A stretch of 64,000 nt of DNA, from positions 44,020,001-44,084,000 of the forward strand of contig NC_134468.1 of assembly GCF_964194025.1 (NCBI RefSeq). Direction: 5' to 3'. Within the stretch, counting starts at the first letter, position 1; the number at the start of each line of letters is the position of its first letter. Below are positions 1 through 64,000 of the stretch, piece after piece. A program made the position numbers and the translations under genes. Under the pieces are notes generated by a model, which saw nothing but the letters and a program-made list of their open reading frames with translations, was not told the origin of the DNA and did no database searches. The stretch is from Convolutriloba macropyga. Lineage: Eukaryota.

Positions 1-102
1 TTTTGTTGTGAGAACTTCCTCGATGTCATAGCCTACAAGTGTAGAGAAACTGCAATCTACTAGGCAAGTGAACAACAGCAACACTTGCTGCACAAAGAGC
101 AT
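1..102 (-). CDS. env: env-like glycoprotein, N-terminal part (cut by window edge), copy 1
   Basis: Same sequence as the start of the 684-aa ORF at 17725; ATG at 102-100. Confidence 0.85.
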   Translation of the reverse strand, partial: MLFVQQVLLLFTCLVDCSFSTLVGYDIEEVLTTK

Positions 103-111
103 CTAAACAAA

Positions 112-3100
112 TCACTCAACATCACTGTCTGAATCAAAATAAGCTAAACGGAAAAATCCTGGATGCCGTGCATGATCAGCAACAGCTCTACGCGGTCGTT
201 GAGGAACTGTTGTGGAACCTGAACCACTTTGATTTTCTGACAAAAAAACTGGCGGTGACGGAATGGCGGAACTTGTAGGGTTAGTAGTGTTTTGTAACCT
301 ATCAGAGGTAGAAGCCTGTCTTTCAGATAAATCAACCAACACAAGATCATCGTCTTCAGGGACGATGGGTTGAGGACTTGGTCTTACAGTTTGGTTGGAA
401 CGATTTCTGCGCAACCGCTGGTCTGATGGTGTAAAAGGTTTAATGCGATCGTAATGAGCAATCTGTTGTTTTTGAGTTTTGACGTCTTGTAGAACAAAAT
501 TAATTTGGTTAATAACCTTTTTCACGCAATGAGGTCCAGACCAGAAGCTCTTTAATTTAGTAGTTTGACCCTGTGAGCACACTGGTGAATGAAGAAGCAC
601 CAGGTCTCCTTCTTTATACGAAGGACCATGCTTCTTTTTGTCAAAGATAGCTTTTTGTCGGCGCATTTCCCATCCGTTTTTCTGAATTACGGACTCGAAA
701 ATGGTGGAAGATTCAACTAAACGTTGAAAAACATAATCCCGATGACCAACAATTGGAGTGGGCAATGTTGGATATAGCATATCAACAGGCATGCGCATTT
801 CTTTCCCAAAAACTAATCGGAAAGGCGATTGACCTGTCGACTCATGAACTGCAGAACGATAGGCCATCATGAAAGATTGAAGATGAACAGACCAAACTTC
901 ATGCCGTTCTGCGCAGTACTTTGCCAACCCATCTTCCAAAGTGCGATTTATGCGTTCCACTTTTGCATTTCCTTGCGGGTGGTAAGGAGTAGATCTTGAG
1001 CTGGTTAACTGCAGCTTATTGCACATATCTGCGAAAAGGCGCGATGTGAACTGCGAACCGTTGTCACTGTGAATATATTCAGGTACACCAAATCGGGTGA
1101 CCCATTGATCTAAGAAAGTGCTACAGATTGTCTCAGCCTTAATGTTCTGTAGGGGTGCAGCCTCGAACCAGCGAGTAAAATGGTCTCCAATCATTAGGAT
1201 GTATTTATAAAATTTCTCATTCAACCGACTTTCTGGGAGAGGGCCAAGGATATCAACTGACACGCAAAGAAAAGGTTCATAGAATGCCCAGAGCTGCATT
1301 TCTTGCTGATGTGATTGTTTGGGATTCTTTCGTTTTTGACAAGTTGCACAACCTGAGATCCAGGAGTCCACATCATTTTTCAATCCTGGCCAGTAAAATC
1401 GCTGACGTACCCGATCAAGAGTTTTCTTATTGCCTAAATGTCCTGAAGCAGGTGAATCATGCAACTGAAGAAGAACTTTTTGAACCTGGTTAAGTGGAAC
1501 GCAACACTGATGGAAAAGTGTAGATCCATCCAGTTGTTGAAATAGCCGGTACAAAACACCATCAATAATTTTCAATGTCTCGAATTGCTGCCAGTAACAC
1601 TGCAAAGCAGATGGTCTACCAAGCATTAAGGATCGAGGTGGTTTCTCACCTGTTCGACACCATGATTTGACTACAGACAGAGTTTTATCCTGATCTTGCG
1701 TTTCTGAAAAGTGCGGAGACGAAGAAACAGATGTGACAGAAGTAGCAGATAAATTCAAAGGTGGTAATCTGGAAAGAGCATCAGCATTTGCAATAGTTTT
1801 TCCAGGCCGATGGACAATTTCAAAATTGAACATACTTAATTTTTCTAGCCAACGCGCTACTATTGCATCAGGCTCTTTGAACGAATAGAGCCAAACGAGG
1901 GCGCGATGGTCAGTAATTATCTGAAATTTTTGCCCAAGAAGAAATTCTTTGAAGTATGATGTGAAGAACACCACAGCAAAGAGTTCACGTTTCGTAGCCG
2001 AGTAGTTTCTTTGACCTTTTTGCAGCACTTTGCTAGCATATGCAATAACCTTTTCACCATTTTTCTGTTTTTGAGATAGCACTGCGCCAATTCCAGTAAG
2101 CGATGCGTCAGTACAAAGAACGAATTGATCCTTTTCATTTGGAAAACCTAAGATTGGAGCGGATACTAGCGCTGTTTTCAATTTCTCGAAAGCTTTTTGG
2201 CAGTCTGCTGTCCAATGGAACGTTGTTGTTTTATTCATCAATTGGTACAGAGGGTTCGCAATCAAACCAAAATTGAGAACAAACTTTCTATAGAAGCCAA
2301 CAAGGCCCATGAACGATCTTAACTGACGAATAGTTTGTGGAACTGGGTATTTCTCCACAGCTGCTATTTTAGCAGGATCAGTGTGTATCCCGTCAGCAGA
2401 GACTACATGACCCAGAAATACTAACTTCGTTTGGAATAAGGAACATTTGGCAGGTGAAATTTTCAAATTTGCTTCCCGTATGCGTTGGAACACAAGTTGA
2501 AGACGATGTATGTGTTCCTCGAAAGAACGACCAAAGACTATAATATCATCAAGATAAACCAGGACAATTTCATATGTCAACCCTGATAAAACAATTTCCA
2601 TTAGTCTTTGAAATGCTCCAGGGGCATTGCAAAGACCCATTGGCATCCGTTTCCACTGATACAGTCCAAACGGCGCAATGAAAGAAGTAAGGTGTCGATC
2701 TTCTTCATCAATCTCCATTTGATGAAATCCACTGCAAAGGTCGAGGCTAGAGAAGAAAATGCTTCCCTCGAGATTATTTAGAATATCTGATATGCGCGGA
2801 AGAGGCCACGATGTTTTGACTGTTTGGGCATTTAGTTTCCGATAGTCAATAACAAGACGATATGACCCGTCACGTTTCGGAACTAACACGGTTGGAGCTG
2901 CCCACTCGGAATGAGTAGGAGATATGAGATCTTTTTCTTGGAGTTTGGTTATCTTATCCTTGAGATCTTTTCTTTTAGAAGGATTCATTGATCTGTATGG
3001 CACTCGGCTAGGCTGGGCGTCATCTTTCAACTGAATACGCAGTTTATGCAAATTACATGAGCCTAGATCCCATTTGTCGGTAGCAAACACGTCTGCAAAC

Positions 3101-3981
3101 TGCTTGAGTAGACTAAAAGCGTCCTTTTGTTGTTTTTTAGTGAGAGTGCTGAACTTTGATTTAAACAACTGCATCAAAGTTTCAGCTGAATTGATGTCAA
3201 CAGCATTGAAACCAACAGTTTGAAGGACAGTCTCGTTGTAGGGTAAGATTTGCGCAATAGTTTGCGAAGGATATAAAGTTACGGAATTACAAGTAGGGTT
3301 AAGTACTCTTAGCCAAAATTCATTTTGAGAAACTGTTACAAGAGACGAGGCCACTAAAAGGGAGTTTAAACTGGTGAAACCTACGTGGGGCTCAACCAAA
3401 CCCACAGTCGCGTCAGACGAAGTACGCGAACTGCTTGAAGAAAACTTATGCGCATGATGTGACTTTAGATTACATTTTACGAGTGCTTCACTTCGAGGTG
3501 GAATAAGGAAACGCGAAGTTACAGAACAAAGCGAAGTCTCAGTTGTCGGAGAATTATCCTCAAACCACTGAGACAACGGACTGATACATTCCAGTACTGC
3601 GTCACCTACATCTAATAAACCCCGAGAGAAGTCTACTGCACATTTTTGTTTGTGTAGGAGATCAAAACCGACCACACAAGGAACACTGAGGTGGGCACAA
3701 ATGTAAAATTTGAAAGAAAACATGGGACCATTTTTAAACCAACGACATGGAAGCAAGCACATACCCTTAAATTGAAGCATAGAGCCATTTATGGCGGATG
3801 CTTGGATATCAGATGCTTCCAATGTAAGCGAAGGGCTAAAGTTGCTGAACTTGCCAAAAACATCGGCACGAATTACACTAATTGAAGCACCTGAATCAAT
3901 CAGGGCAGGCAGTATATTATCGGCGATTATTATTTTGGAAAGAAGCGACTGTATGCCAAAAATACGCTTGTTTTGTGCCAT
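112..3981 (-). CDS. pol: Pol polyprotein (aspartic protease, RT, RNase H, integrase), copy 1
   Basis: LIDSGAS protease; RMPMGL and YLDD in RT; TDAS..RELFA..TDH in RNase H; HHCC zinc site (H-x6-H, CATC); DILGP/SDNG/ERINRT DDE triad; GPH (GPY/F-like) motif. Confidence 0.98.
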   Translation of the reverse strand: MAQNKRIFGIQSLLSKIIIADNILPALIDSGASISVIRADVFGKFSNFSPSLTLEASDIQASAINGSMLQFKGMCLLPCRWFKNGPMFSFKFYICAHLSVPCVVGFDLLHKQKCAVDFSRGLLDVGDAVLECISPLSQWFEDNSPTTETSLCSVTSRFLIPPRSEALVKCNLKSHHAHKFSSSSSRTSSDATVGLVEPHVGFTSLNSLLVASSLVTVSQNEFWLRVLNPTCNSVTLYPSQTIAQILPYNETVLQTVGFNAVDINSAETLMQLFKSKFSTLTKKQQKDAFSLLKQFADVFATDKWDLGSCNLHKLRIQLKDDAQPSRVPYRSMNPSKRKDLKDKITKLQEKDLISPTHSEWAAPTVLVPKRDGSYRLVIDYRKLNAQTVKTSWPLPRISDILNNLEGSIFFSSLDLCSGFHQMEIDEEDRHLTSFIAPFGLYQWKRMPMGLCNAPGAFQRLMEIVLSGLTYEIVLVYLDDIIVFGRSFEEHIHRLQLVFQRIREANLKISPAKCSLFQTKLVFLGHVVSADGIHTDPAKIAAVEKYPVPQTIRQLRSFMGLVGFYRKFVLNFGLIANPLYQLMNKTTTFHWTADCQKAFEKLKTALVSAPILGFPNEKDQFVLCTDASLTGIGAVLSQKQKNGEKVIAYASKVLQKGQRNYSATKRELFAVVFFTSYFKEFLLGQKFQIITDHRALVWLYSFKEPDAIVARWLEKLSMFNFEIVHRPGKTIANADALSRLPPLNLSATSVTSVSSSPHFSETQDQDKTLSVVKSWCRTGEKPPRSLMLGRPSALQCYWQQFETLKIIDGVLYRLFQQLDGSTLFHQCCVPLNQVQKVLLQLHDSPASGHLGNKKTLDRVRQRFYWPGLKNDVDSWISGCATCQKRKNPKQSHQQEMQLWAFYEPFLCVSVDILGPLPESRLNEKFYKYILMIGDHFTRWFEAAPLQNIKAETICSTFLDQWVTRFGVPEYIHSDNGSQFTSRLFADMCNKLQLTSSRSTPYHPQGNAKVERINRTLEDGLAKYCAERHEVWSVHLQSFMMAYRSAVHESTGQSPFRLVFGKEMRMPVDMLYPTLPTPIVGHRDYVFQRLVESSTIFESVIQKNGWEMRRQKAIFDKKKHGPSYKEGDLVLLHSPVCSQGQTTKLKSFWSGPHCVKKVINQINFVLQDVKTQKQQIAHYDRIKPFTPSDQRLRRNRSNQTVRPSPQPIVPEDDDLVLVDLSERQASTSDRLQNTTNPTSSAIPSPPVFLSENQSGSGSTTVPQRPRRAVADHARHPGFFRLAYFDSDSDVE

Positions 3982-4038
3982 GGGTTATTAAAAATGGAGA
4001 ACAAACTCTTTCAAGGTGGACTATGGCGATAGAAGAAG

Positions 4039-5055
4039 CTATCGGTTAGAGTATGGTTTTGACTCTGGGCAATTACGTCGCTGATGTTGAGAAGAACCAC
4101 AGTTCCAACAATTTTTGCAATTATTTTTAGTATGACCTTTACGATTACAACCATAACAAATAGTTGGTCCGGTGAACCTAACTTTTCTTTCATTACTGAT
4201 TGAACGACTGTGTGAATTGTCAAGAAACGTTTTTCGCGGAGAGGAAGATTGACGACGTTCTCCGTGTTGCGATGGGCTACGAGAGAAAGTAGGTGACTTG
4301 CGTTTGTTAAACGGAGACAATCTGTAAGGAGAGTTGCTCCTGCGACCCGATTTTTTGTTCATCGGACGAGAACGTGGTTGGTAACTAACTTGTCCGGCCA
4401 TGAGTTTATCAACTTTACGCGAAAGTGCTTCAATGGAACTCACAGAAGTAGATGAAGGCGCAGTCTCATTTGCATTTGCTTCAAGACGGTAAATTGCGTC
4501 GAAGTGGAGTGCTGATTCTAAGGCCGCGTTAATGTCAGCCGGCTTGTTCTTTCTTAACTCTACCCTTACATGAATATTGTGAAGGCCATCAATGAAAGAT
4601 TGAAGCACAATATGGTCTCTGATTGCCTGCGTGTCTTGGGGATAAGCCTTATTAGCTAGAAGTTTGAGCTCAGCTAAAAATTCACTTACTTTTTCGGACT
4701 CGCCTTGAATACGTTTTGCAAGGGATGACCGAAAAAATTCAGGAGGTTCCTGATATTGGCGCAAAAATTGCTTTTTAAGCTCTGAATAATCATTTTTTGT
4801 TGCGTCATCTAATGACTGATAAAATTCGATAGCACTGCCTCGTAAGCGCAAGGGAAAAATAGTATGACGCTTATCAATGTAAACCTGTTGACCAGCGCTG
4901 TCGTGTTGCGGAGTTCCATCACTATTGAATGCTTTTTTTAGCCAATTTTGTAACGAACTCAAGAGTTCGAATTGTGTTATATAGGCCTGAATATCACTTG
5001 TTCCGTTAAAAGGCTCCGGTAGAAGAAGTTTAGCTTCCAGAGCTGCGTCAGCCAT
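4039..5055 (-). CDS. gag: Gag with two CCHC zinc knuckles, copy 1
   Basis: N-terminal PEPFNG; major-homology-like QGESEKVSEFLAELKLLA; knuckles CYGCNRKGHTKNNC and CWNCGSSQHQRRNC. Confidence 0.95.
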   Translation of the reverse strand: MADAALEAKLLLPEPFNGTSDIQAYITQFELLSSLQNWLKKAFNSDGTPQHDSAGQQVYIDKRHTIFPLRLRGSAIEFYQSLDDATKNDYSELKKQFLRQYQEPPEFFRSSLAKRIQGESEKVSEFLAELKLLANKAYPQDTQAIRDHIVLQSFIDGLHNIHVRVELRKNKPADINAALESALHFDAIYRLEANANETAPSSTSVSSIEALSRKVDKLMAGQVSYQPRSRPMNKKSGRRSNSPYRLSPFNKRKSPTFSRSPSQHGERRQSSSPRKTFLDNSHSRSISNERKVRFTGPTICYGCNRKGHTKNNCKNCWNCGSSQHQRRNCPESKPYSNR

Positions 5056-5630
5056 TTTTTATTAATTACATGGAAATAAAAAATGCTGCACAAAGTTCCA
5101 ACCTTGCGATTGGACCGGCAAGTCAGATATCGGTTGTTCAAAATTGTGGGGACCAGAAAAAGCTGGCCTCTAAGAGATAACAGAAAAGAACGCAGAGACT
5201 TTTTTTAACTTAGGATTTCAGGTCTCTCGTCTTAAGTTATGTATCGTTGAGGTTGCCGTAGCAGCCGCCGAAACCTCCCTTGCTAAGCCCCTTAGTCTTA
5301 CTACGTGGGACCTACAAACACTGGGAATGTAGAAGCTGCGGAAGCAAGGAGCGTCTATTTTCCGATAAATCGGATAACGCTTGAGAAGCCTCTGAAATCA
5401 GTACCTATTTGTCAAAGCGTTCTAAAGTTAAAGGCAATTATGGCTCATCTAAGAAAAAGAACAACCGTTATCTGTCAAGCAGATAACAAAAACGACCGAA
5501 TATTTGAGTTATTTTTCTCTTTTTTTTTTTGTTTTTTTTTTTTTGAAAAGAAGGTAAAGAAAAAGCAGATGTTCCTGAAAATTGCAGGATAGCTTATTTT
5601 GGAAAAAAAAAATCCCGAACCTGTCAACAA

Positions 5631-6121
5631 TATAACAACCCGGTAGGTATTAAAAAAACGAACGTTTGAATTGCGAATGCGGGATTCGAGATTGGGTTGT
5701 TTTAGTTTTTTTTGTTGAAATTAACAACTTCAATTTAATTGATCTTACCTTGTTTTCTGTGCTCTATCTTTTTCTTTGGAAAATCGACAAAGTAAGTTTT
5801 CAGAATATTGAATTAAACTGAATAGGTTATTTATAAAAGCTTGTTGAGAAAAAGCTCAACTAACTGGATTGTAAGCAGAAAAGTCTCAAGTGTCGTTTGG
5901 GCGAAGGAACCTGGCCAACGGAACAAATTCTCAATTAGCTCTTGAAACACGCAAAAGCTAAATAAATTGCGTGCCAAATTGTGTTATCAATAATAAATAC
6001 ACTATGGTCCAGTGGCACGAAAGTAAAACAAAGCTTGAGCGGAAAGGCGCTATAAGATTAATAGATTAATAGCTGGAACATTATACTGCCTAAGGAATAA
6101 TAATGGGGTAGGGCTGTTACA
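5631..6121 (-). repeat. 5' LTR, copy 1 (491 bp, TGTAACA...TGTTATA)
   Basis: Direct repeat of 13976-14467; 7-bp imperfect terminal inverted repeat; followed by ATAT. Confidence 0.95.
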
Positions 6122-9100
6122 ATATATCGACAGTCTGTATAATAAGCCGACAACACAAAAAGGTTCCACTTGATTGCTCAAAGCTCATTAAATAATAACA
6201 ACAAACCCAAAAATTAAAAACAGAAAAATGAACCCAGAATCAGCTGCCGGTCTTCAGCTCTTAGACATTCTAAACCTACAAAAGCACTAGAACCTGTATA
6301 TTTTGGTAAAGGCCAAGCATCTTTGATACCCATTAAATTGATCGGTTATTGTAAATGCCTACTAATCGGCGTGAAGAAACAAATCAATTTTTTGACAACA
6401 ACGTTTGATTAAAATTTTAAAATAAAAATAAATTCTTAGCTATCAAGAAGAAGTCAAGCCCATTTTTTGTATAATTGCATCAAGTATAAAAACCGTGTAT
6501 TAAATCAGAAAATCAGTTACAGAAAGAATGAAACTTATGATTAACAATGCTCTAATTGTGAGCCACCACCACTATTCAACTGCCCCCCCCCCCCACCACC
6601 ACCACTATTCAGACCACCCCACTATTCAATTGTTCTTCTATATCGCAAAATTTATTAAAAGAAAAAATTGAGTTGGACAGTCAAAGTAGCTTTCAATAGA
6701 CTAAGCATCAGGACACGCCAACATGTTGGTAGGTACGCTCTGTCTTACCAGCAGAAAAAAGGCGTCACTAACAAATTTAAATTTGTAAAAACCTCTGAAA
6801 AAGTACAAAAATCAAGCATTATATGTATTTCTCAAAAGTAAATAATAGAGATATAATCAAGTCTAATTTTTTGCTTTTGTAAGAAAGACCAAAAAAGTAC
6901 CATGGTTCAAACAGTTTAATTCCTAATTTAATGTAGCCACCAATTTGAATCTAAGTTTCATTAAAATTTCTGAACCGGTTCTAGACGAAGTCAGAACCGC
7001 ACTGCTTATCAAGTTTAATATTTGTTGACTGTAACTGCTTCAAAAGTCCTAATTTAGATAGCAATCATTTTTTCATTTTATTCCAAATCCAAATTGCGGC
7101 AAAATAACCCAAGGTTGGTAGTTTTGCTGTAATTTTTTAAGTTTTCTAAATTCTCTGTCAATAACTTGAAATAGAAATTCAAATTTCTACAGAATAAAAT
7201 GAAAAGGAAAATTTTAAATTTTTTTCTACATAAAAAACAGTGGGTGAAGAGATATCAGATTGGATAAAAAAACAGTTTCTCGGGCGCATAACGAAGATCT
7301 GCTTGTTGATGTTTTGTTTAATGAAAGAAAACCAATTTTTCAAGTCTTTTTCTTTGTTAAAGACTCGCTCATCAGAATATCTTTGTTTTACAAATTAATC
7401 AAAAAAAAAGCTTTTATGAAATTAAAGGTATCAAAAATTCTCTGATAAATCACTTTTCTGCTATCTATGATCTGCAGAGCTAGGTTTAAATTTTAGGGCG
7501 TTATCTTTATTATTTTTAGTAAATAAAATATATAATTATTTGTTTGATAACATTTAACATTAATCAACGATGTTTGACTTTAGTACAATTTGCAATTAAT
7601 TATTCAAATTCAAAAAATAGTCTAACCTTTGTACGTAATATATAATGCCAGAACAATGAATAGAACTACCGCTAAAAGACTGTCTCTGAAAAAATTGGTC
7701 CTTCTGTCTTCCAATTGATTTAATTACAAAACTTAAAAATTTCTGGATTCAATTGATCTTTGGAACAAAAAACAAAAGCGTTTTTTAAGCATCAGATCCA
7801 AAATGAAATTTTATTCTTCCGAGAAAAAATGCTCAAAATGAGGAATCAGAAGAACTATTTCTGTTACTACTGCTACTTTTCTATGCTTTTTTGCAAAAAT
7901 GGTATTCTTCAACAAGAGGTTGCGAAATATGAAATTTAATGGCTTCGACACAAAATCGTAGTCTGCATTAACTGAACATCTCAAACAACTCTTTTAAAAA
8001 TATTGGCAAGCAGTCGTAGCATTGACTGAGTTTGAGGTGCTGACCGAAAGTCGATGCGTCCAAACCGAAATGAAAGCACAAGGGGGGGTATTGCGCGTTC
8101 AAAAATACACGGTCCAAACGTGGGGATTTAATAAAAAATGTTTCAATATTAAAGTGTAGTCAAAGGGGATGCAAATTTAACAGAATAAAGAACTGATAAC
8201 AACGCAGCAAATCAAATTTCCACAAATAATTTTAAGGAAAGGAATATATTATTATTCATACTTTTTCAACTACTAACTTTGGTTTTTTAAAAGTAAAAAT
8301 TTACAAATTTGGGTTATACTATACGTAATCCTGATAAATTTGATAAAAATAATTTAAAGTTTTTTCAAATTATGTTTTGTAAGTCACCGATTATACTTTA
8401 AATGATTTTGCCTAGAGTCCAAATACGACTGAAAAAATTGATATTTGAAATCATTCCTTTTCAAAAATACAAAAATATATATCATCAAATTTAACAACTA
8501 ATGACTTGATACAAATTTAAATGTCGTTTTTCAAGTAATGTAAAGTTAAATTCAGAATTATATTCTTGGTTTTTAACAGATGAAAGCTAATGATCTCTTT
8601 TTTGAAAGCTAACTAAATCAAACATACTAAATCATTATCAACTTAAATTTAGAAACAATAGAGATTTTTTTGTCGGTATGAAACAATTCTGGATGCTGAG
8701 TTATTTTTCATTTTGAATTTTTTGTGCGTTTGTTCTCCCTTCATTGAAAATAAATTGCTCTCATTGCAACTTCCCCCTCGTAACTTCTTCTCTCTCAAAT
8801 TTCTACACTGGCTTATTTTATTTTTCGACTCATATTGTTGGGGGAGGAACCATGAACTCAAATGGGTTTTTTGTTCATTAATTTTTGGACTATTGATATA
8901 ATCATTGTAGAGATTTGTCAGTAATATCATTAGAAAGGCCTTTTAACATAGAATATAGAAATAAGATATTTTTTTGAAATTCTTTTTTTTCCACAGAATT
9001 ATCGATTATTAAAATTTTCTGATCATTTGTAGGCAATTCAGTTGTTTTATTTCACAGTTTATCAATTTTTGCTTATGTTTGTGTCAAACTTACTCAATAT

Positions 9101-11246
9101 AGTATGTTAAAATTGTTAGCGAACTTTTTCATGCTCTGAAATTTCAGGATTGACTAAACTTCCGGTTCGGATTGTAAAACCTGCTGTTTTTTTAAATTTT
9201 TTTTCAATTTTTATGCTCTTTTCGATCACTTTAAAACAATTACCGGAACAGCATTACAAAGGAATGACGTTAAATTACCTTAAAAAATTGACGTGCAAAT
9301 GAGTTGCCAGGAGCGCTTATCTTGTTCAGGAAAAAGTTCAAAGTTTTTGTGGCTTCGGCACTTTGCTCGAGTAAAACTTCTTTCTCGAAATTTGTGTTTT
9401 CTCAGTTGTCTTTGTTTAGTGGTCTAAAAATTTCGTCTCGCCAATTAAATGTCCAATTAGCGTCTTTTGGAGTGAAGGAGCTAATTTATTTAGTTTTTTG
9501 ATGACAACTTGTTCAAGCTTGTTGATTTGATTGTTTTCAAAAATATTTGTTTGCAAAGCAAAAAAGTAGTACATTTTTGATATTTTGACGTATTTTCAAT
9601 TAATTTCTGTCAACTTATAGCTCAATTCGGGTAGAGAGCTTACATCATTCACTAACGAAATAAAAGTTAGTTTTAACTGCATGTTACGTTTTCAATTATG
9701 ATTTTTAGGCTTTGAGACTAAAAGGTTCCACATTTACGTATATCAAATTTCTGAAGTTTGTACACTTGTTTTTAGTGTCATGTCACACCATAACTATAAT
9801 TGCAGAACACATAAAAAACGGTGGTTTCTAAACGGCGATTGAAATTATCAAGCGTTTCTAGTCAATAGGTTTTGGTTTTAACGGCTTCGACGCCTATTTG
9901 TTGCAAAGCTCAATTTAATTTTTGATTTATTGCTATATCTGTCATTTTTTGTAGTCATAAGAAATATTTACGATAATGAACATTTTTGGAAGGTGCCATT
10001 TAACCACTTTAAATTTTTAATTCTATAGCTAAAGGTTTTCTTGACATTGAACTTTTTTCTATCAGAAAAAATCATTGTAATTTTGAACTTTTTCGGCTTT
10101 TTTTCCTTTTTTCCTTATTTCAGGTAGATTTTTGCTTAGATTCATCATTGTCAGCTTTCTTGCTGCCAAATTTGGTTTTTAATTATCCTTTTTCCTAGAA
10201 GAAATTGGTTTTCTGGCTTCTATTTTACAAACTTTCTTGAAACTTTTTGTGACTTGGGGGTTTGTCAAATTGAAAACCAATTTAAAAGACCCGCTGGCGT
10301 CGAATGCAGGCCTATTCATTTATATGTCATTTTATACTAGGTAAAAGTTGAGGATATTAGTGGCTTGGGCACTAATTTTTATCAAACTTTTTTTGAAGTT
10401 TCCATTGTTTTCACAATTTGTTGTCTTTTAATAGTTGTTAGACATATTCTGTATAATAAGAGGTCTCGATGGCTTCTCTAGGAATATAAAAGAAACATTT
10501 AATCATTTCAGTTGATTGCTAAAAGTTTTTATGGCTCTTAACTTTTCAGTTTTTCAAAAAAATTGAAACTCTTTTTTCTGATTTTTCCATTTGCGTTCTT
10601 GTTTTGTGAATTGTAAGTTTTCAGGTCGTGTTTAGTGTTTTTTTGAGATCCCATTTTTACCTTGCTAATTTTTTTTAAAAATTAACATCTAGTTTTGGTC
10701 GTAGTAAATGTTTGGTTTTGTTATTTGTTTTTTTTCTTGTCTCATAGTCTTGTTAATGGCATGTCCCATTGGCCCTCTCAACGGCCTTGTTTAATTAGTT
10801 TAGCGGTTTGAGTGAAAGGCATTTTTTCACTCATTAATTATTTTTCTGAGATAGCTGTAATTTTTTTTAAAAAAATCTTCAAGTCTCCTCCTCTTTTGGA
10901 AGACAGTTAAATCAAAAATGTGGATCAGCGGGTCGGTACCTAATGTGCAAACACACATTACCGAGACTCATTGTATTATGTCTTACCATATCCCTGGTGA
11001 GTCAAATTTATTAATCGCAATGTCATATACAGACCAACCAAAATGTTGTTTCTGAACTTTTTATGTCCCTTAAATATTCTCATGTGATTTAAGAAGCGAT
11101 TATTTTTAATTCATAAAGCATTACAAGCGTATCTATAGTAGATCTGGTTTGATTAGTACTACCCGTGGCCGTAGGAATCTCCAAAAGGGTAATGTTTCTT
11201 CTTGCACAGTGGGGTATGTCACGTTCGGGTATTATTAACATTTTTT

Positions 11247-11460
11247 TACCTGGGTCTAGAGTGTTTACTTTGTAATTTAATTTGTAAGCTCTTGCAAGAG
11301 ATAGTTAATTTTTCAAGAATCCTGCAAGAAAAAAATATTTTGAAAGAGCCTTGTAAGAAAAAGCTAATCTTGTCAGATATTGTGAAAATGTTGTAAGATT
11401 TAAAAATGACGAATAAGAATCTTCGAAGAATCTGACAAATTTTTGTTTTCGATTCGGGAG
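11247..11460. repeat. Decayed MITE-like element with (c)ttgcaaga/ttgtaaga internal repeats; also ~28874-29087 and ~62292-62450
   Basis: Begins tacctgggtc, ends ...gattcgggag; repeated tgcaaga/tgtaaga motifs. Boundaries approximate. Confidence 0.4.
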
Positions 11461-13570
11461 CACGCTATAAAAGTGAATCTAAACTGGCCTCTAATAAACT
11501 TTTTTTCTACTGTGAATGCTCTATTTGCAAATTCATGTTTTTAATACGTACCACTGACGCAAACAGGGAAACAATGAGCTGACTTTCAGCGATGATAAGT
11601 TTCATTACTAACAATTTTGAAAGAATTAAACTGCATATGTGAACACTGCTTCTGAAAAATAGGCATGTTACCTTTTTACATTTTGGTTTACAACTGTTAA
11701 CTGAATGTTGAAACGTTTTTCTCATTTTAAAACTGTTGATGTTCCTCATAACAATCTGGTTGTTCTACAAATCGAAAAAATCATTAAAAACTACTGCATG
11801 GATAGTTTTCCCACTATGTAGCCGATCAATTACGTAGCGTCTGGCCTGGTCAACATAGATCGCTACTTCATGGAACGAAATCGTCAACTCCAATAAGAGT
11901 AAAAGCACAAAGACAGATAAGAGCACAAAAACTGATAAAATAAAAAAAATAAATCAAAAACGCAGTTATGGCAATCCCAAGCTGAGGTCTGGAACCCTAT
12001 TTGAGTGTACATTTTTAGTAAAAAGACCTAAAAAGTCGAAAGGAAAAGGAATGTCTGCGCTTTGATTACATGTTCAAGGACACATACAAAATGGACCATA
12101 TATGGTACTTTAGCAGGACTATAAATGTTACCATAAAGGTTCCGTTTTACAGTAGAAAGAAAAAAATATTGAAAACCTTTTTATCATGAAACGGACCATT
12201 TCCGGTGCCGTGCTATTCATATCAAGATTATATATTAAATAAAATCAAGGCATTTATGGTCCATACATGGTCCCTTTGTGGTAATTAGGTTACTATTTAT
12301 GATAAGTAATCCAAACTGAGGTTCGCGACCCAAGGACCAAGAGAGAGAGATATACGACGAATTTGATTGCAGACAGGGGGTTCGGGTGTCATCGACCTAA
12401 TTTTCAGGACAAATTTTTGGTCGCAGCGTTTCATGTTGTCCATACCTGAATACCACATTTAGGTTTGAATTCGGTCTCTCCCGTAAACAATTTTGGGTCT
12501 CAACCGCAATCAATTTGATCTGTTCAGTATGGCCCAGGTCCACTATTGGTCGGGCTGGCTCACATCTGTTTTGTGTCTGTTCGGTTTGGTCCATAGCCAT
12601 TGTAAGATCTGCCTAAGAAGTGTAATAAATTTATTAGAAATGTATTAAAAGAGTTGGTTCTAATCAGAGTTCAAGTAAGTCCTGATCAAAACCAAGAACG
12701 CCAGTCTAAGACAAGAGCTTTCTGCAATTAATGGCCATTTTTGCAAGCAACAACTGATCTTTATCAACTAACCATCATAGTGATGGTTAAGAAGACACAC
12801 TGATTCAACCTCCAAAAACTGCATTTTTCTTACAATTGGCGGTTTTGATTTAAAGAACAGTAAGAAAGTCAACCTTACTTTTCGCTCAAAAATGAAACGT
12901 GAAATGAAATATTAAAATTTGTATGGTTCTCCATGGCTAAATCAGTCTGGTTTAGAGTGAACAATTTATGTTCGTTATGGCTAATGGCCTGGTTGGTGTG
13001 GCCCAGGGTGACCAAAATTCTCTGTTGGGTGAGGTCCAGGGCAGTCAGAGTCCGTTCAATCTGGCCCATACCTGCCTTCTTGTCTTTTCAATCTGGAACC
13101 TCCGTCCATGCCCAGAATCCGTTTGGCACCTACCTGTTTTGGGTCAAAGAACTGCTCCTGGGAAGTTGGATCAACACGGGCGTGGTTCAATTTCGTTTGT
13201 TTACTCCGTAACAATGCCTGTTTGAGGTGGTAAAACTTATGACAGGAAGAATTTTTTTAAGTTTTCAAGGCAAATTATTTGTATCATTGTCATTGACTTG
13301 GAACCAAAGAATTTTTTTAATTGGATATGCAGAAGAACTGTTCCAAATAAGTCGATTTCCTCTCAAGAAGAGCATCTCCCTCAAAAGAAGAATGACACTG
13401 TCAGCATTTTCGCAGTCCGACATTGTTCAAAGAGTGAGAGTTTTTTTAGACTTGAATGAGTGATGATAGTAGAAATTTTTGGTTGGAACAAACTCTTTAA
13501 TTATCTTTGCATCTTTGTTTTCATAATAATAGTAACTTCAAAAGCATTCCCAAACCTTTATTTCAGTATT

Positions 13571-13813
13571 TTATTCGATATCAGGTTGGGTGTAAATGTA
13601 TCCATCTGTAGGCTTGATTGCGGGGGGTAGACAAGCGGACCCGTCTCCATTTTGTGACTTCCAGCACACTGGCGTACTCGCACCACACTTACACTCGAAC
13701 TTGAAATTGTCCTTGGTCGCATCCAGACAATAAGCTCCCATGGAACAAACATCTGTGCTCTTGTACTCTGTCACCGAGTCAATTACTGGTGGTACCTCTT
13801 CATTTCCCTGGGT
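13571..13813 (-). CDS. Terminal exon of small six-Cys peptide (C-x5-C-x11-CxC-x6-C-x10-C, CART-like spacing)
   Basis: Acceptor gaatgtttag| then an open frame TQGNEEVPPVIDSVTEYKSTDVCSMGAYC...YIYTQPDIE*; AATAAA at and just after the stop; paralogs at 52305, 55199 and 57823. Confidence 0.75.
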   Translation of the reverse strand, partial: TQGNEEVPPVIDSVTEYKSTDVCSMGAYCLDATKDNFKFECKCGASTPVCWKSQNGDGSACLPPAIKPTDGYIYTQPDIE

Positions 13814-13975
13814 CTAAACATTCAAAAACATCCCAATGCTCGTTCCCAACTCTGCGCGATGTTTACTTTTTCATTAGCTCTTTTTCAAAAAGCGTCTGAA
13901 AACAAAAACCTGTTGCAGTAAAACGCAACTGTAAAGAAGAGGCAACTAAAACTAAAATAGGTTTAATTTTAATAT

Positions 13976-14467
13976 TATAACAACCCGGTAGGTATTAAAA
14001 AAAACGAACGTTTGAATTGCGAATGCGGGATTCGAGATTGGGTTGTTTTAGTTTTTTTTGTTGAAATTAACAACTTCAATTTAATTGATCTTACCTTGTT
14101 TTCTGTGCTCTATCTTTTTCTTTGGAAAATCGACAAAGTAAGTTTTCAGAATATTGAATTAAACTGAATAGGTTATTTATAAAAGCTTGTTGAGAAAAAG
14201 CTCAACTAACTGGATTGTAAGCAGAAAAGTCTCAAGTGTCGTTTGGGCGAAGGAACATGGCCAACGGAACAAATTCTCAATTAGCTCTTGAAACACGCAA
14301 AAGCTAAATAAATTGCGTGCCAAATTGTGTTATCAATAATAAATACACTATGGTCCAGTGGCACGAAAGTAAAACAAAGCTTGAGCGGAAAGGCGCTATA
14401 AGATTAATAGATTAATAGCTGGAACATTATACTGCCTAAGGAATAATAATGGGGTAGGGCTGTTACA
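13976..14467 (-). repeat. 3' LTR, copy 2 (492 bp)
   Basis: Differs from the 5' LTR by one substitution (plus strand aacatgg vs aacctgg) and one A-run length, by eye. Confidence 0.95.
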
Positions 14468-14478
14468 TCACCCCGCTT
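14468..14478 (-). promoter_or_regulatory. Putative polypurine tract (AAGCGGGGTGA); also 32095-32105
   Basis: Purine-rich run abutting the TG of the 3' LTR; short and interrupted. Confidence 0.55.
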
Positions 14479-14503
14479 AGGAAGGACATGTCCTCATGTC
14501 CCA

Positions 14504-15496
14504 CTATTCTGTCTCCGAACCCGATGAGGACGATGAGCTCGAAGAACGCGAGCGAGGCTTCCTTTTTATTTTCTTGTTTTGTGGATTATGATTTCCCCGA
14601 AGTAATTGAGAACGCAGGGAGCGGAATTCGTTTTGGAGACCTCTGAGGTGACGACAGGTCGTTGAACAGGACTCAGAGGCAGACATAGTGTCCGTATTCA
14701 CCCCTGCATTGCGGACCTTAGAGGATTTTGGCTTTTTAGGTTGTTTTTTCTCCAGCGTAACAACCTTCGCGGAGAGCAGACGATTTGCCGTCCGAGAATC
14801 ATCTAGCATTTGATTCAGCTCGGAAATGCGAGCTTTTAGTTTGTCGATCTCATTGGTAGCCTGGTAAAGGTCACGCTCGTGAGCCTCACGAGATCGACGA
14901 AGTCGAATAAGTTGATCTCGAAGGTCGCGATTTTCAGCCGAGTTGTCAACAGGGATAGCGACTAGATCCGCAGGATCCAGCAGAGGCCTTCGCCTTGCAT
15001 TGTAAGGATCCTGAAGGCGAACTTTCCCATTGCGGTAAAATTCAACAACCCGCAACACGGCATGCAAATTTGCTGAATACACCAAACCGTTGAGGCGTAA
15101 GGGACCGTTGCGAGGTGGACCCATAGCCTGGCGTGAATTGCTTCCTTCGAGCGGGCTGCTTCTCGAACCCGAAGCTGCTGTTGCAGAAGCAGTCTGAACG
15201 ACTGGAATGTTTTTGGAAGGCGGACAAAAGATGATTGTCATTTCATCCGAAGAAGCAGATGAGCAGACATCCGTGTGCGGCTGAGGATCCCGATTTTGCG
15301 AGAGGTTTTGACGGAACTCAAGCAACTGATCACTTGCCCAGTTGCCAGTTATTCCTGTATCTGCTTGAGAGTCCATACTATCGTCCAGCAACGGAATTGC
15401 AGGCGAAGAAGCACCTGAAAGAAGATCTGTGTCCAGAAGAATATCAGGGCCTGGAGAAGCAGGCATAGTGTTGATTGACTCTGAGCTTGTCGACAT
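14504..15496 (-). CDS. ORF4: 330-aa accessory protein of unknown function, copy 2
   Basis: Intact ORF between env and the 3' LTR. Ser/Pro/acidic N-terminus, heptad coiled coil (LRDQLIRLRRSREAH...LEKK), basic clusters, Arg/Ser tail; ATG preceded by ttgttttag. Confidence 0.85.
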   Translation of the reverse strand: MSTSSESINTMPASPGPDILLDTDLLSGASSPAIPLLDDSMDSQADTGITGNWASDQLLEFRQNLSQNRDPQPHTDVCSSASSDEMTIIFCPPSKNIPVVQTASATAASGSRSSPLEGSNSRQAMGPPRNGPLRLNGLVYSANLHAVLRVVEFYRNGKVRLQDPYNARRRPLLDPADLVAIPVDNSAENRDLRDQLIRLRRSREAHERDLYQATNEIDKLKARISELNQMLDDSRTANRLLSAKVVTLEKKQPKKPKSSKVRNAGVNTDTMSASESCSTTCRHLRGLQNEFRSLRSQLLRGNHNPQNKKIKRKPRSRSSSSSSSSGSETE

Positions 15497-15670
15497 CTAA
15501 AACAAGCAATGTCAATCATTTGTGTACAGAAGTGCATCAGGGCTGCTAGTGATTGATGAACGAAAAGAAAAAAATTTTGAATGAAGCAAAAGACAAAAAT
15601 CAGAAAGCGGCAGTTTTTTTTTTTTTTTTCTAAGACAGAACACTATAGGCGATAAAGAGTCAACCTGTGC

Positions 15671-17725
15671 TTAAATTTTTGTTGTGTAGCGGGCAGAATT
15701 TAATTGTGCTGACGGATAAATTGAATCAACTATTACAGTGCGATTATCAGGGTTCCCATCAGTTTCATTGACAAGTTGGTCATGATTGACAGGCGCAGAT
15801 GCGTGTATATTATTTATGTGATTTTGAAGCATCTGCGTAAAAGGCGCAATGGGGTTAAGAAGCCGGAAAACTGTCCAGAAAGGAACTCCATGAGAAAGGA
15901 GCCTAAGCGCAAATACAAGTTTCAATATATAGATAAAGAGCCCTAGAAGCGCTAAAGTTGTTAGCGTAATTACAGTGCACCTCTCGGCGTAGTACCAACC
16001 ACCACTCGCAACAGATTGCAAATCAATCAAATATTTCCAAGCCGCCAAATTTTCTAGTTCTTCGGAAACGCTTGGATTAAAATGCATTAAACCAGGATGA
16101 GAATATTGGCTGCGAGGATCAAGATATACTTCTCGTCCCGAAATTGTTCGGCGCGAGTATTTTAGAACCCGAGCCTTTGCGCTCTGCCTCAAGTTCTGAT
16201 AAGAAAAGAGACCAGCGGTGTGTAATGAAGGTAAGTTATCACTAAAATCTAGATGGCTGAAAACACTTAGAGATTCGGGCGTACGTGCGACCGAATAATC
16301 ATCTCCATAGTGCATCCAGATGCCTTCAGACGTGCGGTACATGTAAGGTGCTATGGGATCACAAGCAGTCAAAGTATAGTTTGGATACACAACTTGTGTT
16401 ATCGGATTCATGAAACGAATTTGCGTATCATTGCCCAAAAGAACAGGAACTTCCTCTGTGCAGTAGGGGAAGTCTGCAATTCGAGCTTCGACTTTAACAC
16501 ATTTGTGGACGTAAAGAACAGCTCCCGCTTTTTCAGCATGTGTGCCTAACATGGAACCGGATCCGAGGAAGAGATTAGGATTGTCCAAGTTTGACGCTAA
16601 AGAAATGAGTCCTTTTAAGATCATCTGACGCGTATTGCAAATTTCATTTTTGATGAAATTTACAATTCGTTGACGCGAAAGATGCGCGTTGACATGCACA
16701 AACTCAATTTTTGTCCCATAGACTAAGTTTGGAATTGCATCTGTGTTGTAATCTATTTCCGGAAGTTGCTCCGTTATAGGTTCAATGACAAAGTAAACAC
16801 CAGAGTAGGTTGTTGGTCGGACCTTATATGAGCAAACACTAACAGTTGTGTTCAGAAGTTCTATATAAAAGACGCGGGAATCATCCCTGGAAGCAGTTTT
16901 TCCACTCAAATACATTGAATCAGCAGAAGAGATCTGAACGCCAGGATGCTCCGGAGAGAACTCAAATATTGATTTAATCTCACACTGACCGTAGAAATGC
17001 GGTAAATAGGTGATTGAGTCATGCTGAAAGTCAGAACCTGGAAAACTGCAGGACGTGGATCTTTCATTGGGATCTGTCAAGATTAAGGAACATGGAGAGC
17101 TGGTTTTGTCCAAAGTTGCGACTACTTTGCCGATGGTTAGTTTTGCGTTTATAACACCAGATGCGTGAATTTTCGATCCACCTGGGGTAATCCAATCCAC
17201 AGGCCAGGTGAAGTAAATTCCAGCTTTCTTGCCACCACGCATGAAAGAGTACGAATAGTCAAATACCTTGAAATTGCCAGGTTTGTATGGTCTACCATCA
17301 AACAAAAGATCCCCCTCAGTCATTTTAAAATTTTCATCTGCAAAACCTGGAAGTTTGAAATTGCGACCACTCCAAATTGCTCTGCAAACCCAAGTTTCTA
17401 ATGCATAGAAAGTAGGCACTAGGCGAGAATACTCTTTTAAATACACAGAATCATCAAATCGGGCAGAATGCGCTAATCCGGTAACAGCGTAAGAAGCTTG
17501 AAACATGCAAAAACTCATTTGAATATCAACTTCGGGCGCATGAAGAACCAAACCACCAAAAGTAATGTTTTTGGTGCTTAATTTATCAGGCGTACACTGT
17601 TCACTCGGAAGAAGCGAGTAAATTTTTGTTGTGAGAACTTCCTCGATGTCATAGCCTACAAGTGTAGAGAAACTGCAATCTACTAGGCAAGTGAACAACA
17701 GCAACACTTGCTGCACAAAGAGCAT
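15671..17725 (-). CDS. env: env-like type I membrane glycoprotein (chuvirus/gB-type-like), copy 2
   Basis: Hydrophobic signal peptide, Cys-rich ectodomain with N-glycosylation sequons (NIT, NTT, NDT, NYT), C-terminal TM (VITLTTLALLGLFIYILKLVFAL); block GAVLYVHKCVKV..C.EEVPV..FMNPIT..T..CDP..P..Y...G.W recalled as chuvirus-G-like. Confidence 0.88.
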   Translation of the reverse strand: MLFVQQVLLLFTCLVDCSFSTLVGYDIEEVLTTKIYSLLPSEQCTPDKLSTKNITFGGLVLHAPEVDIQMSFCMFQASYAVTGLAHSARFDDSVYLKEYSRLVPTFYALETWVCRAIWSGRNFKLPGFADENFKMTEGDLLFDGRPYKPGNFKVFDYSYSFMRGGKKAGIYFTWPVDWITPGGSKIHASGVINAKLTIGKVVATLDKTSSPCSLILTDPNERSTSCSFPGSDFQHDSITYLPHFYGQCEIKSIFEFSPEHPGVQISSADSMYLSGKTASRDDSRVFYIELLNTTVSVCSYKVRPTTYSGVYFVIEPITEQLPEIDYNTDAIPNLVYGTKIEFVHVNAHLSRQRIVNFIKNEICNTRQMILKGLISLASNLDNPNLFLGSGSMLGTHAEKAGAVLYVHKCVKVEARIADFPYCTEEVPVLLGNDTQIRFMNPITQVVYPNYTLTACDPIAPYMYRTSEGIWMHYGDDYSVARTPESLSVFSHLDFSDNLPSLHTAGLFSYQNLRQSAKARVLKYSRRTISGREVYLDPRSQYSHPGLMHFNPSVSEELENLAAWKYLIDLQSVASGGWYYAERCTVITLTTLALLGLFIYILKLVFALRLLSHGVPFWTVFRLLNPIAPFTQMLQNHINNIHASAPVNHDQLVNETDGNPDNRTVIVDSIYPSAQLNSARYTTKI

Positions 17726-17734
17726 CTAAACAAA

Positions 17735-20700
17735 TCACTCAACATCACTGTCTGAATCAAAATAAGCTAAACGGAAAAATCCTGGATGCCGTGCATGATC
17801 AGCAACAGCTCTACGCGGTCGTTGAGGAACTGTTGTGGAACCTGAACCACTTTGATTTTCTGACAAAAAAACTGGCGGTGACGGAATGGCGGAACTTGTA
17901 GGGTTAGTAGTGTTTTGTAACCTATCAGAGGTAGAAGCCTGTCTTTCAGATAAATCAACCAACACAAGATCATCGTCTTCAGGGACGATGGGTTGAGGAC
18001 TTGGTCTTACAGTTTGGTTGGAACGATTTCTGCGCAACCGCTGGTCTGATGGTGTAAAAGGTTTAATGCGATCGTAATGAGCAATCTGTTGTTTTTGAGT
18101 TTTGACGTCTTGTAGAACAAAATTAATTTGGTTAATAACCTTTTTCACGCAATGAGGTCCAGACCAGAAGCTCTTTAATTTAGGAGTTTGACCCTGTGAG
18201 CACACTGGTGAATGAAGAAGCACCAGGTCTCCTTCTTTATACGAAGGACCATGCTTCTTTTTGTCAAAGATAGCTTTTTGTCGGCGCATTTCCCATCCGT
18301 TTTTCTGAATTACGGACTCGAAAATGGTGGAAGATTCAACTAAACGTTGAAAAACATAATCCCGATGACCAACAATTGGAGTGGGCAATGTTGGATATAG
18401 CATATCAACAGGCATGCGCATTTCTTTCCCAAAAACTAATCGGAAAGGCGATTGACCTGTCGACTCATGAACTGCAGAACGATAGGCCATCATGAAAGAT
18501 TGAAGATGAACAGACCAAACTTCATGCCGTTCTGCGCAGTACTTTGCCAACCCATCTTCCAAAGTGCGATTTATGCGTTCCACTTTTGCATTTCCTTGCG
18601 GGTGGTAAGGAGTAGATCTTGAGCTGGTTAACTGCAGCTTATTGCACATATCTGCGAAAAGGCGCGATGTGAACTGCGAACCGTTGTCACTGTGAATATA
18701 TTCAGGTACACCAAATCGGGTGACCCATTGATCTAAGAAAGTGCTACAGATTGTCTCAGCCTTAATGTTCTGTAGGGGTGCAGCCTCGAACCAGCGAGTA
18801 AAATGGTCTCCAATCATTAGGATGTATTTATAAAATTTCTCATTCAACCGACTTTCTGGGAGAGGGCCAAGGATATCAACTGACACGCAAAGAAAAGGTT
18901 CATAGAATGCCCAGAGCTGCATTTCTTGCTGATGTGATTGTTTTGGATTCTTTCGTTTTTGACAAGTTGCACAACCTGAGATCCAGGAGTCCACATCATT
19001 TTTCAATCCTGGCCAGTAAAATCGCTGACGTACCCGATCAAGAGTTTTCTTATTGCCTAAATGTCCTGAAGCAGGTGAATCATGCAACTGAAGAAGAACT
19101 TTTTGAACCTGGTTAAGTGGAACGCAACACTGATGGAAAAGTGTAGATCCATCCAGTTGTTGAAATAGCCGGTACAAAACACCATCAATAATTTTCAATG
19201 TCTCGAATTGCTGCCAGTAACACTGCAAAGCAGATGGTCTACCAAACATTAAGGATCGAGGTGGTTTCTCACCTGTTCGACACCATGATTTGACTACAGA
19301 CAGAGTTTTATCCTGATCTTGCGTTTCTGAAAAGTGCGGAGACGAAGAAACAGATGTGACAGAAGTAGCAGATAAATTCAAAGGTGGTAATCTGGAAAGA
19401 GCATCAGCATTTGCAATAGTTTTTCCAGGCCGATGGACAATTTCAAAATTGAACATACTTAATTTTTCTAGCCAACGCGCTACTATTGCATCAGGCTCTT
19501 TGAACGAATAGAGCCAAACGAGGGCGCGATGGTCAGTAATTATCTGAAATTTTTGCCCAAGAAGAAATTCTTTGAAGTATGATGTGAAGAACACCACAGC
19601 AAAGAGTTCACGTTTCGTAGCCGAGTAGTTTCTTTGACCTTTTTGCAGCACTTTGCTAGCATATGCAATAACCTTTTCACCATTTTTCTGTTTTTGAGAT
19701 AGCACTGCGCCAATTCCAGTAAGCGATGCGTCAGTACAAAGAACGAATTGATCCTTTTCATTTGGAAAACCTAAGATTGGAGCGGATACTAGCGCTGTTT
19801 TCAATTTCTCGAAAGCTTTTTGGCAGTCTGCTGTCCAATGGAACGTTGTTGTTTTATTCATCAATTGGTACAGAGGGTTCGCAATCAAACCAAAATTGAG
19901 AACAAACTTTCTATAGAAGCCAACAAGGCCCATGAACGATCTTAACTGACGAATAGTTTGTGGAACTGGGTATTTCTCCACAGCTGCTATTTTAGCAGGA
20001 TCAGTGTGTATCCCGTCAGCAGAGACTACATGACCCAGAAATACTAACTTCGTTTGGAATAAGGAACATTTGGCAGGTGAAATTTTCAAATTTGCTTCCC
20101 GTATGCGTTGGAACACAAGTTGAAGACGATGTATGTGTTCCTCGAAAGAACGACCAAAGACTATAATATCATCAAGATAAACCAGGACAATTTCATATGT
20201 CAACCCTGATAAAACAATTTCCATTAGTCTTTGAAATGCTCCAGGGGCATTGCAAAGACCCATTGGCATCCGTTTCCACTGATACAGTCCAAACGGCGCA
20301 ATGAAAGAAGTAAGGTGTCGATCTTCTTCATCAATCTCCATTTGATGAAATCCACTGCAAAGGTCGAGGCTAGAGAAGAAAATGCTTCCCTCGAGATTAT
20401 TTAGAATATCTGATATGCGCGGAAGAGGCCACGATGTTTTGACTGTTTGGGCATTTAGTTTCCGATAGTCAATAACAAGACGATATGACCCGTCACGTTT
20501 CGGAACTAACACGGTTGGAGCTGCCCACTCGGAATGAGTAGGAGATATGAGATCTTTTTCTTGGAGTTTGGTTATCTTATCCTTGAGATCTTTTCTTTTA
20601 GAAGGATTCATTGATCTGTATGGCACTCGGCTAGGCTGGGCGTCATCTTTCAACTGAATACGCAGTTTATGCAAATTACATGAGCCTAGATCCCATTTGT

Positions 20701-21604
20701 CGGTAGCAAACACGTCTGCAAACTGCTTGAGTAGACTAAAAGCGTCCTTTTGTTGTTTTTTAGTGAGAGTGCTGAACTTTGATTTAAACAACTGCATCAA
20801 AGTTTCAGCTGAATTGATGTCAACAGCATTGAAACCAACAGTTTGAAGGACAGTCTCGTTGTAGGGTAAGATTTGCGCAATAGTTTGCGAAGGATATAAA
20901 GTTACGGAATTACAAGTAGGGTTAAGTACTCTTAGCCAAAATTCATTTTGAGAAACTGTTACAAGAGACGAGGCCACTAAAAGGGAGTTTAAACTGGTGA
21001 AACCTACGTGGGGCTCAACCAAACCCACAGTCGCGTCAGACGAAGTACGCGAACTGCTTGAAGAAAACTTATGCGCATGATGTGACTTTAGATTACATTT
21101 TACGAGTGCTTCACTTCGAGGTGGAATAAGGAAACGCGAAGTTACAGAACAAAGCGAAGTCTCAGTTGTCGGAGAATTATCCTCAAACCACTGAGACAAC
21201 GGACTGATACATTCCAGTACTGCGTCACCTACATCTAATAAACCCCGAGAGAAGTCTACTGCACATTTTTGTTTGTGTAGGAGATCAAAACCGACCACAC
21301 AAGGAACACTGAGGTGGGCACAAATGTAAAATTTGAAAGAAAACATGGGACCATTTTTAAACCAACGACATGGAAGCAAGCACATACCCTTAAATTGAAG
21401 CATAGAGCCATTTATGGCGGATGCTTGGATATCAGATGCTTCCAATGTAAGCGAAGGGCTAAAGTTGCTGAACTTGCCAAAAACATCGGCACGAATTACA
21501 CTAATTGAAGCACCTGAATCAATCAGGGCAGGCAGTATATTATCGGCGATTATTATTTTGGAAAGAAGCGACTGTATGCCAAAAATACGCTTGTTTTGTG
21601 CCAT
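17735..21604 (-). CDS. pol: Pol polyprotein, copy 2
   Basis: As copy 1, with two aa differences (SLMFGRP, GQTPKLK). Confidence 0.98.
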   Translation of the reverse strand: MAQNKRIFGIQSLLSKIIIADNILPALIDSGASISVIRADVFGKFSNFSPSLTLEASDIQASAINGSMLQFKGMCLLPCRWFKNGPMFSFKFYICAHLSVPCVVGFDLLHKQKCAVDFSRGLLDVGDAVLECISPLSQWFEDNSPTTETSLCSVTSRFLIPPRSEALVKCNLKSHHAHKFSSSSSRTSSDATVGLVEPHVGFTSLNSLLVASSLVTVSQNEFWLRVLNPTCNSVTLYPSQTIAQILPYNETVLQTVGFNAVDINSAETLMQLFKSKFSTLTKKQQKDAFSLLKQFADVFATDKWDLGSCNLHKLRIQLKDDAQPSRVPYRSMNPSKRKDLKDKITKLQEKDLISPTHSEWAAPTVLVPKRDGSYRLVIDYRKLNAQTVKTSWPLPRISDILNNLEGSIFFSSLDLCSGFHQMEIDEEDRHLTSFIAPFGLYQWKRMPMGLCNAPGAFQRLMEIVLSGLTYEIVLVYLDDIIVFGRSFEEHIHRLQLVFQRIREANLKISPAKCSLFQTKLVFLGHVVSADGIHTDPAKIAAVEKYPVPQTIRQLRSFMGLVGFYRKFVLNFGLIANPLYQLMNKTTTFHWTADCQKAFEKLKTALVSAPILGFPNEKDQFVLCTDASLTGIGAVLSQKQKNGEKVIAYASKVLQKGQRNYSATKRELFAVVFFTSYFKEFLLGQKFQIITDHRALVWLYSFKEPDAIVARWLEKLSMFNFEIVHRPGKTIANADALSRLPPLNLSATSVTSVSSSPHFSETQDQDKTLSVVKSWCRTGEKPPRSLMFGRPSALQCYWQQFETLKIIDGVLYRLFQQLDGSTLFHQCCVPLNQVQKVLLQLHDSPASGHLGNKKTLDRVRQRFYWPGLKNDVDSWISGCATCQKRKNPKQSHQQEMQLWAFYEPFLCVSVDILGPLPESRLNEKFYKYILMIGDHFTRWFEAAPLQNIKAETICSTFLDQWVTRFGVPEYIHSDNGSQFTSRLFADMCNKLQLTSSRSTPYHPQGNAKVERINRTLEDGLAKYCAERHEVWSVHLQSFMMAYRSAVHESTGQSPFRLVFGKEMRMPVDMLYPTLPTPIVGHRDYVFQRLVESSTIFESVIQKNGWEMRRQKAIFDKKKHGPSYKEGDLVLLHSPVCSQGQTPKLKSFWSGPHCVKKVINQINFVLQDVKTQKQQIAHYDRIKPFTPSDQRLRRNRSNQTVRPSPQPIVPEDDDLVLVDLSERQASTSDRLQNTTNPTSSAIPSPPVFLSENQSGSGSTTVPQRPRRAVADHARHPGFFRLAYFDSDSDVE

Positions 21605-21661
21605 GGGTTATTAAAAATGGAGAACAAACTCTTTCAAGGTGGACTATGGCGATAGAAGAAG

Positions 21662-22678
21662 CTATCGGTTAGAGTATGGTTTTGACTCTGGGCAATTACG
21701 TCGCTGATGTTGAGAAGAACCACAGTTCCAACAATTTTTGCAATTATTTTTAGTATGACCTTTACGATTACAACCATAACAAATAGTTGGTCCGGTGAAC
21801 CTAACTTTTCTTTCATTACTGATTGAACGACTGTGTGAATTGTCAAGAAACGTTTTTCGCGGAGAGGAAGATTGACGACGTTCTCCGTGTTGCGATGGGC
21901 TACGAGAGAAAGTAGGTGACTTGCGTTTGTTAAACGGAGACAATCTGTAAGGAGAGTTGCTCCTGCGACCCGATTTTTTGTTCATCGGACGAGAACGTGG
22001 TTGGTAACTAACTTGTCCGGCCATGAGTTTATCAACTTTACGCGAAAGTGCTTCAATGGAACTCACAGAAGTAGATGAAGGCGCAGTCTCATTTGCATTT
22101 GCTTCAAGACGGTAAATTGCGTCGAAGTGGAGTGCTGATTCTAAGGCCGCGTTAATGTCAGCCGGCTTGTTCTTTCTTAACTCTACCCTTACATGAATAT
22201 TGTGAAGGCCATCAATGAAAGATTGAAGCACAATATGGTCTCTGATTGCCTGCGTGTCTTGGGGATAAGCCTTATTAGCTAGAAGTTTGAGCTCAGCTAA
22301 AAATTCACTTACTTTTTCGGACTCGCCTTGAATACGTTTTGCAAGGGATGACCGAAAAAATTCAGGAGGTTCCTGATATTGGCGCAAAAATTGCTTTTTA
22401 AGCTCTGAATAATCATTTTTTGTTGCGTCATCTAATGACTGATAAAATTCGATAGCACTGCCTCGTAAGCGCAAGGGAAAAATAGTATGACGCTTATCAA
22501 TGTAAACCTGTTGACCAGCGCTGTCGTGTTGCGGAGTTCCATCACTATTGAATGCTTTTTTAAGCCAATTTTGTAACGAACTCAAGAGTTCGAATTGTGT
22601 TATATAGGCCTGAATATCACTTGTTCCGTTAAAAGGCTCCGGTAGAAGAAGTTTAGCTTCCAGAGCTGCGTCAGCCAT
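21662..22678 (-). CDS. gag: Gag, copy 2
   Basis: Same protein as copy 1. Confidence 0.95.
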   Translation of the reverse strand: MADAALEAKLLLPEPFNGTSDIQAYITQFELLSSLQNWLKKAFNSDGTPQHDSAGQQVYIDKRHTIFPLRLRGSAIEFYQSLDDATKNDYSELKKQFLRQYQEPPEFFRSSLAKRIQGESEKVSEFLAELKLLANKAYPQDTQAIRDHIVLQSFIDGLHNIHVRVELRKNKPADINAALESALHFDAIYRLEANANETAPSSTSVSSIEALSRKVDKLMAGQVSYQPRSRPMNKKSGRRSNSPYRLSPFNKRKSPTFSRSPSQHGERRQSSSPRKTFLDNSHSRSISNERKVRFTGPTICYGCNRKGHTKNNCKNCWNCGSSQHQRRNCPESKPYSNR

Positions 22679-23236
22679 TTTTTATTAATTACATGGAAAT
22701 AAAAAATGCTGCACAAAGTTCCAACCTTGCGATTGGACCGGCAAGTCAGATATCGGTTGTTCAAAATTGTGGGGACCAGAAAAAGCTGGCCTCTAAGAGA
22801 TAACAGAAAAGAACGCAGAGACTTTTTTTAACTTAGGATTTCAGGTCTCTCGTCTTAAGTTATGTATCGTTGAGGTTGCCGTAGCAGCCGCCGAAACCTC
22901 CCTTGCTAAGCCCCTTAGTCTTACTACGTGGGACCTACAAACACTGGGAATGTAGAAGCTGCGGAAGCAAGGAGCGTCTATTTTCCGATAAATCGGATAA
23001 CGCTTGAGAAGCCTCTGAAATCAGTACCTATTTGTCAAAGCGTTCTAAAGTTAAAGGCAATTATGGCTCATCTAAGAAAAAGAACAACCGTTATCTGTCA
23101 AGCAGATAACAAAAACGACCGAATATTTGAGTTATTTTTCTCTTTTTTTTTTTTTGTTTTTTTTTTTTTGAAAAGAAGGTAAAGAAAAAGCAGATGTTCC
23201 TGAAAATTGCAGGATAGCTTATTTTGGAAAAAAAAA

Positions 23237-23254
23237 ATCCCGAACCTGTCAACA
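23237..23254 (-). promoter_or_regulatory. Putative non-canonical primer-binding site TGTTGACAGGTTCGGGAT; also 5612-5629 and 40860-40877
   Basis: Begins 1 nt after the 5' LTR; 18 nt ending in GGGAT(T), the usual complement of a tRNA T-arm; starts TGT rather than TGG. Confidence 0.55.
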
Positions 23255-23255
23255 A

Positions 23256-23746
23256 TATAACAACCCGGTAGGTATTAAAAAAACGAACGTTTGAATTGCG
23301 AATGCGGGATTCGAGATTGGGTTGTTTTAGTTTTTTTTGTTGAAATTAACAACTTCAATTTAATTGATCTTACCTTGTTTTCTGTGCTCTATCTTTTTCT
23401 TTGGAAAATCGACAAAGTAAGTTTTCAGAATATTGAATTAAACTGAATAGGTTATTTATAAAAGCTTGTTGAGAAAAAGCTCAACTAACTGGATTGTAAG
23501 CAGAAAAGTCTCAAGTGTCGTTTGGGCGAAGGAACCTGGCCAACGGAACAAATTCTCAATTAGCTCTTGAAACACGCAAAAGCTAAATAAATTGCGTGCC
23601 AAATTGTGTTATCAATAATAAATACACTATGGTCCAGTGGCACGAAAGTAAAACAAAGCTTGAGCGGAAAGGCGCTATAAGATTAATAGATTAATAGCTG
23701 GAACATTATACTGCCTAAGGAATAATAATGGGGTAGGGCTGTTACA
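23256..23746 (-). repeat. 5' LTR, copy 2
   Basis: Direct repeat; followed by the ATAT target duplication. Confidence 0.95.
23359..23460 (-). promoter_or_regulatory. LTR signals: TATA box TATAAATA (23460-23453), splice donor AAG|GTAAGA (exon end 23374), poly(A) signal ATTAAA (23364-23359)
   Basis: Motifs read on the minus strand in U3-R-U5 order; present in all five LTRs. Confidence 0.6.
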
Positions 23747-26700
23747 ATATATCGACAGTCTGTATAATAAGCCGACAACACAAAAAGGTTCCACTTGATT
23801 GCTCAAAGCTCATTAAATAATAACAACAAACCCAAAAATTAAAAACAGAAAAATGAACCCAGAATCAGCTGCCGGTCTTCAGCTCTTAGACATTCTAAAC
23901 CTACAAAAGCACTAGAACCTGTATATTTTGGTAAAGGCCAAGCATCTTTGATACCCATTAAATTGATCGGTTATTGTAAATGCCTACTAATCGGCGTGAA
24001 GAAACAAATCAATTTTTTGACAACAACGTTTGATTAAAATTTTAAAATAAAAATAAATTCTTAGCTATCAAGAAGAAGTCAAGCCCATTTTTTGTATAAT
24101 TGCATCAAGTATAAAAACCGTGTATTAAATCAGAAAATCAGTTACAGAAAGAATGAAACTTATGATTAACAATGCTCTAATTGTGAGCCACCACCACTAT
24201 TCAACTGCCCCCCCCCCCCCCACCACCACCACTATTCAGACCACCCCACTATTCAATTGTTCTTCTATATCGCAAAATTTATTAAAAGAAAAAATTGAGT
24301 TGGACAGTCAAAGTAGCTTTCAATAGACTAAGCATCAGGACACGCCAACATGTTGGTAGGTACGCTCTGTCTTACCAGCAGAAAAAAGGCGTCACTAACA
24401 AATTTAAATTTGTAAAAACCTCTGAAAAAGTACAAAAATCAAGCATTATATGTATTTCTCAAAAGTAAATAATAGAGATATAATCAAGTCTAATTTTTTG
24501 CTTTTGTAAGAAAGACCAAAAAAGTACCATGGTTCAAACAGTTTAATTCCTAATTTAATGTAGCCACCAATTTGAATCTAAGTTTCATTAAAAATTCTGA
24601 ACCGGTTCTAGACGAAGTCAGAACCGCACTGCTTATCAAGTTTAATATTTGTTGACTGTAACTGCTTCAAAAGTCCTAATTTAGATAGCAATCATTTTTT
24701 CATTTTATTCCAAATCCAAATTGCGGCAAAATAACCCAAGGTTGGTAGTTTTGCTGTAATTTTTTAAGTTTTCTAAATTCTCTGTCAATAACTTGAAATA
24801 GAAATTCAAATTTCTACAGAATAAAATGAAAAGGAAAATTTTAAATTTTTTTCTACATAAAAAACAGTGGGTGAAGAGATATCAGATTGGATAAAAAAAC
24901 AGTTTCTCGGGCGCATAACGAAGATCTGCTTGTTGATGTTTTGTTTAATGAAAGAAAACCAATTTTTCAAGTCTTTTTCTTTGTTAAAGACTCGCTCATC
25001 AGAATATCTTTGTTTTACAAATTAATCAAAAAAAAAGCTTTTATGAAATTAAAGGTATCAAAAATTCTCTGATAAATCACTTTTCTGCTATCTATGATCT
25101 GCAGAGCTAGGTTTAAATTTTAGGGCGTTATCTTTATTATTTTTAGTAAATAAAATATATAATTATTTGTTTGATAACATTTAACATTAATCAACGATGT
25201 TTGACTTTAGTACAATTTGCAATTAATTATTCAAATTCAAAAAATAGTCTAACCTTTGTACGTAATATATAATGCCAGAACAATGAATAGAACTACCGCT
25301 AAAAGACTGTCTCTGAAAAAATTGGTCCTTCTGTCTTCCAATTGATTTAATTACAAAACTTAAAAATTTCTGGATTCAATTGATCTTTGGAACAAAAAAC
25401 AAAAGCGTTTTTTAAGCATCAGATCCAAAATGAAATTTTATTCTTCCGAGAAAAAATGCTCAAAATGAGGAATCAGAAGAACTATTTCTGTTACTACTGC
25501 TACTTTTCTATGCTTTTTTGCAAAAATGGTATTCTTCAACAAGAGGTTGCGAAATATGAAATTTAATGGCTTCGACACAAAATCGTAGTCTGCATTAACT
25601 GAACATCTCAAACAACTCTTTTAAAAATATTGGCAAGCAGTCGTAGCATTGACTGAGTTTGAGGTGCTGACCGAAAGTCGATGCGTCCAAACCGAAATGA
25701 AAGCACAAGGGGGGGTATTGCGCGTTCAAAAATACACGGTCCAAACGTGGGGATTTAATAAAAAATGTTTCAATATTAAAGTGTAGTCAAAGGGGATGCA
25801 AATTTAACAGAATAAAGAACTGATAACAACGCAGCAAATCAAATTTCCACAAATAATTTTAAGGAAAGGAATATATTATTATTCATACTTTTTCAACTAC
25901 TAACTTTGGTTTTTTAAAAGTAAAAATTTACAAATTTGGGTTATACTATACGTAATCCTGATAAATTTGATAAAAATAATTTAAAGTTTTTTCAAATTAT
26001 GTTTTGTAAGTCACCGATTATACTTTAAATGATTTTGCCTAGAGTCCAAATACGACTGAAAAAATTGATATTTGAAATCATTCCTTTTCAAAAATACAAA
26101 AATATATATCATCAAATTTAACAACTAATGACTTGATACAAATTTAAATGTCGTTTTTCAAGTAATGTAAAGTTAAATTCAGAATTATATTCTTGGTTTT
26201 TAACAGATGAAAGCTAATGATCTCTTTTTTGAAAGCTAACTAAATCAAACATACTAAATCATTATCAACTTAAATTTAGAAACAATAGAGATTTTTTTGT
26301 CGGTATGAAACAATTCTGGATGCTGAGTTATTTTTCATTTTGAATTTTTTATGCGTTTGTTCTCCCTTCATTGAAAATAAATTGCTCTCATTGCAACTTC
26401 CCCCTCGTAACTTCTTCTCTCTCAAATTTCTACACTGGCTTATTTTATTTTTCGACTCACATTGTTGGGGGAGGAACCATGAACTCAAATGGGTTTTTTG
26501 TTCATTAATTTTTGGACTATTGATATAATCATTGTAGAGATTTGTCAGTAATATCATTAGAAAGGCCTTTTAACATAGAATATAGAAATAAGATATTTTT
26601 TTGAAATTCTTTTTTTTCCACAGAATTATCGATTATTAAAATTTTCTGATCATTTGTAGGCAATTCAGTTGTTTTATTTCACAGTTTATCAATTTTTGCT

Positions 26701-29700
26701 TATGTTTGTGTCAAACTTACTCAATATAGTATGTTAAAATTGTTAGCGAACTTTTTCATGCTCTGAAATTTCAGGATTGACTAAACTTCCGGTTCGGATT
26801 GTAAAACCTGCTGTTTTTTTAAATTTTTTTTCAATTTTTATGCTCTTTTCGATCACTTTAAAACAATTACCGGAACAGCATTACAAAGGAATGACGTTAA
26901 ATTACCTTAAAAAATTGACGTGCAAATGAGTTGCCAGGAGCGCTTATCTTGTTCAGGAAAAAGTTCAAAGTTTTTGTGGCTTCGGCACTTTGCTCGAGTA
27001 AAACTTCTTTCTCGAAATTTGTGTTTTCTCAGTTGTCTTTGTTTAGTGGTCTAAAAATTTCGTCTCGCCAATTAAATGTCCAATTAGCGTCTTTTGGAGT
27101 GAAGGAGCTAATTTATTTAGTTTTTTGATGACAACTTGTTCAAGCTTGTTGATTTGATTGTTTTCAAAAATATTTGTTTGCAAAGCAAAAAAGTAGTACA
27201 TTTTTGATATTTTGACGTATTTTCAATTAATTTCTGTCAACTTATAGCTCAATTCGGGTAGAGAGCTTACATCATTCACTAACGAAATAAAAGTTAGTTT
27301 TAACTGCATGTTACGTTTTCAATTATGATTTTTAGGCTTTGAGACTAAAAGGTTCCACATTTACGTATATCAAATTTCTGAAGTTTGTACACTTGTTTTT
27401 AGTGTCATGTCACACCATAACTATAATTGCAGAACACATAAAAAACGGTGGTTTCTAAACGGCGATTGAAATTATCAAGCGTTTCTAGTCAATAGGTTTT
27501 GGTTTTAACGGCTTCGACGCCTATTTGTTGCAAAGCTCAATTTAATTTTTGATTTATTGCTATATCTGTCATTTTTTGTAGTCATAAGAAATATTTACGA
27601 TAATGAACATTTTTGGAAGGTGCCATTTAACCACTTTAAATTTTTAATTCTATGGCTAAAGGTTTTCTTGACATTGAACTTTTTTCTATCAGAAAAAATC
27701 ATTGTAATTTTGAACTTTTTCGGCTTTTTTTCCTTTTTTCCTTATTTCAGGTAGATTTTTGCTTAGATTCATCATTGTCAGCTTTCTTGCTGCCAAATTT
27801 GGTTTTTAATTATCCTTTTTCCTAGAAGAAATTGGTTTTCTGGCTTCTATTTTACAAACTTTCTTGAAACTTTTTGTGACTTGGGGGTTTGTCAAATTGA
27901 AAACCAATTTAAAAGACCCGCTGGCGTCGAATGCAGGCCTATTCATTTATATGTCATTTTATACTAGGTAAAAGTTGAGGATATTAGTGGCTTGGGCACT
28001 AATTTTTATCAAACTTTTTTTGAAGTTTCCATTGTTTTCACAATTTGTTGTCTTTTAATAGTTGTTAGACATATTCTGTATAATAAGAGGTCTCGATGGC
28101 TTCTCTAGGAATATAAAAGAAACATTTAATCATTTCAGTTGATTGCTAAAAGTTTTTATGGCTCTTAACTTTTCAGTTTTTCAAAAAAATTGAAACTCTT
28201 TTTTCTGATTTTTCCATTTGCGTTCTTGTTTTGTGAATTGTAAGTTTTCAGGTCGTGTTTAGTGTTTTTTTGAGATCCCATTTTTACCTTGCTAATTTTT
28301 TTTAAAAATTAACATCTAGTTTTGGTCGTAGTAAATGTTTGGTTTTGTTATTTGTTTTTTTTCTTGTCTCATAGTCTTGTTAATGGCATGTCCCATTGGC
28401 CCTCTCAACGGCCTTGTTTAATTAGTTTAGCGGTTTGAGTGAAAGGCATTTTTTCACTCATTAATTATTTTTCTGAGATAGCTGTAATTTTTTTTAAAAA
28501 AATCTTCAAGTCTCCTCCTCTTTTGGAAGACAGTTAAATCAAAAATGTGGATCAGCGGGTCGGTACCTAATGTGCAAACACACATTACCGAGACTCATTG
28601 TATTATGTCTTACCATATCCCTGGTGAGTCAAATTTATTAATCGCAATGTCATATACAGACCAACCAAAATGTTGTTTCTGAACTTTTTATGTCCCTTAA
28701 ATATTCTCATGTGATTTAAGAAGCGATTATTTTTAATTCATAAAGCATTACAAGCGTATCTATAGTAGATCTGGTTTGATTAGTACTACCCGTGGCCGTA
28801 GGAATCTCCAAAAGGGTAATGTTTCTTCTTGCACAGTGGGGTATGTCACGTTCGGGTATTATTAACATTTTTTTACCTGGGTCTAGAGTGTTTACTTTGT
28901 AATTTAATTTGTAAGCTCTTGCAAGAGATAGTTAATTTTTCAAGAATCCTGCAAGAAAAAAATATTTTGAAAGAGCCTTGTAAGAAAAAGCTAATCTTGT
29001 CAGATATTGTGAAAATGTTGTAAGATTTAAAAATGACGAATAAGAATCTTCGAAGAATCTGACAAATTTTTGTTTTCGATTCGGGAGCACGCTATAAAAG
29101 TGAATCTAAACTGGCCTCTAATAAACTTTTTTTCTACTGTGAATGCTCTATTTGCAAATTCATGTTTTTAATACGTACCACTGACGCAAACAGGGAAACA
29201 ATGAGCTGACTTTCAGCGATGATAAGTTTCATTACTAACAATTTTGAAAGAATTAAACTGCATATGTGAACACTGCTTCTGAAAAATAGGCATGTTACCT
29301 TTTTACATTTTGGTTTACAACTGTTAACTGAATGTTGAAACGTTTTTCTCATTTTAAAACTGTTGATGTTCCTCATAACAATCTGGTTGTTCTACAAATC
29401 GAAAAAATCATTAAAAACTACTGCATGGATAGTTTTCCCACTATGTAGCCGATCAATTACGTAGCGTCTGGCCTGGTCAACATAGATCGCTACTTCATGG
29501 AACGAAATCGTCAACTCCAATAAGAGTAAAAGCACAAAGACAGATAAGAGCACAAAAACTGATAAAATAAAAAAAATAAATCAAAAACGCAGTTATGGCA
29601 ATCCCAAGCTGAGGTCTGGAACCCTATTTGAGTGTACATTTTTAGTAAAAAGACCTAAAAAGTCGAAAGGAAAAGGAATGTCTGCGCTTTGATTACATGT

Positions 29701-31197
29701 TCAAGGACACATACAAAATGGACCATATATGGTACTTTAGCAGGACTATAAATGTTACCATAAAGGTTCCGTTTTACAGTAGAAAGAAAAAAATATTGAA
29801 AACCTTTTTATCATGAAACGGACCATTTCCGGTGCCGTGCTATTCATATCAAGATTATATATTAAATAAAATCAAGGCATTTATGGTCCATACATGGTCC
29901 CTTTGTGGTAATTAGGTTACTATTTATGATAAGTAATCCAAACTGAGGTTCGCGACCCAAGGACCAAGAGAGAGAGATATACGACGAATTTGATTGCAGA
30001 CAGGGGGTTCGGGTGTCATCGACCTAATTTTCAGGACAAATTTTTGGTCGCAGCGTTTCATGTTGTCCATACCTGAATACCACATTTAGGTTTGAATTCG
30101 GTCTCTCCCGTAAACAATTTTGGGTCTCAACCGCAATCAATTTGATCTGTTCAGTATGGCCCAGGTCCACTATTGGTCGGGCTGGCTCACATCTGTTTTG
30201 TGTCTGTTCGGTTTGGTCCATAGCCATTGTAAGATCTGCCTAAGAAGTGTAATAAATTTATTAGAAATGTATTAAAAGAGTTGGTTCTAATCAGAGTTCA
30301 AGTAAGTCCTGATCAAAACCAAGAACGCCAGTCTAAGACAAGAGCTTTCTGCAATTAATGGCCATTTTTGCAAGCAACAACTGATCTTTATCAACTAACC
30401 ATCATAGTGATGGTTAAGAAGACACACTGATTCAACCTCCAAAAACTGCATTTTTCTTACAATTGGCGGTTTTGATTTAAAGAACAGTAAGAAAGTCAAC
30501 CTTACTTTTCGCTCAAAAATGAAACGTGAAATGAAATATTAAAATTTGTATGGTTCTCCATGGCTAAATCAGTCTGGTTTAGAGTGAACAATTTATGTTC
30601 GTTATGGCTAATGGCCTGGTTGGTGTGGCCCAGGGTGACCAAAATTCTCTGTTGGGTGAGGTCCAGGGCAGTCAGAGTCCGTTCAATCTGGCCCATACCT
30701 GCCTTCTTGTCTTTTCAATCTGGAACCTCCGTCCATGCCCAGAATCCGTTTGGCACCTACCTGTTTTGGGTCAAAGAACTGCTCCTGGGAAGTTGGATCA
30801 ACACGGGCGTGGTTCAATTTCGTTTGTTTACTCCGTAACAATGCCTGTTTGAGGTGGTAAAACTTATGACAGGAAGAATTTTTTTAAGTTTTCAAGGCAA
30901 ATTATTTGTATCATTGTCATTGACTTGGAACCAAAGAATTTTTTTAATTGGATATGCAGAAGAACTGTTCCAAATAAGTCGATTTCCTCTCAAGAAGAGC
31001 ATCTCCCTCAAAAGAAGAATGACACTGTCAGCATTTTCGCAGTCCGACATTGTTCAAAGAGTGAGAGTTTTTTTAGACTTGAATGAGTGATGATAGTAGA
31101 AATTTTTGGTTGGAACAAACTCTTTAATTATCTTTGCATCTTTGTTTTCATAATAATAGTAACTTCAAAAGCATTCCCAAACCTTTATTTCAGTATT

Positions 31198-31440
31198 TTA
31201 TTCGATATCAGGTTGGGTGTAAATGTATCCATCTGTAGGCTTGATTGCGGGGGGTAGACAAGCGGACCCGTCTCCATTTTGTGACTTCCAGCACACTGGC
31301 GTACTCGCACCACACTTACACTCGAACTTGAAATTGTCCTTGGTCGCATCCAGACAATAAGCTCCCATGGAACAAACATCTGTGCTCTTGTACTCTGTCA
31401 CCGAGTCAATTACTGGTGGTACCTCTTCATTTCCCTGGGT
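31198..31440 (-). CDS. Terminal exon of six-Cys CART-like peptide, array copy
   Basis: Same as 13571-13813 at offset 17627. Confidence 0.75.
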   Translation of the reverse strand, partial: TQGNEEVPPVIDSVTEYKSTDVCSMGAYCLDATKDNFKFECKCGASTPVCWKSQNGDGSACLPPAIKPTDGYIYTQPDIE

Positions 31441-31602
31441 CTAAACATTCAAAAACATCCCAATGCTCGTTCCCAACTCTGCGCGATGTTTACTTTTTCA
31501 TTAGCTCTTTTTCAAAAAGCGTCTGAAAACAAAAACCTGTTGCAGTAAAACGCAACTGTAAAGAAGAGGCAACTAAAACTAAAATAGGTTTAATTTTAAT
31601 AT

Positions 31603-32094
31603 TATAACAACCCGGTAGGTATTAAAAAAAACGAACGTTTGAATTGCGAATGCGGGATTCGAGATTGGGTTGTTTTAGTTTTTTTTGTTGAAATTAACAA
31701 CTTCAATTTAATTGATCTTACCTTGTTTTCTGTGCTCTATCTTTTTCTTTGGAAAATCGACAAAGTAAGTTTTCAGAATATTGAATTAAACTGAATAGGT
31801 TATTTATAAAAGCTTGTTGAGAAAAAGCTCAACTAACTGGATTGTAAGCAGAAAAGTCTCAAGTGTCGTTTGGGCGAAGGAACATGGCCAACGGAACAAA
31901 TTCTCAATTAGCTCTTGAAACACGCAAAAGCTAAATAAATTGCGTGCCAAATTGTGTTATCAATAATAAATACACTATGGTCCAGTGGCACGAAAGTAAA
32001 ACAAAGCTTGAGCGGAAAGGCGCTATAAGATTAATAGATTAATAGCTGGAACATTATACTGCCTAAGGAATAATAATGGGGTAGGGCTGTTACA
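31603..32094 (-). repeat. 3' LTR, copy 3
   Basis: Carries the same 3'-LTR-specific variants as copy 2. Confidence 0.95.
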
Positions 32095-32130
32095 TCACCC
32101 CGCTTAGGAAGGACATGTCCTCATGTCCCA

Positions 32131-33123
32131 CTATTCTGTCTCCGAACCCGATGAGGACGATGAGCTCGAAGAACGCGAGCGAGGCTTCCTTTTTATTTTC
32201 TTGTTTTGTGGATTATGATTTCCCCGAAGTAATTGAGAACGCAGGGAGCGGAATTCGTTTTGGAGACCTCTGAGGTGACGACAGGTCGTTGAACAGGACT
32301 CAGAGGCAGACATAGTGTCCGTATTCACCCCTGCATTGCGGACCTTAGAGGATTTTGGCTTTTTAGGTTGTTTTTTCTCCAGCGTAACAACCTTCGCGGA
32401 GAGCAGACGATTTGCCGTCCGAGAATCATCTAGCATTTGATTCAGCTCGGAAATGCGAGCTTTTAGTTTGTCGATCTCATTGGTAGCCTGGTAAAGGTCA
32501 CGCTCGTGAGCCTCACGAGATCGACGAAGTCGAATAAGTTGATCTCGAAGGTCGCGATTTTCAGCCGAGTTGTCAACAGGGATAGCGACTAGATCCGCAG
32601 GATCCAGCAGAGGCCTTCGCCTTGCATTGTAAGGATCCTGAAGGCGAACTTTCCCATTGCGGTAAAATTCAACAACCCGCAACACGGCATGCAAATTTGC
32701 TGAATACACCAAACCGTTGAGGCGTAAGGGACCGTTGCGAGGTGGACCCATAGCCTGGCGTGAATTGCTTCCTTCGAGCGGGCTGCTTCTCGAACCCGAA
32801 GCTGCTGTTGCAGAAGCAGTCTGAACGACTGGAATGTTTTTGGAAGGCGGACAAAAGATGATTGTCATTTCATCCGAAGAAGCAGATGAGCAGACATCCG
32901 TGTGCGGCTGAGGATCCCGATTTTGCGAGAGGTTTTGACGGAACTCAAGCGACTGATCACTTGCCCAGTTGCCAGTTATTCCTGTATCTGCTTGAGAGTC
33001 CATACTATCGTCCAGCAACGGAATTGCAGGCGAAGAAGCACCTGAAAGAAGATCTGTGTCCAGAAGAATATCAGGGCCTGGAGAAGCAGGCATAGTGTTG
33101 ATTGACTCTGAGCTTGTCGACAT
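32131..33123 (-). CDS. ORF4 accessory protein, copy 3
   Basis: 330 aa; one change versus copy 2 (DQSLEF vs DQLLEF). Confidence 0.85.
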   Translation of the reverse strand: MSTSSESINTMPASPGPDILLDTDLLSGASSPAIPLLDDSMDSQADTGITGNWASDQSLEFRQNLSQNRDPQPHTDVCSSASSDEMTIIFCPPSKNIPVVQTASATAASGSRSSPLEGSNSRQAMGPPRNGPLRLNGLVYSANLHAVLRVVEFYRNGKVRLQDPYNARRRPLLDPADLVAIPVDNSAENRDLRDQLIRLRRSREAHERDLYQATNEIDKLKARISELNQMLDDSRTANRLLSAKVVTLEKKQPKKPKSSKVRNAGVNTDTMSASESCSTTCRHLRGLQNEFRSLRSQLLRGNHNPQNKKIKRKPRSRSSSSSSSSGSETE

Positions 33124-33296
33124 CTAAAACAAGCAATGTCAATCATTTGTGTACAGAAGTGCATCAGGGCTGCTAGTGATTGATGAACGAAAAGAAAAAA
33201 ATTTTGAATGAAGCAAAAGACAAAAATCAGAAAGCGGCAGTTTTTTTTTTTTTTTCTAAGACAGAACACTATAGGCGATAAAGAGTCAACCTGTGC

Positions 33297-35351
33297 TTAA
33301 ATTTTTGTTGTGTAGCGGGCAGAATTTAATTGTGCTGACGGATAAATTGAATCAACTATTACAGTGCGATTATCAGGGTTCCCATCAGTTTCATTGACAA
33401 GTTGGTCATGATTGACAGGCGCAGATGCGTGTATATTATTTATGTGATTTTGAAGCATCTGCGTAAAAGGCGCAATGGGGTTAAGAAGCCGGAAAACTGT
33501 CCAGAAAGGAACTCCATGAGAAAGGAGCCTAAGCGCAAATACAAGTTTCAATATATAGATAAAGAGCCCTAGAAGCGCTAAAGTTGTTAGCGTAATTACA
33601 GTGCACCTCTCGGCGTAGTACCAACCACCACTCGCAACAGATTGCAAATCAATCAAATATTTCCAAGCCGCCAAATTTTCTAGTTCTTCGGAAACGCTTG
33701 GATTAAAATGCATTAAACCAGGATGAGAATATTGGCTGCGAGGATCAAGATATACTTCTCGTCCCGAAATTGTTCGGCGCGAGTATTTTAGAACCCGAGC
33801 CTTTGCGCTCTGCCTCAAGTTCTGATAAGAAAAGAGACCAGCGGTGTGTAATGAAGGTAAGTTATCACTAAAATCTAGATGGCTGAAAACACTTAGAGAT
33901 TCGGGCGTACGTGCGACCGAATAATCATCTCCATAGTGCATCCAGATGCCTTCAGACGTGCGGTACATGTAAGGTGCTATGGGATCACAAGCAGTCAAAG
34001 TATAGTTTGGATACACAACTTGTGTTATCGGATTCATGAAACGAATTTGCGTATCATTGCCCAAAAGAACAGGAACTTCCTCTGTGCAGTAGGGGAAGTC
34101 TGCAATTCGAGCTTCGACTTTAACACATTTGTGGACGTAAAGAACAGCTCCCGCTTTTTCAGCATGTGTGCCTAACATGGAACCGGATCCGAGGAAGAGA
34201 TTAGGATTGTCCAAGTTTGACGCTAAAGAAATGAGTCCTTTTAAGATCATCTGACGCGTATTGCAAATTTCATTTTTGATGAAATTTACAATTCGTTGAC
34301 GCGAAAGATGCGCGTTGACATGCACAAACTCAATTTTTGTCCCATAGACTAAGTTTGGAATTGCATCTGTGTTGTAATCTATTTCCGGAAGTTGCTCCGT
34401 TATAGGTTCAATGACAAAGTAAACACCAGAGTAGGTTGTTGGTCGGACCTTATATGAGCAAACACTAACAGTTGTGTTCAGAAGTTCTATATAAAAGACG
34501 CGGGAATCATCCCTGGAAGCAGTTTTTCCACTCAAATACATTGAATCAGCAGAAGAGATCTGAACGCCAGGATGCTCCGGAGAGAACTCAAATATTGATT
34601 TAATCTCACACTGACCGTAGAAATGCGGTAAATAGGTGATTGAGTCATGCTGAAAGTCAGAACCTGGAAAACTGCAGGACGTGGATCTTTCATTGGGATC
34701 TGTCAAGATTAAGGAACATGGAGAGCTGGTTTTGTCCAAAGTTGCGACTACTTTGCCGATGGTTAATTTTGCGTTTATAACACCAGATGCGTGAATTTTC
34801 GATCCACCTGGGGTAATCCAATCCACAGGCCAGGTGAAGTAAATTCCAGCTTTCTTGCCACCACGCATGAAAGAGTACGAATAGTCAAATACCTTGAAAT
34901 TGCCAGGTTTGTATGGTCTACCATCAAACAAAAGATCCCCCTCAGTCATTTTAAAATTTTCATCTGCAAAACCTGGAAGTTTGAAATTGCGACCACTCCA
35001 AATTGCTCTGCAAACCCAAGTTTCTAATGCATAGAAAGTAGGCACTAGGCGAGAATACTCTTTTAAATACACAGAATCATCAAATCGGGCAGAATGCGCT
35101 AATCCGGTAACAGCGTAAGAAGCTTGAAACATGCAAAAACTCATTTGAATATCAACTTCGGGCGCATGAAGAACCAAACCACCAAAAGTAATGTTTTTGG
35201 TGCTTAATTTATCAGGCGTACACTGTTCACTCGGAAGAAGCGAGTAAATTTTTGTTGTGAGAACTTCCTCGATGTCATAGCCTACAAGTGTAGAGAAACT
35301 GCAATCTACTAGGCAAGTGAACAACAGCAACACTTGCTGCACAAAGAGCAT
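33297..35351 (-). CDS. env: env-like glycoprotein, copy 3
   Basis: Same 684-aa protein as copy 2. Confidence 0.88.
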   Translation of the reverse strand: MLFVQQVLLLFTCLVDCSFSTLVGYDIEEVLTTKIYSLLPSEQCTPDKLSTKNITFGGLVLHAPEVDIQMSFCMFQASYAVTGLAHSARFDDSVYLKEYSRLVPTFYALETWVCRAIWSGRNFKLPGFADENFKMTEGDLLFDGRPYKPGNFKVFDYSYSFMRGGKKAGIYFTWPVDWITPGGSKIHASGVINAKLTIGKVVATLDKTSSPCSLILTDPNERSTSCSFPGSDFQHDSITYLPHFYGQCEIKSIFEFSPEHPGVQISSADSMYLSGKTASRDDSRVFYIELLNTTVSVCSYKVRPTTYSGVYFVIEPITEQLPEIDYNTDAIPNLVYGTKIEFVHVNAHLSRQRIVNFIKNEICNTRQMILKGLISLASNLDNPNLFLGSGSMLGTHAEKAGAVLYVHKCVKVEARIADFPYCTEEVPVLLGNDTQIRFMNPITQVVYPNYTLTACDPIAPYMYRTSEGIWMHYGDDYSVARTPESLSVFSHLDFSDNLPSLHTAGLFSYQNLRQSAKARVLKYSRRTISGREVYLDPRSQYSHPGLMHFNPSVSEELENLAAWKYLIDLQSVASGGWYYAERCTVITLTTLALLGLFIYILKLVFALRLLSHGVPFWTVFRLLNPIAPFTQMLQNHINNIHASAPVNHDQLVNETDGNPDNRTVIVDSIYPSAQLNSARYTTKI

Positions 35352-35360
35352 CTAAACAAA

Positions 35361-38300
35361 TCACTCAACATCACTGTCTGAATCAAAATAAGCTAAACGG
35401 AAAAATCCTGGATGCCGTGCATGATCAGCAACAGCTCTACGCGGTCGTTGAGGAACTGTTGTGGAACCTGAACCACTTTGATTTTCTGACAAAAAAACTG
35501 GCGGTGACGGAATGGCGGAACTTGTAGGGTTAGTAGTGTTTTGTAACCTATCAGAGGTAGAAGCCTGTCTTTCAGATAAATCAACCAACACAAGATCATC
35601 GTCTTCAGGGACGATGGGTTGAGGACTTGGTCTTACAGTTTGGTTGGAACGATTTCTGCGCAACCGCTGGTCTGATGGTGTAAAAGGTTTAATGCGATCG
35701 TAATGAGCAATCTGTTGTTTTTGAGTTTTGACGTCTTGTAGAACAAAATTAATTTGGTTAATAACCTTTTTCACGCAATGAGGTCCAGACCAGAAGCTCT
35801 TTAATTTAGGAGTTTGACCCTGTGAGCACACTGGTGAATGAAGAAGCACCAGGTCTCCTTCTTTATACGAAGGACCATGCTTCTTTTTGTCAAAGATAGC
35901 TTTTTGTCGGCGCATTTCCCATCCGTTTTTCTGAATTACGGACTCGAAAATGGTGGAAGATTCAACTAAACGTTGAAAAACATAATCCCGATGACCAACA
36001 ATTGGAGTGGGCAATGTTGGATATAGCATATCAACAGGCATGCGCATTTCTTTCCCAAAAACTAATCGGAAAGGCGATTGACCTGTCGACTCATGAACTG
36101 CAGAACGATAGGCCATCATGAAAGATTGAAGATGAACAGACCAAACTTCATGCCGTTCTGCGCAGTACTTTGCCAACCCATCTTCCAAAGTGCGATTTAT
36201 GCGTTCCACTTTTGCATTTCCTTGCGGGTGGTAAGGAGTAGATCTTGAGCTGGTTAACTGCAGCTTATTGCACATATCTGCGAAAAGGCGCGATGTGAAC
36301 TGCGAACCGTTGTCACTGTGAATATATTCAGGTACACCAAATCGGGTGACCCATTGATCTAAGAAAGTGCTACAGATTGTCTCAGCCTTAATGTTCTGTA
36401 GGGGTGCAGCCTCGAACCAGCGAGTAAAATGGTCTCCAATCATTAGGATGTATTTATAAAATTTCTCATTCAACCGACTTTCTGGGAGAGGGCCAAGGAT
36501 ATCAACTGACACGCAAAGAAAAGGTTCATAGAATGCCCAGAGCTGCATTTCTTGCTGATGTGATTGTTTGGGATTCTTTCGTTTTTGACAAGTTGCACAA
36601 CCTGAGATCCAGGAGTCCACATCATTTTTCAATCCTGGCCAGTAAAATCGCTGACGTACCCGATCAAGAGTTTTCTTATTGCCTAAATGTCCTGAAGCAG
36701 GTGAATCATGCAACTGAAGAAGAACTTTTTGAACCTGGTTAAGTGGAACGCAACACTGATGGAAAAGTGTAGATCCATCCAGTTGTTGAAATAGCCGGTA
36801 CAAAACACCATCAATAATTTTCAATGTCTCGAATTGCTGCCAGTAACACTGCAAAGCAGATGGTCTACCAAGCATTAAGGATCGAGGTGGTTTCTCACCT
36901 GTTCGACACCATGATTTGACTACAGACAGAGTTTTATCCTGATCTTGCGTTTCTGAAAAGTGCGGAGACGAAGAAACAGATGTGACAGAAGTAGCAGATA
37001 AATTCAAAGGTGGTAATCTGGAAAGAGCATCAGCATTTGCAATAGTTTTTCCAGGCCGATGGACAATTTCAAAATTGAACATACTTAATTTTTCTAGCCA
37101 ACGCGCTACTATTGCATCAGGCTCTTTGAACGAATAGAGCCAAACGAGGGCGCGATGGTCAGTAATTATCTGAAATTTTTGCCCAAGAAGAAATTCTTTG
37201 AAGTATGATGTGAAGAACACCACAGCAAAGAGTTCACGTTTCGTAGCCGAGTAGTTTCTTTGACCTTTTTGCAGCACTTTGCTAGCATATGCAATAACCT
37301 TTTCACCATTTTTCTGTTTTTGAGATAGCACTGCGCCAATTCCAGTAAGCGATGCGTCAGTACAAAGAACGAATTGATCCTTTTCATTTGGAAAACCTAA
37401 GATTGGAGCGGATACTAGCGCTGTTTTCAATTTCTCGAAAGCTTTTTGGCAGTCTGCTGTCCAATGGAACGTTGTTGTTTTATTCATCAATTGGTACAGA
37501 GGGTTCGCAATCAAACCAAAATTGAGAACAAACTTTCTATAGAAGCCAACAAGGCCCATGAACGATCTTAACTGACGAATAGTTTGTGGAACTGGGTATT
37601 TCTCCACAGCTGCTATTTTAGCAGGATCAGTGTGTATCCCGTCAGCAGAGACTACATGACCCAGAAATACTAACTTCGTTTGGAATAAGGAACATTTGGC
37701 AGGTGAAATTTTCAAATTTGCTTCCCGTATGCGTTGGAACACAAGTTGAAGACGATGTATGTGTTCCTCGAAAGAACGACCAAAGACTATAATATCATCA
37801 AGATAAACCAGGACAATTTCATATGTCAACCCTGATAAAACAATTTCCATTAGTCTTTGAAATGCTCCAGGGGCATTGCAAAGACCCATTGGCATCCGTT
37901 TCCACTGATACAGTCCAAACGGCGCAATGAAAGAAGTAAGGTGTCGATCTTCTTCATCAATCTCCATTTGATGAAATCCACTGCAAAGGTCGAGGCTAGA
38001 GAAGAAAATGCTTCCCTCGAGATTATTTAGAATATCTGATATGCGCGGAAGAGGCCACGATGTTTTGACTGTTTGGGCATTTAGTTTCCGATAGTCAATA
38101 ACAAGACGATATGACCCGTCACGTTTCGGAACTAACACGGTTGGAGCTGCCCACTCGGAATGAGTAGGAGATATGAGATCTTTTTCTTGGAGTTTGGTTA
38201 TCTTATCCTTGAGATCTTTTCTTTTAGAAGGATTCATTGATCTGTATGGCACTCGGCTAGGCTGGGCGTCATCTTTCAACTGAATACGCAGTTTATGCAA

Positions 38301-39230
38301 ATTACATGAGCCTAGATCCCATTTGTCGGTAGCAAACACGTCTGCAAACTGCTTGAGTAGACTAAAAGCGTCCTTTTGTTGTTTTTTAGTGAGAGTGCTG
38401 AACTTTGATTTAAACAACTGCATCAAAGTTTCAGCTGAATTGATGTCAACAGCATTGAAACCAACAGTTTGAAGGACAGTCTCGTTGTAGGGTAAGATTT
38501 GCGCAATAGTTTGCGAAGGATATAAAGTTACGGAATTACAAGTAGGGTTAAGTACTCTTAGCCAAAATTCATTTTGAGAAACTGTTACAAGAGACGAGGC
38601 CACTAAAAGGGAGTTTAAACTGGTGAAACCTACGTGGGGCTCAACCAAACCCACAGTCGCGTCAGACGAAGTACGCGAACTGCTTGAAGAAAACTTATGC
38701 GCATGATGTGACTTTAGATTACATTTTACGAGTGCTTCACTTCGAGGTGGAATAAGGAAACGCGAAGTTACAGAACAAAGCGAAGTCTCAGTTGTCGGAG
38801 AATTATCCTCAAACCACTGAGACAACGGACTGATACATTCCAGTACTGCGTCACCTACATCTAATAAACCCCGAGAGAAGTCTACTGCACATTTTTGTTT
38901 GTGTAGGAGATCAAAACCGACCACACAAGGAACACTGAGGTGGGCACAAATGTAAAATTTGAAAGAAAACATGGGACCATTTTTAAACCAACGACATGGA
39001 AGCAAGCACATACCCTTAAATTGAAGCATAGAGCCATTTATGGCGGATGCTTGGATATCAGATGCTTCCAATGTAAGCGAAGGGCTAAAGTTGCTGAACT
39101 TGCCAAAAACATCGGCACGAATTACACTAATTGAAGCACCTGAATCAATCAGGGCAGGCAGTATATTATCGGCGATTATTATTTTGGAAAGAAGCGACTG
39201 TATGCCAAAAATACGCTTGTTTTGTGCCAT
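35361..39230 (-). CDS. pol: Pol polyprotein, copy 3
   Basis: Intact 1289 aa with all catalytic motifs. Confidence 0.98.
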   Translation of the reverse strand: MAQNKRIFGIQSLLSKIIIADNILPALIDSGASISVIRADVFGKFSNFSPSLTLEASDIQASAINGSMLQFKGMCLLPCRWFKNGPMFSFKFYICAHLSVPCVVGFDLLHKQKCAVDFSRGLLDVGDAVLECISPLSQWFEDNSPTTETSLCSVTSRFLIPPRSEALVKCNLKSHHAHKFSSSSSRTSSDATVGLVEPHVGFTSLNSLLVASSLVTVSQNEFWLRVLNPTCNSVTLYPSQTIAQILPYNETVLQTVGFNAVDINSAETLMQLFKSKFSTLTKKQQKDAFSLLKQFADVFATDKWDLGSCNLHKLRIQLKDDAQPSRVPYRSMNPSKRKDLKDKITKLQEKDLISPTHSEWAAPTVLVPKRDGSYRLVIDYRKLNAQTVKTSWPLPRISDILNNLEGSIFFSSLDLCSGFHQMEIDEEDRHLTSFIAPFGLYQWKRMPMGLCNAPGAFQRLMEIVLSGLTYEIVLVYLDDIIVFGRSFEEHIHRLQLVFQRIREANLKISPAKCSLFQTKLVFLGHVVSADGIHTDPAKIAAVEKYPVPQTIRQLRSFMGLVGFYRKFVLNFGLIANPLYQLMNKTTTFHWTADCQKAFEKLKTALVSAPILGFPNEKDQFVLCTDASLTGIGAVLSQKQKNGEKVIAYASKVLQKGQRNYSATKRELFAVVFFTSYFKEFLLGQKFQIITDHRALVWLYSFKEPDAIVARWLEKLSMFNFEIVHRPGKTIANADALSRLPPLNLSATSVTSVSSSPHFSETQDQDKTLSVVKSWCRTGEKPPRSLMLGRPSALQCYWQQFETLKIIDGVLYRLFQQLDGSTLFHQCCVPLNQVQKVLLQLHDSPASGHLGNKKTLDRVRQRFYWPGLKNDVDSWISGCATCQKRKNPKQSHQQEMQLWAFYEPFLCVSVDILGPLPESRLNEKFYKYILMIGDHFTRWFEAAPLQNIKAETICSTFLDQWVTRFGVPEYIHSDNGSQFTSRLFADMCNKLQLTSSRSTPYHPQGNAKVERINRTLEDGLAKYCAERHEVWSVHLQSFMMAYRSAVHESTGQSPFRLVFGKEMRMPVDMLYPTLPTPIVGHRDYVFQRLVESSTIFESVIQKNGWEMRRQKAIFDKKKHGPSYKEGDLVLLHSPVCSQGQTPKLKSFWSGPHCVKKVINQINFVLQDVKTQKQQIAHYDRIKPFTPSDQRLRRNRSNQTVRPSPQPIVPEDDDLVLVDLSERQASTSDRLQNTTNPTSSAIPSPPVFLSENQSGSGSTTVPQRPRRAVADHARHPGFFRLAYFDSDSDVE

Positions 39231-39287
39231 GGGTTATTAAAAATGGAGAACAAACTCTTTCAAGGTGGACTATGGCGATAGAAGAAG

Positions 39288-40304
39288 CTATCGGTTAGAG
39301 TATGGTTTTGACTCTGGGCAATTACGTCGCTGATGTTGAGAAGAACCACAGTTCCAACAATTTTTGCAATTATTTTTAGTATGACCTTTACGATTACAAC
39401 CATAACAAATAGTTGGTCCGGTGAACCTAACTTTTCTTTCATTACTGATTGAACGACTGTGTGAATTGTCAAGAAACGTTTTTCGCGGAGAGGAAGATTG
39501 ACGACGTTCTCCGTGTTGCGATGGGCTACGAGAGAAAGTAGGTGACTTGCGTTTGTTAAACGGAGACAATCTGTAAGGAGAGTTGCTCCTGCGACCCGAT
39601 TTTTTGTTCATCGGACGAGAACGTGGTTGGTAACTAACTTGTCCGGCCATGAGTTTATCAACTTTACGCGAAAGTGCTTCAATGGAACTCACAGAAGTAG
39701 ATGAAGGCGCAGTCTCATTTGCATTTGCTTCAAGACGGTAAATTGCGTCGAAGTGGAGTGCTGATTCTAAGGCCGCGTTAATGTCAGCCGGCTTGTTCTT
39801 TCTTAACTCTACCCTTACATGAATATTGTGAAGGCCATCAATGAAAGATTGAAGCACAATATGGTCTCTGATTGCCTGCGTGTCTTGGGGATAAGCCTTA
39901 TTAGCTAGAAGTTTGAGCTCAGCTAAAAATTCACTTACTTTTTCGGACTCGCCTTGAATACGTTTTGCAAGGGATGACCGAAAAAATTCAGGAGGTTCCT
40001 GATATTGGCGCAAAAATTGCTTTTTAAGCTCTGAATAATCATTTTTTGTTGCGTCATCTAATGACTGATAAAATTCGATAGCACTGCCTCGTAAGCGCAA
40101 GGGAAAAATAGTATGACGCTTATCAATGTAAACCTGTTGACCAGCGCTGTCGTGTTGCGGAGTTCCATCACTATTGAATGCTTTTTTTAGCCAATTTTGT
40201 AACGAACTCAAGAGTTCGAATTGTGTTATATAGGCCTGAATATCACTTGTTCCGTTAAAAGGCTCCGGTAGAAGAAGTTTAGCTTCCAGAGCTGCGTCAG
40301 CCAT
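39288..40304 (-). CDS. gag: Gag, copy 3
   Basis: Same protein as copy 1. Confidence 0.95.
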   Translation of the reverse strand: MADAALEAKLLLPEPFNGTSDIQAYITQFELLSSLQNWLKKAFNSDGTPQHDSAGQQVYIDKRHTIFPLRLRGSAIEFYQSLDDATKNDYSELKKQFLRQYQEPPEFFRSSLAKRIQGESEKVSEFLAELKLLANKAYPQDTQAIRDHIVLQSFIDGLHNIHVRVELRKNKPADINAALESALHFDAIYRLEANANETAPSSTSVSSIEALSRKVDKLMAGQVSYQPRSRPMNKKSGRRSNSPYRLSPFNKRKSPTFSRSPSQHGERRQSSSPRKTFLDNSHSRSISNERKVRFTGPTICYGCNRKGHTKNNCKNCWNCGSSQHQRRNCPESKPYSNR

Positions 40305-40878
40305 TTTTTATTAATTACATGGAAATAAAAAATGCTGCACAAAGTTCCAACCTTGCGATTGGACCGGCAAGTCAGATATCGGTTGTTCAAAATTGTGGGG
40401 ACCAGAAAAAGCTGGCCTCTAAGAGATAACAGAAAAGAACGCAGAGACTTTTTTTAACTTAGGATTTCAGGTCTCTCGTCTTAAGTTATGTATCGTTGAG
40501 GTTGCCGTAGCAGCCGCCGAAACCTCCCTTGCTAAGCCCCTTAGTCTTACTACGTGGGACCTACAAACACTGGGAATGTAGAAGCTGCGGAAGCAAGGAG
40601 CGTCTATTTTCCGATAAATCGGATAACGCTTGAGAAGCCTCTGAAATCAGTACCTATTTGTCAAAGCGTTCTAAAGTTAAAGGCAATTATGGCTCATCTA
40701 AGAAAAAGAACAACCGTTATCTGTCAAGCAGATAACAAAAACGACCGAATATTTGAGTTATTTTTCTCTTTTTTTTTTTGTTTTTTTTTTTTTGAAAAGA
40801 AGGTAAAGAAAAAGCAGATGTTCCTGAAAATTGCAGGATAGCTTATTTTGGAAAAAAAAATCCCGAACCTGTCAACAA

Positions 40879-41369
40879 TATAACAACCCGGTAGGTATTA
40901 AAAAAACGAACGTTTGAATTGCGAATGCGGGATTCGAGATTGGGTTGTTTTAGTTTTTTTTGTTGAAATTAACAACTTCAATTTAATTGATCTTACCTTG
41001 TTTTCTGTGCTCTATCTTTTTCTTTGGAAAATCGACAAAGTAAGTTTTCAGAATATTGAATTAAACTGAATAGGTTATTTATAAAAGCTTGTTGAGAAAA
41101 AGCTCAACTAACTGGATTGTAAGCAGAAAAGTCTCAAGTGTCGTTTGGGCGAAGGAACCTGGCCAACGGAACAAATTCTCAATTAGCTCTTGAAACACGC
41201 AAAAGCTAAATAAATTGCGTGCCAAATTGTGTTATCAATAATAAATACACTATGGTCCAGTGGCACGAAAGTAAAACAAAGCTTGAGCGGAAAGGCGCTA
41301 TAAGATTAATAGATTAATAGCTGGAACATTATACTGCCTAAGGAATAATAATGGGGTAGGGCTGTTACA
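40879..41369 (-). repeat. 5' LTR, copy 3
   Basis: Direct repeat; followed by ATAT. Confidence 0.95.
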
Positions 41370-43281
41370 ATATATCGACAGTCTGTATAATAAGCCGACA
41401 ACACAAAAAGGTTCCACTTGATTGCTCAAAGCTCATTAAATAATAACAACAAACCCAAAAATTAAAAACAGAAAAATGAACCCAGAATCAGCTGCCGGTC
41501 TTCAGCTCTTAGACATTCTAAACCTACAAAAGCACTAGAACCTGTATATTTTGGTAAAGGCCAAGCATCTTTGATACCCATTAAATTGATCGGTTATTGT
41601 AAATGCCTACTAATCGGCGTGAAGAAACAAATCAATTTTTTGACAACAACGTTTGATTAAAATTTTAAAATAAAAATAAATTCTTAGCTATCAAGAAGAA
41701 GTCAAGCCCATTTTTTGTATAATTGCATCAAGTATAAAAACCGTGTATTAAATCAGAAAATCAGTTACAGAAAGAATGAAACTTATGATTAACAATGCTC
41801 TAATTGTGAGCCACCACCACTATTCAACTGCCCCCCCCCCCCCCACCACCACCACTATTCAGACCACCCCACTATTCAATTGTTCTTCTATATCGCAAAA
41901 TTTATTAAAAGAAAAAATTGAGTTGGACAGTCAAAGTAGCTTTCAATAGACTAAGCATCAGGACACGCCAACATGTTGGTAGGTACGCTCTGTCTTACCA
42001 GCAGAAAAAAGGCGTCACTAACAAATTTAAATTTGTAAAAACCTCTGAAAAAGTACAAAAATCAAGCATTATATGTATTTCTCAAAAGTAAATAATAGAG
42101 ATATAATCAAGTCTAATTTTTTGCTTTTGTAAGAAAGACCAAAAAAGTACCATGGTTCAAACAGTTTAATTCCTAATTTAATGTAGCCACCAATTTGAAT
42201 CTAAGTTTCATTAAAAATTCTGAACCGGTTCTAGACGAAGTCAGAACCGCACTGCTTATCAAGTTTAATATTTGTTGACTGTAACTGCTTCAAAAGTCCT
42301 AATTTAGATAGCAATCATTTTTTCATTTTATTCCAAATCCAAATTGCGGCAAAATAACCCAAGGTTGGTAGTTTTGCTGTAATTTTTTAAGTTTTCTAAA
42401 TTCTCTGTCAATAACTTGAAATAGAAATTCAAATTTCTACAGAATAAAATGAAAAGGAAAAATTTAAATTTTTTTCTACATAAAAAACAGTGGGTGAAGA
42501 GATATCAGATTGGATAAAAAAACAGTTTCTCGGGCGCATAACGAAGATCTGCTTGTTGATGTTTTGTTTAATGAAAGAAAACCAATTTTTCAAGTCTTTT
42601 TCTTTGTTAAAGACTCGCTCATCAGAATATCTTTGTTTTACAAATTAATCAAAAAAAAAGCTTTTATGAAATTAAAGGTATCAAAAATTCTCTGATAAAT
42701 CACTTTTCTGCTATCTATGATCTGCAGAGCTAGGTTTAAATTTTAGGGCGTTATCTTTATTATTTTTAGTAAATAAAATATATAATTATTTGTTTGATAA
42801 CATTTAACATTAATCAACGATGTTTGACTTTAGTACAATTTGCAATTAATTATTCAAATTCAAAAAATAGTCTAACCTTTGTACGTAATATATAATGCCA
42901 GAACAATGAATAGAACTACCGCTAAAAGACTGTCTCTGAAAAAATTGGTCCTTCTGTCTTCCAATTGATTTAATTACAAAACTTAAAAATTTCTGGATTC
43001 AATTGATCTTTGGAACAAAAAACAAAAGCGTTTTTTAAGCATCAGATCCAAAATGAAATTTTATTCTTCCGAGAAAAAATGCTCAAAATGAGGAATCAGA
43101 AGAACTATTTCTGTTACTACTGCTACTTTTCTATGCTTTTTTGCAAAAATGGTATTCTTCAACAAGAGGTTGCGAAATATGAAATTTAATGGCTTCGACA
43201 CAAAATCGTAGTCTGCATTAACTGAACATCTCAAACAACTCTTTTAAAAATATTGGCAAGCAGTCGTAGCATTGACTGAGT

Positions 43282-43644
43282 TTGAGGTGCTGACCGAAAG
43301 TCGATGCGTCCAAACCGAAATGAAAGCACAAGGGGGGGTATTGCGCGTTCAAAAATACACGGTCTGGAAACACCAAAGAAACACAAAAATCTGGACATAG
43401 GTATTTTTGAACGCAAGATAATCTGGATATGAATGCTCAAAATATCAATTTTGGAGCTCACGAATTTTCGTTATGAACACACGAAAGTCTGGACGTAGAC
43501 AATTTGAACGCACGAAAGTCTGGACATGGAGATTTTTGAACGCACAAAAAATTTTGAAGGCACTTTCCGTTTGGGAGGGTCTGGACATAGACATTTTCCG
43601 TTTGGGACGGTCTGGACATACCAACTTTCGGTCTGGCACCTCAA
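43282..43644. mobile_element. MITE-like element with ~36-bp imperfect TIRs and internal tctggac repeats
   Basis: Left end ttgaggtgctgaccgaaagtcgatgcgtccaaaccg versus reverse complement of the right end ttgaggtgccagaccgaaagttggtatgtccagaccg; about 7 tctgga motifs inside. Confidence 0.75.
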
Positions 43645-43868
43645 CCAGAGTGAGTGACATTTGGATTTAAATTAAAAGAGATTATTGATGAACGGGCAAA
43701 ATACTTTATTAGCTTTTCAATTTTTGTCTTTTTTTCTTCAAACACTAATTTGATAAACTCTCGAAGTGGAAAAACACGGCCTTTGGGATTTATAAATGTT
43801 CTTAAAATGTCAAAAAATGACTAAATTGTGAGTTGAGGATATGCTGAAGCAATTACTCCATAATAATG

Positions 43869-44345
43869 CCCGGGCCGAGGTTTTACCCCTAAACCGCCTC
43901 TAATTATCTCGGATTAGGGTGTAATGCGTATTCCACTCCTATTTATAGGGGGAAAAAGGGTAAGAGTTTCATTTTAAAAAAAATTGCACAGTGTTTTCTC
44001 TCTTATATACACTCTTTTTACAATCTTTGCAAAGAGTTTGATTTAGGGTGGACTGATAAAAAATTACACTCTTACAAAATTACCAATATAACCAAGTTGA
44101 AATATTTGATCCTAGTGTCAGTTGGCGCAATGGTTAATGAAGGCAATGGAGTTAACTTGTTCCACAGGGGAAGATGGGGGATCAATCCTCATTACCCCCT
44201 TCCACCTTTTTTCAAAAAAAATTACACTCTTATAAATACACTCCTCCACCCTTAATTAAGCAGAGAAATAGGGTTTCAAATTTTTATTTATACACTCTTT
44301 ACACTCTTTTCCCCATTTTTTTTGGGGGAAAATCCTAGGCCCGGG
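43869..44345. mobile_element. MITE-like element with cccggg-starting ~21-bp TIRs
   Basis: cccgggccgaggttttacccc versus reverse complement of the right end cccgggcctaggattttcccc; repeated tacactc motifs inside. Confidence 0.7.

Positions 44346-64000: not shown

What the first reader, a model, noticed from the sequence alone, without database searches (positions are those of the whole stretch)
14504..15496. Unrecognised fourth ORF after env: candidate nuclear accessory regulator
Seen: an intact 330-aa ORF with its own acceptor-ATG. It has a disordered Ser/Pro/Asp N-terminus, a short alternating-hydrophobic segment (NGLVYSANLHAVLRVVEFYRNGKVRLQDP...LLDPADL), a ~65-aa coiled coil, basic clusters KKQPKKPK and KKIKRKPR, and an RSRSSSSSSSS tail. 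Inference: the middle segment may be an SH3/Tudor/KOW-like barrel, and the protein may act like Rev/Rex/Tas (splicing, export, transactivation) or as a silencing antagonist. A sense ORF after env is unusual for Gypsy elements.
Basis: partly seen in the sequence, partly recalled or inferred. Interest (0 to 1): 0.8.

Follow-up and report, generated by a model that had tools for sequence, protein, structure and literature searches.

The report
Fourth gene of an enveloped retrotransposon
A young, envelope-carrying Gypsy retrotransposon keeps a conserved extra gene after env whose protein is predicted to fold as a small beta-barrel plus a long coiled coil and likely regulates the element's own RNA in the nucleus, as accessory genes of complex retroviruses do.

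Summary
The ORF is real: minus strand, 330 aa, last gene before the 3' LTR of a 9.8-kb Gypsy element (gag, pol, gB-type env, ORF4). Of 41 near-identical full-length genomic copies, 40 have no stop. It is under purifying selection: dN/dS 0.22 against older copies, 0.18 for lineage-shared changes, 0.07 in the barrel, 1.0 for private decay. Intact homologs at 30-49% identity exist outside this genome, and a sister family has a probable homolog in the same position. No host or cellular source was found. AlphaFold gives an SH3-like barrel (132-182) and a 65-residue helix; KOW, Tudor and PWWP matches tie. An AG before the ATG and a splice donor in the LTR are conserved, so a spliced mRNA is likely, but no RNA data were available. 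A distant Gypsy lineage here (RT about 30% identical) also ends in a barrel-plus-coil gene, often after about ten small accessory ORFs; a sequence link was not shown. Function is untested. Best guess: a nuclear regulator of the element's own RNA, working like Rev or C. elegans CERV but unrelated to them. Rivals: LTR transactivator, particle component, silencing antagonist.

The parts
14504..15496 (-). ORF4, 330 aa, last gene of the element
15104..15496 (-). ORF4 residues 1-131: disordered, acidic N-terminus with a conserved W-A-[S/D/E] motif at residues 53-55
   Evidence: low pLDDT; motif in 7 of 7 A- and B-type proteins checked; net charge of first 120 aa -5 to -15
14951..15103 (-). ORF4 residues 132-182: predicted SH3-like small beta-barrel; Y154, G157, R160, R170, D177-L178 invariant
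   Evidence: lineage dN/dS 0.07 for residues 125-184
14744..14938 (-). ORF4 residues 187-251: long helix, coiled-coil-like
   Evidence: only sub-threshold coiled-coil Pfam/PDB hits; dN/dS 0.09
14594..14668 (-). ORF4 residues 277-301: C-x3-C-R-H motif followed by a second amphipathic helix
   Evidence: motif in 4 of 5 A-type proteins, absent in B-type
14507..14575 (-). ORF4 tail: basic cluster, then poly-Ser and acidic end (NLS-like and CK2-site-like by recalled consensus)
   Evidence: same layout in 7 of 7 proteins
15497..15502 (-). Putative splice acceptor (TTTTAG) directly before the ORF4 ATG
   Evidence: AG kept in 10 of 11 old copies aligned here, as CAG rather than TAG
15671..17725 (-). 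env, 684 aa, gB-type (class III) fusion glycoprotein, also with AG|ATG
   Evidence: PF24664 E 1.8e-20; AG kept in 14 of 14 old copies aligned
17735..21604 (-). pol, 1289 aa, PR-RT-RH-IN order, own ATG after an in-frame stop
21662..22678 (-). gag, 338 aa, capsid domain and zinc knuckles, no long N-terminal extension
23256..23746 (-). 5' LTR, 491 bp
   Evidence: 489 of 490 aligned bases identical to the 3' LTR
23368..23376 (-). Putative splice donor AAG|GTAAGA inside the 5' LTR, upstream of the primer-binding position
   Evidence: AAG|GT kept in 5 of 7 old copies aligned
13976..14467 (-). 3' LTR, 492 bp; 4-bp target duplication ATAT
32131..33123 (-). Second ORF4 copy in the next unit of the 17.6-kb tandem triplication

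Best explanation
ORF4 is a conserved accessory gene of an env-bearing Gypsy element that is likely made from a short spliced mRNA and likely acts in the nucleus on the element's own RNA so that unspliced genomic RNA accumulates and is exported, as Rev or C. elegans CERV do. Shown: the gene, its position, its purifying selection, the conserved AG|ATG and LTR donor sequences. Predicted: barrel and coiled coil. Inferred: splicing from the LTR donor to the ORF4 acceptor; nuclear import through the basic clusters; oligomerisation through the coil; RNA binding by the Arg-rich barrel; the export or splice-control step itself.
For: Selection: pooled dN/dS 0.22 over 22 old copies, 0.18 for lineage-shared changes against 1.02 for private ones; barrel 0.07, coil 0.09. 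A consensus donor lies in the LTR ahead of gag with conserved acceptors at env and ORF4, and no ATG lies between the TATA-like box and the donor, so full-length RNA would hold an intron and the shortest spliced product would encode ORF4. The barrel's invariant residues include Arg160 and Arg170 and its strands have few aromatic columns, which fits nucleic-acid binding better than methyl-lysine reading; KOW domains of Spt5/NusG and ribosomal proteins are among the tied fold matches. Basic cluster plus Ser/acidic tail in 7 of 7 homologs. Precedent in a Gypsy element: CERV, from a spliced mRNA, is needed for gRNA export and depends on a phosphoserine (PMC10309623).
Against: No sequence or fold link to Rev, Rex, Tas or CERV. 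No conserved leucine-rich NES outside the barrel by the one pattern scanned. Fold matches are generic and tie with Tudor, PWWP and R67 DHFR, none reaching Z 8. One env-bearing family in the genome has no such ORF, and the distant-lineage barrel-coil ORFs have no AG directly before their ATG in most copies, so the gene or the splicing scheme is not universal. Oikopleura Tor elements show that downstream genes can use internal promoters instead (PMC4402516).
Confidence: 0.35

Rival explanations
1. ORF4 is a transcriptional activator or anti-silencer of the LTR (works like foamy virus Tas): the barrel binds DNA, chromatin or the elongating polymerase, the coil dimerises it, and the acidic Trp-containing N-terminus recruits co-activators.
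For: Acidic disordered N-terminus with a conserved Trp motif; position between env and LTR and a separately initiated pol recall foamy viruses (PMC7828637 passages); Spt5 KOW, PHF1/UHRF1 Tudor and PWWP are tied fold matches.
Against: No homology to Tas; no recognised DNA-binding family (bZIP and bHLH-zip hits are coiled-coil noise, E above 0.01); internal promoter not tested.
Confidence: 0.27
2. ORF4 is a particle or trafficking protein that stands in for a matrix domain, linking a short capsid-only Gag to the gB-type Env or to the cytoskeleton through its coiled coil.
For: Gag starts almost at the capsid domain in this and the distant lineage; the gene sits next to env and is kept with env in an LTR-flanked copy that lacks gag and pol.
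Against: No transmembrane or signal segment in the model; no PTAP, PPxY or YPxL motif in 9 of 9 proteins; a family with equally short Gag N-terminus and an env lacks the gene; NLS-like tail.
Confidence: 0.17
3. ORF4 antagonises host silencing, for example as a Tudor-like decoy that binds PIWI-pathway or chromatin-silencing proteins.
For: Tudor domains are among the tied fold matches for both lineages; ORF4 diverges between families far faster than RT or env (undetectable by tblastn against RT 72% and env 61%); neighbouring lineages carry RING-like accessory ORFs.
Against: Within families the barrel is the most constrained part (dN/dS 0.07; nearly unchanged between P0032 and P0071), with no sign of positive selection in this coarse test; few aromatic columns for a methyl-arginine cage.
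Confidence: 0.16
4. ORF4 is a passenger: a recently captured host fragment or neutral open frame.
For: No expression data; no known family.
Against: dN/dS 0.18-0.22, 94 of 146 lineage-shared differences at third positions; intact homologs at 30-49% identity; no cellular homolog among 25 hits in 1.84 billion proteins apart from one weak repeat protein.
Confidence: 0.03

Closest known systems
Errantiviruses with HSV/gB-type env (Chary and Hayashi survey, PMC13524379)
   Same: LTR-gag-pol-env Gypsy element with gB-like env, intact and multicopy.
   Different: That survey defines elements by three ORFs; its main text has no hit for ORF4, accessory, splice, SH3, Tudor or coiled. I saw only part 1 of 34 of its element table, whose first columns list no extra ORFs.
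CERV of C. elegans Cer1 (PMC10309623)
   Same: Gypsy-encoded, lineage-restricted accessory protein from the region before the 3' LTR; spliced mRNA; NLS candidate; helical and Cys-containing parts.
   Different: CERV replaces env, shares exons with gag, is 517 aa with H, M and G-protein-like domains. ORF4 follows an intact env, starts at its own ATG and has a small beta-barrel; no homology seen.
Foamy virus tas/bel genes and separately translated Pol (PMC7828637)
   Same: Accessory gene between env and 3' LTR; pol not fused to gag.
   Different: Retroviridae, not Gypsy; tas uses an internal promoter; no pol acceptor was conserved between gag stop and pol ATG here; no homology.
Extra ORF3s of bdelloid LTR elements (PMC5408684) and Burro accessory domains (PMC6431247)
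   Same: Family-specific extra ORFs in invertebrate Gypsy elements, some coiled-coil or RING.
   Different: Those are mostly in place of env or inside a polyprotein and often recognisable enzymes; here a separate fourth gene after env with no known family.
Tudor-carrying Gypsy-10_Ec32 of Ectocarpus (PMC12477816)
   Same: A small barrel of the Tudor/KOW class in a Gypsy element.
   Different: Described as a C-terminal Tudor domain and recognised as such; here a stand-alone gene with a coil, no Pfam Tudor hit.

Membership tests
Env-bearing Ty3/Gypsy (errantivirus, operational sense of PMC13524379) | Two LTRs with target-site duplication | tested here: met
   491/492-bp LTRs, 4-bp ATAT duplication
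Env-bearing Ty3/Gypsy (errantivirus, operational sense of PMC13524379) | Pol order RT-RNase H-integrase | tested here: met
   Pfam RT 367-526, RNase H 590-718, integrase 828-1020
Env-bearing Ty3/Gypsy (errantivirus, operational sense of PMC13524379) | Intact F-type or gB-type env | tested here: met
   PF24664, 72.9 bits against cut-off 27
Env-bearing Ty3/Gypsy (errantivirus, operational sense of PMC13524379) | Placement in the Gypsy RT tree | not tested
   no reference set held; only identities among elements of this genome
SH3-like small beta-barrel (fold) | Five-strand barrel with a 3-10 turn before the last strand | tested here: met
   predicted model, pLDDT 83-90; Z 6.3-7.2 over 46-62 residues, rmsd 1.1-3.5
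Tudor/PWWP methyl readers | Aromatic cage (recalled definition) and family profile | tested here: inconclusive
   aromatic columns only at 140, 153, 154; no Pfam hit; cage geometry not inspected in 3D
KOW | KOW sequence motif with invariant Gly (recalled) and RNA or polymerase contact | tested here: inconclusive
   fold ties with Spt5/NusG/eL14; no Pfam KOW hit; binding not testable
Rev/Rex-type export adaptors | Conserved leucine-rich NES | tested here: not met
   one classical pattern scanned; hits fall in barrel strands or differ between homologs; helical NES classes cannot be told from heptads
Rev/Rex-type export adaptors | Binding to a response element and export of unspliced RNA | not testable with these tools
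   needs RNA binding and reporter assays
CERV (Cer1) | H, M and G-protein-like domains; exons shared with gag | tested here: not met
   model shows barrel and helices only; own ATG after an in-frame stop
Foamy virus Tas | Internal promoter in env and LTR transactivation | not testable with these tools
   position between env and LTR matches; no homology found
Integrase C-terminal SH3-like domain (duplicated copy) | Profile similarity to the elements' own integrase C-terminus | tested here: inconclusive
   hhalign scores 8.0-10.6, no better than controls; shallow profiles of 6 sequences

The most novel reading that the evidence does not exclude
Enveloped Gypsy elements of this host group are complex retrovirus-like elements that have kept one ancient trans-acting regulator, a stand-alone small-barrel plus coiled-coil protein placed last before the 3' LTR, across lineages whose RTs are only about 30% identical; one lineage has added about ten further accessory genes (tandem 75-95 aa paralogs, RING-like proteins). 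ORF4 would be the founding member of an undescribed regulator family, reached independently of Rev, Tas and CERV.
Probability: 0.3. Interest if true: 0.82.

Novelty: new variant of a known kind. Interest (0 to 1): 0.62.

Why it matters
How env-bearing Gypsy elements balance spliced and unspliced RNA and get past host silencing is known for few cases, and CERV is the only Gypsy-encoded export factor that my searches turned up. A selected, structurally definable fourth gene in a family with about 40 near-identical intact copies gives a testable candidate. The same gene layout in a distant lineage, with long accessory cassettes, suggests that three-ORF surveys of errantiviruses miss much of their gene content.

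Tried and rejected
Expression: no RNA holder listed; four runs of unrecorded kind, one study, gave flat depth with about double on the LTR and no joint from the LTR donor to either acceptor; they look like DNA and say nothing on expression. Origin by duplication of the integrase C-terminal barrel: no support. Sequence link between ORF4 and the distant-lineage barrel-coil ORF: none. bZIP reading of the coil start: only weak coiled-coil hits. ESM Atlas: best 0.82 and 0.75, uninformative. Viral structure library: only generic small barrels, none at E 0.001 or better. Viral contigs: no relative of P0007; metagenome contigs were not scanned, so the context of the outside homologs was not seen. A variant count among young copies was not gap-aware and is not used. 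No earlier findings of this scan for this genome. Literature searches with no description of this gene by title or abstract: (0 papers); subscription papers and repeat databases are not covered.

Full report
Observation. The 330-aa ORF lies on the minus strand at 15496-14504. It is the fourth and last gene of a 9.8-kb element: 5' LTR 23746-23256, gag 22678-21662, pol 21604-17735, env 17725-15671, ORF4, 3' LTR 14467-13976. Pfam gives Gypsy-order RT, RNase H and integrase, a retrotransposon Gag, and a gB-type fusion protein (PF24664); ORF4 has only sub-threshold coiled-coil hits. The LTRs differ at one aligned base plus one indel, and the target duplication is ATAT. The element appears more than once in the window because a 17.6-kb host segment is triplicated.

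It is a selected gene. A search of the 1.18-Gb host assembly gave 123 matches; 41 are full length at 99-100% identity and 40 of these have no stop. I compared the window copy with 24 older loci; 22 gave at least 40 alignable ORF4 codons. Pairwise dN/dS was 0.09-0.40 in 21 (one saturated), pooled 0.22, against 0.15 for env, 0.25 for pol and 0.15 for gag. Differences shared by at least half of the old copies, which reflect the replicating lineage, gave 94 synonymous to 52 non-synonymous (ratio 0.18; env 0.08, pol 0.16, gag 0.08), while private differences gave 1.02. By region: barrel 0.07, coil 0.09, N-terminal 60 residues 0.21, tail 0.70. The copies share history, so these are not independent tests, but the contrast is clear.

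Relatives. Protein searches gave 9 hits among 4,511 candidates, 11 among 8,000 with a profile and 25 among 1.84 billion representatives. Four intact outside families align at 30-49% identity. Two of them were searched in this genome and found only the window's family. Three of the four have members on contigs of 8.4-9.3 kb, about the element's length less one LTR, but I did not see their context. No named or cellular protein matched, apart from one weak repeat protein. A sister family in the genome (RT-RNase H 72% identical, env 61%) has a 392-aa ORF after env that tblastn does not link to ORF4. Profile comparison aligns the two collinearly over 100 columns of barrel and coil (probability 61%, P 7.9e-5); a barrel-centred cut scored 16.6 against a best of 14.1 in 60 shuffles. 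Both types share a W-A-[S/D/E] motif in an acidic N-terminus and a basic-then-Ser/acidic tail. Homology is probable, not proven.

Structure. AlphaFold on a 9-row alignment (first row the Ser58 form) gave disorder to about residue 120, a barrel at 132-182 (pLDDT 83-90), a helix at 187-251 and a shorter one at 279-301. The barrel matches R67 DHFR (Z 7.2, 55 residues, 1.9 A), Spt5 and NusG KOW, UHRF1 and PHF1 Tudor, and PWWP, all within one Z unit and none at 8; Foldseek ranks eL14 and eL6 first at E above 0.01. This confirms the fold class only. Invariant barrel residues include Y154, G157, R160 and R170, and aromatic columns are few, which I read as favouring nucleic-acid binding (inference).

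Expression signals. ORF4 and env both start at AG|ATG. Of 25 older loci examined, 11 aligned over the ORF4 start and 10 keep the AG, as CAG where the window has TAG, so the AG and not the stop codon is kept; 14 of 14 keep it at env; a donor AAG|GTAAGA in the LTR is kept in 5 of 7. No RNA data could test this. In the sister family the ORF4 context is TAGA-ATG and no matching donor was evident at the same LTR place, which weakens generality.

Wider picture. Of 20 loci sampled from other env-bearing families, a lineage with RT about 30% identical to the window's ends in a 293-587 aa ORF that is the last before the 3' LTR in 3 of 3 elements mapped and has 135 matches in the genome. Its model is again a Tudor/KOW-class barrel, with an insertion, followed by long helices (best barrel Z 6.6). 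No sequence link to ORF4 was found, so shared ancestry and convergence are both open. Many of these elements carry about ten small ORFs between env and this gene. One family lacks the barrel-coil gene.

Mechanism. I commit to a nuclear regulator of the element's own RNA (0.35): a donor ahead of gag makes full-length RNA intron-containing, ORF4 would come from the shortest spliced product, and the protein has basic clusters, a coil and an Arg-bearing barrel. An LTR activator is nearly as likely (0.27); a particle protein (0.17) and a silencing antagonist (0.16) follow; a passenger is excluded in practice (0.03). None of the functional steps is shown.

Literature seen. PMC13524379: passages, part 2 of 11 of the text, part 1 of 34 of supplementary table 1; other supplements unseen and could list extra ORFs. 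PMC10309623: abstract, introduction, passages. PMC4402516, PMC5408684, PMC6431247, PMC7828637, PMC12477816: passages. Definitions of KOW, the Tudor cage, NES, NLS, CK2 sites and late domains are recalled. Eight searches showed no description of this gene.

Verdict. The element is a known kind; extra ORFs after env are known in principle; this gene family, its barrel-plus-coil design and its recurrence in distant lineages appear undescribed. New variant of a known kind, interest 0.62.

Noticed in passing
L146+L127 (G000 C6:9.72-9.74 Mb); also L124-L143, L061, L068, L070, L056, L057: A distant, multicopy env-bearing Gypsy lineage of about 19 kb carries after env about ten small sense ORFs (six or seven of 76-94 aa that look paralogous by eye, three Cys-rich ones of 125-132 aa with weak RING hits) and then a 370-414 aa barrel-plus-coil ORF before the 3' LTR; three more small ORFs precede gag. 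This may deserve its own study.
   Followed up: partly
L147+L054 (G000 C2:74.48-74.49 Mb), L059: A related family has a fused gag-pol, env and a single 587-aa ORF homologous to that terminal ORF (38% over 124 aa), without the small-ORF cassette.
   Followed up: partly
L068 (G000 C10:8.01-8.02 Mb): LTR-flanked 7.7-kb copy with env, cassette and intact terminal ORF but no gag or pol.
   Followed up: no
L150+L052 and 12 similar loci among L053-L071: An abundant family with an 897-902 aa env, three 103-109 aa ORFs before env and two of 105-108 aa after it, and no barrel-coil ORF in the one element scanned.
   Followed up: partly
window 1-43364 and G000 C1:44,010,491 onward: Three tandem 17.6-kb units at 99.9% identity, each with one element plus host flank: a recent host amplification or an assembly artefact.
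   Followed up: partly
window 21604-21662; L037:3443-3497: In families A and B pol has its own ATG just after an in-frame stop, 50-60 nt past the gag stop, so no gag-pol frameshift fusion is possible; the way Pol is made is unexplained.
   Followed up: partly
G000, whole genome: The gB-type env profile gave 2,275 first-look candidates, of which 68 were scored: such elements are very abundant here.
   Followed up: no
P0031: Weakest hit of the wide search (E 2.8e-4) is an 851-aa protein of about 42-residue repeats that look like small-barrel units by eye.
   Followed up: no

Follow-up and report, generated by a model that had tools for sequence, protein, structure and literature searches.

A young Ty3/gypsy element with a separate Pol frame and a host-like splice donor in its LTR

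A Ty3/gypsy element whose Pol appears to be made independently of Gag, from a methionine of its own, lies on the minus strand of the window, by which we mean the whole stretch of 64,000 nucleotides analysed. This is well supported by sequence comparison. The element is intact, runs from 23746 to 13976 and has paired LTRs and four separate frames (gag, pol, env and ORF4). Its gag-pol junction is closed, the start methionine of Pol is conserved, and host-like sites are found as a donor in the LTR and as acceptors at env and ORF4. We infer that these sites are used, such that env and ORF4 would be cis-spliced from the 5' LTR donor, and that Pol would come from unspliced RNA by reinitiation after the gag stop. 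This reading is the best of those weighed below; we hold it tentatively, and would stop short of calling it probable.

The element is young, has recently spread, and carries an env. The first 300 residues of env are matched 38 times in the host genome, at 99-100% identity. Of 20 further copies fetched, 15 are full length, and among these 12 have an intact gag, 9 an intact pol, 13 an intact env and 12 an intact ORF4. The window copy is flanked by a 4-bp target-site duplication, as are 15 of the 20 other copies, while one more duplication is common to a tandem pair. The host, going by its sequences, is probably an acoel worm, and probably one that trans-splices. Its COX1 is readable by translation table 5.

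The features of the element are collected in Table 1. The LTR pair, the primer-binding site (PBS) and the target-site duplication are those of Metaviridae. Within Pol, Pfam gives RT, RH and IN, in that order; its search of Pol matched no protease domain, and the protease is placed by a DSG motif at residues 29-31. The top PDB matches of Pol are the Ty3 structures 7q5b and 4ol8. Ty3 Gag-Pol matches with 372 bits, against 126 bits for foamy Pol. By the features compared, this is a member of Ty3/gypsy and a gB-type env element, and not a foamy virus.

Table 1. Features of the element, in 5' to 3' order on the minus strand (positions in the window).
Feature	Position	Strand	Basis or remark
Target-site duplication ATAT	23750-23747 and 13975-13972		sequence
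5' LTR, 491 bp, TG...TA ends	23256..23746	-	99.6% identity to 3' LTR
TATAAATA, TATA box of the initial annotation, function as promoter only putative	23453..23460	-	in 1/19 A-group LTRs at aligned columns
Candidate major splice donor AAG|GTAAGA in LTR	23368..23376	-	last exon base 23374, 118 nt before LTR end
ATTAAA, candidate poly(A) signal, just 3' of donor	23359..23364	-	sequence
PBS, 3' of donor	23237..23254	-	position after LTR; tRNA-templated run-on in copies L223 and L224
gag, 338 aa	21662..22678	-	Retrotrans_gag PF03732 6.9e-7, zf-CCHC
gag-pol spacer, 57 nt, U-rich tract, holds AG 21645-21644	21605..21661	-	acceptor score -1.0
pol (PR-RT-RH-IN), 1289 aa, own ATG	17735..21604	-	Pfam RT, RH, IN
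Candidate env splice acceptor TTTGTTTAG	17726..17734	-	AG kept in 11/11 A-group copies aligned
env, 684 aa, class III fusion glycoprotein (gB/GP64/Monjiviricetes-like)	15671..17725	-	PF24664 1.8e-20
Candidate ORF4 splice acceptor TTGCTTGTTTTAG	15497..15509	-	AG kept in 8/12 A-group copies; CAG in older sub-lineages
ORF4, 330 aa	14504..15496	-	AlphaFold, external relatives
3' LTR, with second donor copy (last exon base 14095)	13976..14467	-	

For comparison, 50 diverged loci were chosen from env and pol searches of the host genome and annotated. They comprise older sub-lineages of the window family, called A, and three further families. Family B has an env of about 55-60% identity, a pol with its own ATG and an ORF4 of about 390 aa. 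In family C gag and pol are fused. In family D pol overlaps gag, and the overlap contains the slip-type heptamer TTTAAAC.

Pol in Metaviridae is usually made as Gag-Pol, be it in one frame, by frameshift or by readthrough, although this is not strictly defining; the Drosophila errantiviruses make theirs by frameshift. The window element lacks such a fusion, its pol frame being closed. The gag stop and the pol ATG share one frame, with three further stops in the spacer between them. Of 24 copies from families A and B, 21 have a stop in the pol frame no more than two codons (0-2) from the ATG. The spacer measures 47-59 nt in 14 of the 15 copies in which the end of gag was located, and occurs in all three phases. 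Frameshift, readthrough and double frameshift as routes to Gag-Pol are ruled out by the closed frame and the varying phase. Together with the conserved methionine, this bears out the claim of the initial annotation that Pol is made apart from Gag.

That methionine extends beyond this genome. A search for proteins containing pol residues 1-330, which took in lengths that include Gag-Pol fusions, found nine: two from the window family, five relatives and two distant ones. The five external relatives are 41-53% identical over those residues, and start at the same methionine, which with A and B included aligns in seven lineages. The seven standalone Pols, those of A and B and the five external ones, form one clade with a support of 100/100, beside C and D. 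The tree contains the relatives found here only, with all rows kept, and the two distant rows are long branches.

Splice sites were scored with a matrix made from the host itself. The introns came from myosin genes and were called by GT, AG, frame and protein similarity only. Of the 34 introns, a motif-blind rule (margin of 5 or exact length) kept 29 and dropped 5; three myosin junctions yielded no intron candidate. The matrix is that of 29 introns from one gene family. Host acceptors are U/G-rich and mostly end in TAG, and the weakest of the 29 scores 2.1 bits.

On this scale the LTR donor reaches 9.1 bits, rank 2 of 494 GT sites. Plain U1 pairing, also tried as a donor score, did not separate it from other sites. 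The env acceptor scores 8.4 bits, which is rank 3 of 507 AG sites (p 0.015 against 132 other ATGs) and the 66th percentile of host acceptors. The ORF4 acceptor scores 7.9 bits, rank 7 of 507 (p 0.023), at the 52nd percentile. The initial annotation had both frames begin directly after an AG, as TTTGTTTAG|ATG at 17734-17726 and TTGCTTGTTTTAG|ATG at 15509-15497; both are as it stated, and score above chance with the host matrix. Five of the 142 sense ATGs in the element directly follow a YAG of more than 7 bits, and the env and ORF4 starts are two of these. The other three (23071, 21234, 17337) start no ORF. A generic, assumed matrix places the env acceptor at rank 95 of 507 (p 0.23) and that of ORF4 at rank 29 (p 0.10), both unremarkable, so the acceptor result rests on the host-trained matrix.

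The donor is also conserved. Among 19 older A-group LTRs, 15 retain its GT, and across four sub-lineage LTRs six of its seven columns are invariant, compared to 66 of 243 elsewhere. The top-scoring 5' donor of A, A2, A3 and B is inside the LTR, at 97-133 nt from its end; in A4 the donor there ranks second. The family B donor, CAT|GTAAGT, sits at 133 nt. The A and B LTRs scarcely align, and the donor segment is among their two best local matches (E 0.086). Families C and D have no strong donor at that place in the LTR, and have donors in the leader instead. Because the donor is inside the LTR, a copy is also present in the 3' LTR.

The initial annotation had described the donor as lying some 80 nt downstream of a TATA box, with no ATG in between. 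The donor is indeed present on the minus strand at 23376-23368, 79 nt from TATAAATA. As a promoter, TATAAATA did not hold up: the 8-mer is kept in just one of the 19 A-group LTRs, and in 9 of them the aligned columns read AATAAA. The stretch from TATAAATA to the donor is free of ATGs, as claimed, and exon 1 would be ATG-free on condition that the promoter is there.

Candidate poly(A) hexamers are found 3' of the donor in A and A3, with none clear in B; an AATAAA at a place similar to that of the ATTAAA in Table 1 occurs in A3 only. In A2 there is an AATAAA 5' of the donor, and if this is a poly(A) signal, the donor would be in U5. The PBS would pair with what we take to be a tRNA-Leu; ARAGORN called no tRNA on the run-on of copies L223 and L224. 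Given that the PBS is 3' of the donor, any RNA spliced from that donor is without it. By position, the predicted env and ORF4 mRNAs, from joints 23374 to 17725 and 23374 to 15496, would therefore lack the PBS if the donor is used.

The acceptors recur across families, despite spacers that do not align. With the remaining ATGs of each element as the reference, the env acceptor has p 0.015, 0.045, 0.019 and 0.006 in A, B, C and D (Fisher 7.3e-5), and the ORF4 acceptor 0.023, 0.045, 0.006 and 0.51 (Fisher 1.4e-3); the families are related, so these p values are not fully independent. For the env of family B the scoring window was extended from +6 to +9 once the site had been noticed, and before widening the Fisher value for env was 4.4e-4. 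Ahead of gag (0.82) and pol (0.74) there is no acceptor enrichment in families A-D. Against the preferred reading stand the three strong YAG|ATG sites without an ORF, and family D, in which the ORF4 acceptor is absent. In an external contig whose env is 52% identical, TTTGTTTAG occurs as well, 16 nt upstream of the first ATG and at rank 6 of 106; this was the one contig obtained from 76 candidates of a metagenome scan, and a viral scan gave none from 96. Several external env proteins have gene-caller N-termini reading M-F-R, M-H-R or M-L-R, possibly translated acceptors, which we leave out of the count.

Family B adds a match of phase. Its LTR exon ends in AT, with AT|GT in 21 of 22 LTRs, and the three preceding bases vary in 5 of those 21. 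Its env acceptor scores 6.8 bits, with the AG kept in 14 of 15, and the first base after it is a G in the third position of an env codon. Splicing would thus yield a complete start codon, upstream of the sequence for the signal peptide. Family B has a further ATG in frame, which overlaps the pol stop and precedes the acceptor AG by five bases. This first env ATG overlaps the pol stop as TGATG in B and as TAATG in D, and these overlaps fit stop-start coupling equally well.

For pol the picture is different. The initial annotation derived pol, env and ORF4 from one LTR donor joined to three acceptors. The host-like scores, the recurrence and the family B phase speak for env and ORF4. The AG ending at 21644, proposed for pol, is present, but it fails as an acceptor (-1.0 bits, rank 247 of 507, p 0.56). 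With a joint at 21643 unsupported, so are the three acceptors as a set. Ahead of pol, the 173-nt zone without ATGs has no AG above 0.9 bits, which is below all 29 host acceptors. A, A3 and B do not have any pol acceptor position in common. The 21644 AG survives in 8 of 15 A-group copies and is not shared with family B. A splice from gag into the CAG at pol codon 11 was rejected, as it too is not shared with B.

For Pol our first choice is reinitiation, a weak splice of foamy type comes second and an internal promoter third. Reinitiation is placed first for the likeness of the junction to those of two non-LTR elements, and for the cis binding it would allow. LINE-1 leaves 63 nt before its downstream start, where reinitiation has been proposed (PMC5972666), and TART leaves 37 nt before its pol start (PMC5009743). 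Ribosomes that terminate at the gag stop would reinitiate at the pol ATG on unspliced RNA, giving Pol at a low level. Pol read from a genome could then bind that same genome, and so be packaged without a Gag tether. ORF4 might take part in handling the unspliced RNA. By eye, no TURBS-like UGGGA is seen near the gag stop, and the fold of the spacer differs between A and B.

The alternative that survives best, while still fairly unlikely, is a full foamy-type programme. Here the LTR donor would on rare occasions also be joined to a weak AG, either within the spacer or at the 3' end of gag, to make a pol mRNA, and Pol would be packaged by binding genomic RNA. In foamy viruses a donor in R goes together with a pol acceptor in gag that is suboptimal (PMC5035957, PMC3694450), and as these pol acceptors are weak by design (PMC5035957), a low score is no bar to a spliced pol. 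The partial retention of the 21644 AG fits, and the ATG-free zone of some copies contains a fair AG (L101 with 4.5, L117 with 5.6, L126 with 10.1 and L130 with 6.0). The LTR donor and the standalone Pol also go together in the A/B clade, while C and D are without a strong donor there, but this pairing amounts to a single evolutionary event. In the window family itself the top AG of the zone is below 29 of 29 host acceptors, and the lack of a position common to A, A3 and B counts against this programme as well.

A wider proposal is that a clade of acoel Ty3/gypsy elements has converged on the whole foamy plan: an LTR donor leading to PBS-less pol, env and accessory mRNAs, packaging of Pol without a tether, an ORF4 that acts as an exporter like Rev or CERV, and possibly competition from a spliced leader at the same acceptors. 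Taken as a whole, we consider this unlikely.

Spliced-leader trans-splicing was already named as an alternative in the initial annotation, and it proves more serious than it first seemed. The acceptors would then mainly serve a leader, with a long RNA resolved, operon-like, into capped env and ORF4 messages, and perhaps pol. The published acoel leader (PMC9911081) has 2,612 matches within three mismatches in the host genome, versus 0 for the control. At 30 of the 30 loci examined, out of a subset of 63 copies with leader extension, it stands ahead of repeated elements, and the host therefore likely trans-splices retroelement RNA. Sixteen of these 30 loci have an endonuclease-like motif, and the leader heads LINE-type copies. 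The AG|ATG layout of family A would suit any leader as well as the LTR exon, and the subgenomic mRNA of Cer1 is described both with and without SL1 (PMC3315495). Even so we regard this as quite unlikely to be the main route. A strong cis donor is conserved upstream, and none of the 30 loci has a match to the proteins of these families of LTR elements. The env start of family B could not be completed in frame by a leader that lacks a terminal AT, so there the AT + G phase favours the LTR exon over a leader.

It is decidedly unlikely that Pol comes from a promoter within gag, as an unspliced or leader-capped mRNA, with env and ORF4 either spliced or internally started. There is precedent in Tor3b and Tor4b, where env is expressed from internal promoters (PMC4402516), and in Tca2, with a weak promoter at the gag-pol junction (PMC2194720). 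In the six copies checked, 99-421 nt ahead of the pol ATG are free of ATGs. But ATG-free zones of 100-170 nt are not unusual with 142 ATGs in 9.8 kb, and no promoter motif was identified in gag.

That a single RNA yields all four proteins through reinitiation, perhaps aided by ORF4 in the manner of CaMV TAV (PMC5972666 describes the mechanism) and with the donor only binding U1 against early poly(A) cleavage, as U1 does at the foamy donor (PMC3694450), would suit the tight spacing of all frames and the pol/env stop-start overlaps of B and D, but is highly improbable, as it leaves unexplained both why host-like acceptors are at env and ORF4 but not at gag and pol, and the AT + G phase match of family B.

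In four sequencing runs, made up of contigs and with a flat depth like that of DNA, none of the 12 joints listed falls at 23374, 21643, 17725 or 15496, an outcome without bearing on expression. Fossil spliced copies were also looked for in the host genome. Wherever the LTR exon occurs there, the next base is G. The pattern for env-start context is blind to a leader ending in TAG; two env starts with a changed upstream context turned out to be chance matches in an unrelated element. There are 45 ORF4 starts, of which 38 follow an env start at the distance expected; the remaining 7 are truncations or deletions, none joined at 15496. Internal deletions, seen in 5 of the 20 copies and in further copies, were rejected as splice relics: they show microhomology or filler, and no GT-AG ends. 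This outcome is neutral, since PBS-less spliced RNAs are not expected to be copied.

Env is a class III fusogen according to Pfam (PF24664), with fold matches at low model confidence: the model has a pLDDT of 47, and the PDB matches listed are all gB, GP64 or thogotovirus GP. ORF4 is less easily placed. No Pfam family exceeds the cut-off, and scores against the Atlas are under 0.9. Relatives of 41% identity occur in two external clusters, and this conservation indicates that ORF4 is real. In the AlphaFold model it has a disordered N-terminal half, a coiled coil at 187-250, a helix at 274-300, and a basic and poly-Ser tail. The ORF4s of A and B have in common the disordered half, the coiled coil and the basic/poly-Ser tail, but are scarcely alike in sequence (E 0.057). 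The basic, Ser-rich tail and the precedent of CERV lead us to guess that ORF4 may be a nuclear, CERV-like protein that handles unspliced RNA.

A spliced env is ordinary among such elements. A Gag-independent Pol is not, being among LTR elements the hallmark of foamy viruses. The firmer novelty would therefore be in the Pol, which by its sequence is not a Gag-Pol fusion and has its own methionine in seven lineages. A literature search found no gypsy element with this combination, with most subscription papers outside its scope, including a 2003 survey of gag-pol junctions. A standalone Pol demands another answer to how the enzyme enters the particle. With standalone Pol in at least seven lineages, and sisters in the same genome that are fused (C) or overlapping (D), the switch is open to comparative study. 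There are about 38 young copies and exact predicted joints, so RNA would separate cis-splicing, trans-splicing and reinitiation.

Among known systems, the gB-type 'ancient errantiviruses' of Chary and Hayashi (PMC13524379) share the gag-pol-env order, the class III env, multiple and intact copies and a Ty3-type Pol. Compared to these, a fourth ORF, a standalone Pol and an LTR donor are features of the window element. The main text of that paper contains neither the term 'splic' nor any acoel term, and the latter is also absent from seven of its supplements. The Drosophila errantiviruses gypsy, ZAM, springer and idefix express env from a spliced mRNA, as is predicted here, and differ in an F-type env and in upstream exons that are before or inside gag (PMC12992720). 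In the springer clade, the env start codon is completed from an AU dinucleotide by an AU + G splice, which resembles the prediction for family B (PMC12992720). The Tor elements of Oikopleura are likewise gypsy elements with an env from a marine invertebrate, and Tor3a env is spliced from the LTR transcript; Tor3a donors are GA however, and near the gag start, while Tor3b and Tor4b use internal promoters (PMC4402516).

Cer1 of C. elegans, with CERV, is a Ty3/gypsy element in a trans-splicing host that has a spliced accessory protein (PMC10309623, PMC3315495). It differs in having one gag-pol frame and no env. CERV has a leucine zipper and a nuclear signal (PMC10309623), and the likeness of ORF4 to it is one of description. 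In a subset of sireviruses, a stop codon lies in the pol frame immediately downstream of gag (PMC5009743). LINE-1 ORF2 and TART pol are alike in being enzyme frames that begin at a start codon of their own, 37-63 nt downstream of where the structural frame stops (PMC5972666, PMC5009743); these are non-LTR elements, and have no capsid packaging problem. The foamy viruses (Spumaretrovirinae) differ from the window element, in which the RT is Ty3-like, the env is class III and a credible pol acceptor was not found. They are alike in a Gag-independent Pol with its own start, and in an LTR donor 5' of the PBS (PMC5035957, PMC3694450). In its standalone Pol and the layout of its LTR donor, the window element appears to work like a foamy virus.

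The 577-nt leader upstream of gag in the window element contains two strong acceptors, which score 7.3 and 8.6 bits with a matrix trained on 29 host introns. The same leader also carries a 6-codon upstream ORF (uORF) and a minimal one consisting of ATG-TAA. This minimal uORF lies immediately 5' of gag, and doubles as a second donor-like site. Judging by these sites, the gag mRNA might itself be spliced.

At the other end of the element, a host-like acceptor (6.8 bits) is found 281 nt downstream of the donor in the 3' LTR, and opens a Cys-rich host exon. Read-through splicing from this LTR donor into the host gene is possible. The exon has relatives elsewhere in the window; the two of these three that were searched have no Pfam match.

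Positions of leader sites and of features around the 3' LTR (window coordinates)
Feature	Position
Leader sites before gag	23071, 22934, 22697-22694
Donor in 3' LTR	14095
Acceptor of Cys-rich exon	13813
Relatives of Cys-rich exon	52305-52574, 55199-55483, 57823-58107

As assembled, window positions 1-42100 are made up of tandem repeats of 17.6 kb, each comprising the element plus flanking DNA, with three near-identical units inside the window; this array may stem from a recent duplication or from an assembly effect. Elsewhere in the host genome (G000, C9), the elements L038 and L041 form a tandem pair that has one LTR in common.

In two element copies, L223 and L224, some 45-65 nt of tRNA-like sequence continues beyond the primer-binding site (PBS), directly after the 5' LTR. 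After this run-on, L223 and L224 jump to 15631 and 16213. The sequence arrangement is likely the result of a faulty second-strand transfer that recorded the primer tRNA. In most element copies the PBS differs from this tRNA sequence.

The host spliced leader heads LINE-type repeats of several families (L225-L254 and L205-L209 in G000). The LINE label is based on 16 of 30 loci, which carry an endonuclease-like motif. In 63 exact cases, the leader is followed by a common 19-nt piece that ends in ATG. In some repeats a short TTTYAG insert separates the two, in others it is absent. Perhaps two leader types are present. These repeats look like fossils of trans-spliced retroelement RNA.

In families C (fused gag-pol) and D (pol overlapping gag), ORF4 consists of a coiled coil and a C-terminal DnaJ domain (E-values 7.7e-14, 1.6e-13 and 1.5e-16 for L070, L078 and L062). 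BLAST found no relationship to the ORF4 of families A, that of the window element, and B. The leaders of C and D (L069 and L067) have GTGAGT donors 3' of the PBS, at +332 and +202. This is also where retroviruses usually have their donor, downstream of the PBS.

What the first reader, a model, noticed from the sequence alone, without database searches (positions are those of the whole stretch)
15671..17725. Intact Ty3/Gypsy element carrying a chuvirus/gB-type glycoprotein as env
Seen: an uninterrupted 684-aa ORF with signal peptide, Cys-rich ectodomain and C-terminal TM, 9 nt after pol and inside young LTRs. The motifs LVGYD, YSLL...C, EICNTRQMILKGLISLA, G.VLYVHKCVKV, C.EE.PV, F..P.T, T.CD...P..Y and G.W match, from memory, chuvirus-like glycoproteins. 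Known: insect errantiviruses use baculovirus F-type env; chuvirus-G capture is described for mosquito BEL/Pao elements and a gB-like env for nematode Tas. Inference: this is a potentially infectious invertebrate endogenous retrovirus with a Gypsy pol and a class III-type fusogen. I cannot confirm whether this particular lineage is already described.
Basis: partly seen in the sequence, partly recalled or inferred. Interest (0 to 1): 0.9.

Follow-up and report, generated by a model that had tools for sequence, protein, structure and literature searches.

The report
Acoel gypsy retroelement with chuvirus-like envelope
The ORF is the intact envelope gene of a young, multi-copy Ty3/gypsy retrovirus-like element, most likely in the acoel worm Convolutriloba macropyga; its fusion protein is of the chuvirus / herpesvirus-gB (class III) type, a kind of element already published for many animal phyla but not, as far as I could find, for acoels.

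Summary
Window 15671-17725 (minus strand) is an uninterrupted 684-aa ORF, 9 nt after pol, with an N-terminal hydrophobic leader and one C-terminal membrane anchor. It lies inside a complete 9,771-bp LTR element (13976-23746). The element has 492-nt LTRs 99.6% alike, a 4-bp target duplication, a PBS-like site, a polypurine tract, gag, pol, env and a conserved fourth ORF.

The interpretation also holds. Pol is closest to yeast Ty3 (E 6e-110). Env passes Pfam PF24664 (Monjiviricetes fusion glycoprotein). It hits a named chuvirus glycoprotein by sequence. Its AlphaFold model matches chu-like glycoproteins (E 1e-29) and herpesvirus gB (E 1e-12), and no F-type fusogen among the 50 listed hits of either library.

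Near-identical copies lie on a chromosome of the acoel Convolutriloba macropyga. Of 13 copies read, 7 have all four genes uninterrupted. Ten of 11 insertion sites have perfect 4-bp duplications.

The kind is not new. Chary and Hayashi (eLife 2026, preprint 2023) described about 1,500 env-carrying Ty3/gypsy elements, including chuvirus-like/gB-type ones. Xenacoelomorpha was not among the phyla they surveyed. The fourth ORF, the separate pol ORF and a PBS dimorphism are not mentioned there.

Verdict: real, well supported, a new member of a known kind. Infectivity is untested.

The parts
13976..23746 (-). Complete LTR retroelement (9,771 bp): LTR-PBS-gag-pol-env-ORF4-PPT-LTR
   Evidence: LTR alignment, self-BLAST, ORF list, TSD
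23256..23746 (-). 5' LTR (491 nt; ends TGTAAC...GTTATA)
   Evidence: same ends in 13 copies
23237..23254 (-). PBS-like 18-mer, starting 1 nt after the 5' LTR; this is the commoner of two versions in the family and lacks the usual TGG start
   Evidence: primer tRNA not identified
21662..22678 (-). gag, 338 aa (Retrotrans_gag capsid domain, C-terminal CCHC zinc knuckles)
   Evidence: Pfam; 67% identical to gag of L001
17735..21604 (-). pol, 1289 aa: protease (DSGA motif near the N-terminus), RT, RNase H, integrase; has its own ATG 57 nt after the gag stop, with four in-frame stops between
   Evidence: Pfam, Ty3 Gag-Pol 7q5b E 5.7e-110, junction sequence, alignment
15671..17725 (-). env, 684 aa: signal-like leader, class III (chuvirus-like / gB-like) ectodomain with a long central helix (residues 332-379), TM at about 582-614, cytoplasmic tail
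14504..15496 (-). ORF4, 330 aa: accessory gene of unknown function; disordered N-terminal half, short beta region, confident long helix 187-251 (coiled-coil-like), basic then poly-Ser/acidic tail; no signal peptide or TM
14468..14478 (-). Polypurine tract directly upstream of the 3' LTR
   Evidence: the 20 nt before the 3' LTR are identical in 13 of 13 copies
13976..14467 (-). 3' LTR (492 nt)
23747..23750 (.). Target-site duplication ATAT (upstream copy)
13972..13975 (.). Target-site duplication ATAT (downstream copy)
31603..41369 (-). Second complete copy of the same insertion (99.9% identical, same flanks; all four genes uninterrupted)
1..6121 (-). Third copy of the same insertion, cut by the window start (start of env, pol, gag, 5' LTR)
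1..43364 (.). Tandem array of a 17.6-kb unit (element plus 7.85-kb AT-rich spacer), about 2.46 units at 99.9% identity

Best explanation
The ORF is the env gene of an endogenous, recently transposing Ty3/gypsy (Metaviridae, errantivirus-like) LTR retroelement, most likely in the genome of the acoel Convolutriloba macropyga. The element is laid out as LTR-PBS-gag-pol-env-ORF4-PPT-LTR. Env is a type I membrane glycoprotein with the class III fusion-protein fold. By sequence it belongs to the family of Jingchuvirales and other Monjiviricetes glycoproteins, and by fold it resembles herpesvirus gB. Shown here: the anatomy, the homologies, the fold, the copy number, the target-site duplications, and long-term purifying selection on env. 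Inferred from established knowledge of class III fusogens and of Drosophila errantiviruses: Env is made from a subgenomic mRNA and trimerises on membranes that enclose Gag/Pol particles. It then inserts internal fusion loops into a target membrane and refolds around its central helix, letting capsids pass from one cell to another, for example from somatic cells into the germ line, before integrase makes the 4-bp duplicated insertions seen here. ORF4 is a family-specific accessory gene whose role is unknown.
For: Anatomy. Ty3/gypsy identity of pol: (7q5b E 5.7e-110; 4ol8 E 3e-86). Env family: PF24664 at 72.9 bits against a cut-off of 27, and all 38 aligned relatives match it. There are 553 library hits at E<=1e-3, including the NCBI-named Tacheng Tick Virus 4 glycoprotein. 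A relative (P0069) sits on 4.9-kb contigs whose gene layout (four ORFs, no pol) suggests, by inference, an RNA-virus segment. Fold: AF2 mean pLDDT 78.3 with a 48-residue central helix. BFVD top hits are chu-like glycoproteins at E 1e-29 to 1e-27, and gB follows at 1e-13. All 50 listed PDB hits are gB. Env belongs to the element: it lies inside the LTRs in all 13 copies, and relatives at 54-75% env identity keep the gag-pol-env(-ORF4) order. Recent mobility: copies are 99.4-99.6% alike and LTR pairs 98.2-100% alike. Ten of 11 insertion sites have different, perfect 4-bp duplications, and 7 of 13 copies have all four genes open. Selection: against L001 and L017, synonymous sites are saturated (pS 0.78-0.81) while env has the lowest non-synonymous difference of the four genes (pN 0.17 and 0.27, against 0.23 and 0.30 for pol). 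Among copies, pN/pS is 0.14 for gag, 0.24 for pol and 0.52 for env. Host: one copy lies on OZ077310.1 of GCA_964194025.3, the C. macropyga assembly, and animal genes (7tm_1, Neur_chan_memb) flank other copies.
Against: No functional evidence exists for fusion, particle formation or cell-to-cell passage; intact ORFs and selection are only consistent with them. The fusion loops and the trimer were not modelled, because the tool returns a monomer summary without coordinates. Foldseek TM-scores are low (0.2-0.5), as expected for a multi-domain protein whose domains are placed differently, so the fold match rests on E-values and alignment length. No sequence-level link to any solved structure was found, even with a profile. 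The PBS of the window copy lacks the canonical TGG and its tRNA is unidentified. How pol is translated is unclear, since four stops separate it from gag. The window itself is not proven to come from C. macropyga; this is inferred from 99.4-99.6% identical copies. The pN/pS values rest on few variable sites.
Confidence: 0.85

Rival explanations
1. Env is a passenger: a captured viral gene that the element carries but no longer uses, so the family spreads purely within cells like an ordinary retrotransposon.
For: Env shows the highest pN/pS among copies (0.52). The window copy differs from the other copies at 5-9 env residues, against 0-5 in the twice-longer pol. Drosophila gypsy is known to spread by env-independent as well as env-dependent routes (abstract of PMC1635307).
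Against: Env is open in 12 of 13 copies, while pol is broken in 4. Over divergence that saturates synonymous sites, env is the best conserved of the four genes (74-77% against 65-67%). Its central helix is 91% conserved by column across the family. An unused 2-kb gene would not stay open across relatives at 54% identity.
Confidence: 0.1
2. The ORF is a non-retroviral endogenous viral element: a chuvirus glycoprotein gene integrated on its own that merely lies next to a retrotransposon.
For: Jingchuvirales glycoprotein EVEs are common in arthropod genomes (PMC10084718, PMC7642597, listed).
Against: The gene lies between pol and the 3' LTR, inside the target-site duplication, in 13 of 13 copies at different genomic sites. 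The same order is kept in relatives of 54-75% identity from other samples. No chuvirus N or L gene is nearby.
Confidence: 0.02
3. The carrier is a BEL/Pao element, like the mosquito elements known to carry chuvirus-like glycoproteins, and not Ty3/gypsy.
For: The first described capture of a chuvirus glycoprotein was by BEL/Pao elements (Dezordi et al. 2020, PMC7642597). BEL/Pao has the same PR-RT-RH-IN order.
Against: The best solved relative is Ty3 itself, at E 5.7e-110 over RT-RH-IN. Pfam gives RT_RNaseH, RT_RNaseH_2 and Integrase_H2C2 and no Pao peptidase family.
Confidence: 0.02
4. The three copies in the window are an assembly artefact (a collapsed or expanded repeat), not a real tandem array. 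This concerns the surroundings and not the nature of the ORF.
For: The units are 99.9% identical over 25.7 kb, which is hard even for long-read assemblers.
Against: The units differ at 14 mismatches and 5 gaps, as independent copies would. A different tandem form, two elements sharing an LTR, occurs on an independently assembled contig (L002).
Confidence: 0.2

Closest known systems
HSV/gB-type ENV Ty3/gypsy 'errantiviruses' of metazoans (Chary & Hayashi, eLife 2026, PMC13524379; preprint 2023)
   Same: Ty3/gypsy gag-pol-env inside LTRs. Env is a class III fusogen that the authors describe as resembling Chuviridae envelope genes and being structurally similar to gB. Both have multiple near-identical intact copies per genome and no conserved furin site.
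   Different: The host phylum Xenacoelomorpha is not in their list of surveyed groups. They report GAG-ENV-POL order for flatworms, nematodes and bryozoans, whereas this element is GAG-POL-ENV. A fourth conserved ORF, a pol ORF separated from gag and a PBS dimorphism are not mentioned in their main text. Placement in their POL tree was not tested.
Mosquito BEL/Pao elements with Chuviridae-like glycoprotein (Dezordi et al. 2020, PMC7642597)
   Same: An LTR retroelement carrying a Jingchuvirales-type glycoprotein as env.
   Different: The carrier is a different retroelement family (BEL/Pao against Ty3/gypsy), and the host is an insect rather than an acoel.
Drosophila errantiviruses (gypsy, ZAM, Idefix)
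   Same: Ty3/gypsy elements with env after pol and 4-bp target duplications. The proposed mode of use is the same: Env-mediated passage between cells (own knowledge; PMC10541861 listed).
   Different: Their env is F-type (baculovirus/paramyxovirus-like, class I-like). Here it is class III, and no F-type protein appears in the 50 listed hits of either fold search.
Glycoproteins of Jingchuvirales and related Monjiviricetes (for example Tacheng Tick Virus 4 G; Pfam PF24664)
   Same: Sequence family membership, best fold matches, similar length, conserved cysteines.
   Different: Only 14-19% identity over the full alignment and 22-31% over the matched parts. This gene is encoded in DNA inside a retroelement, with no RNA-virus genes beside it.
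Herpesvirus glycoprotein B
   Same: Class III fold over nearly the whole ectodomain (600-790 aligned columns, E 1e-12 to 5e-10).
   Different: No detectable sequence similarity, even with a profile, so the likeness is in fold only. gB works with gH/gL, and nothing of that kind is present here.
Spumaretroviruses (foamy viruses), as an analogy of genome organisation only (own knowledge)
   Same: Pol has its own initiation codon and is not fused to Gag. There are extra genes between env and the 3' LTR.
   Different: Unrelated lineage and env type. The expression mechanism here is unknown.

Membership tests
Ty3/gypsy (Metaviridae) LTR retroelement | Two LTRs flanked by a short target-site duplication | tested here: met
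   492-nt LTRs, 99.6% alike; 4-bp TSD ATAT; 10 of 11 other insertion sites also have perfect 4-bp TSDs
Ty3/gypsy (Metaviridae) LTR retroelement | pol domain order PR-RT-RNase H-IN, with RT/RH/IN closest to Ty3/gypsy | tested here: met
   Pfam order RVT_1, RT_RNaseH, Integrase_H2C2, rve; DSGA protease motif; best PDB match Ty3 Gag-Pol at E 5.7e-110. No formal phylogeny was made.
Ty3/gypsy (Metaviridae) LTR retroelement | gag with capsid domain and CCHC zinc knuckle | tested here: met
   PF03732 E 6.9e-7 (29.8 bits against a cut-off of 24.1); zf-CCHC E 7.4e-4 (19.9 bits, just under the cut-off of 20.8)
Ty3/gypsy (Metaviridae) LTR retroelement | tRNA primer-binding site after the 5' LTR and polypurine tract before the 3' LTR | tested here: inconclusive
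   The PPT is present and invariant in 13 copies. An 18-mer in the PBS position exists in two versions; the TGG-initiated version is in 4 of 13 copies and the window copies carry the other. No tRNA gene was available for matching.
Monjiviricetes fusion glycoprotein (Pfam PF24664; Jingchuvirales-type G) | Score above Pfam's gathering threshold | tested here: met
   72.9 bits against 27, residues 294-528; a named chuvirus G is recovered by phmmer at E 7.4e-13
Class III viral fusion protein (gB / rhabdovirus G / gp64 type) | Multi-domain beta-rich ectodomain with a long central helix, resembling solved class III structures | tested here: met
   AF2 pLDDT 78.3, helix 332-379; all 50 listed PDB hits are gB at E down to 1.2e-12; BFVD hits are chu-like, rhabdo-like and gB proteins
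Class III viral fusion protein (gB / rhabdovirus G / gp64 type) | Internal bipartite hydrophobic fusion loops in domain I; homotrimer | not testable with these tools
   Only a monomer was predicted and no coordinates are returned. An aromatic conserved stretch around residues 174-183 is a candidate loop by inference only.
Class III viral fusion protein (gB / rhabdovirus G / gp64 type) | Type I topology: signal peptide, single C-terminal TM, no N-terminal fusion peptide made by cleavage | tested here: met
   Hydropathy shows only residues 1-25 and about 582-614 as hydrophobic; no R-x-K/R-R site
Env-carrying Ty3/gypsy 'errantivirus', HSV/gB-type (sensu Chary & Hayashi) | gag, pol and env as uninterrupted ORFs in one element, found in more than one highly similar copy | tested here: met
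   7 of 13 copies have all genes open, at 99.4-99.9% identity
Env-carrying Ty3/gypsy 'errantivirus', HSV/gB-type (sensu Chary & Hayashi) | Placement in their POL extended RT/connection tree (insect or 'ancient' group) and cysteine-bridge configuration class | not tested
   Their sequences and supplements are not held here
Exogenous or endogenised chuvirus (Jingchuvirales genome or EVE) | Glycoprotein accompanied by chuvirus N and L (RdRp) genes, or lying alone outside a retroelement | tested here: not met
   The neighbours are gag, pol and ORF4 within LTRs
Baculovirus F / paramyxovirus F-type env (classical insect errantivirus env) | Class I-like F fold with furin site and adjacent fusion peptide | tested here: not met
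   No F-type protein among the 50 listed matches of either library; no furin site

The most novel reading that the evidence does not exclude
This may be the first described env-carrying Ty3/gypsy lineage of Xenacoelomorpha, and a 'complex' one. It has a conserved fourth gene (ORF4: disordered region, small beta region, coiled coil), which in one relative is replaced by a J-domain protein in the same position. Its pol has its own start codon behind four stops. It also has two alternative primer-binding sites within a family that is 99.5% identical. Together these would suggest accessory-gene regulation, a pol expression strategy that does not use a Gag-Pol fusion, and ongoing primer switching. 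That would make it a new variant and not just one more member.
Probability: 0.35. Interest if true: 0.6.

Novelty: new member of a known kind. Interest (0 to 1): 0.45.

Why it matters
It adds a phylum that sits at a debated, deep position in animal phylogeny to the hosts of envelope-carrying Ty3/gypsy elements. The published survey argues that such elements are ancient in animals but did not sample this phylum. The family is unusually fresh: several LTR pairs are identical and most copies are open. That makes it a good descriptive system for asking how such elements are expressed and kept in check in an animal that reproduces asexually and regenerates from stem cells. The conserved fourth ORF and the stand-alone pol ORF hint at gene-expression strategies otherwise known from complex retroviruses. 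The main claim, a gypsy element with a chuvirus/gB-type env, is already in the literature, so the finding confirms and extends what is known and does not overturn it.

Tried and rejected
- Sequence search of env against solved structures found only chance antibody hits, and a profile of 38 relatives found nothing. The gB likeness is therefore fold-level only.
- Rfam on the whole window found nothing.
- There are no tRNA genes in the window, and only one doubtful tRNA in 230 kb of related loci, so the primer tRNA could not be named.
- ORF4 has no Pfam family above threshold, only weak coiled-coil noise. Its AF2 model has pLDDT 50, with only helix 187-251 confident. I did not send that model to fold search because a low-confidence model gives meaningless matches.
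I removed that row and did not send it elsewhere.
- The exact look-up of the window's ORF4 failed because it differs by one residue from the common version.
- Classical dN/dS between family members is undefined because synonymous sites are saturated, so I report pN and pS instead.
- pN/pS for ORF4 among copies (0.04) is biased, because the loci were picked by identical ORF4 protein. I discarded it.
- Read-through or frameshift expression of pol was rejected for this element: gag and pol share a frame but four stops lie between them.
- The fact that all four ORFs share one frame is not conserved in L001 or L017, so I treat it as chance.
- Supplements of the eLife paper are not held, and the sample accessions of relatives appear in no paper, so the hosts of the relatives remain unknown.
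- The JGI metagenome scan gave a single further relative.
- Leader regions of the window element and L001 do not align.
Full report
**Observation**

The ORF is there as described. Window 15671-17725 on the minus strand reads from ATG to stop without interruption and encodes 684 aa. It starts 9 nt after the stop of a 1289-aa pol ORF (17735-21604), which follows a 338-aa gag ORF (21662-22678).

Hydropathy shows a hydrophobic N-terminal leader and a single strong membrane segment at about residues 582-614, followed by a tail of about 70 residues. The ectodomain has 11 cysteines and 4 N-glycosylation sequons, and no furin-type site.

- The ORF is on the minus strand.
- A fourth ORF of 330 aa (14504-15496) lies between env and the 3' LTR.
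- The element occurs about 2.5 times in the window.

**The element**

Aligning the two ends gives LTRs of 491 and 492 nt (23256-23746 and 13976-14467). They differ by one substitution and one 1-nt indel. They are flanked by the 4-bp duplication ATAT.

A purine-rich tract lies directly before the 3' LTR. The 20 nt there are identical in all 13 copies read. An 18-mer in the primer-binding position begins one base after the 5' LTR. The element is thus complete at 9,771 bp: LTR-PBS-gag-pol-env-ORF4-PPT-LTR.

**Pol and gag**

Pfam finds RVT_1, RT_RNaseH/RT_RNaseH_2, Integrase_H2C2 and rve in that order in pol. In gag it finds Retrotrans_gag above its cut-off and a CCHC knuckle just below its cut-off. 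The best solved relative of pol is the Ty3 Gag-Pol polyprotein (7q5b, E 5.7e-110, residues 315-1184), followed by Ty3 RT (4ol8, E 3e-86). No BEL/Pao family is hit. A DSGA protease motif sits near the pol N-terminus.

Gag and pol are separate ORFs. They share a frame, but the 57-nt gap holds four in-frame stops counting the gag stop. A Gag-Pol fusion by read-through or frameshift is therefore not possible in this element. How pol is translated is unknown.

**Env**

- *Sequence family.* Pfam PF24664 (Monjiviricetes_fusion, 'viral fusion glycoprotein') matches residues 294-528 at 72.9 bits against a cut-off of 27.
- *Relatives in the 50%-cluster library.* An exhaustive phmmer search finds 553 proteins at E<=1e-3. 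One of them (P0081, E 7.4e-13) is named by NCBI as the glycoprotein of Tacheng Tick Virus 4, a chuvirus by my own knowledge. Another (P0069) lies on 4.9-kb contigs with four ORFs and no pol, a layout that suggests an RNA-virus segment.
- *Alignment.* All 38 sequences of my alignment match PF24664. Seven cysteines are invariant and an eighth nearly so, at only 14-19% identity.
- *Predicted structure.* AlphaFold2 on that alignment gives mean pLDDT 78.3. The model has beta-rich N-terminal domains, a 48-residue central helix (332-379), further beta domains, and membrane-proximal and transmembrane helices.
- *Fold search, viral library (BFVD).* Chu-like and related Monjiviricetes glycoproteins come first (E 1.3e-29 to 2e-26, 670-730 aligned columns). 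Rhabdo-like G proteins follow, then herpesvirus gB at about 1e-13.
- *Fold search, PDB.* All 50 listed matches are herpesvirus gB (E 1.2e-12 to 5e-10). TM-scores are low (0.2-0.5), as expected when domains of a long multi-domain protein are placed differently.
- *What was not found.* No F-type or class I fusogen is among the 50 listed matches of either library. By sequence, nothing in the PDB matches, even with a profile, so the gB likeness is one of fold only.

It is not met.

**Host and copies**

The common version of ORF4 (P0183) is encoded on 21 contigs. One is OZ077310.1 of GCA_964194025.3, which a genome note identifies as a chromosome of the acoel Convolutriloba macropyga (Xenacoelomorpha). 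Genes flanking other copies include a GPCR and a neurotransmitter-gated channel fragment, so the host is an animal. The window itself is assigned to this species by inference from 99.4-99.6% identical copies.

I read 13 copies: 11 in loci L002-L011 and two complete ones in the window.
- All are 99.4-99.9% identical to the window copy, and LTR pairs are 98.2-100% identical.
- Ten of 11 independent insertion sites have perfect 4-bp duplications of different sequence.
- Seven copies have all four genes uninterrupted.
- Pol is broken in four copies: one frameshift each in two copies, and one premature stop each in two.
- Gag is broken in two copies, by one frameshift each.
- Env is broken in one copy, by one premature stop.
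- ORF4 is broken in none, but the loci were chosen by identical ORF4 protein.

**Selection**

Relatives from other samples keep the same gene order. One relative, L016, comes from a Tara Oceans marine metagenome, as named in its record.

Amino-acid identity of the window copy to L001 is 67% for gag, 65% for pol, 74-77% for env and 42% for ORF4.

Against L001 and L017, synonymous sites are saturated (pS about 0.8). Non-synonymous differences are lowest in env, at pN 0.17 and 0.27, compared with 0.23 and 0.30 in pol. Env has therefore been under purifying selection at least as strong as pol.

Among the young copies, pN/pS is 0.14 for gag, 0.24 for pol and 0.52 for env, on few sites.

**ORF4**

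It has no Pfam family, no signal peptide and no membrane segment. AlphaFold is confident only for a long helix at 187-251.

It is nevertheless conserved:
- 42% identity to the ORF in the same position in L001 (E 4e-47).
- 28% identity over the short beta region and the helix in L017 (E 3e-7).
- Nine database relatives.

In the contig carrying env relative P0011, the ORF in that position has a DnaJ domain instead. I regard ORF4 as a real accessory gene of unknown function.

**Mechanism**

*Shown here:* an intact, selected class III fusogen gene inside a recently integrating Ty3/gypsy element.

*Inferred from established knowledge of class III fusion proteins and of Drosophila errantiviruses:*
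- Env is translated from a subgenomic message and forms trimers in membranes.
- Its refolding around the central helix drives fusion, so that capsids can enter neighbouring cells.
- Integration there produces the 4-bp duplications seen.

Whether this element is infectious in any sense was not and cannot be tested here.

**Comparison with what is known**

Chary and Hayashi (PMC13524379; preprint 2023) report about 1,500 env-carrying Ty3/gypsy elements across animal phyla, with either F-type or HSV/gB-type env. [quoted passage not shown] The kind is therefore known.

Their list of surveyed groups does not include Xenacoelomorpha. Their main text mentions no acoel, no accessory ORF and no tandem arrays. 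My literature searches found no report of such elements in acoels. The C. macropyga genome note appeared in August 2026.

My rating is a new member of a known kind, with a modest chance that the extra features make it a new variant.

**Seen in passing**

- Window 1-43364 is a tandem array of a 17.6-kb unit (element plus 7.85-kb AT-rich spacer), at 99.9% identity and with the same flanks in each unit.
- L002 holds two elements sharing a middle LTR within one target duplication.
- The PBS exists in two versions within this near-identical family. The TGG-initiated version, in 4 of 13 copies, matches the sequence at the same position in the distant relative L017 over 14 nt.

The N runs at 52781-52980 and 59132-59297 were left untouched.

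Noticed in passing
window 1-43364: A 17.6-kb unit (9.77-kb element plus 7.85-kb AT-rich spacer) is repeated head to tail about 2.46 times at 99.9% identity (14 mismatches and 5 gaps over 25.7 kb). Every unit has the same target duplication and flanks, so the duplication came after the insertion, or it is an assembly artefact. The array may continue left of the window.
   Followed up: partly
window 23237-23254 and the same position in L002-L011 and L017: The 18-mer in the PBS position comes in two versions within a family that is 99.5% identical. Eight copies (both window copies included) carry a version without the TGG start. Four carry a TGG-initiated version that differs at 4 positions (3 of them adjacent) and matches the distant relative L017. 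One copy has a further change. This pattern would fit primer switching, but the tRNAs are unidentified.
   Followed up: partly
window 14504-15496: A fourth ORF (330 aa) lies between env and the 3' LTR. It is conserved in relatives (42% identity in L001, 28% in L017). It is largely disordered with one confident long helix and has no known family. In the contig of env relative P0011, the ORF in this position carries a DnaJ domain instead.
   Followed up: partly
window 21605-21664: Gag and pol are separate ORFs in the same frame, with four in-frame stops in the 57-nt gap counting the gag stop, so no Gag-Pol fusion is possible. The relative L016 has a single fused 1733-aa gag-pol ORF.
   Followed up: partly
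L002:1787-20762: Two elements lie head to tail, sharing the middle LTR and enclosed by one target duplication (AATT). Both carry the same single frameshift in pol.
   Followed up: partly
L011 and L005: L011 is the only one of 11 insertions without a matching 4-bp duplication, possibly through recombination between copies. L005 has a partly duplicated 3' LTR, giving an element of 9,995 bp.
   Followed up: no
window 8115-11404 versus 61300-63768; 46202-49542; 53194-58323: Parts of the spacer recur at 87-92% identity near the right end of the window. There are also two other local duplications, with units of about 1.7 kb at 79-82% and about 2.7 kb at 90-93%. No ORF of note and no Rfam or tRNA hit was found in these regions.
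   Followed up: no
   Followed up: no
L013 and L014 (about 4.9 kb each): These contigs encode a PF24664 glycoprotein followed by ORFs of 443, 230-247 and 152 aa, with no pol. They look like segments of a chu-like RNA virus and are among the nearest relatives of env outside the retroelement family.
   Followed up: no
L016 (Tara Oceans marine metagenome contig) and L018 (JAAUXW010078031.1): Relatives of the env at 52-54% identity occur in marine metagenome data. Their hosts are unknown, so the family is not confined to one acoel genome.
   Followed up: no

Follow-up and report, generated by a model that had tools for sequence, protein, structure and literature searches.

In the acoel Convolutriloba macropyga, gag and pol of a young, multi-copy, envelope-carrying Gypsy-type LTR retrotransposon are separated by a short, stop-filled spacer, and this uncoupled state is, as read from the sequences, inherited and clade-wide. 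With high probability, Pol is made as a separate protein. The pol RNA may be spliced, in cis or in trans, a reading to which we give a tentative preference.

The element was studied in a window of 64,000 nucleotides (the whole stretch of DNA analysed; positions 44,020,001 to 44,084,000 of contig NC_134468.1). It lies on the minus strand, occupies 9.77 kb (23746-13976) and contains four ORFs (gag, pol, env-like and ORF4). The features considered here are as follows.

23256..23746, minus strand: 5′ LTR, 491 bp; 490 of 491 aligned bases are the same as in the 3′ LTR, plus one indel
23368..23373, minus strand: candidate 5′ splice donor (AAG/GTAAGA), strong by sequence, in the 3′ part of the LTR; its role as a donor is putative
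21662..22678, minus strand: gag, 338 aa, with Retrotrans_gag and C-terminal zinc knuckles, stop codon TAG
21668..21676, minus strand: TACTCTAAC, similar to a branch point but part of the gag coding sequence (Y-S-N); degraded in distant subfamilies
21650..21667, minus strand: 6-bp inverted repeat, CGATAG / CTATCG, with the gag stop inside it and weak covariation in the A clade
21605..21661, minus strand: gag-pol spacer, 57 nt, with in-frame TAG, TAA and TAA and without ATG
21644..21646, minus strand: TAG, the second in-frame stop and the candidate 3′ splice site of a preliminary description of this DNA; TGA in L033/L040
21605..21631, minus strand: conserved pyrimidine/U-rich tract, 27 nt, ending TAA TAA CCC and adjoining the pol ATG
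17735..21604, minus strand: pol, 1289 aa, with its own ATG; DSG at residue 29, then RT, RNase H and integrase
15671..17725, minus strand: env-like ORF, 684 aa; PF24664 Monjiviricetes fusion glycoprotein, E 1.8e-20
14504..15496, minus strand: ORF4, 330 aa, with a coiled-coil-like middle and a basic/serine-rich tail
13976..14467, minus strand: 3′ LTR, 492 bp
3982..4038, minus strand: spacer of the first duplicated copy, same sequence as 21605..21661
39231..39287, minus strand: spacer of the third duplicated copy, same sequence as 21605..21661
1..43364, no strand: tandem duplication with all three element copies, period about 17,625 bp, 99.9% identical

The two LTRs are accompanied by ATAT at both element ends, a likely target-site duplication, and the order of Pol domains (PR-RT-RNase H-IN) is that of Ty3/Gypsy elements. 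The protease is seen as the DSG motif in this family, referred to below as family A; a Pfam protease score was obtained only in the sister family D. Named database matches were K02A2.6-like, “Gypsy retrotransposon integrase-” and transposon 297-related, and our trees contained no curated references. Since the third ORF encodes a viral fusion glycoprotein, the element is also an env-carrying gypsy element (“errantivirus” in the wide sense used in PMC13524379). The gag stop lies 8 residues past the last Cys. The env-like ATG, 9 nt downstream of the pol stop, is immediately preceded by TTTGTTTAG, and the ATG of ORF4 by TTGTTTTAG. A Pfam search with ORF4 gave no match, and nothing scored above 0.82 against the ESM Atlas.

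As had been described, gag and pol are in the same frame on the minus strand, separated by a 57-nt spacer (21661-21605). Past the gag stop, this frame contains TAG (21646-21644), TAA (21613-21611) and TAA (21610-21608), the last followed by CCC ATG, so that the pol frame is closed until 3 nt upstream of its start codon. The spacer is ATG-free and the first downstream ATG is that of pol; the nearest other ATG upstream of it is 173 nt away. The preliminary description argued that neither a single frameshift nor a single readthrough would yield Gag-Pol. The stops are real, but the -1 frame is open from the gag end through the whole spacer to about pol codon 22, and two shifts could therefore bridge the two genes. 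No X XXY YYZ heptamer was found in the 150 nt upstream of the family A pol ATG.

The three copies in the window were said to have the same spacer, and they do; however, they are one insertion repeated by a 17.6 kb tandem duplication. Positions 1-25741 align to 17624-43364 at 99.9%, and the element copies have the same flanks. Their agreement alone is thus uninformative. A DNA search for other copies gave 62 candidates; the spacer was identical in 30 of 30 loci (30 of 40 scored matches), and six further copies likewise kept the stops, one with a single base change that left all of them intact. In total, all stops were retained in 36 of 36 family copies fetched, 33 of them outside the window, on 13 other contigs, so the stops are conserved in independent insertions (two of the outside copies, L016 and L017, are separated by 9 kb and could go back to a single event). 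L109 and L110, which were detected through env alone, are truncated or deleted at the junction. The 1290-codon pol frame is uninterrupted in 25 of 46 copies with at least 98% identity in the pol N-terminus. Four public sequencing runs, which come from one study and at most two samples, behave as DNA and bear on DNA only, covered the element and the adjoining sequence evenly, and none showed a splice-type joint in the spacer; in three of the four, the empty site of the element was present as a joint. The shared stops, intact pol frames, near-identical LTRs and empty site together indicate that the family spread with the junction as it is.

We then fetched 40 more divergent junctions, with pol N-terminus identity down to about 35-45%. 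Of these, 33 came from older A subfamilies, from family B (L046 type) or from family E (L043 and L059); together with one window copy they make a set of 34, of which 31 (all except L045, L059 and L062) were parsed. The pol-start ATG is kept in 29 of the 31. A stop in the pol frame lies no more than 9 nt from the ATG in 26, at -33 in four and at -63 in one. Spacer lengths fall in all three frames, with 57-60 nt in the A clade, 44-50 nt in family B and 44-85 nt overall; single lengths are unsure since most divergent copies are decayed, and the automated parsing misplaced the gag end in about seven. An out-of-frame ATG is present at -29 in L038/L039, and in L044 the pol frame is open back into the gag end. 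In seven database Pol clusters (P0001-P0007, 56-100% identity), the first residue is a Met located 28-29 residues upstream of the protease Asp; residues 2-6 vary while the start Met is invariant, the state of P0003-P0007 being judged from this Met start only. Close Gag homologues (search range 185-592 aa) stop a few residues past the last Cys. A metagenome scan returned 6 distant loci (28-37%), and a viral scan returned none.

In a midpoint-rooted tree of 20 rows and 761 columns of RT-RNase H-integrase, families A and B and P0003-P0007 are together at one branch (100/99); an earlier quick tree addressing the same question gave an SH-aLRT of 94. The sister clade (100/99) consists of families D and C. 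Gag-pol of family D is one open frame of 1686 codons. In family C, pol overlaps gag in -1; the gag frame contains T TTA AAC, with an 11-bp stem 8 nt further on. A related env is common to all four families. Gypsy elements generally make coupled gag-pol, and by this rule and the rooted tree the split state is likely derived. A continuous or single-shift gag-pol in independent members, which would have pointed to locus-specific decay of the stops, was not encountered inside the clade.

Conservation within the spacer is uneven. The 27 nt adjoining the pol ATG are identical to those of four distant-subfamily copies at 21-25 positions (78-93%), while fourfold sites of the same copies are 38-50% identical (Fisher p<0.0005); this window was picked after viewing the alignment, is anchored on the ATG and is AT-rich. 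The middle 18 nt, which include the AG at 21644, match the same copies at 6-9 positions. Identity in sliding 9-nt windows among distant subfamilies is 0.13-0.27 at the AG vs 0.82-0.93 next to the ATG. The spacers of families A and B share no stretch above fourfold-site identity, and family B also has a pyrimidine-rich stretch and TAA upstream of its ATG. Pyrimidine content alone is a weak indicator, 12.6% of the element's 22-nt windows being equally pyrimidine-rich. A third-position pattern suspected in the spacer of A vs L039 was rejected, as it was absent (reading by eye) in other subfamilies. The conserved tract could also shield the RNA from nonsense-mediated decay, by analogy with a Rous sarcoma virus element said to protect against it (PMC10309623).

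The preliminary description had proposed splicing at 21643, with a branch-point-like motif and an AG. CTTCTTCTATCGCCATAG is present as it stated, and so is the branch-point-like TACTCTAAC; the latter is, however, gag coding sequence. It is degraded in distant subfamilies, and the AG is lost in some. The AG lies in the least conserved stretch; it is replaced in L037/L042 and also in L033/L040, where TGA keeps the stop and loses the AG. Splicing at this very position is therefore not established.

The inverted repeat around the gag stop was compared with shuffled sequences. In the A clade, 88.9% of its cells are paired (3/500 shuffles), covariation reached 1/500 and double changes occur in 2 of 6 pairs, while the other three measures gave 14/500, 157/500 and 175/500 and the sequences are related. 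RNAalifold returned no consensus pair in the junction region. Folding of the junction was no better than that of shuffles (z -0.55; z -2.2 to +1.5 for the 34 spacers), and a second hairpin suspected upstream of the ATG was dropped after folding of these spacers and the RNAalifold analysis.

Candidate splice signals were examined across the same families. A GTRAG donor occupies a comparable position relative to the LTR end in L082, L076/77, L079/80 and family B (L046), being kept although the LTRs are otherwise diverged; it was not found at the matching LTR position in L078 and L081. YAG occurs 25-45 nt upstream of the ATG in 25 of the 34 junctions, where by our estimate a 20-nt window would contain one by chance in about 40% of cases, and it is absent from this interval in 9, including L039/L061 and the two L033/L040 copies. 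In family B, the TAG is not preceded by a pyrimidine tract. The last 12 nt of the spacer contain AG in 6 of 34 junctions, the tract ending mostly in TAA. Family E (L043, L059) has textbook strong acceptors. Host exon acceptors in the window end in TTTAG or CTTAG, and those in front of env and ORF4 of family A match them; the env ATG of family B has no adjoining AG. Internal deletions in L110, L024 and L016 were considered as splice products and rejected, since their ends are not GT..AG and the breakpoint of L110 falls within a short repeat.

Spliced-leader trans-splicing likely occurs in the host, which itself is likely an acoel; a search for cellulose synthase, as a sign of a tunicate host, gave 0 matches. 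Searching the genome with the acoel spliced leader sequence given in bioRxiv 10.1101/2022.08.27.505549 retrieved 2,847 matches with up to 3 mismatches, and the control retrieved 0. Six of six leader loci that were read continue past the leader into varied sequence and lack GT there, and no SL RNA gene was found among them. In a LINE-like family (30 copies fetched of 42 matches), 23 copies extend to the 5′ terminus, and 22 of these begin with the leader. It is joined directly in 8; in the other 14, a short additional segment, in most cases with TAG at its end, lies in between. Repeated trans-splicing would be expected to leave such a pattern. Pattern searches of the genome yielded 0 leader-headed or LTR-spliced retrocopies of the element, a weak test because such copies would be rare. 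The presence of a spliced leader in the host adds trans-splicing to cis-splicing and reinitiation as candidate routes to Pol.

The case for a separate Pol is made by the closed frames, the invariant Met, the variable frame offset, the lack of a slippery site in family A and the lack of a usable fusing acceptor. Full-length RNA would then give Gag only. A minor share of transcripts would be spliced, with the LTR donor in cis or with the host spliced leader in trans, at a weak acceptor 5-40 nt upstream of the pol ATG. Pol would thereby stay scarce; the acceptor may vary by family and need not be 21643. The env and ORF4 messages of family A would be produced in the same way, via the TTTAG acceptors adjoining their ATGs, and Pol would reach particles through an affinity for genomic RNA or Gag rather than as part of a fusion; the Gag-independent packaging put forward in the preliminary description is likewise a prediction. 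Splicing is favoured by the kept LTR donor, the YAG in 25 of 34 junctions, the acceptors of family E and of env/ORF4 and the trans-splicing host. It is disfavoured by the poor conservation of the AG, the absence of YAG in 9 of 34 and the location of the conserved tract after the candidate AG. Possibly, the LTR donor is used for env and ORF4 alone. One speculative way to reconcile the evidence is a weak acceptor at the tract end itself (mostly TAA, AG in 6 of 34). A more specific scenario, which we regard as unlikely, is that the clade gave up Gag-Pol fusion and uses host trans-splicing at a deliberately weak acceptor to divide its own genomic RNA into separate pol, env and ORF4 messages. If so, the acceptor would possibly be a pyrimidine tract ending in TAA and not TAG, the retroelement would be run like a trans-spliced operon, and its route of Pol packaging would be independent of that of foamy viruses.

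Splicing has to be weighed against translation of Pol from unspliced genomic RNA, where ribosomes would rescan the ATG-free spacer after gag or enter at the U-rich element. This is somewhat unlikely in our judgement, yet it directly explains why the conserved 27 nt touch the ATG and the AG is not conserved. The spacers of families A and B are short (44-60 nt), unstructured and mostly ATG-free, a hairpin covers the gag stop, and stop-start overlaps occur between pol and env (TGATG in family B, TAATG in family C). Precedents include CaMV, duck hepatitis B virus Pol and non-LTR elements (PMC5902531), as well as the 37-nt spacer of TART-B1 and LINE ORF2 (PMC5009743). However, known stop-starts overlap or nearly touch, while here they are 44-85 nt apart (57 nt in family A); the out-of-frame ATG of L038/L039, the strong acceptors of family E and the absence of an RNAalifold consensus structure also count against reinitiation. 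Were it true, Pol could bind its own RNA in cis. A capped pol RNA might instead start at an internal promoter near the gag end, which is improbable. What we take to be an initiator-like YYANWYY motif within the conserved tract counts for such a promoter, but family B does not preserve this degenerate motif, and family A on reading of its sequence has no TATA-like box at a fitting distance. Internal promoters are not without precedent, weak promoter activity having been described at the Tca2 junction (PMC7175516) and env promoters inside Oikopleura Tor3b/4b (PMC4402516).

Just as improbable is a persisting Gag-Pol fusion, whether produced by a pair of frameshifts, by ribosomal hopping, by readthrough of several stops or through an Ogre-type intron that excises them. 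It would solve Pol packaging, and the -1 frame is open through the spacer in family A and in most family B copies; the stop within a hairpin recalls T4 gene 60 bypassing, and the open frame of L044 would also suit a fusion. Against it, family A lacks a slippery heptamer, the frame of the spacer differs among copies, and the Met is invariant where neighbouring residues vary. A fusing intron of the Ogre type would call for a conserved AG past the pol ATG, and no conserved AG position or phase was seen there; in the 17 family B junctions, the first AG past the ATG is at +55 or beyond +75, and its use would cut the conserved protease. That the stops are mere decay, with the family mobilised by the Pol of another family, is hardly credible. 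It would accord with the non-independence of the window copies and with the existence of coupled gag-pol families in the genome, but many copies have long uninterrupted pol frames, the same arrangement is found across the clade, and codon positions 1-2 of A vs B pol are 70% identical, far above the 26-27% at fourfold sites.

The comparison with foamy viruses drawn in the preliminary description holds in that Pol is separate at the DNA level; it is, however, one of several analogies, CaMV, hepadnaviruses and Tyl3 being others. The Gag of the element has two visible Cys-His motifs (its zf-CCHC match is just under the curated cut-off), unlike that of Spumaretrovirinae, which is not known to have Cys-His zinc knuckles, and its env is chuvirus-related and of another family than the foamy virus env. 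In foamy viruses, which are Retroviridae, Pol also has its own start apart from Gag, but a spliced pol mRNA has been demonstrated and a suboptimal splice site was proposed to set the Pol level (PMC7828637); here such an mRNA is a prediction of the splicing route. Tyl3 of Yarrowia lipolytica, a Ty3/Gypsy element, likewise has a stop-filled gag-pol spacer, 324 bp long with several stops and, according to PMC5014426, of unknown mechanism; it is described there as one full-length yeast copy without env, whereas the spacers studied here are 44-85 nt long and occur in dozens of copies, in a clade with env and a fourth ORF. In CaMV and hepadnaviruses, too, RT and capsid protein are translated separately, with no spliced pol mRNA involved, but these are non-integrating pararetroviruses that rely on reinitiation or shunting on one RNA (PMC5902531). 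Ogre and Bianca resemble the element in having two ORFs split by a spacer or stop; in Ogre, the spacer is an intron located after the protease, and splicing it out fuses the ORFs (PMC6317226). Split ORFs are also found in Tca2, a copia element with one stop (PMC7175516), and in TART-B1 and LINE ORF2, which are non-LTR, while some sireviruses have a closed pol frame with a stem-loop (PMC5009743). Gag-pol expression by -1 frameshifting fits family C and not family A. Similar in gene order are the env-carrying Ty3/gypsy elements of invertebrates, which are multi-copy and have gag-pol-env with a chuvirus-related glycoprotein next to gypsy pol; “acoel”, “Xenacoelomorpha”, “frameshift” and “splic” do not occur in the main text of the report on them (PMC13524379). 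Our searches of the open-access literature turned up neither an account of this clade nor one of a Gypsy pol RNA that is spliced or trans-spliced. A separate Pol as such has precedents in Tyl3, foamy viruses, CaMV and hepadnaviruses.

Gag-Pol fusion sets the Gag:Pol ratio, loads the capsid with the enzymes and postpones activation of the protease. A clade without the fusion must have substitutes for all three roles. One genome thus holds related env-bearing families in three states, a single ORF, a -1 overlap and a separate ATG, which offer a natural comparison for the origin of foamy-virus-like Pol expression.

Family C, a sister family of the window LTR element (family A) in which gag and pol overlap in the -1 frame, carries in its gag frame a T TTA AAC heptamer with an 11-bp stem 8 nt downstream, a sequence arrangement that is likely a -1 frameshift signal. 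ORF4 of family C and of family D, the sister family with a single open gag-pol frame, encodes a C-terminal DnaJ domain (PF00226, E 8e-17 and 8e-14, respectively, with the HPD motif).

L072:2501-2560, heptamer and stem, family C
L073:8806-9723, ORF4 with C-terminal DnaJ domain, family C
L074:8605-9444, ORF4 with C-terminal DnaJ domain, family D

No DnaJ match was found in ORF4 of families A and B, whose gag and pol are uncoupled and whose ORF4 tail is basic and serine-rich. The primer-binding site starts with TTGTTGAC in the window element, whereas in family B it starts with TTGGTGAC. The LTR of the window copy (23256-23746) ends in ...TTATA, and that of two relatives (L076 and L079/L080) in ...TTACA. 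Upstream of the family B copy at locus L046 lie an ORF4 end and an LTR of the same kind as at its own 3' end; the elements are arranged head-to-tail, with one LTR in common.

L046:1-788 and 9113-9901, ORF4 end and LTR upstream of the family B copy and at its own 3' end

Within the window, the LTR element is inserted beside a tandem host gene family, represented by repeated terminal exons whose product is, by appearance only, a cysteine-rich, EGF-like module. The putative transposase fragments are presumably of the Tc1/mariner type.

13574-13813, 52308-52574, 55202-55483 and 57826-58107, minus strand, repeated terminal exons
50972-51620, minus strand, putative transposase fragments

As assembled, positions 1-43364 form a tandem triplication (17.6 kb, 99.9% identity), which may be a real duplication or an assembly artefact.

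A genome-wide search of the host with an acoel spliced leader, allowing up to 3 mismatches, retrieved 2,847 matches. Among the spliced-leader and LINE-like loci analyzed (L097-L102 and L123-L152), a LINE-like family was found that encodes ORF1 and an endonuclease-type ORF2 (PF03372 score just below the cut-off). The leader is present at the 5' end of 22 of the 23 copies that extend that far, and its junction with the element takes two forms, 6 nt apart. Together, these observations suggest that the family is a non-LTR element that acquires its 5' end each cycle through trans-splicing.
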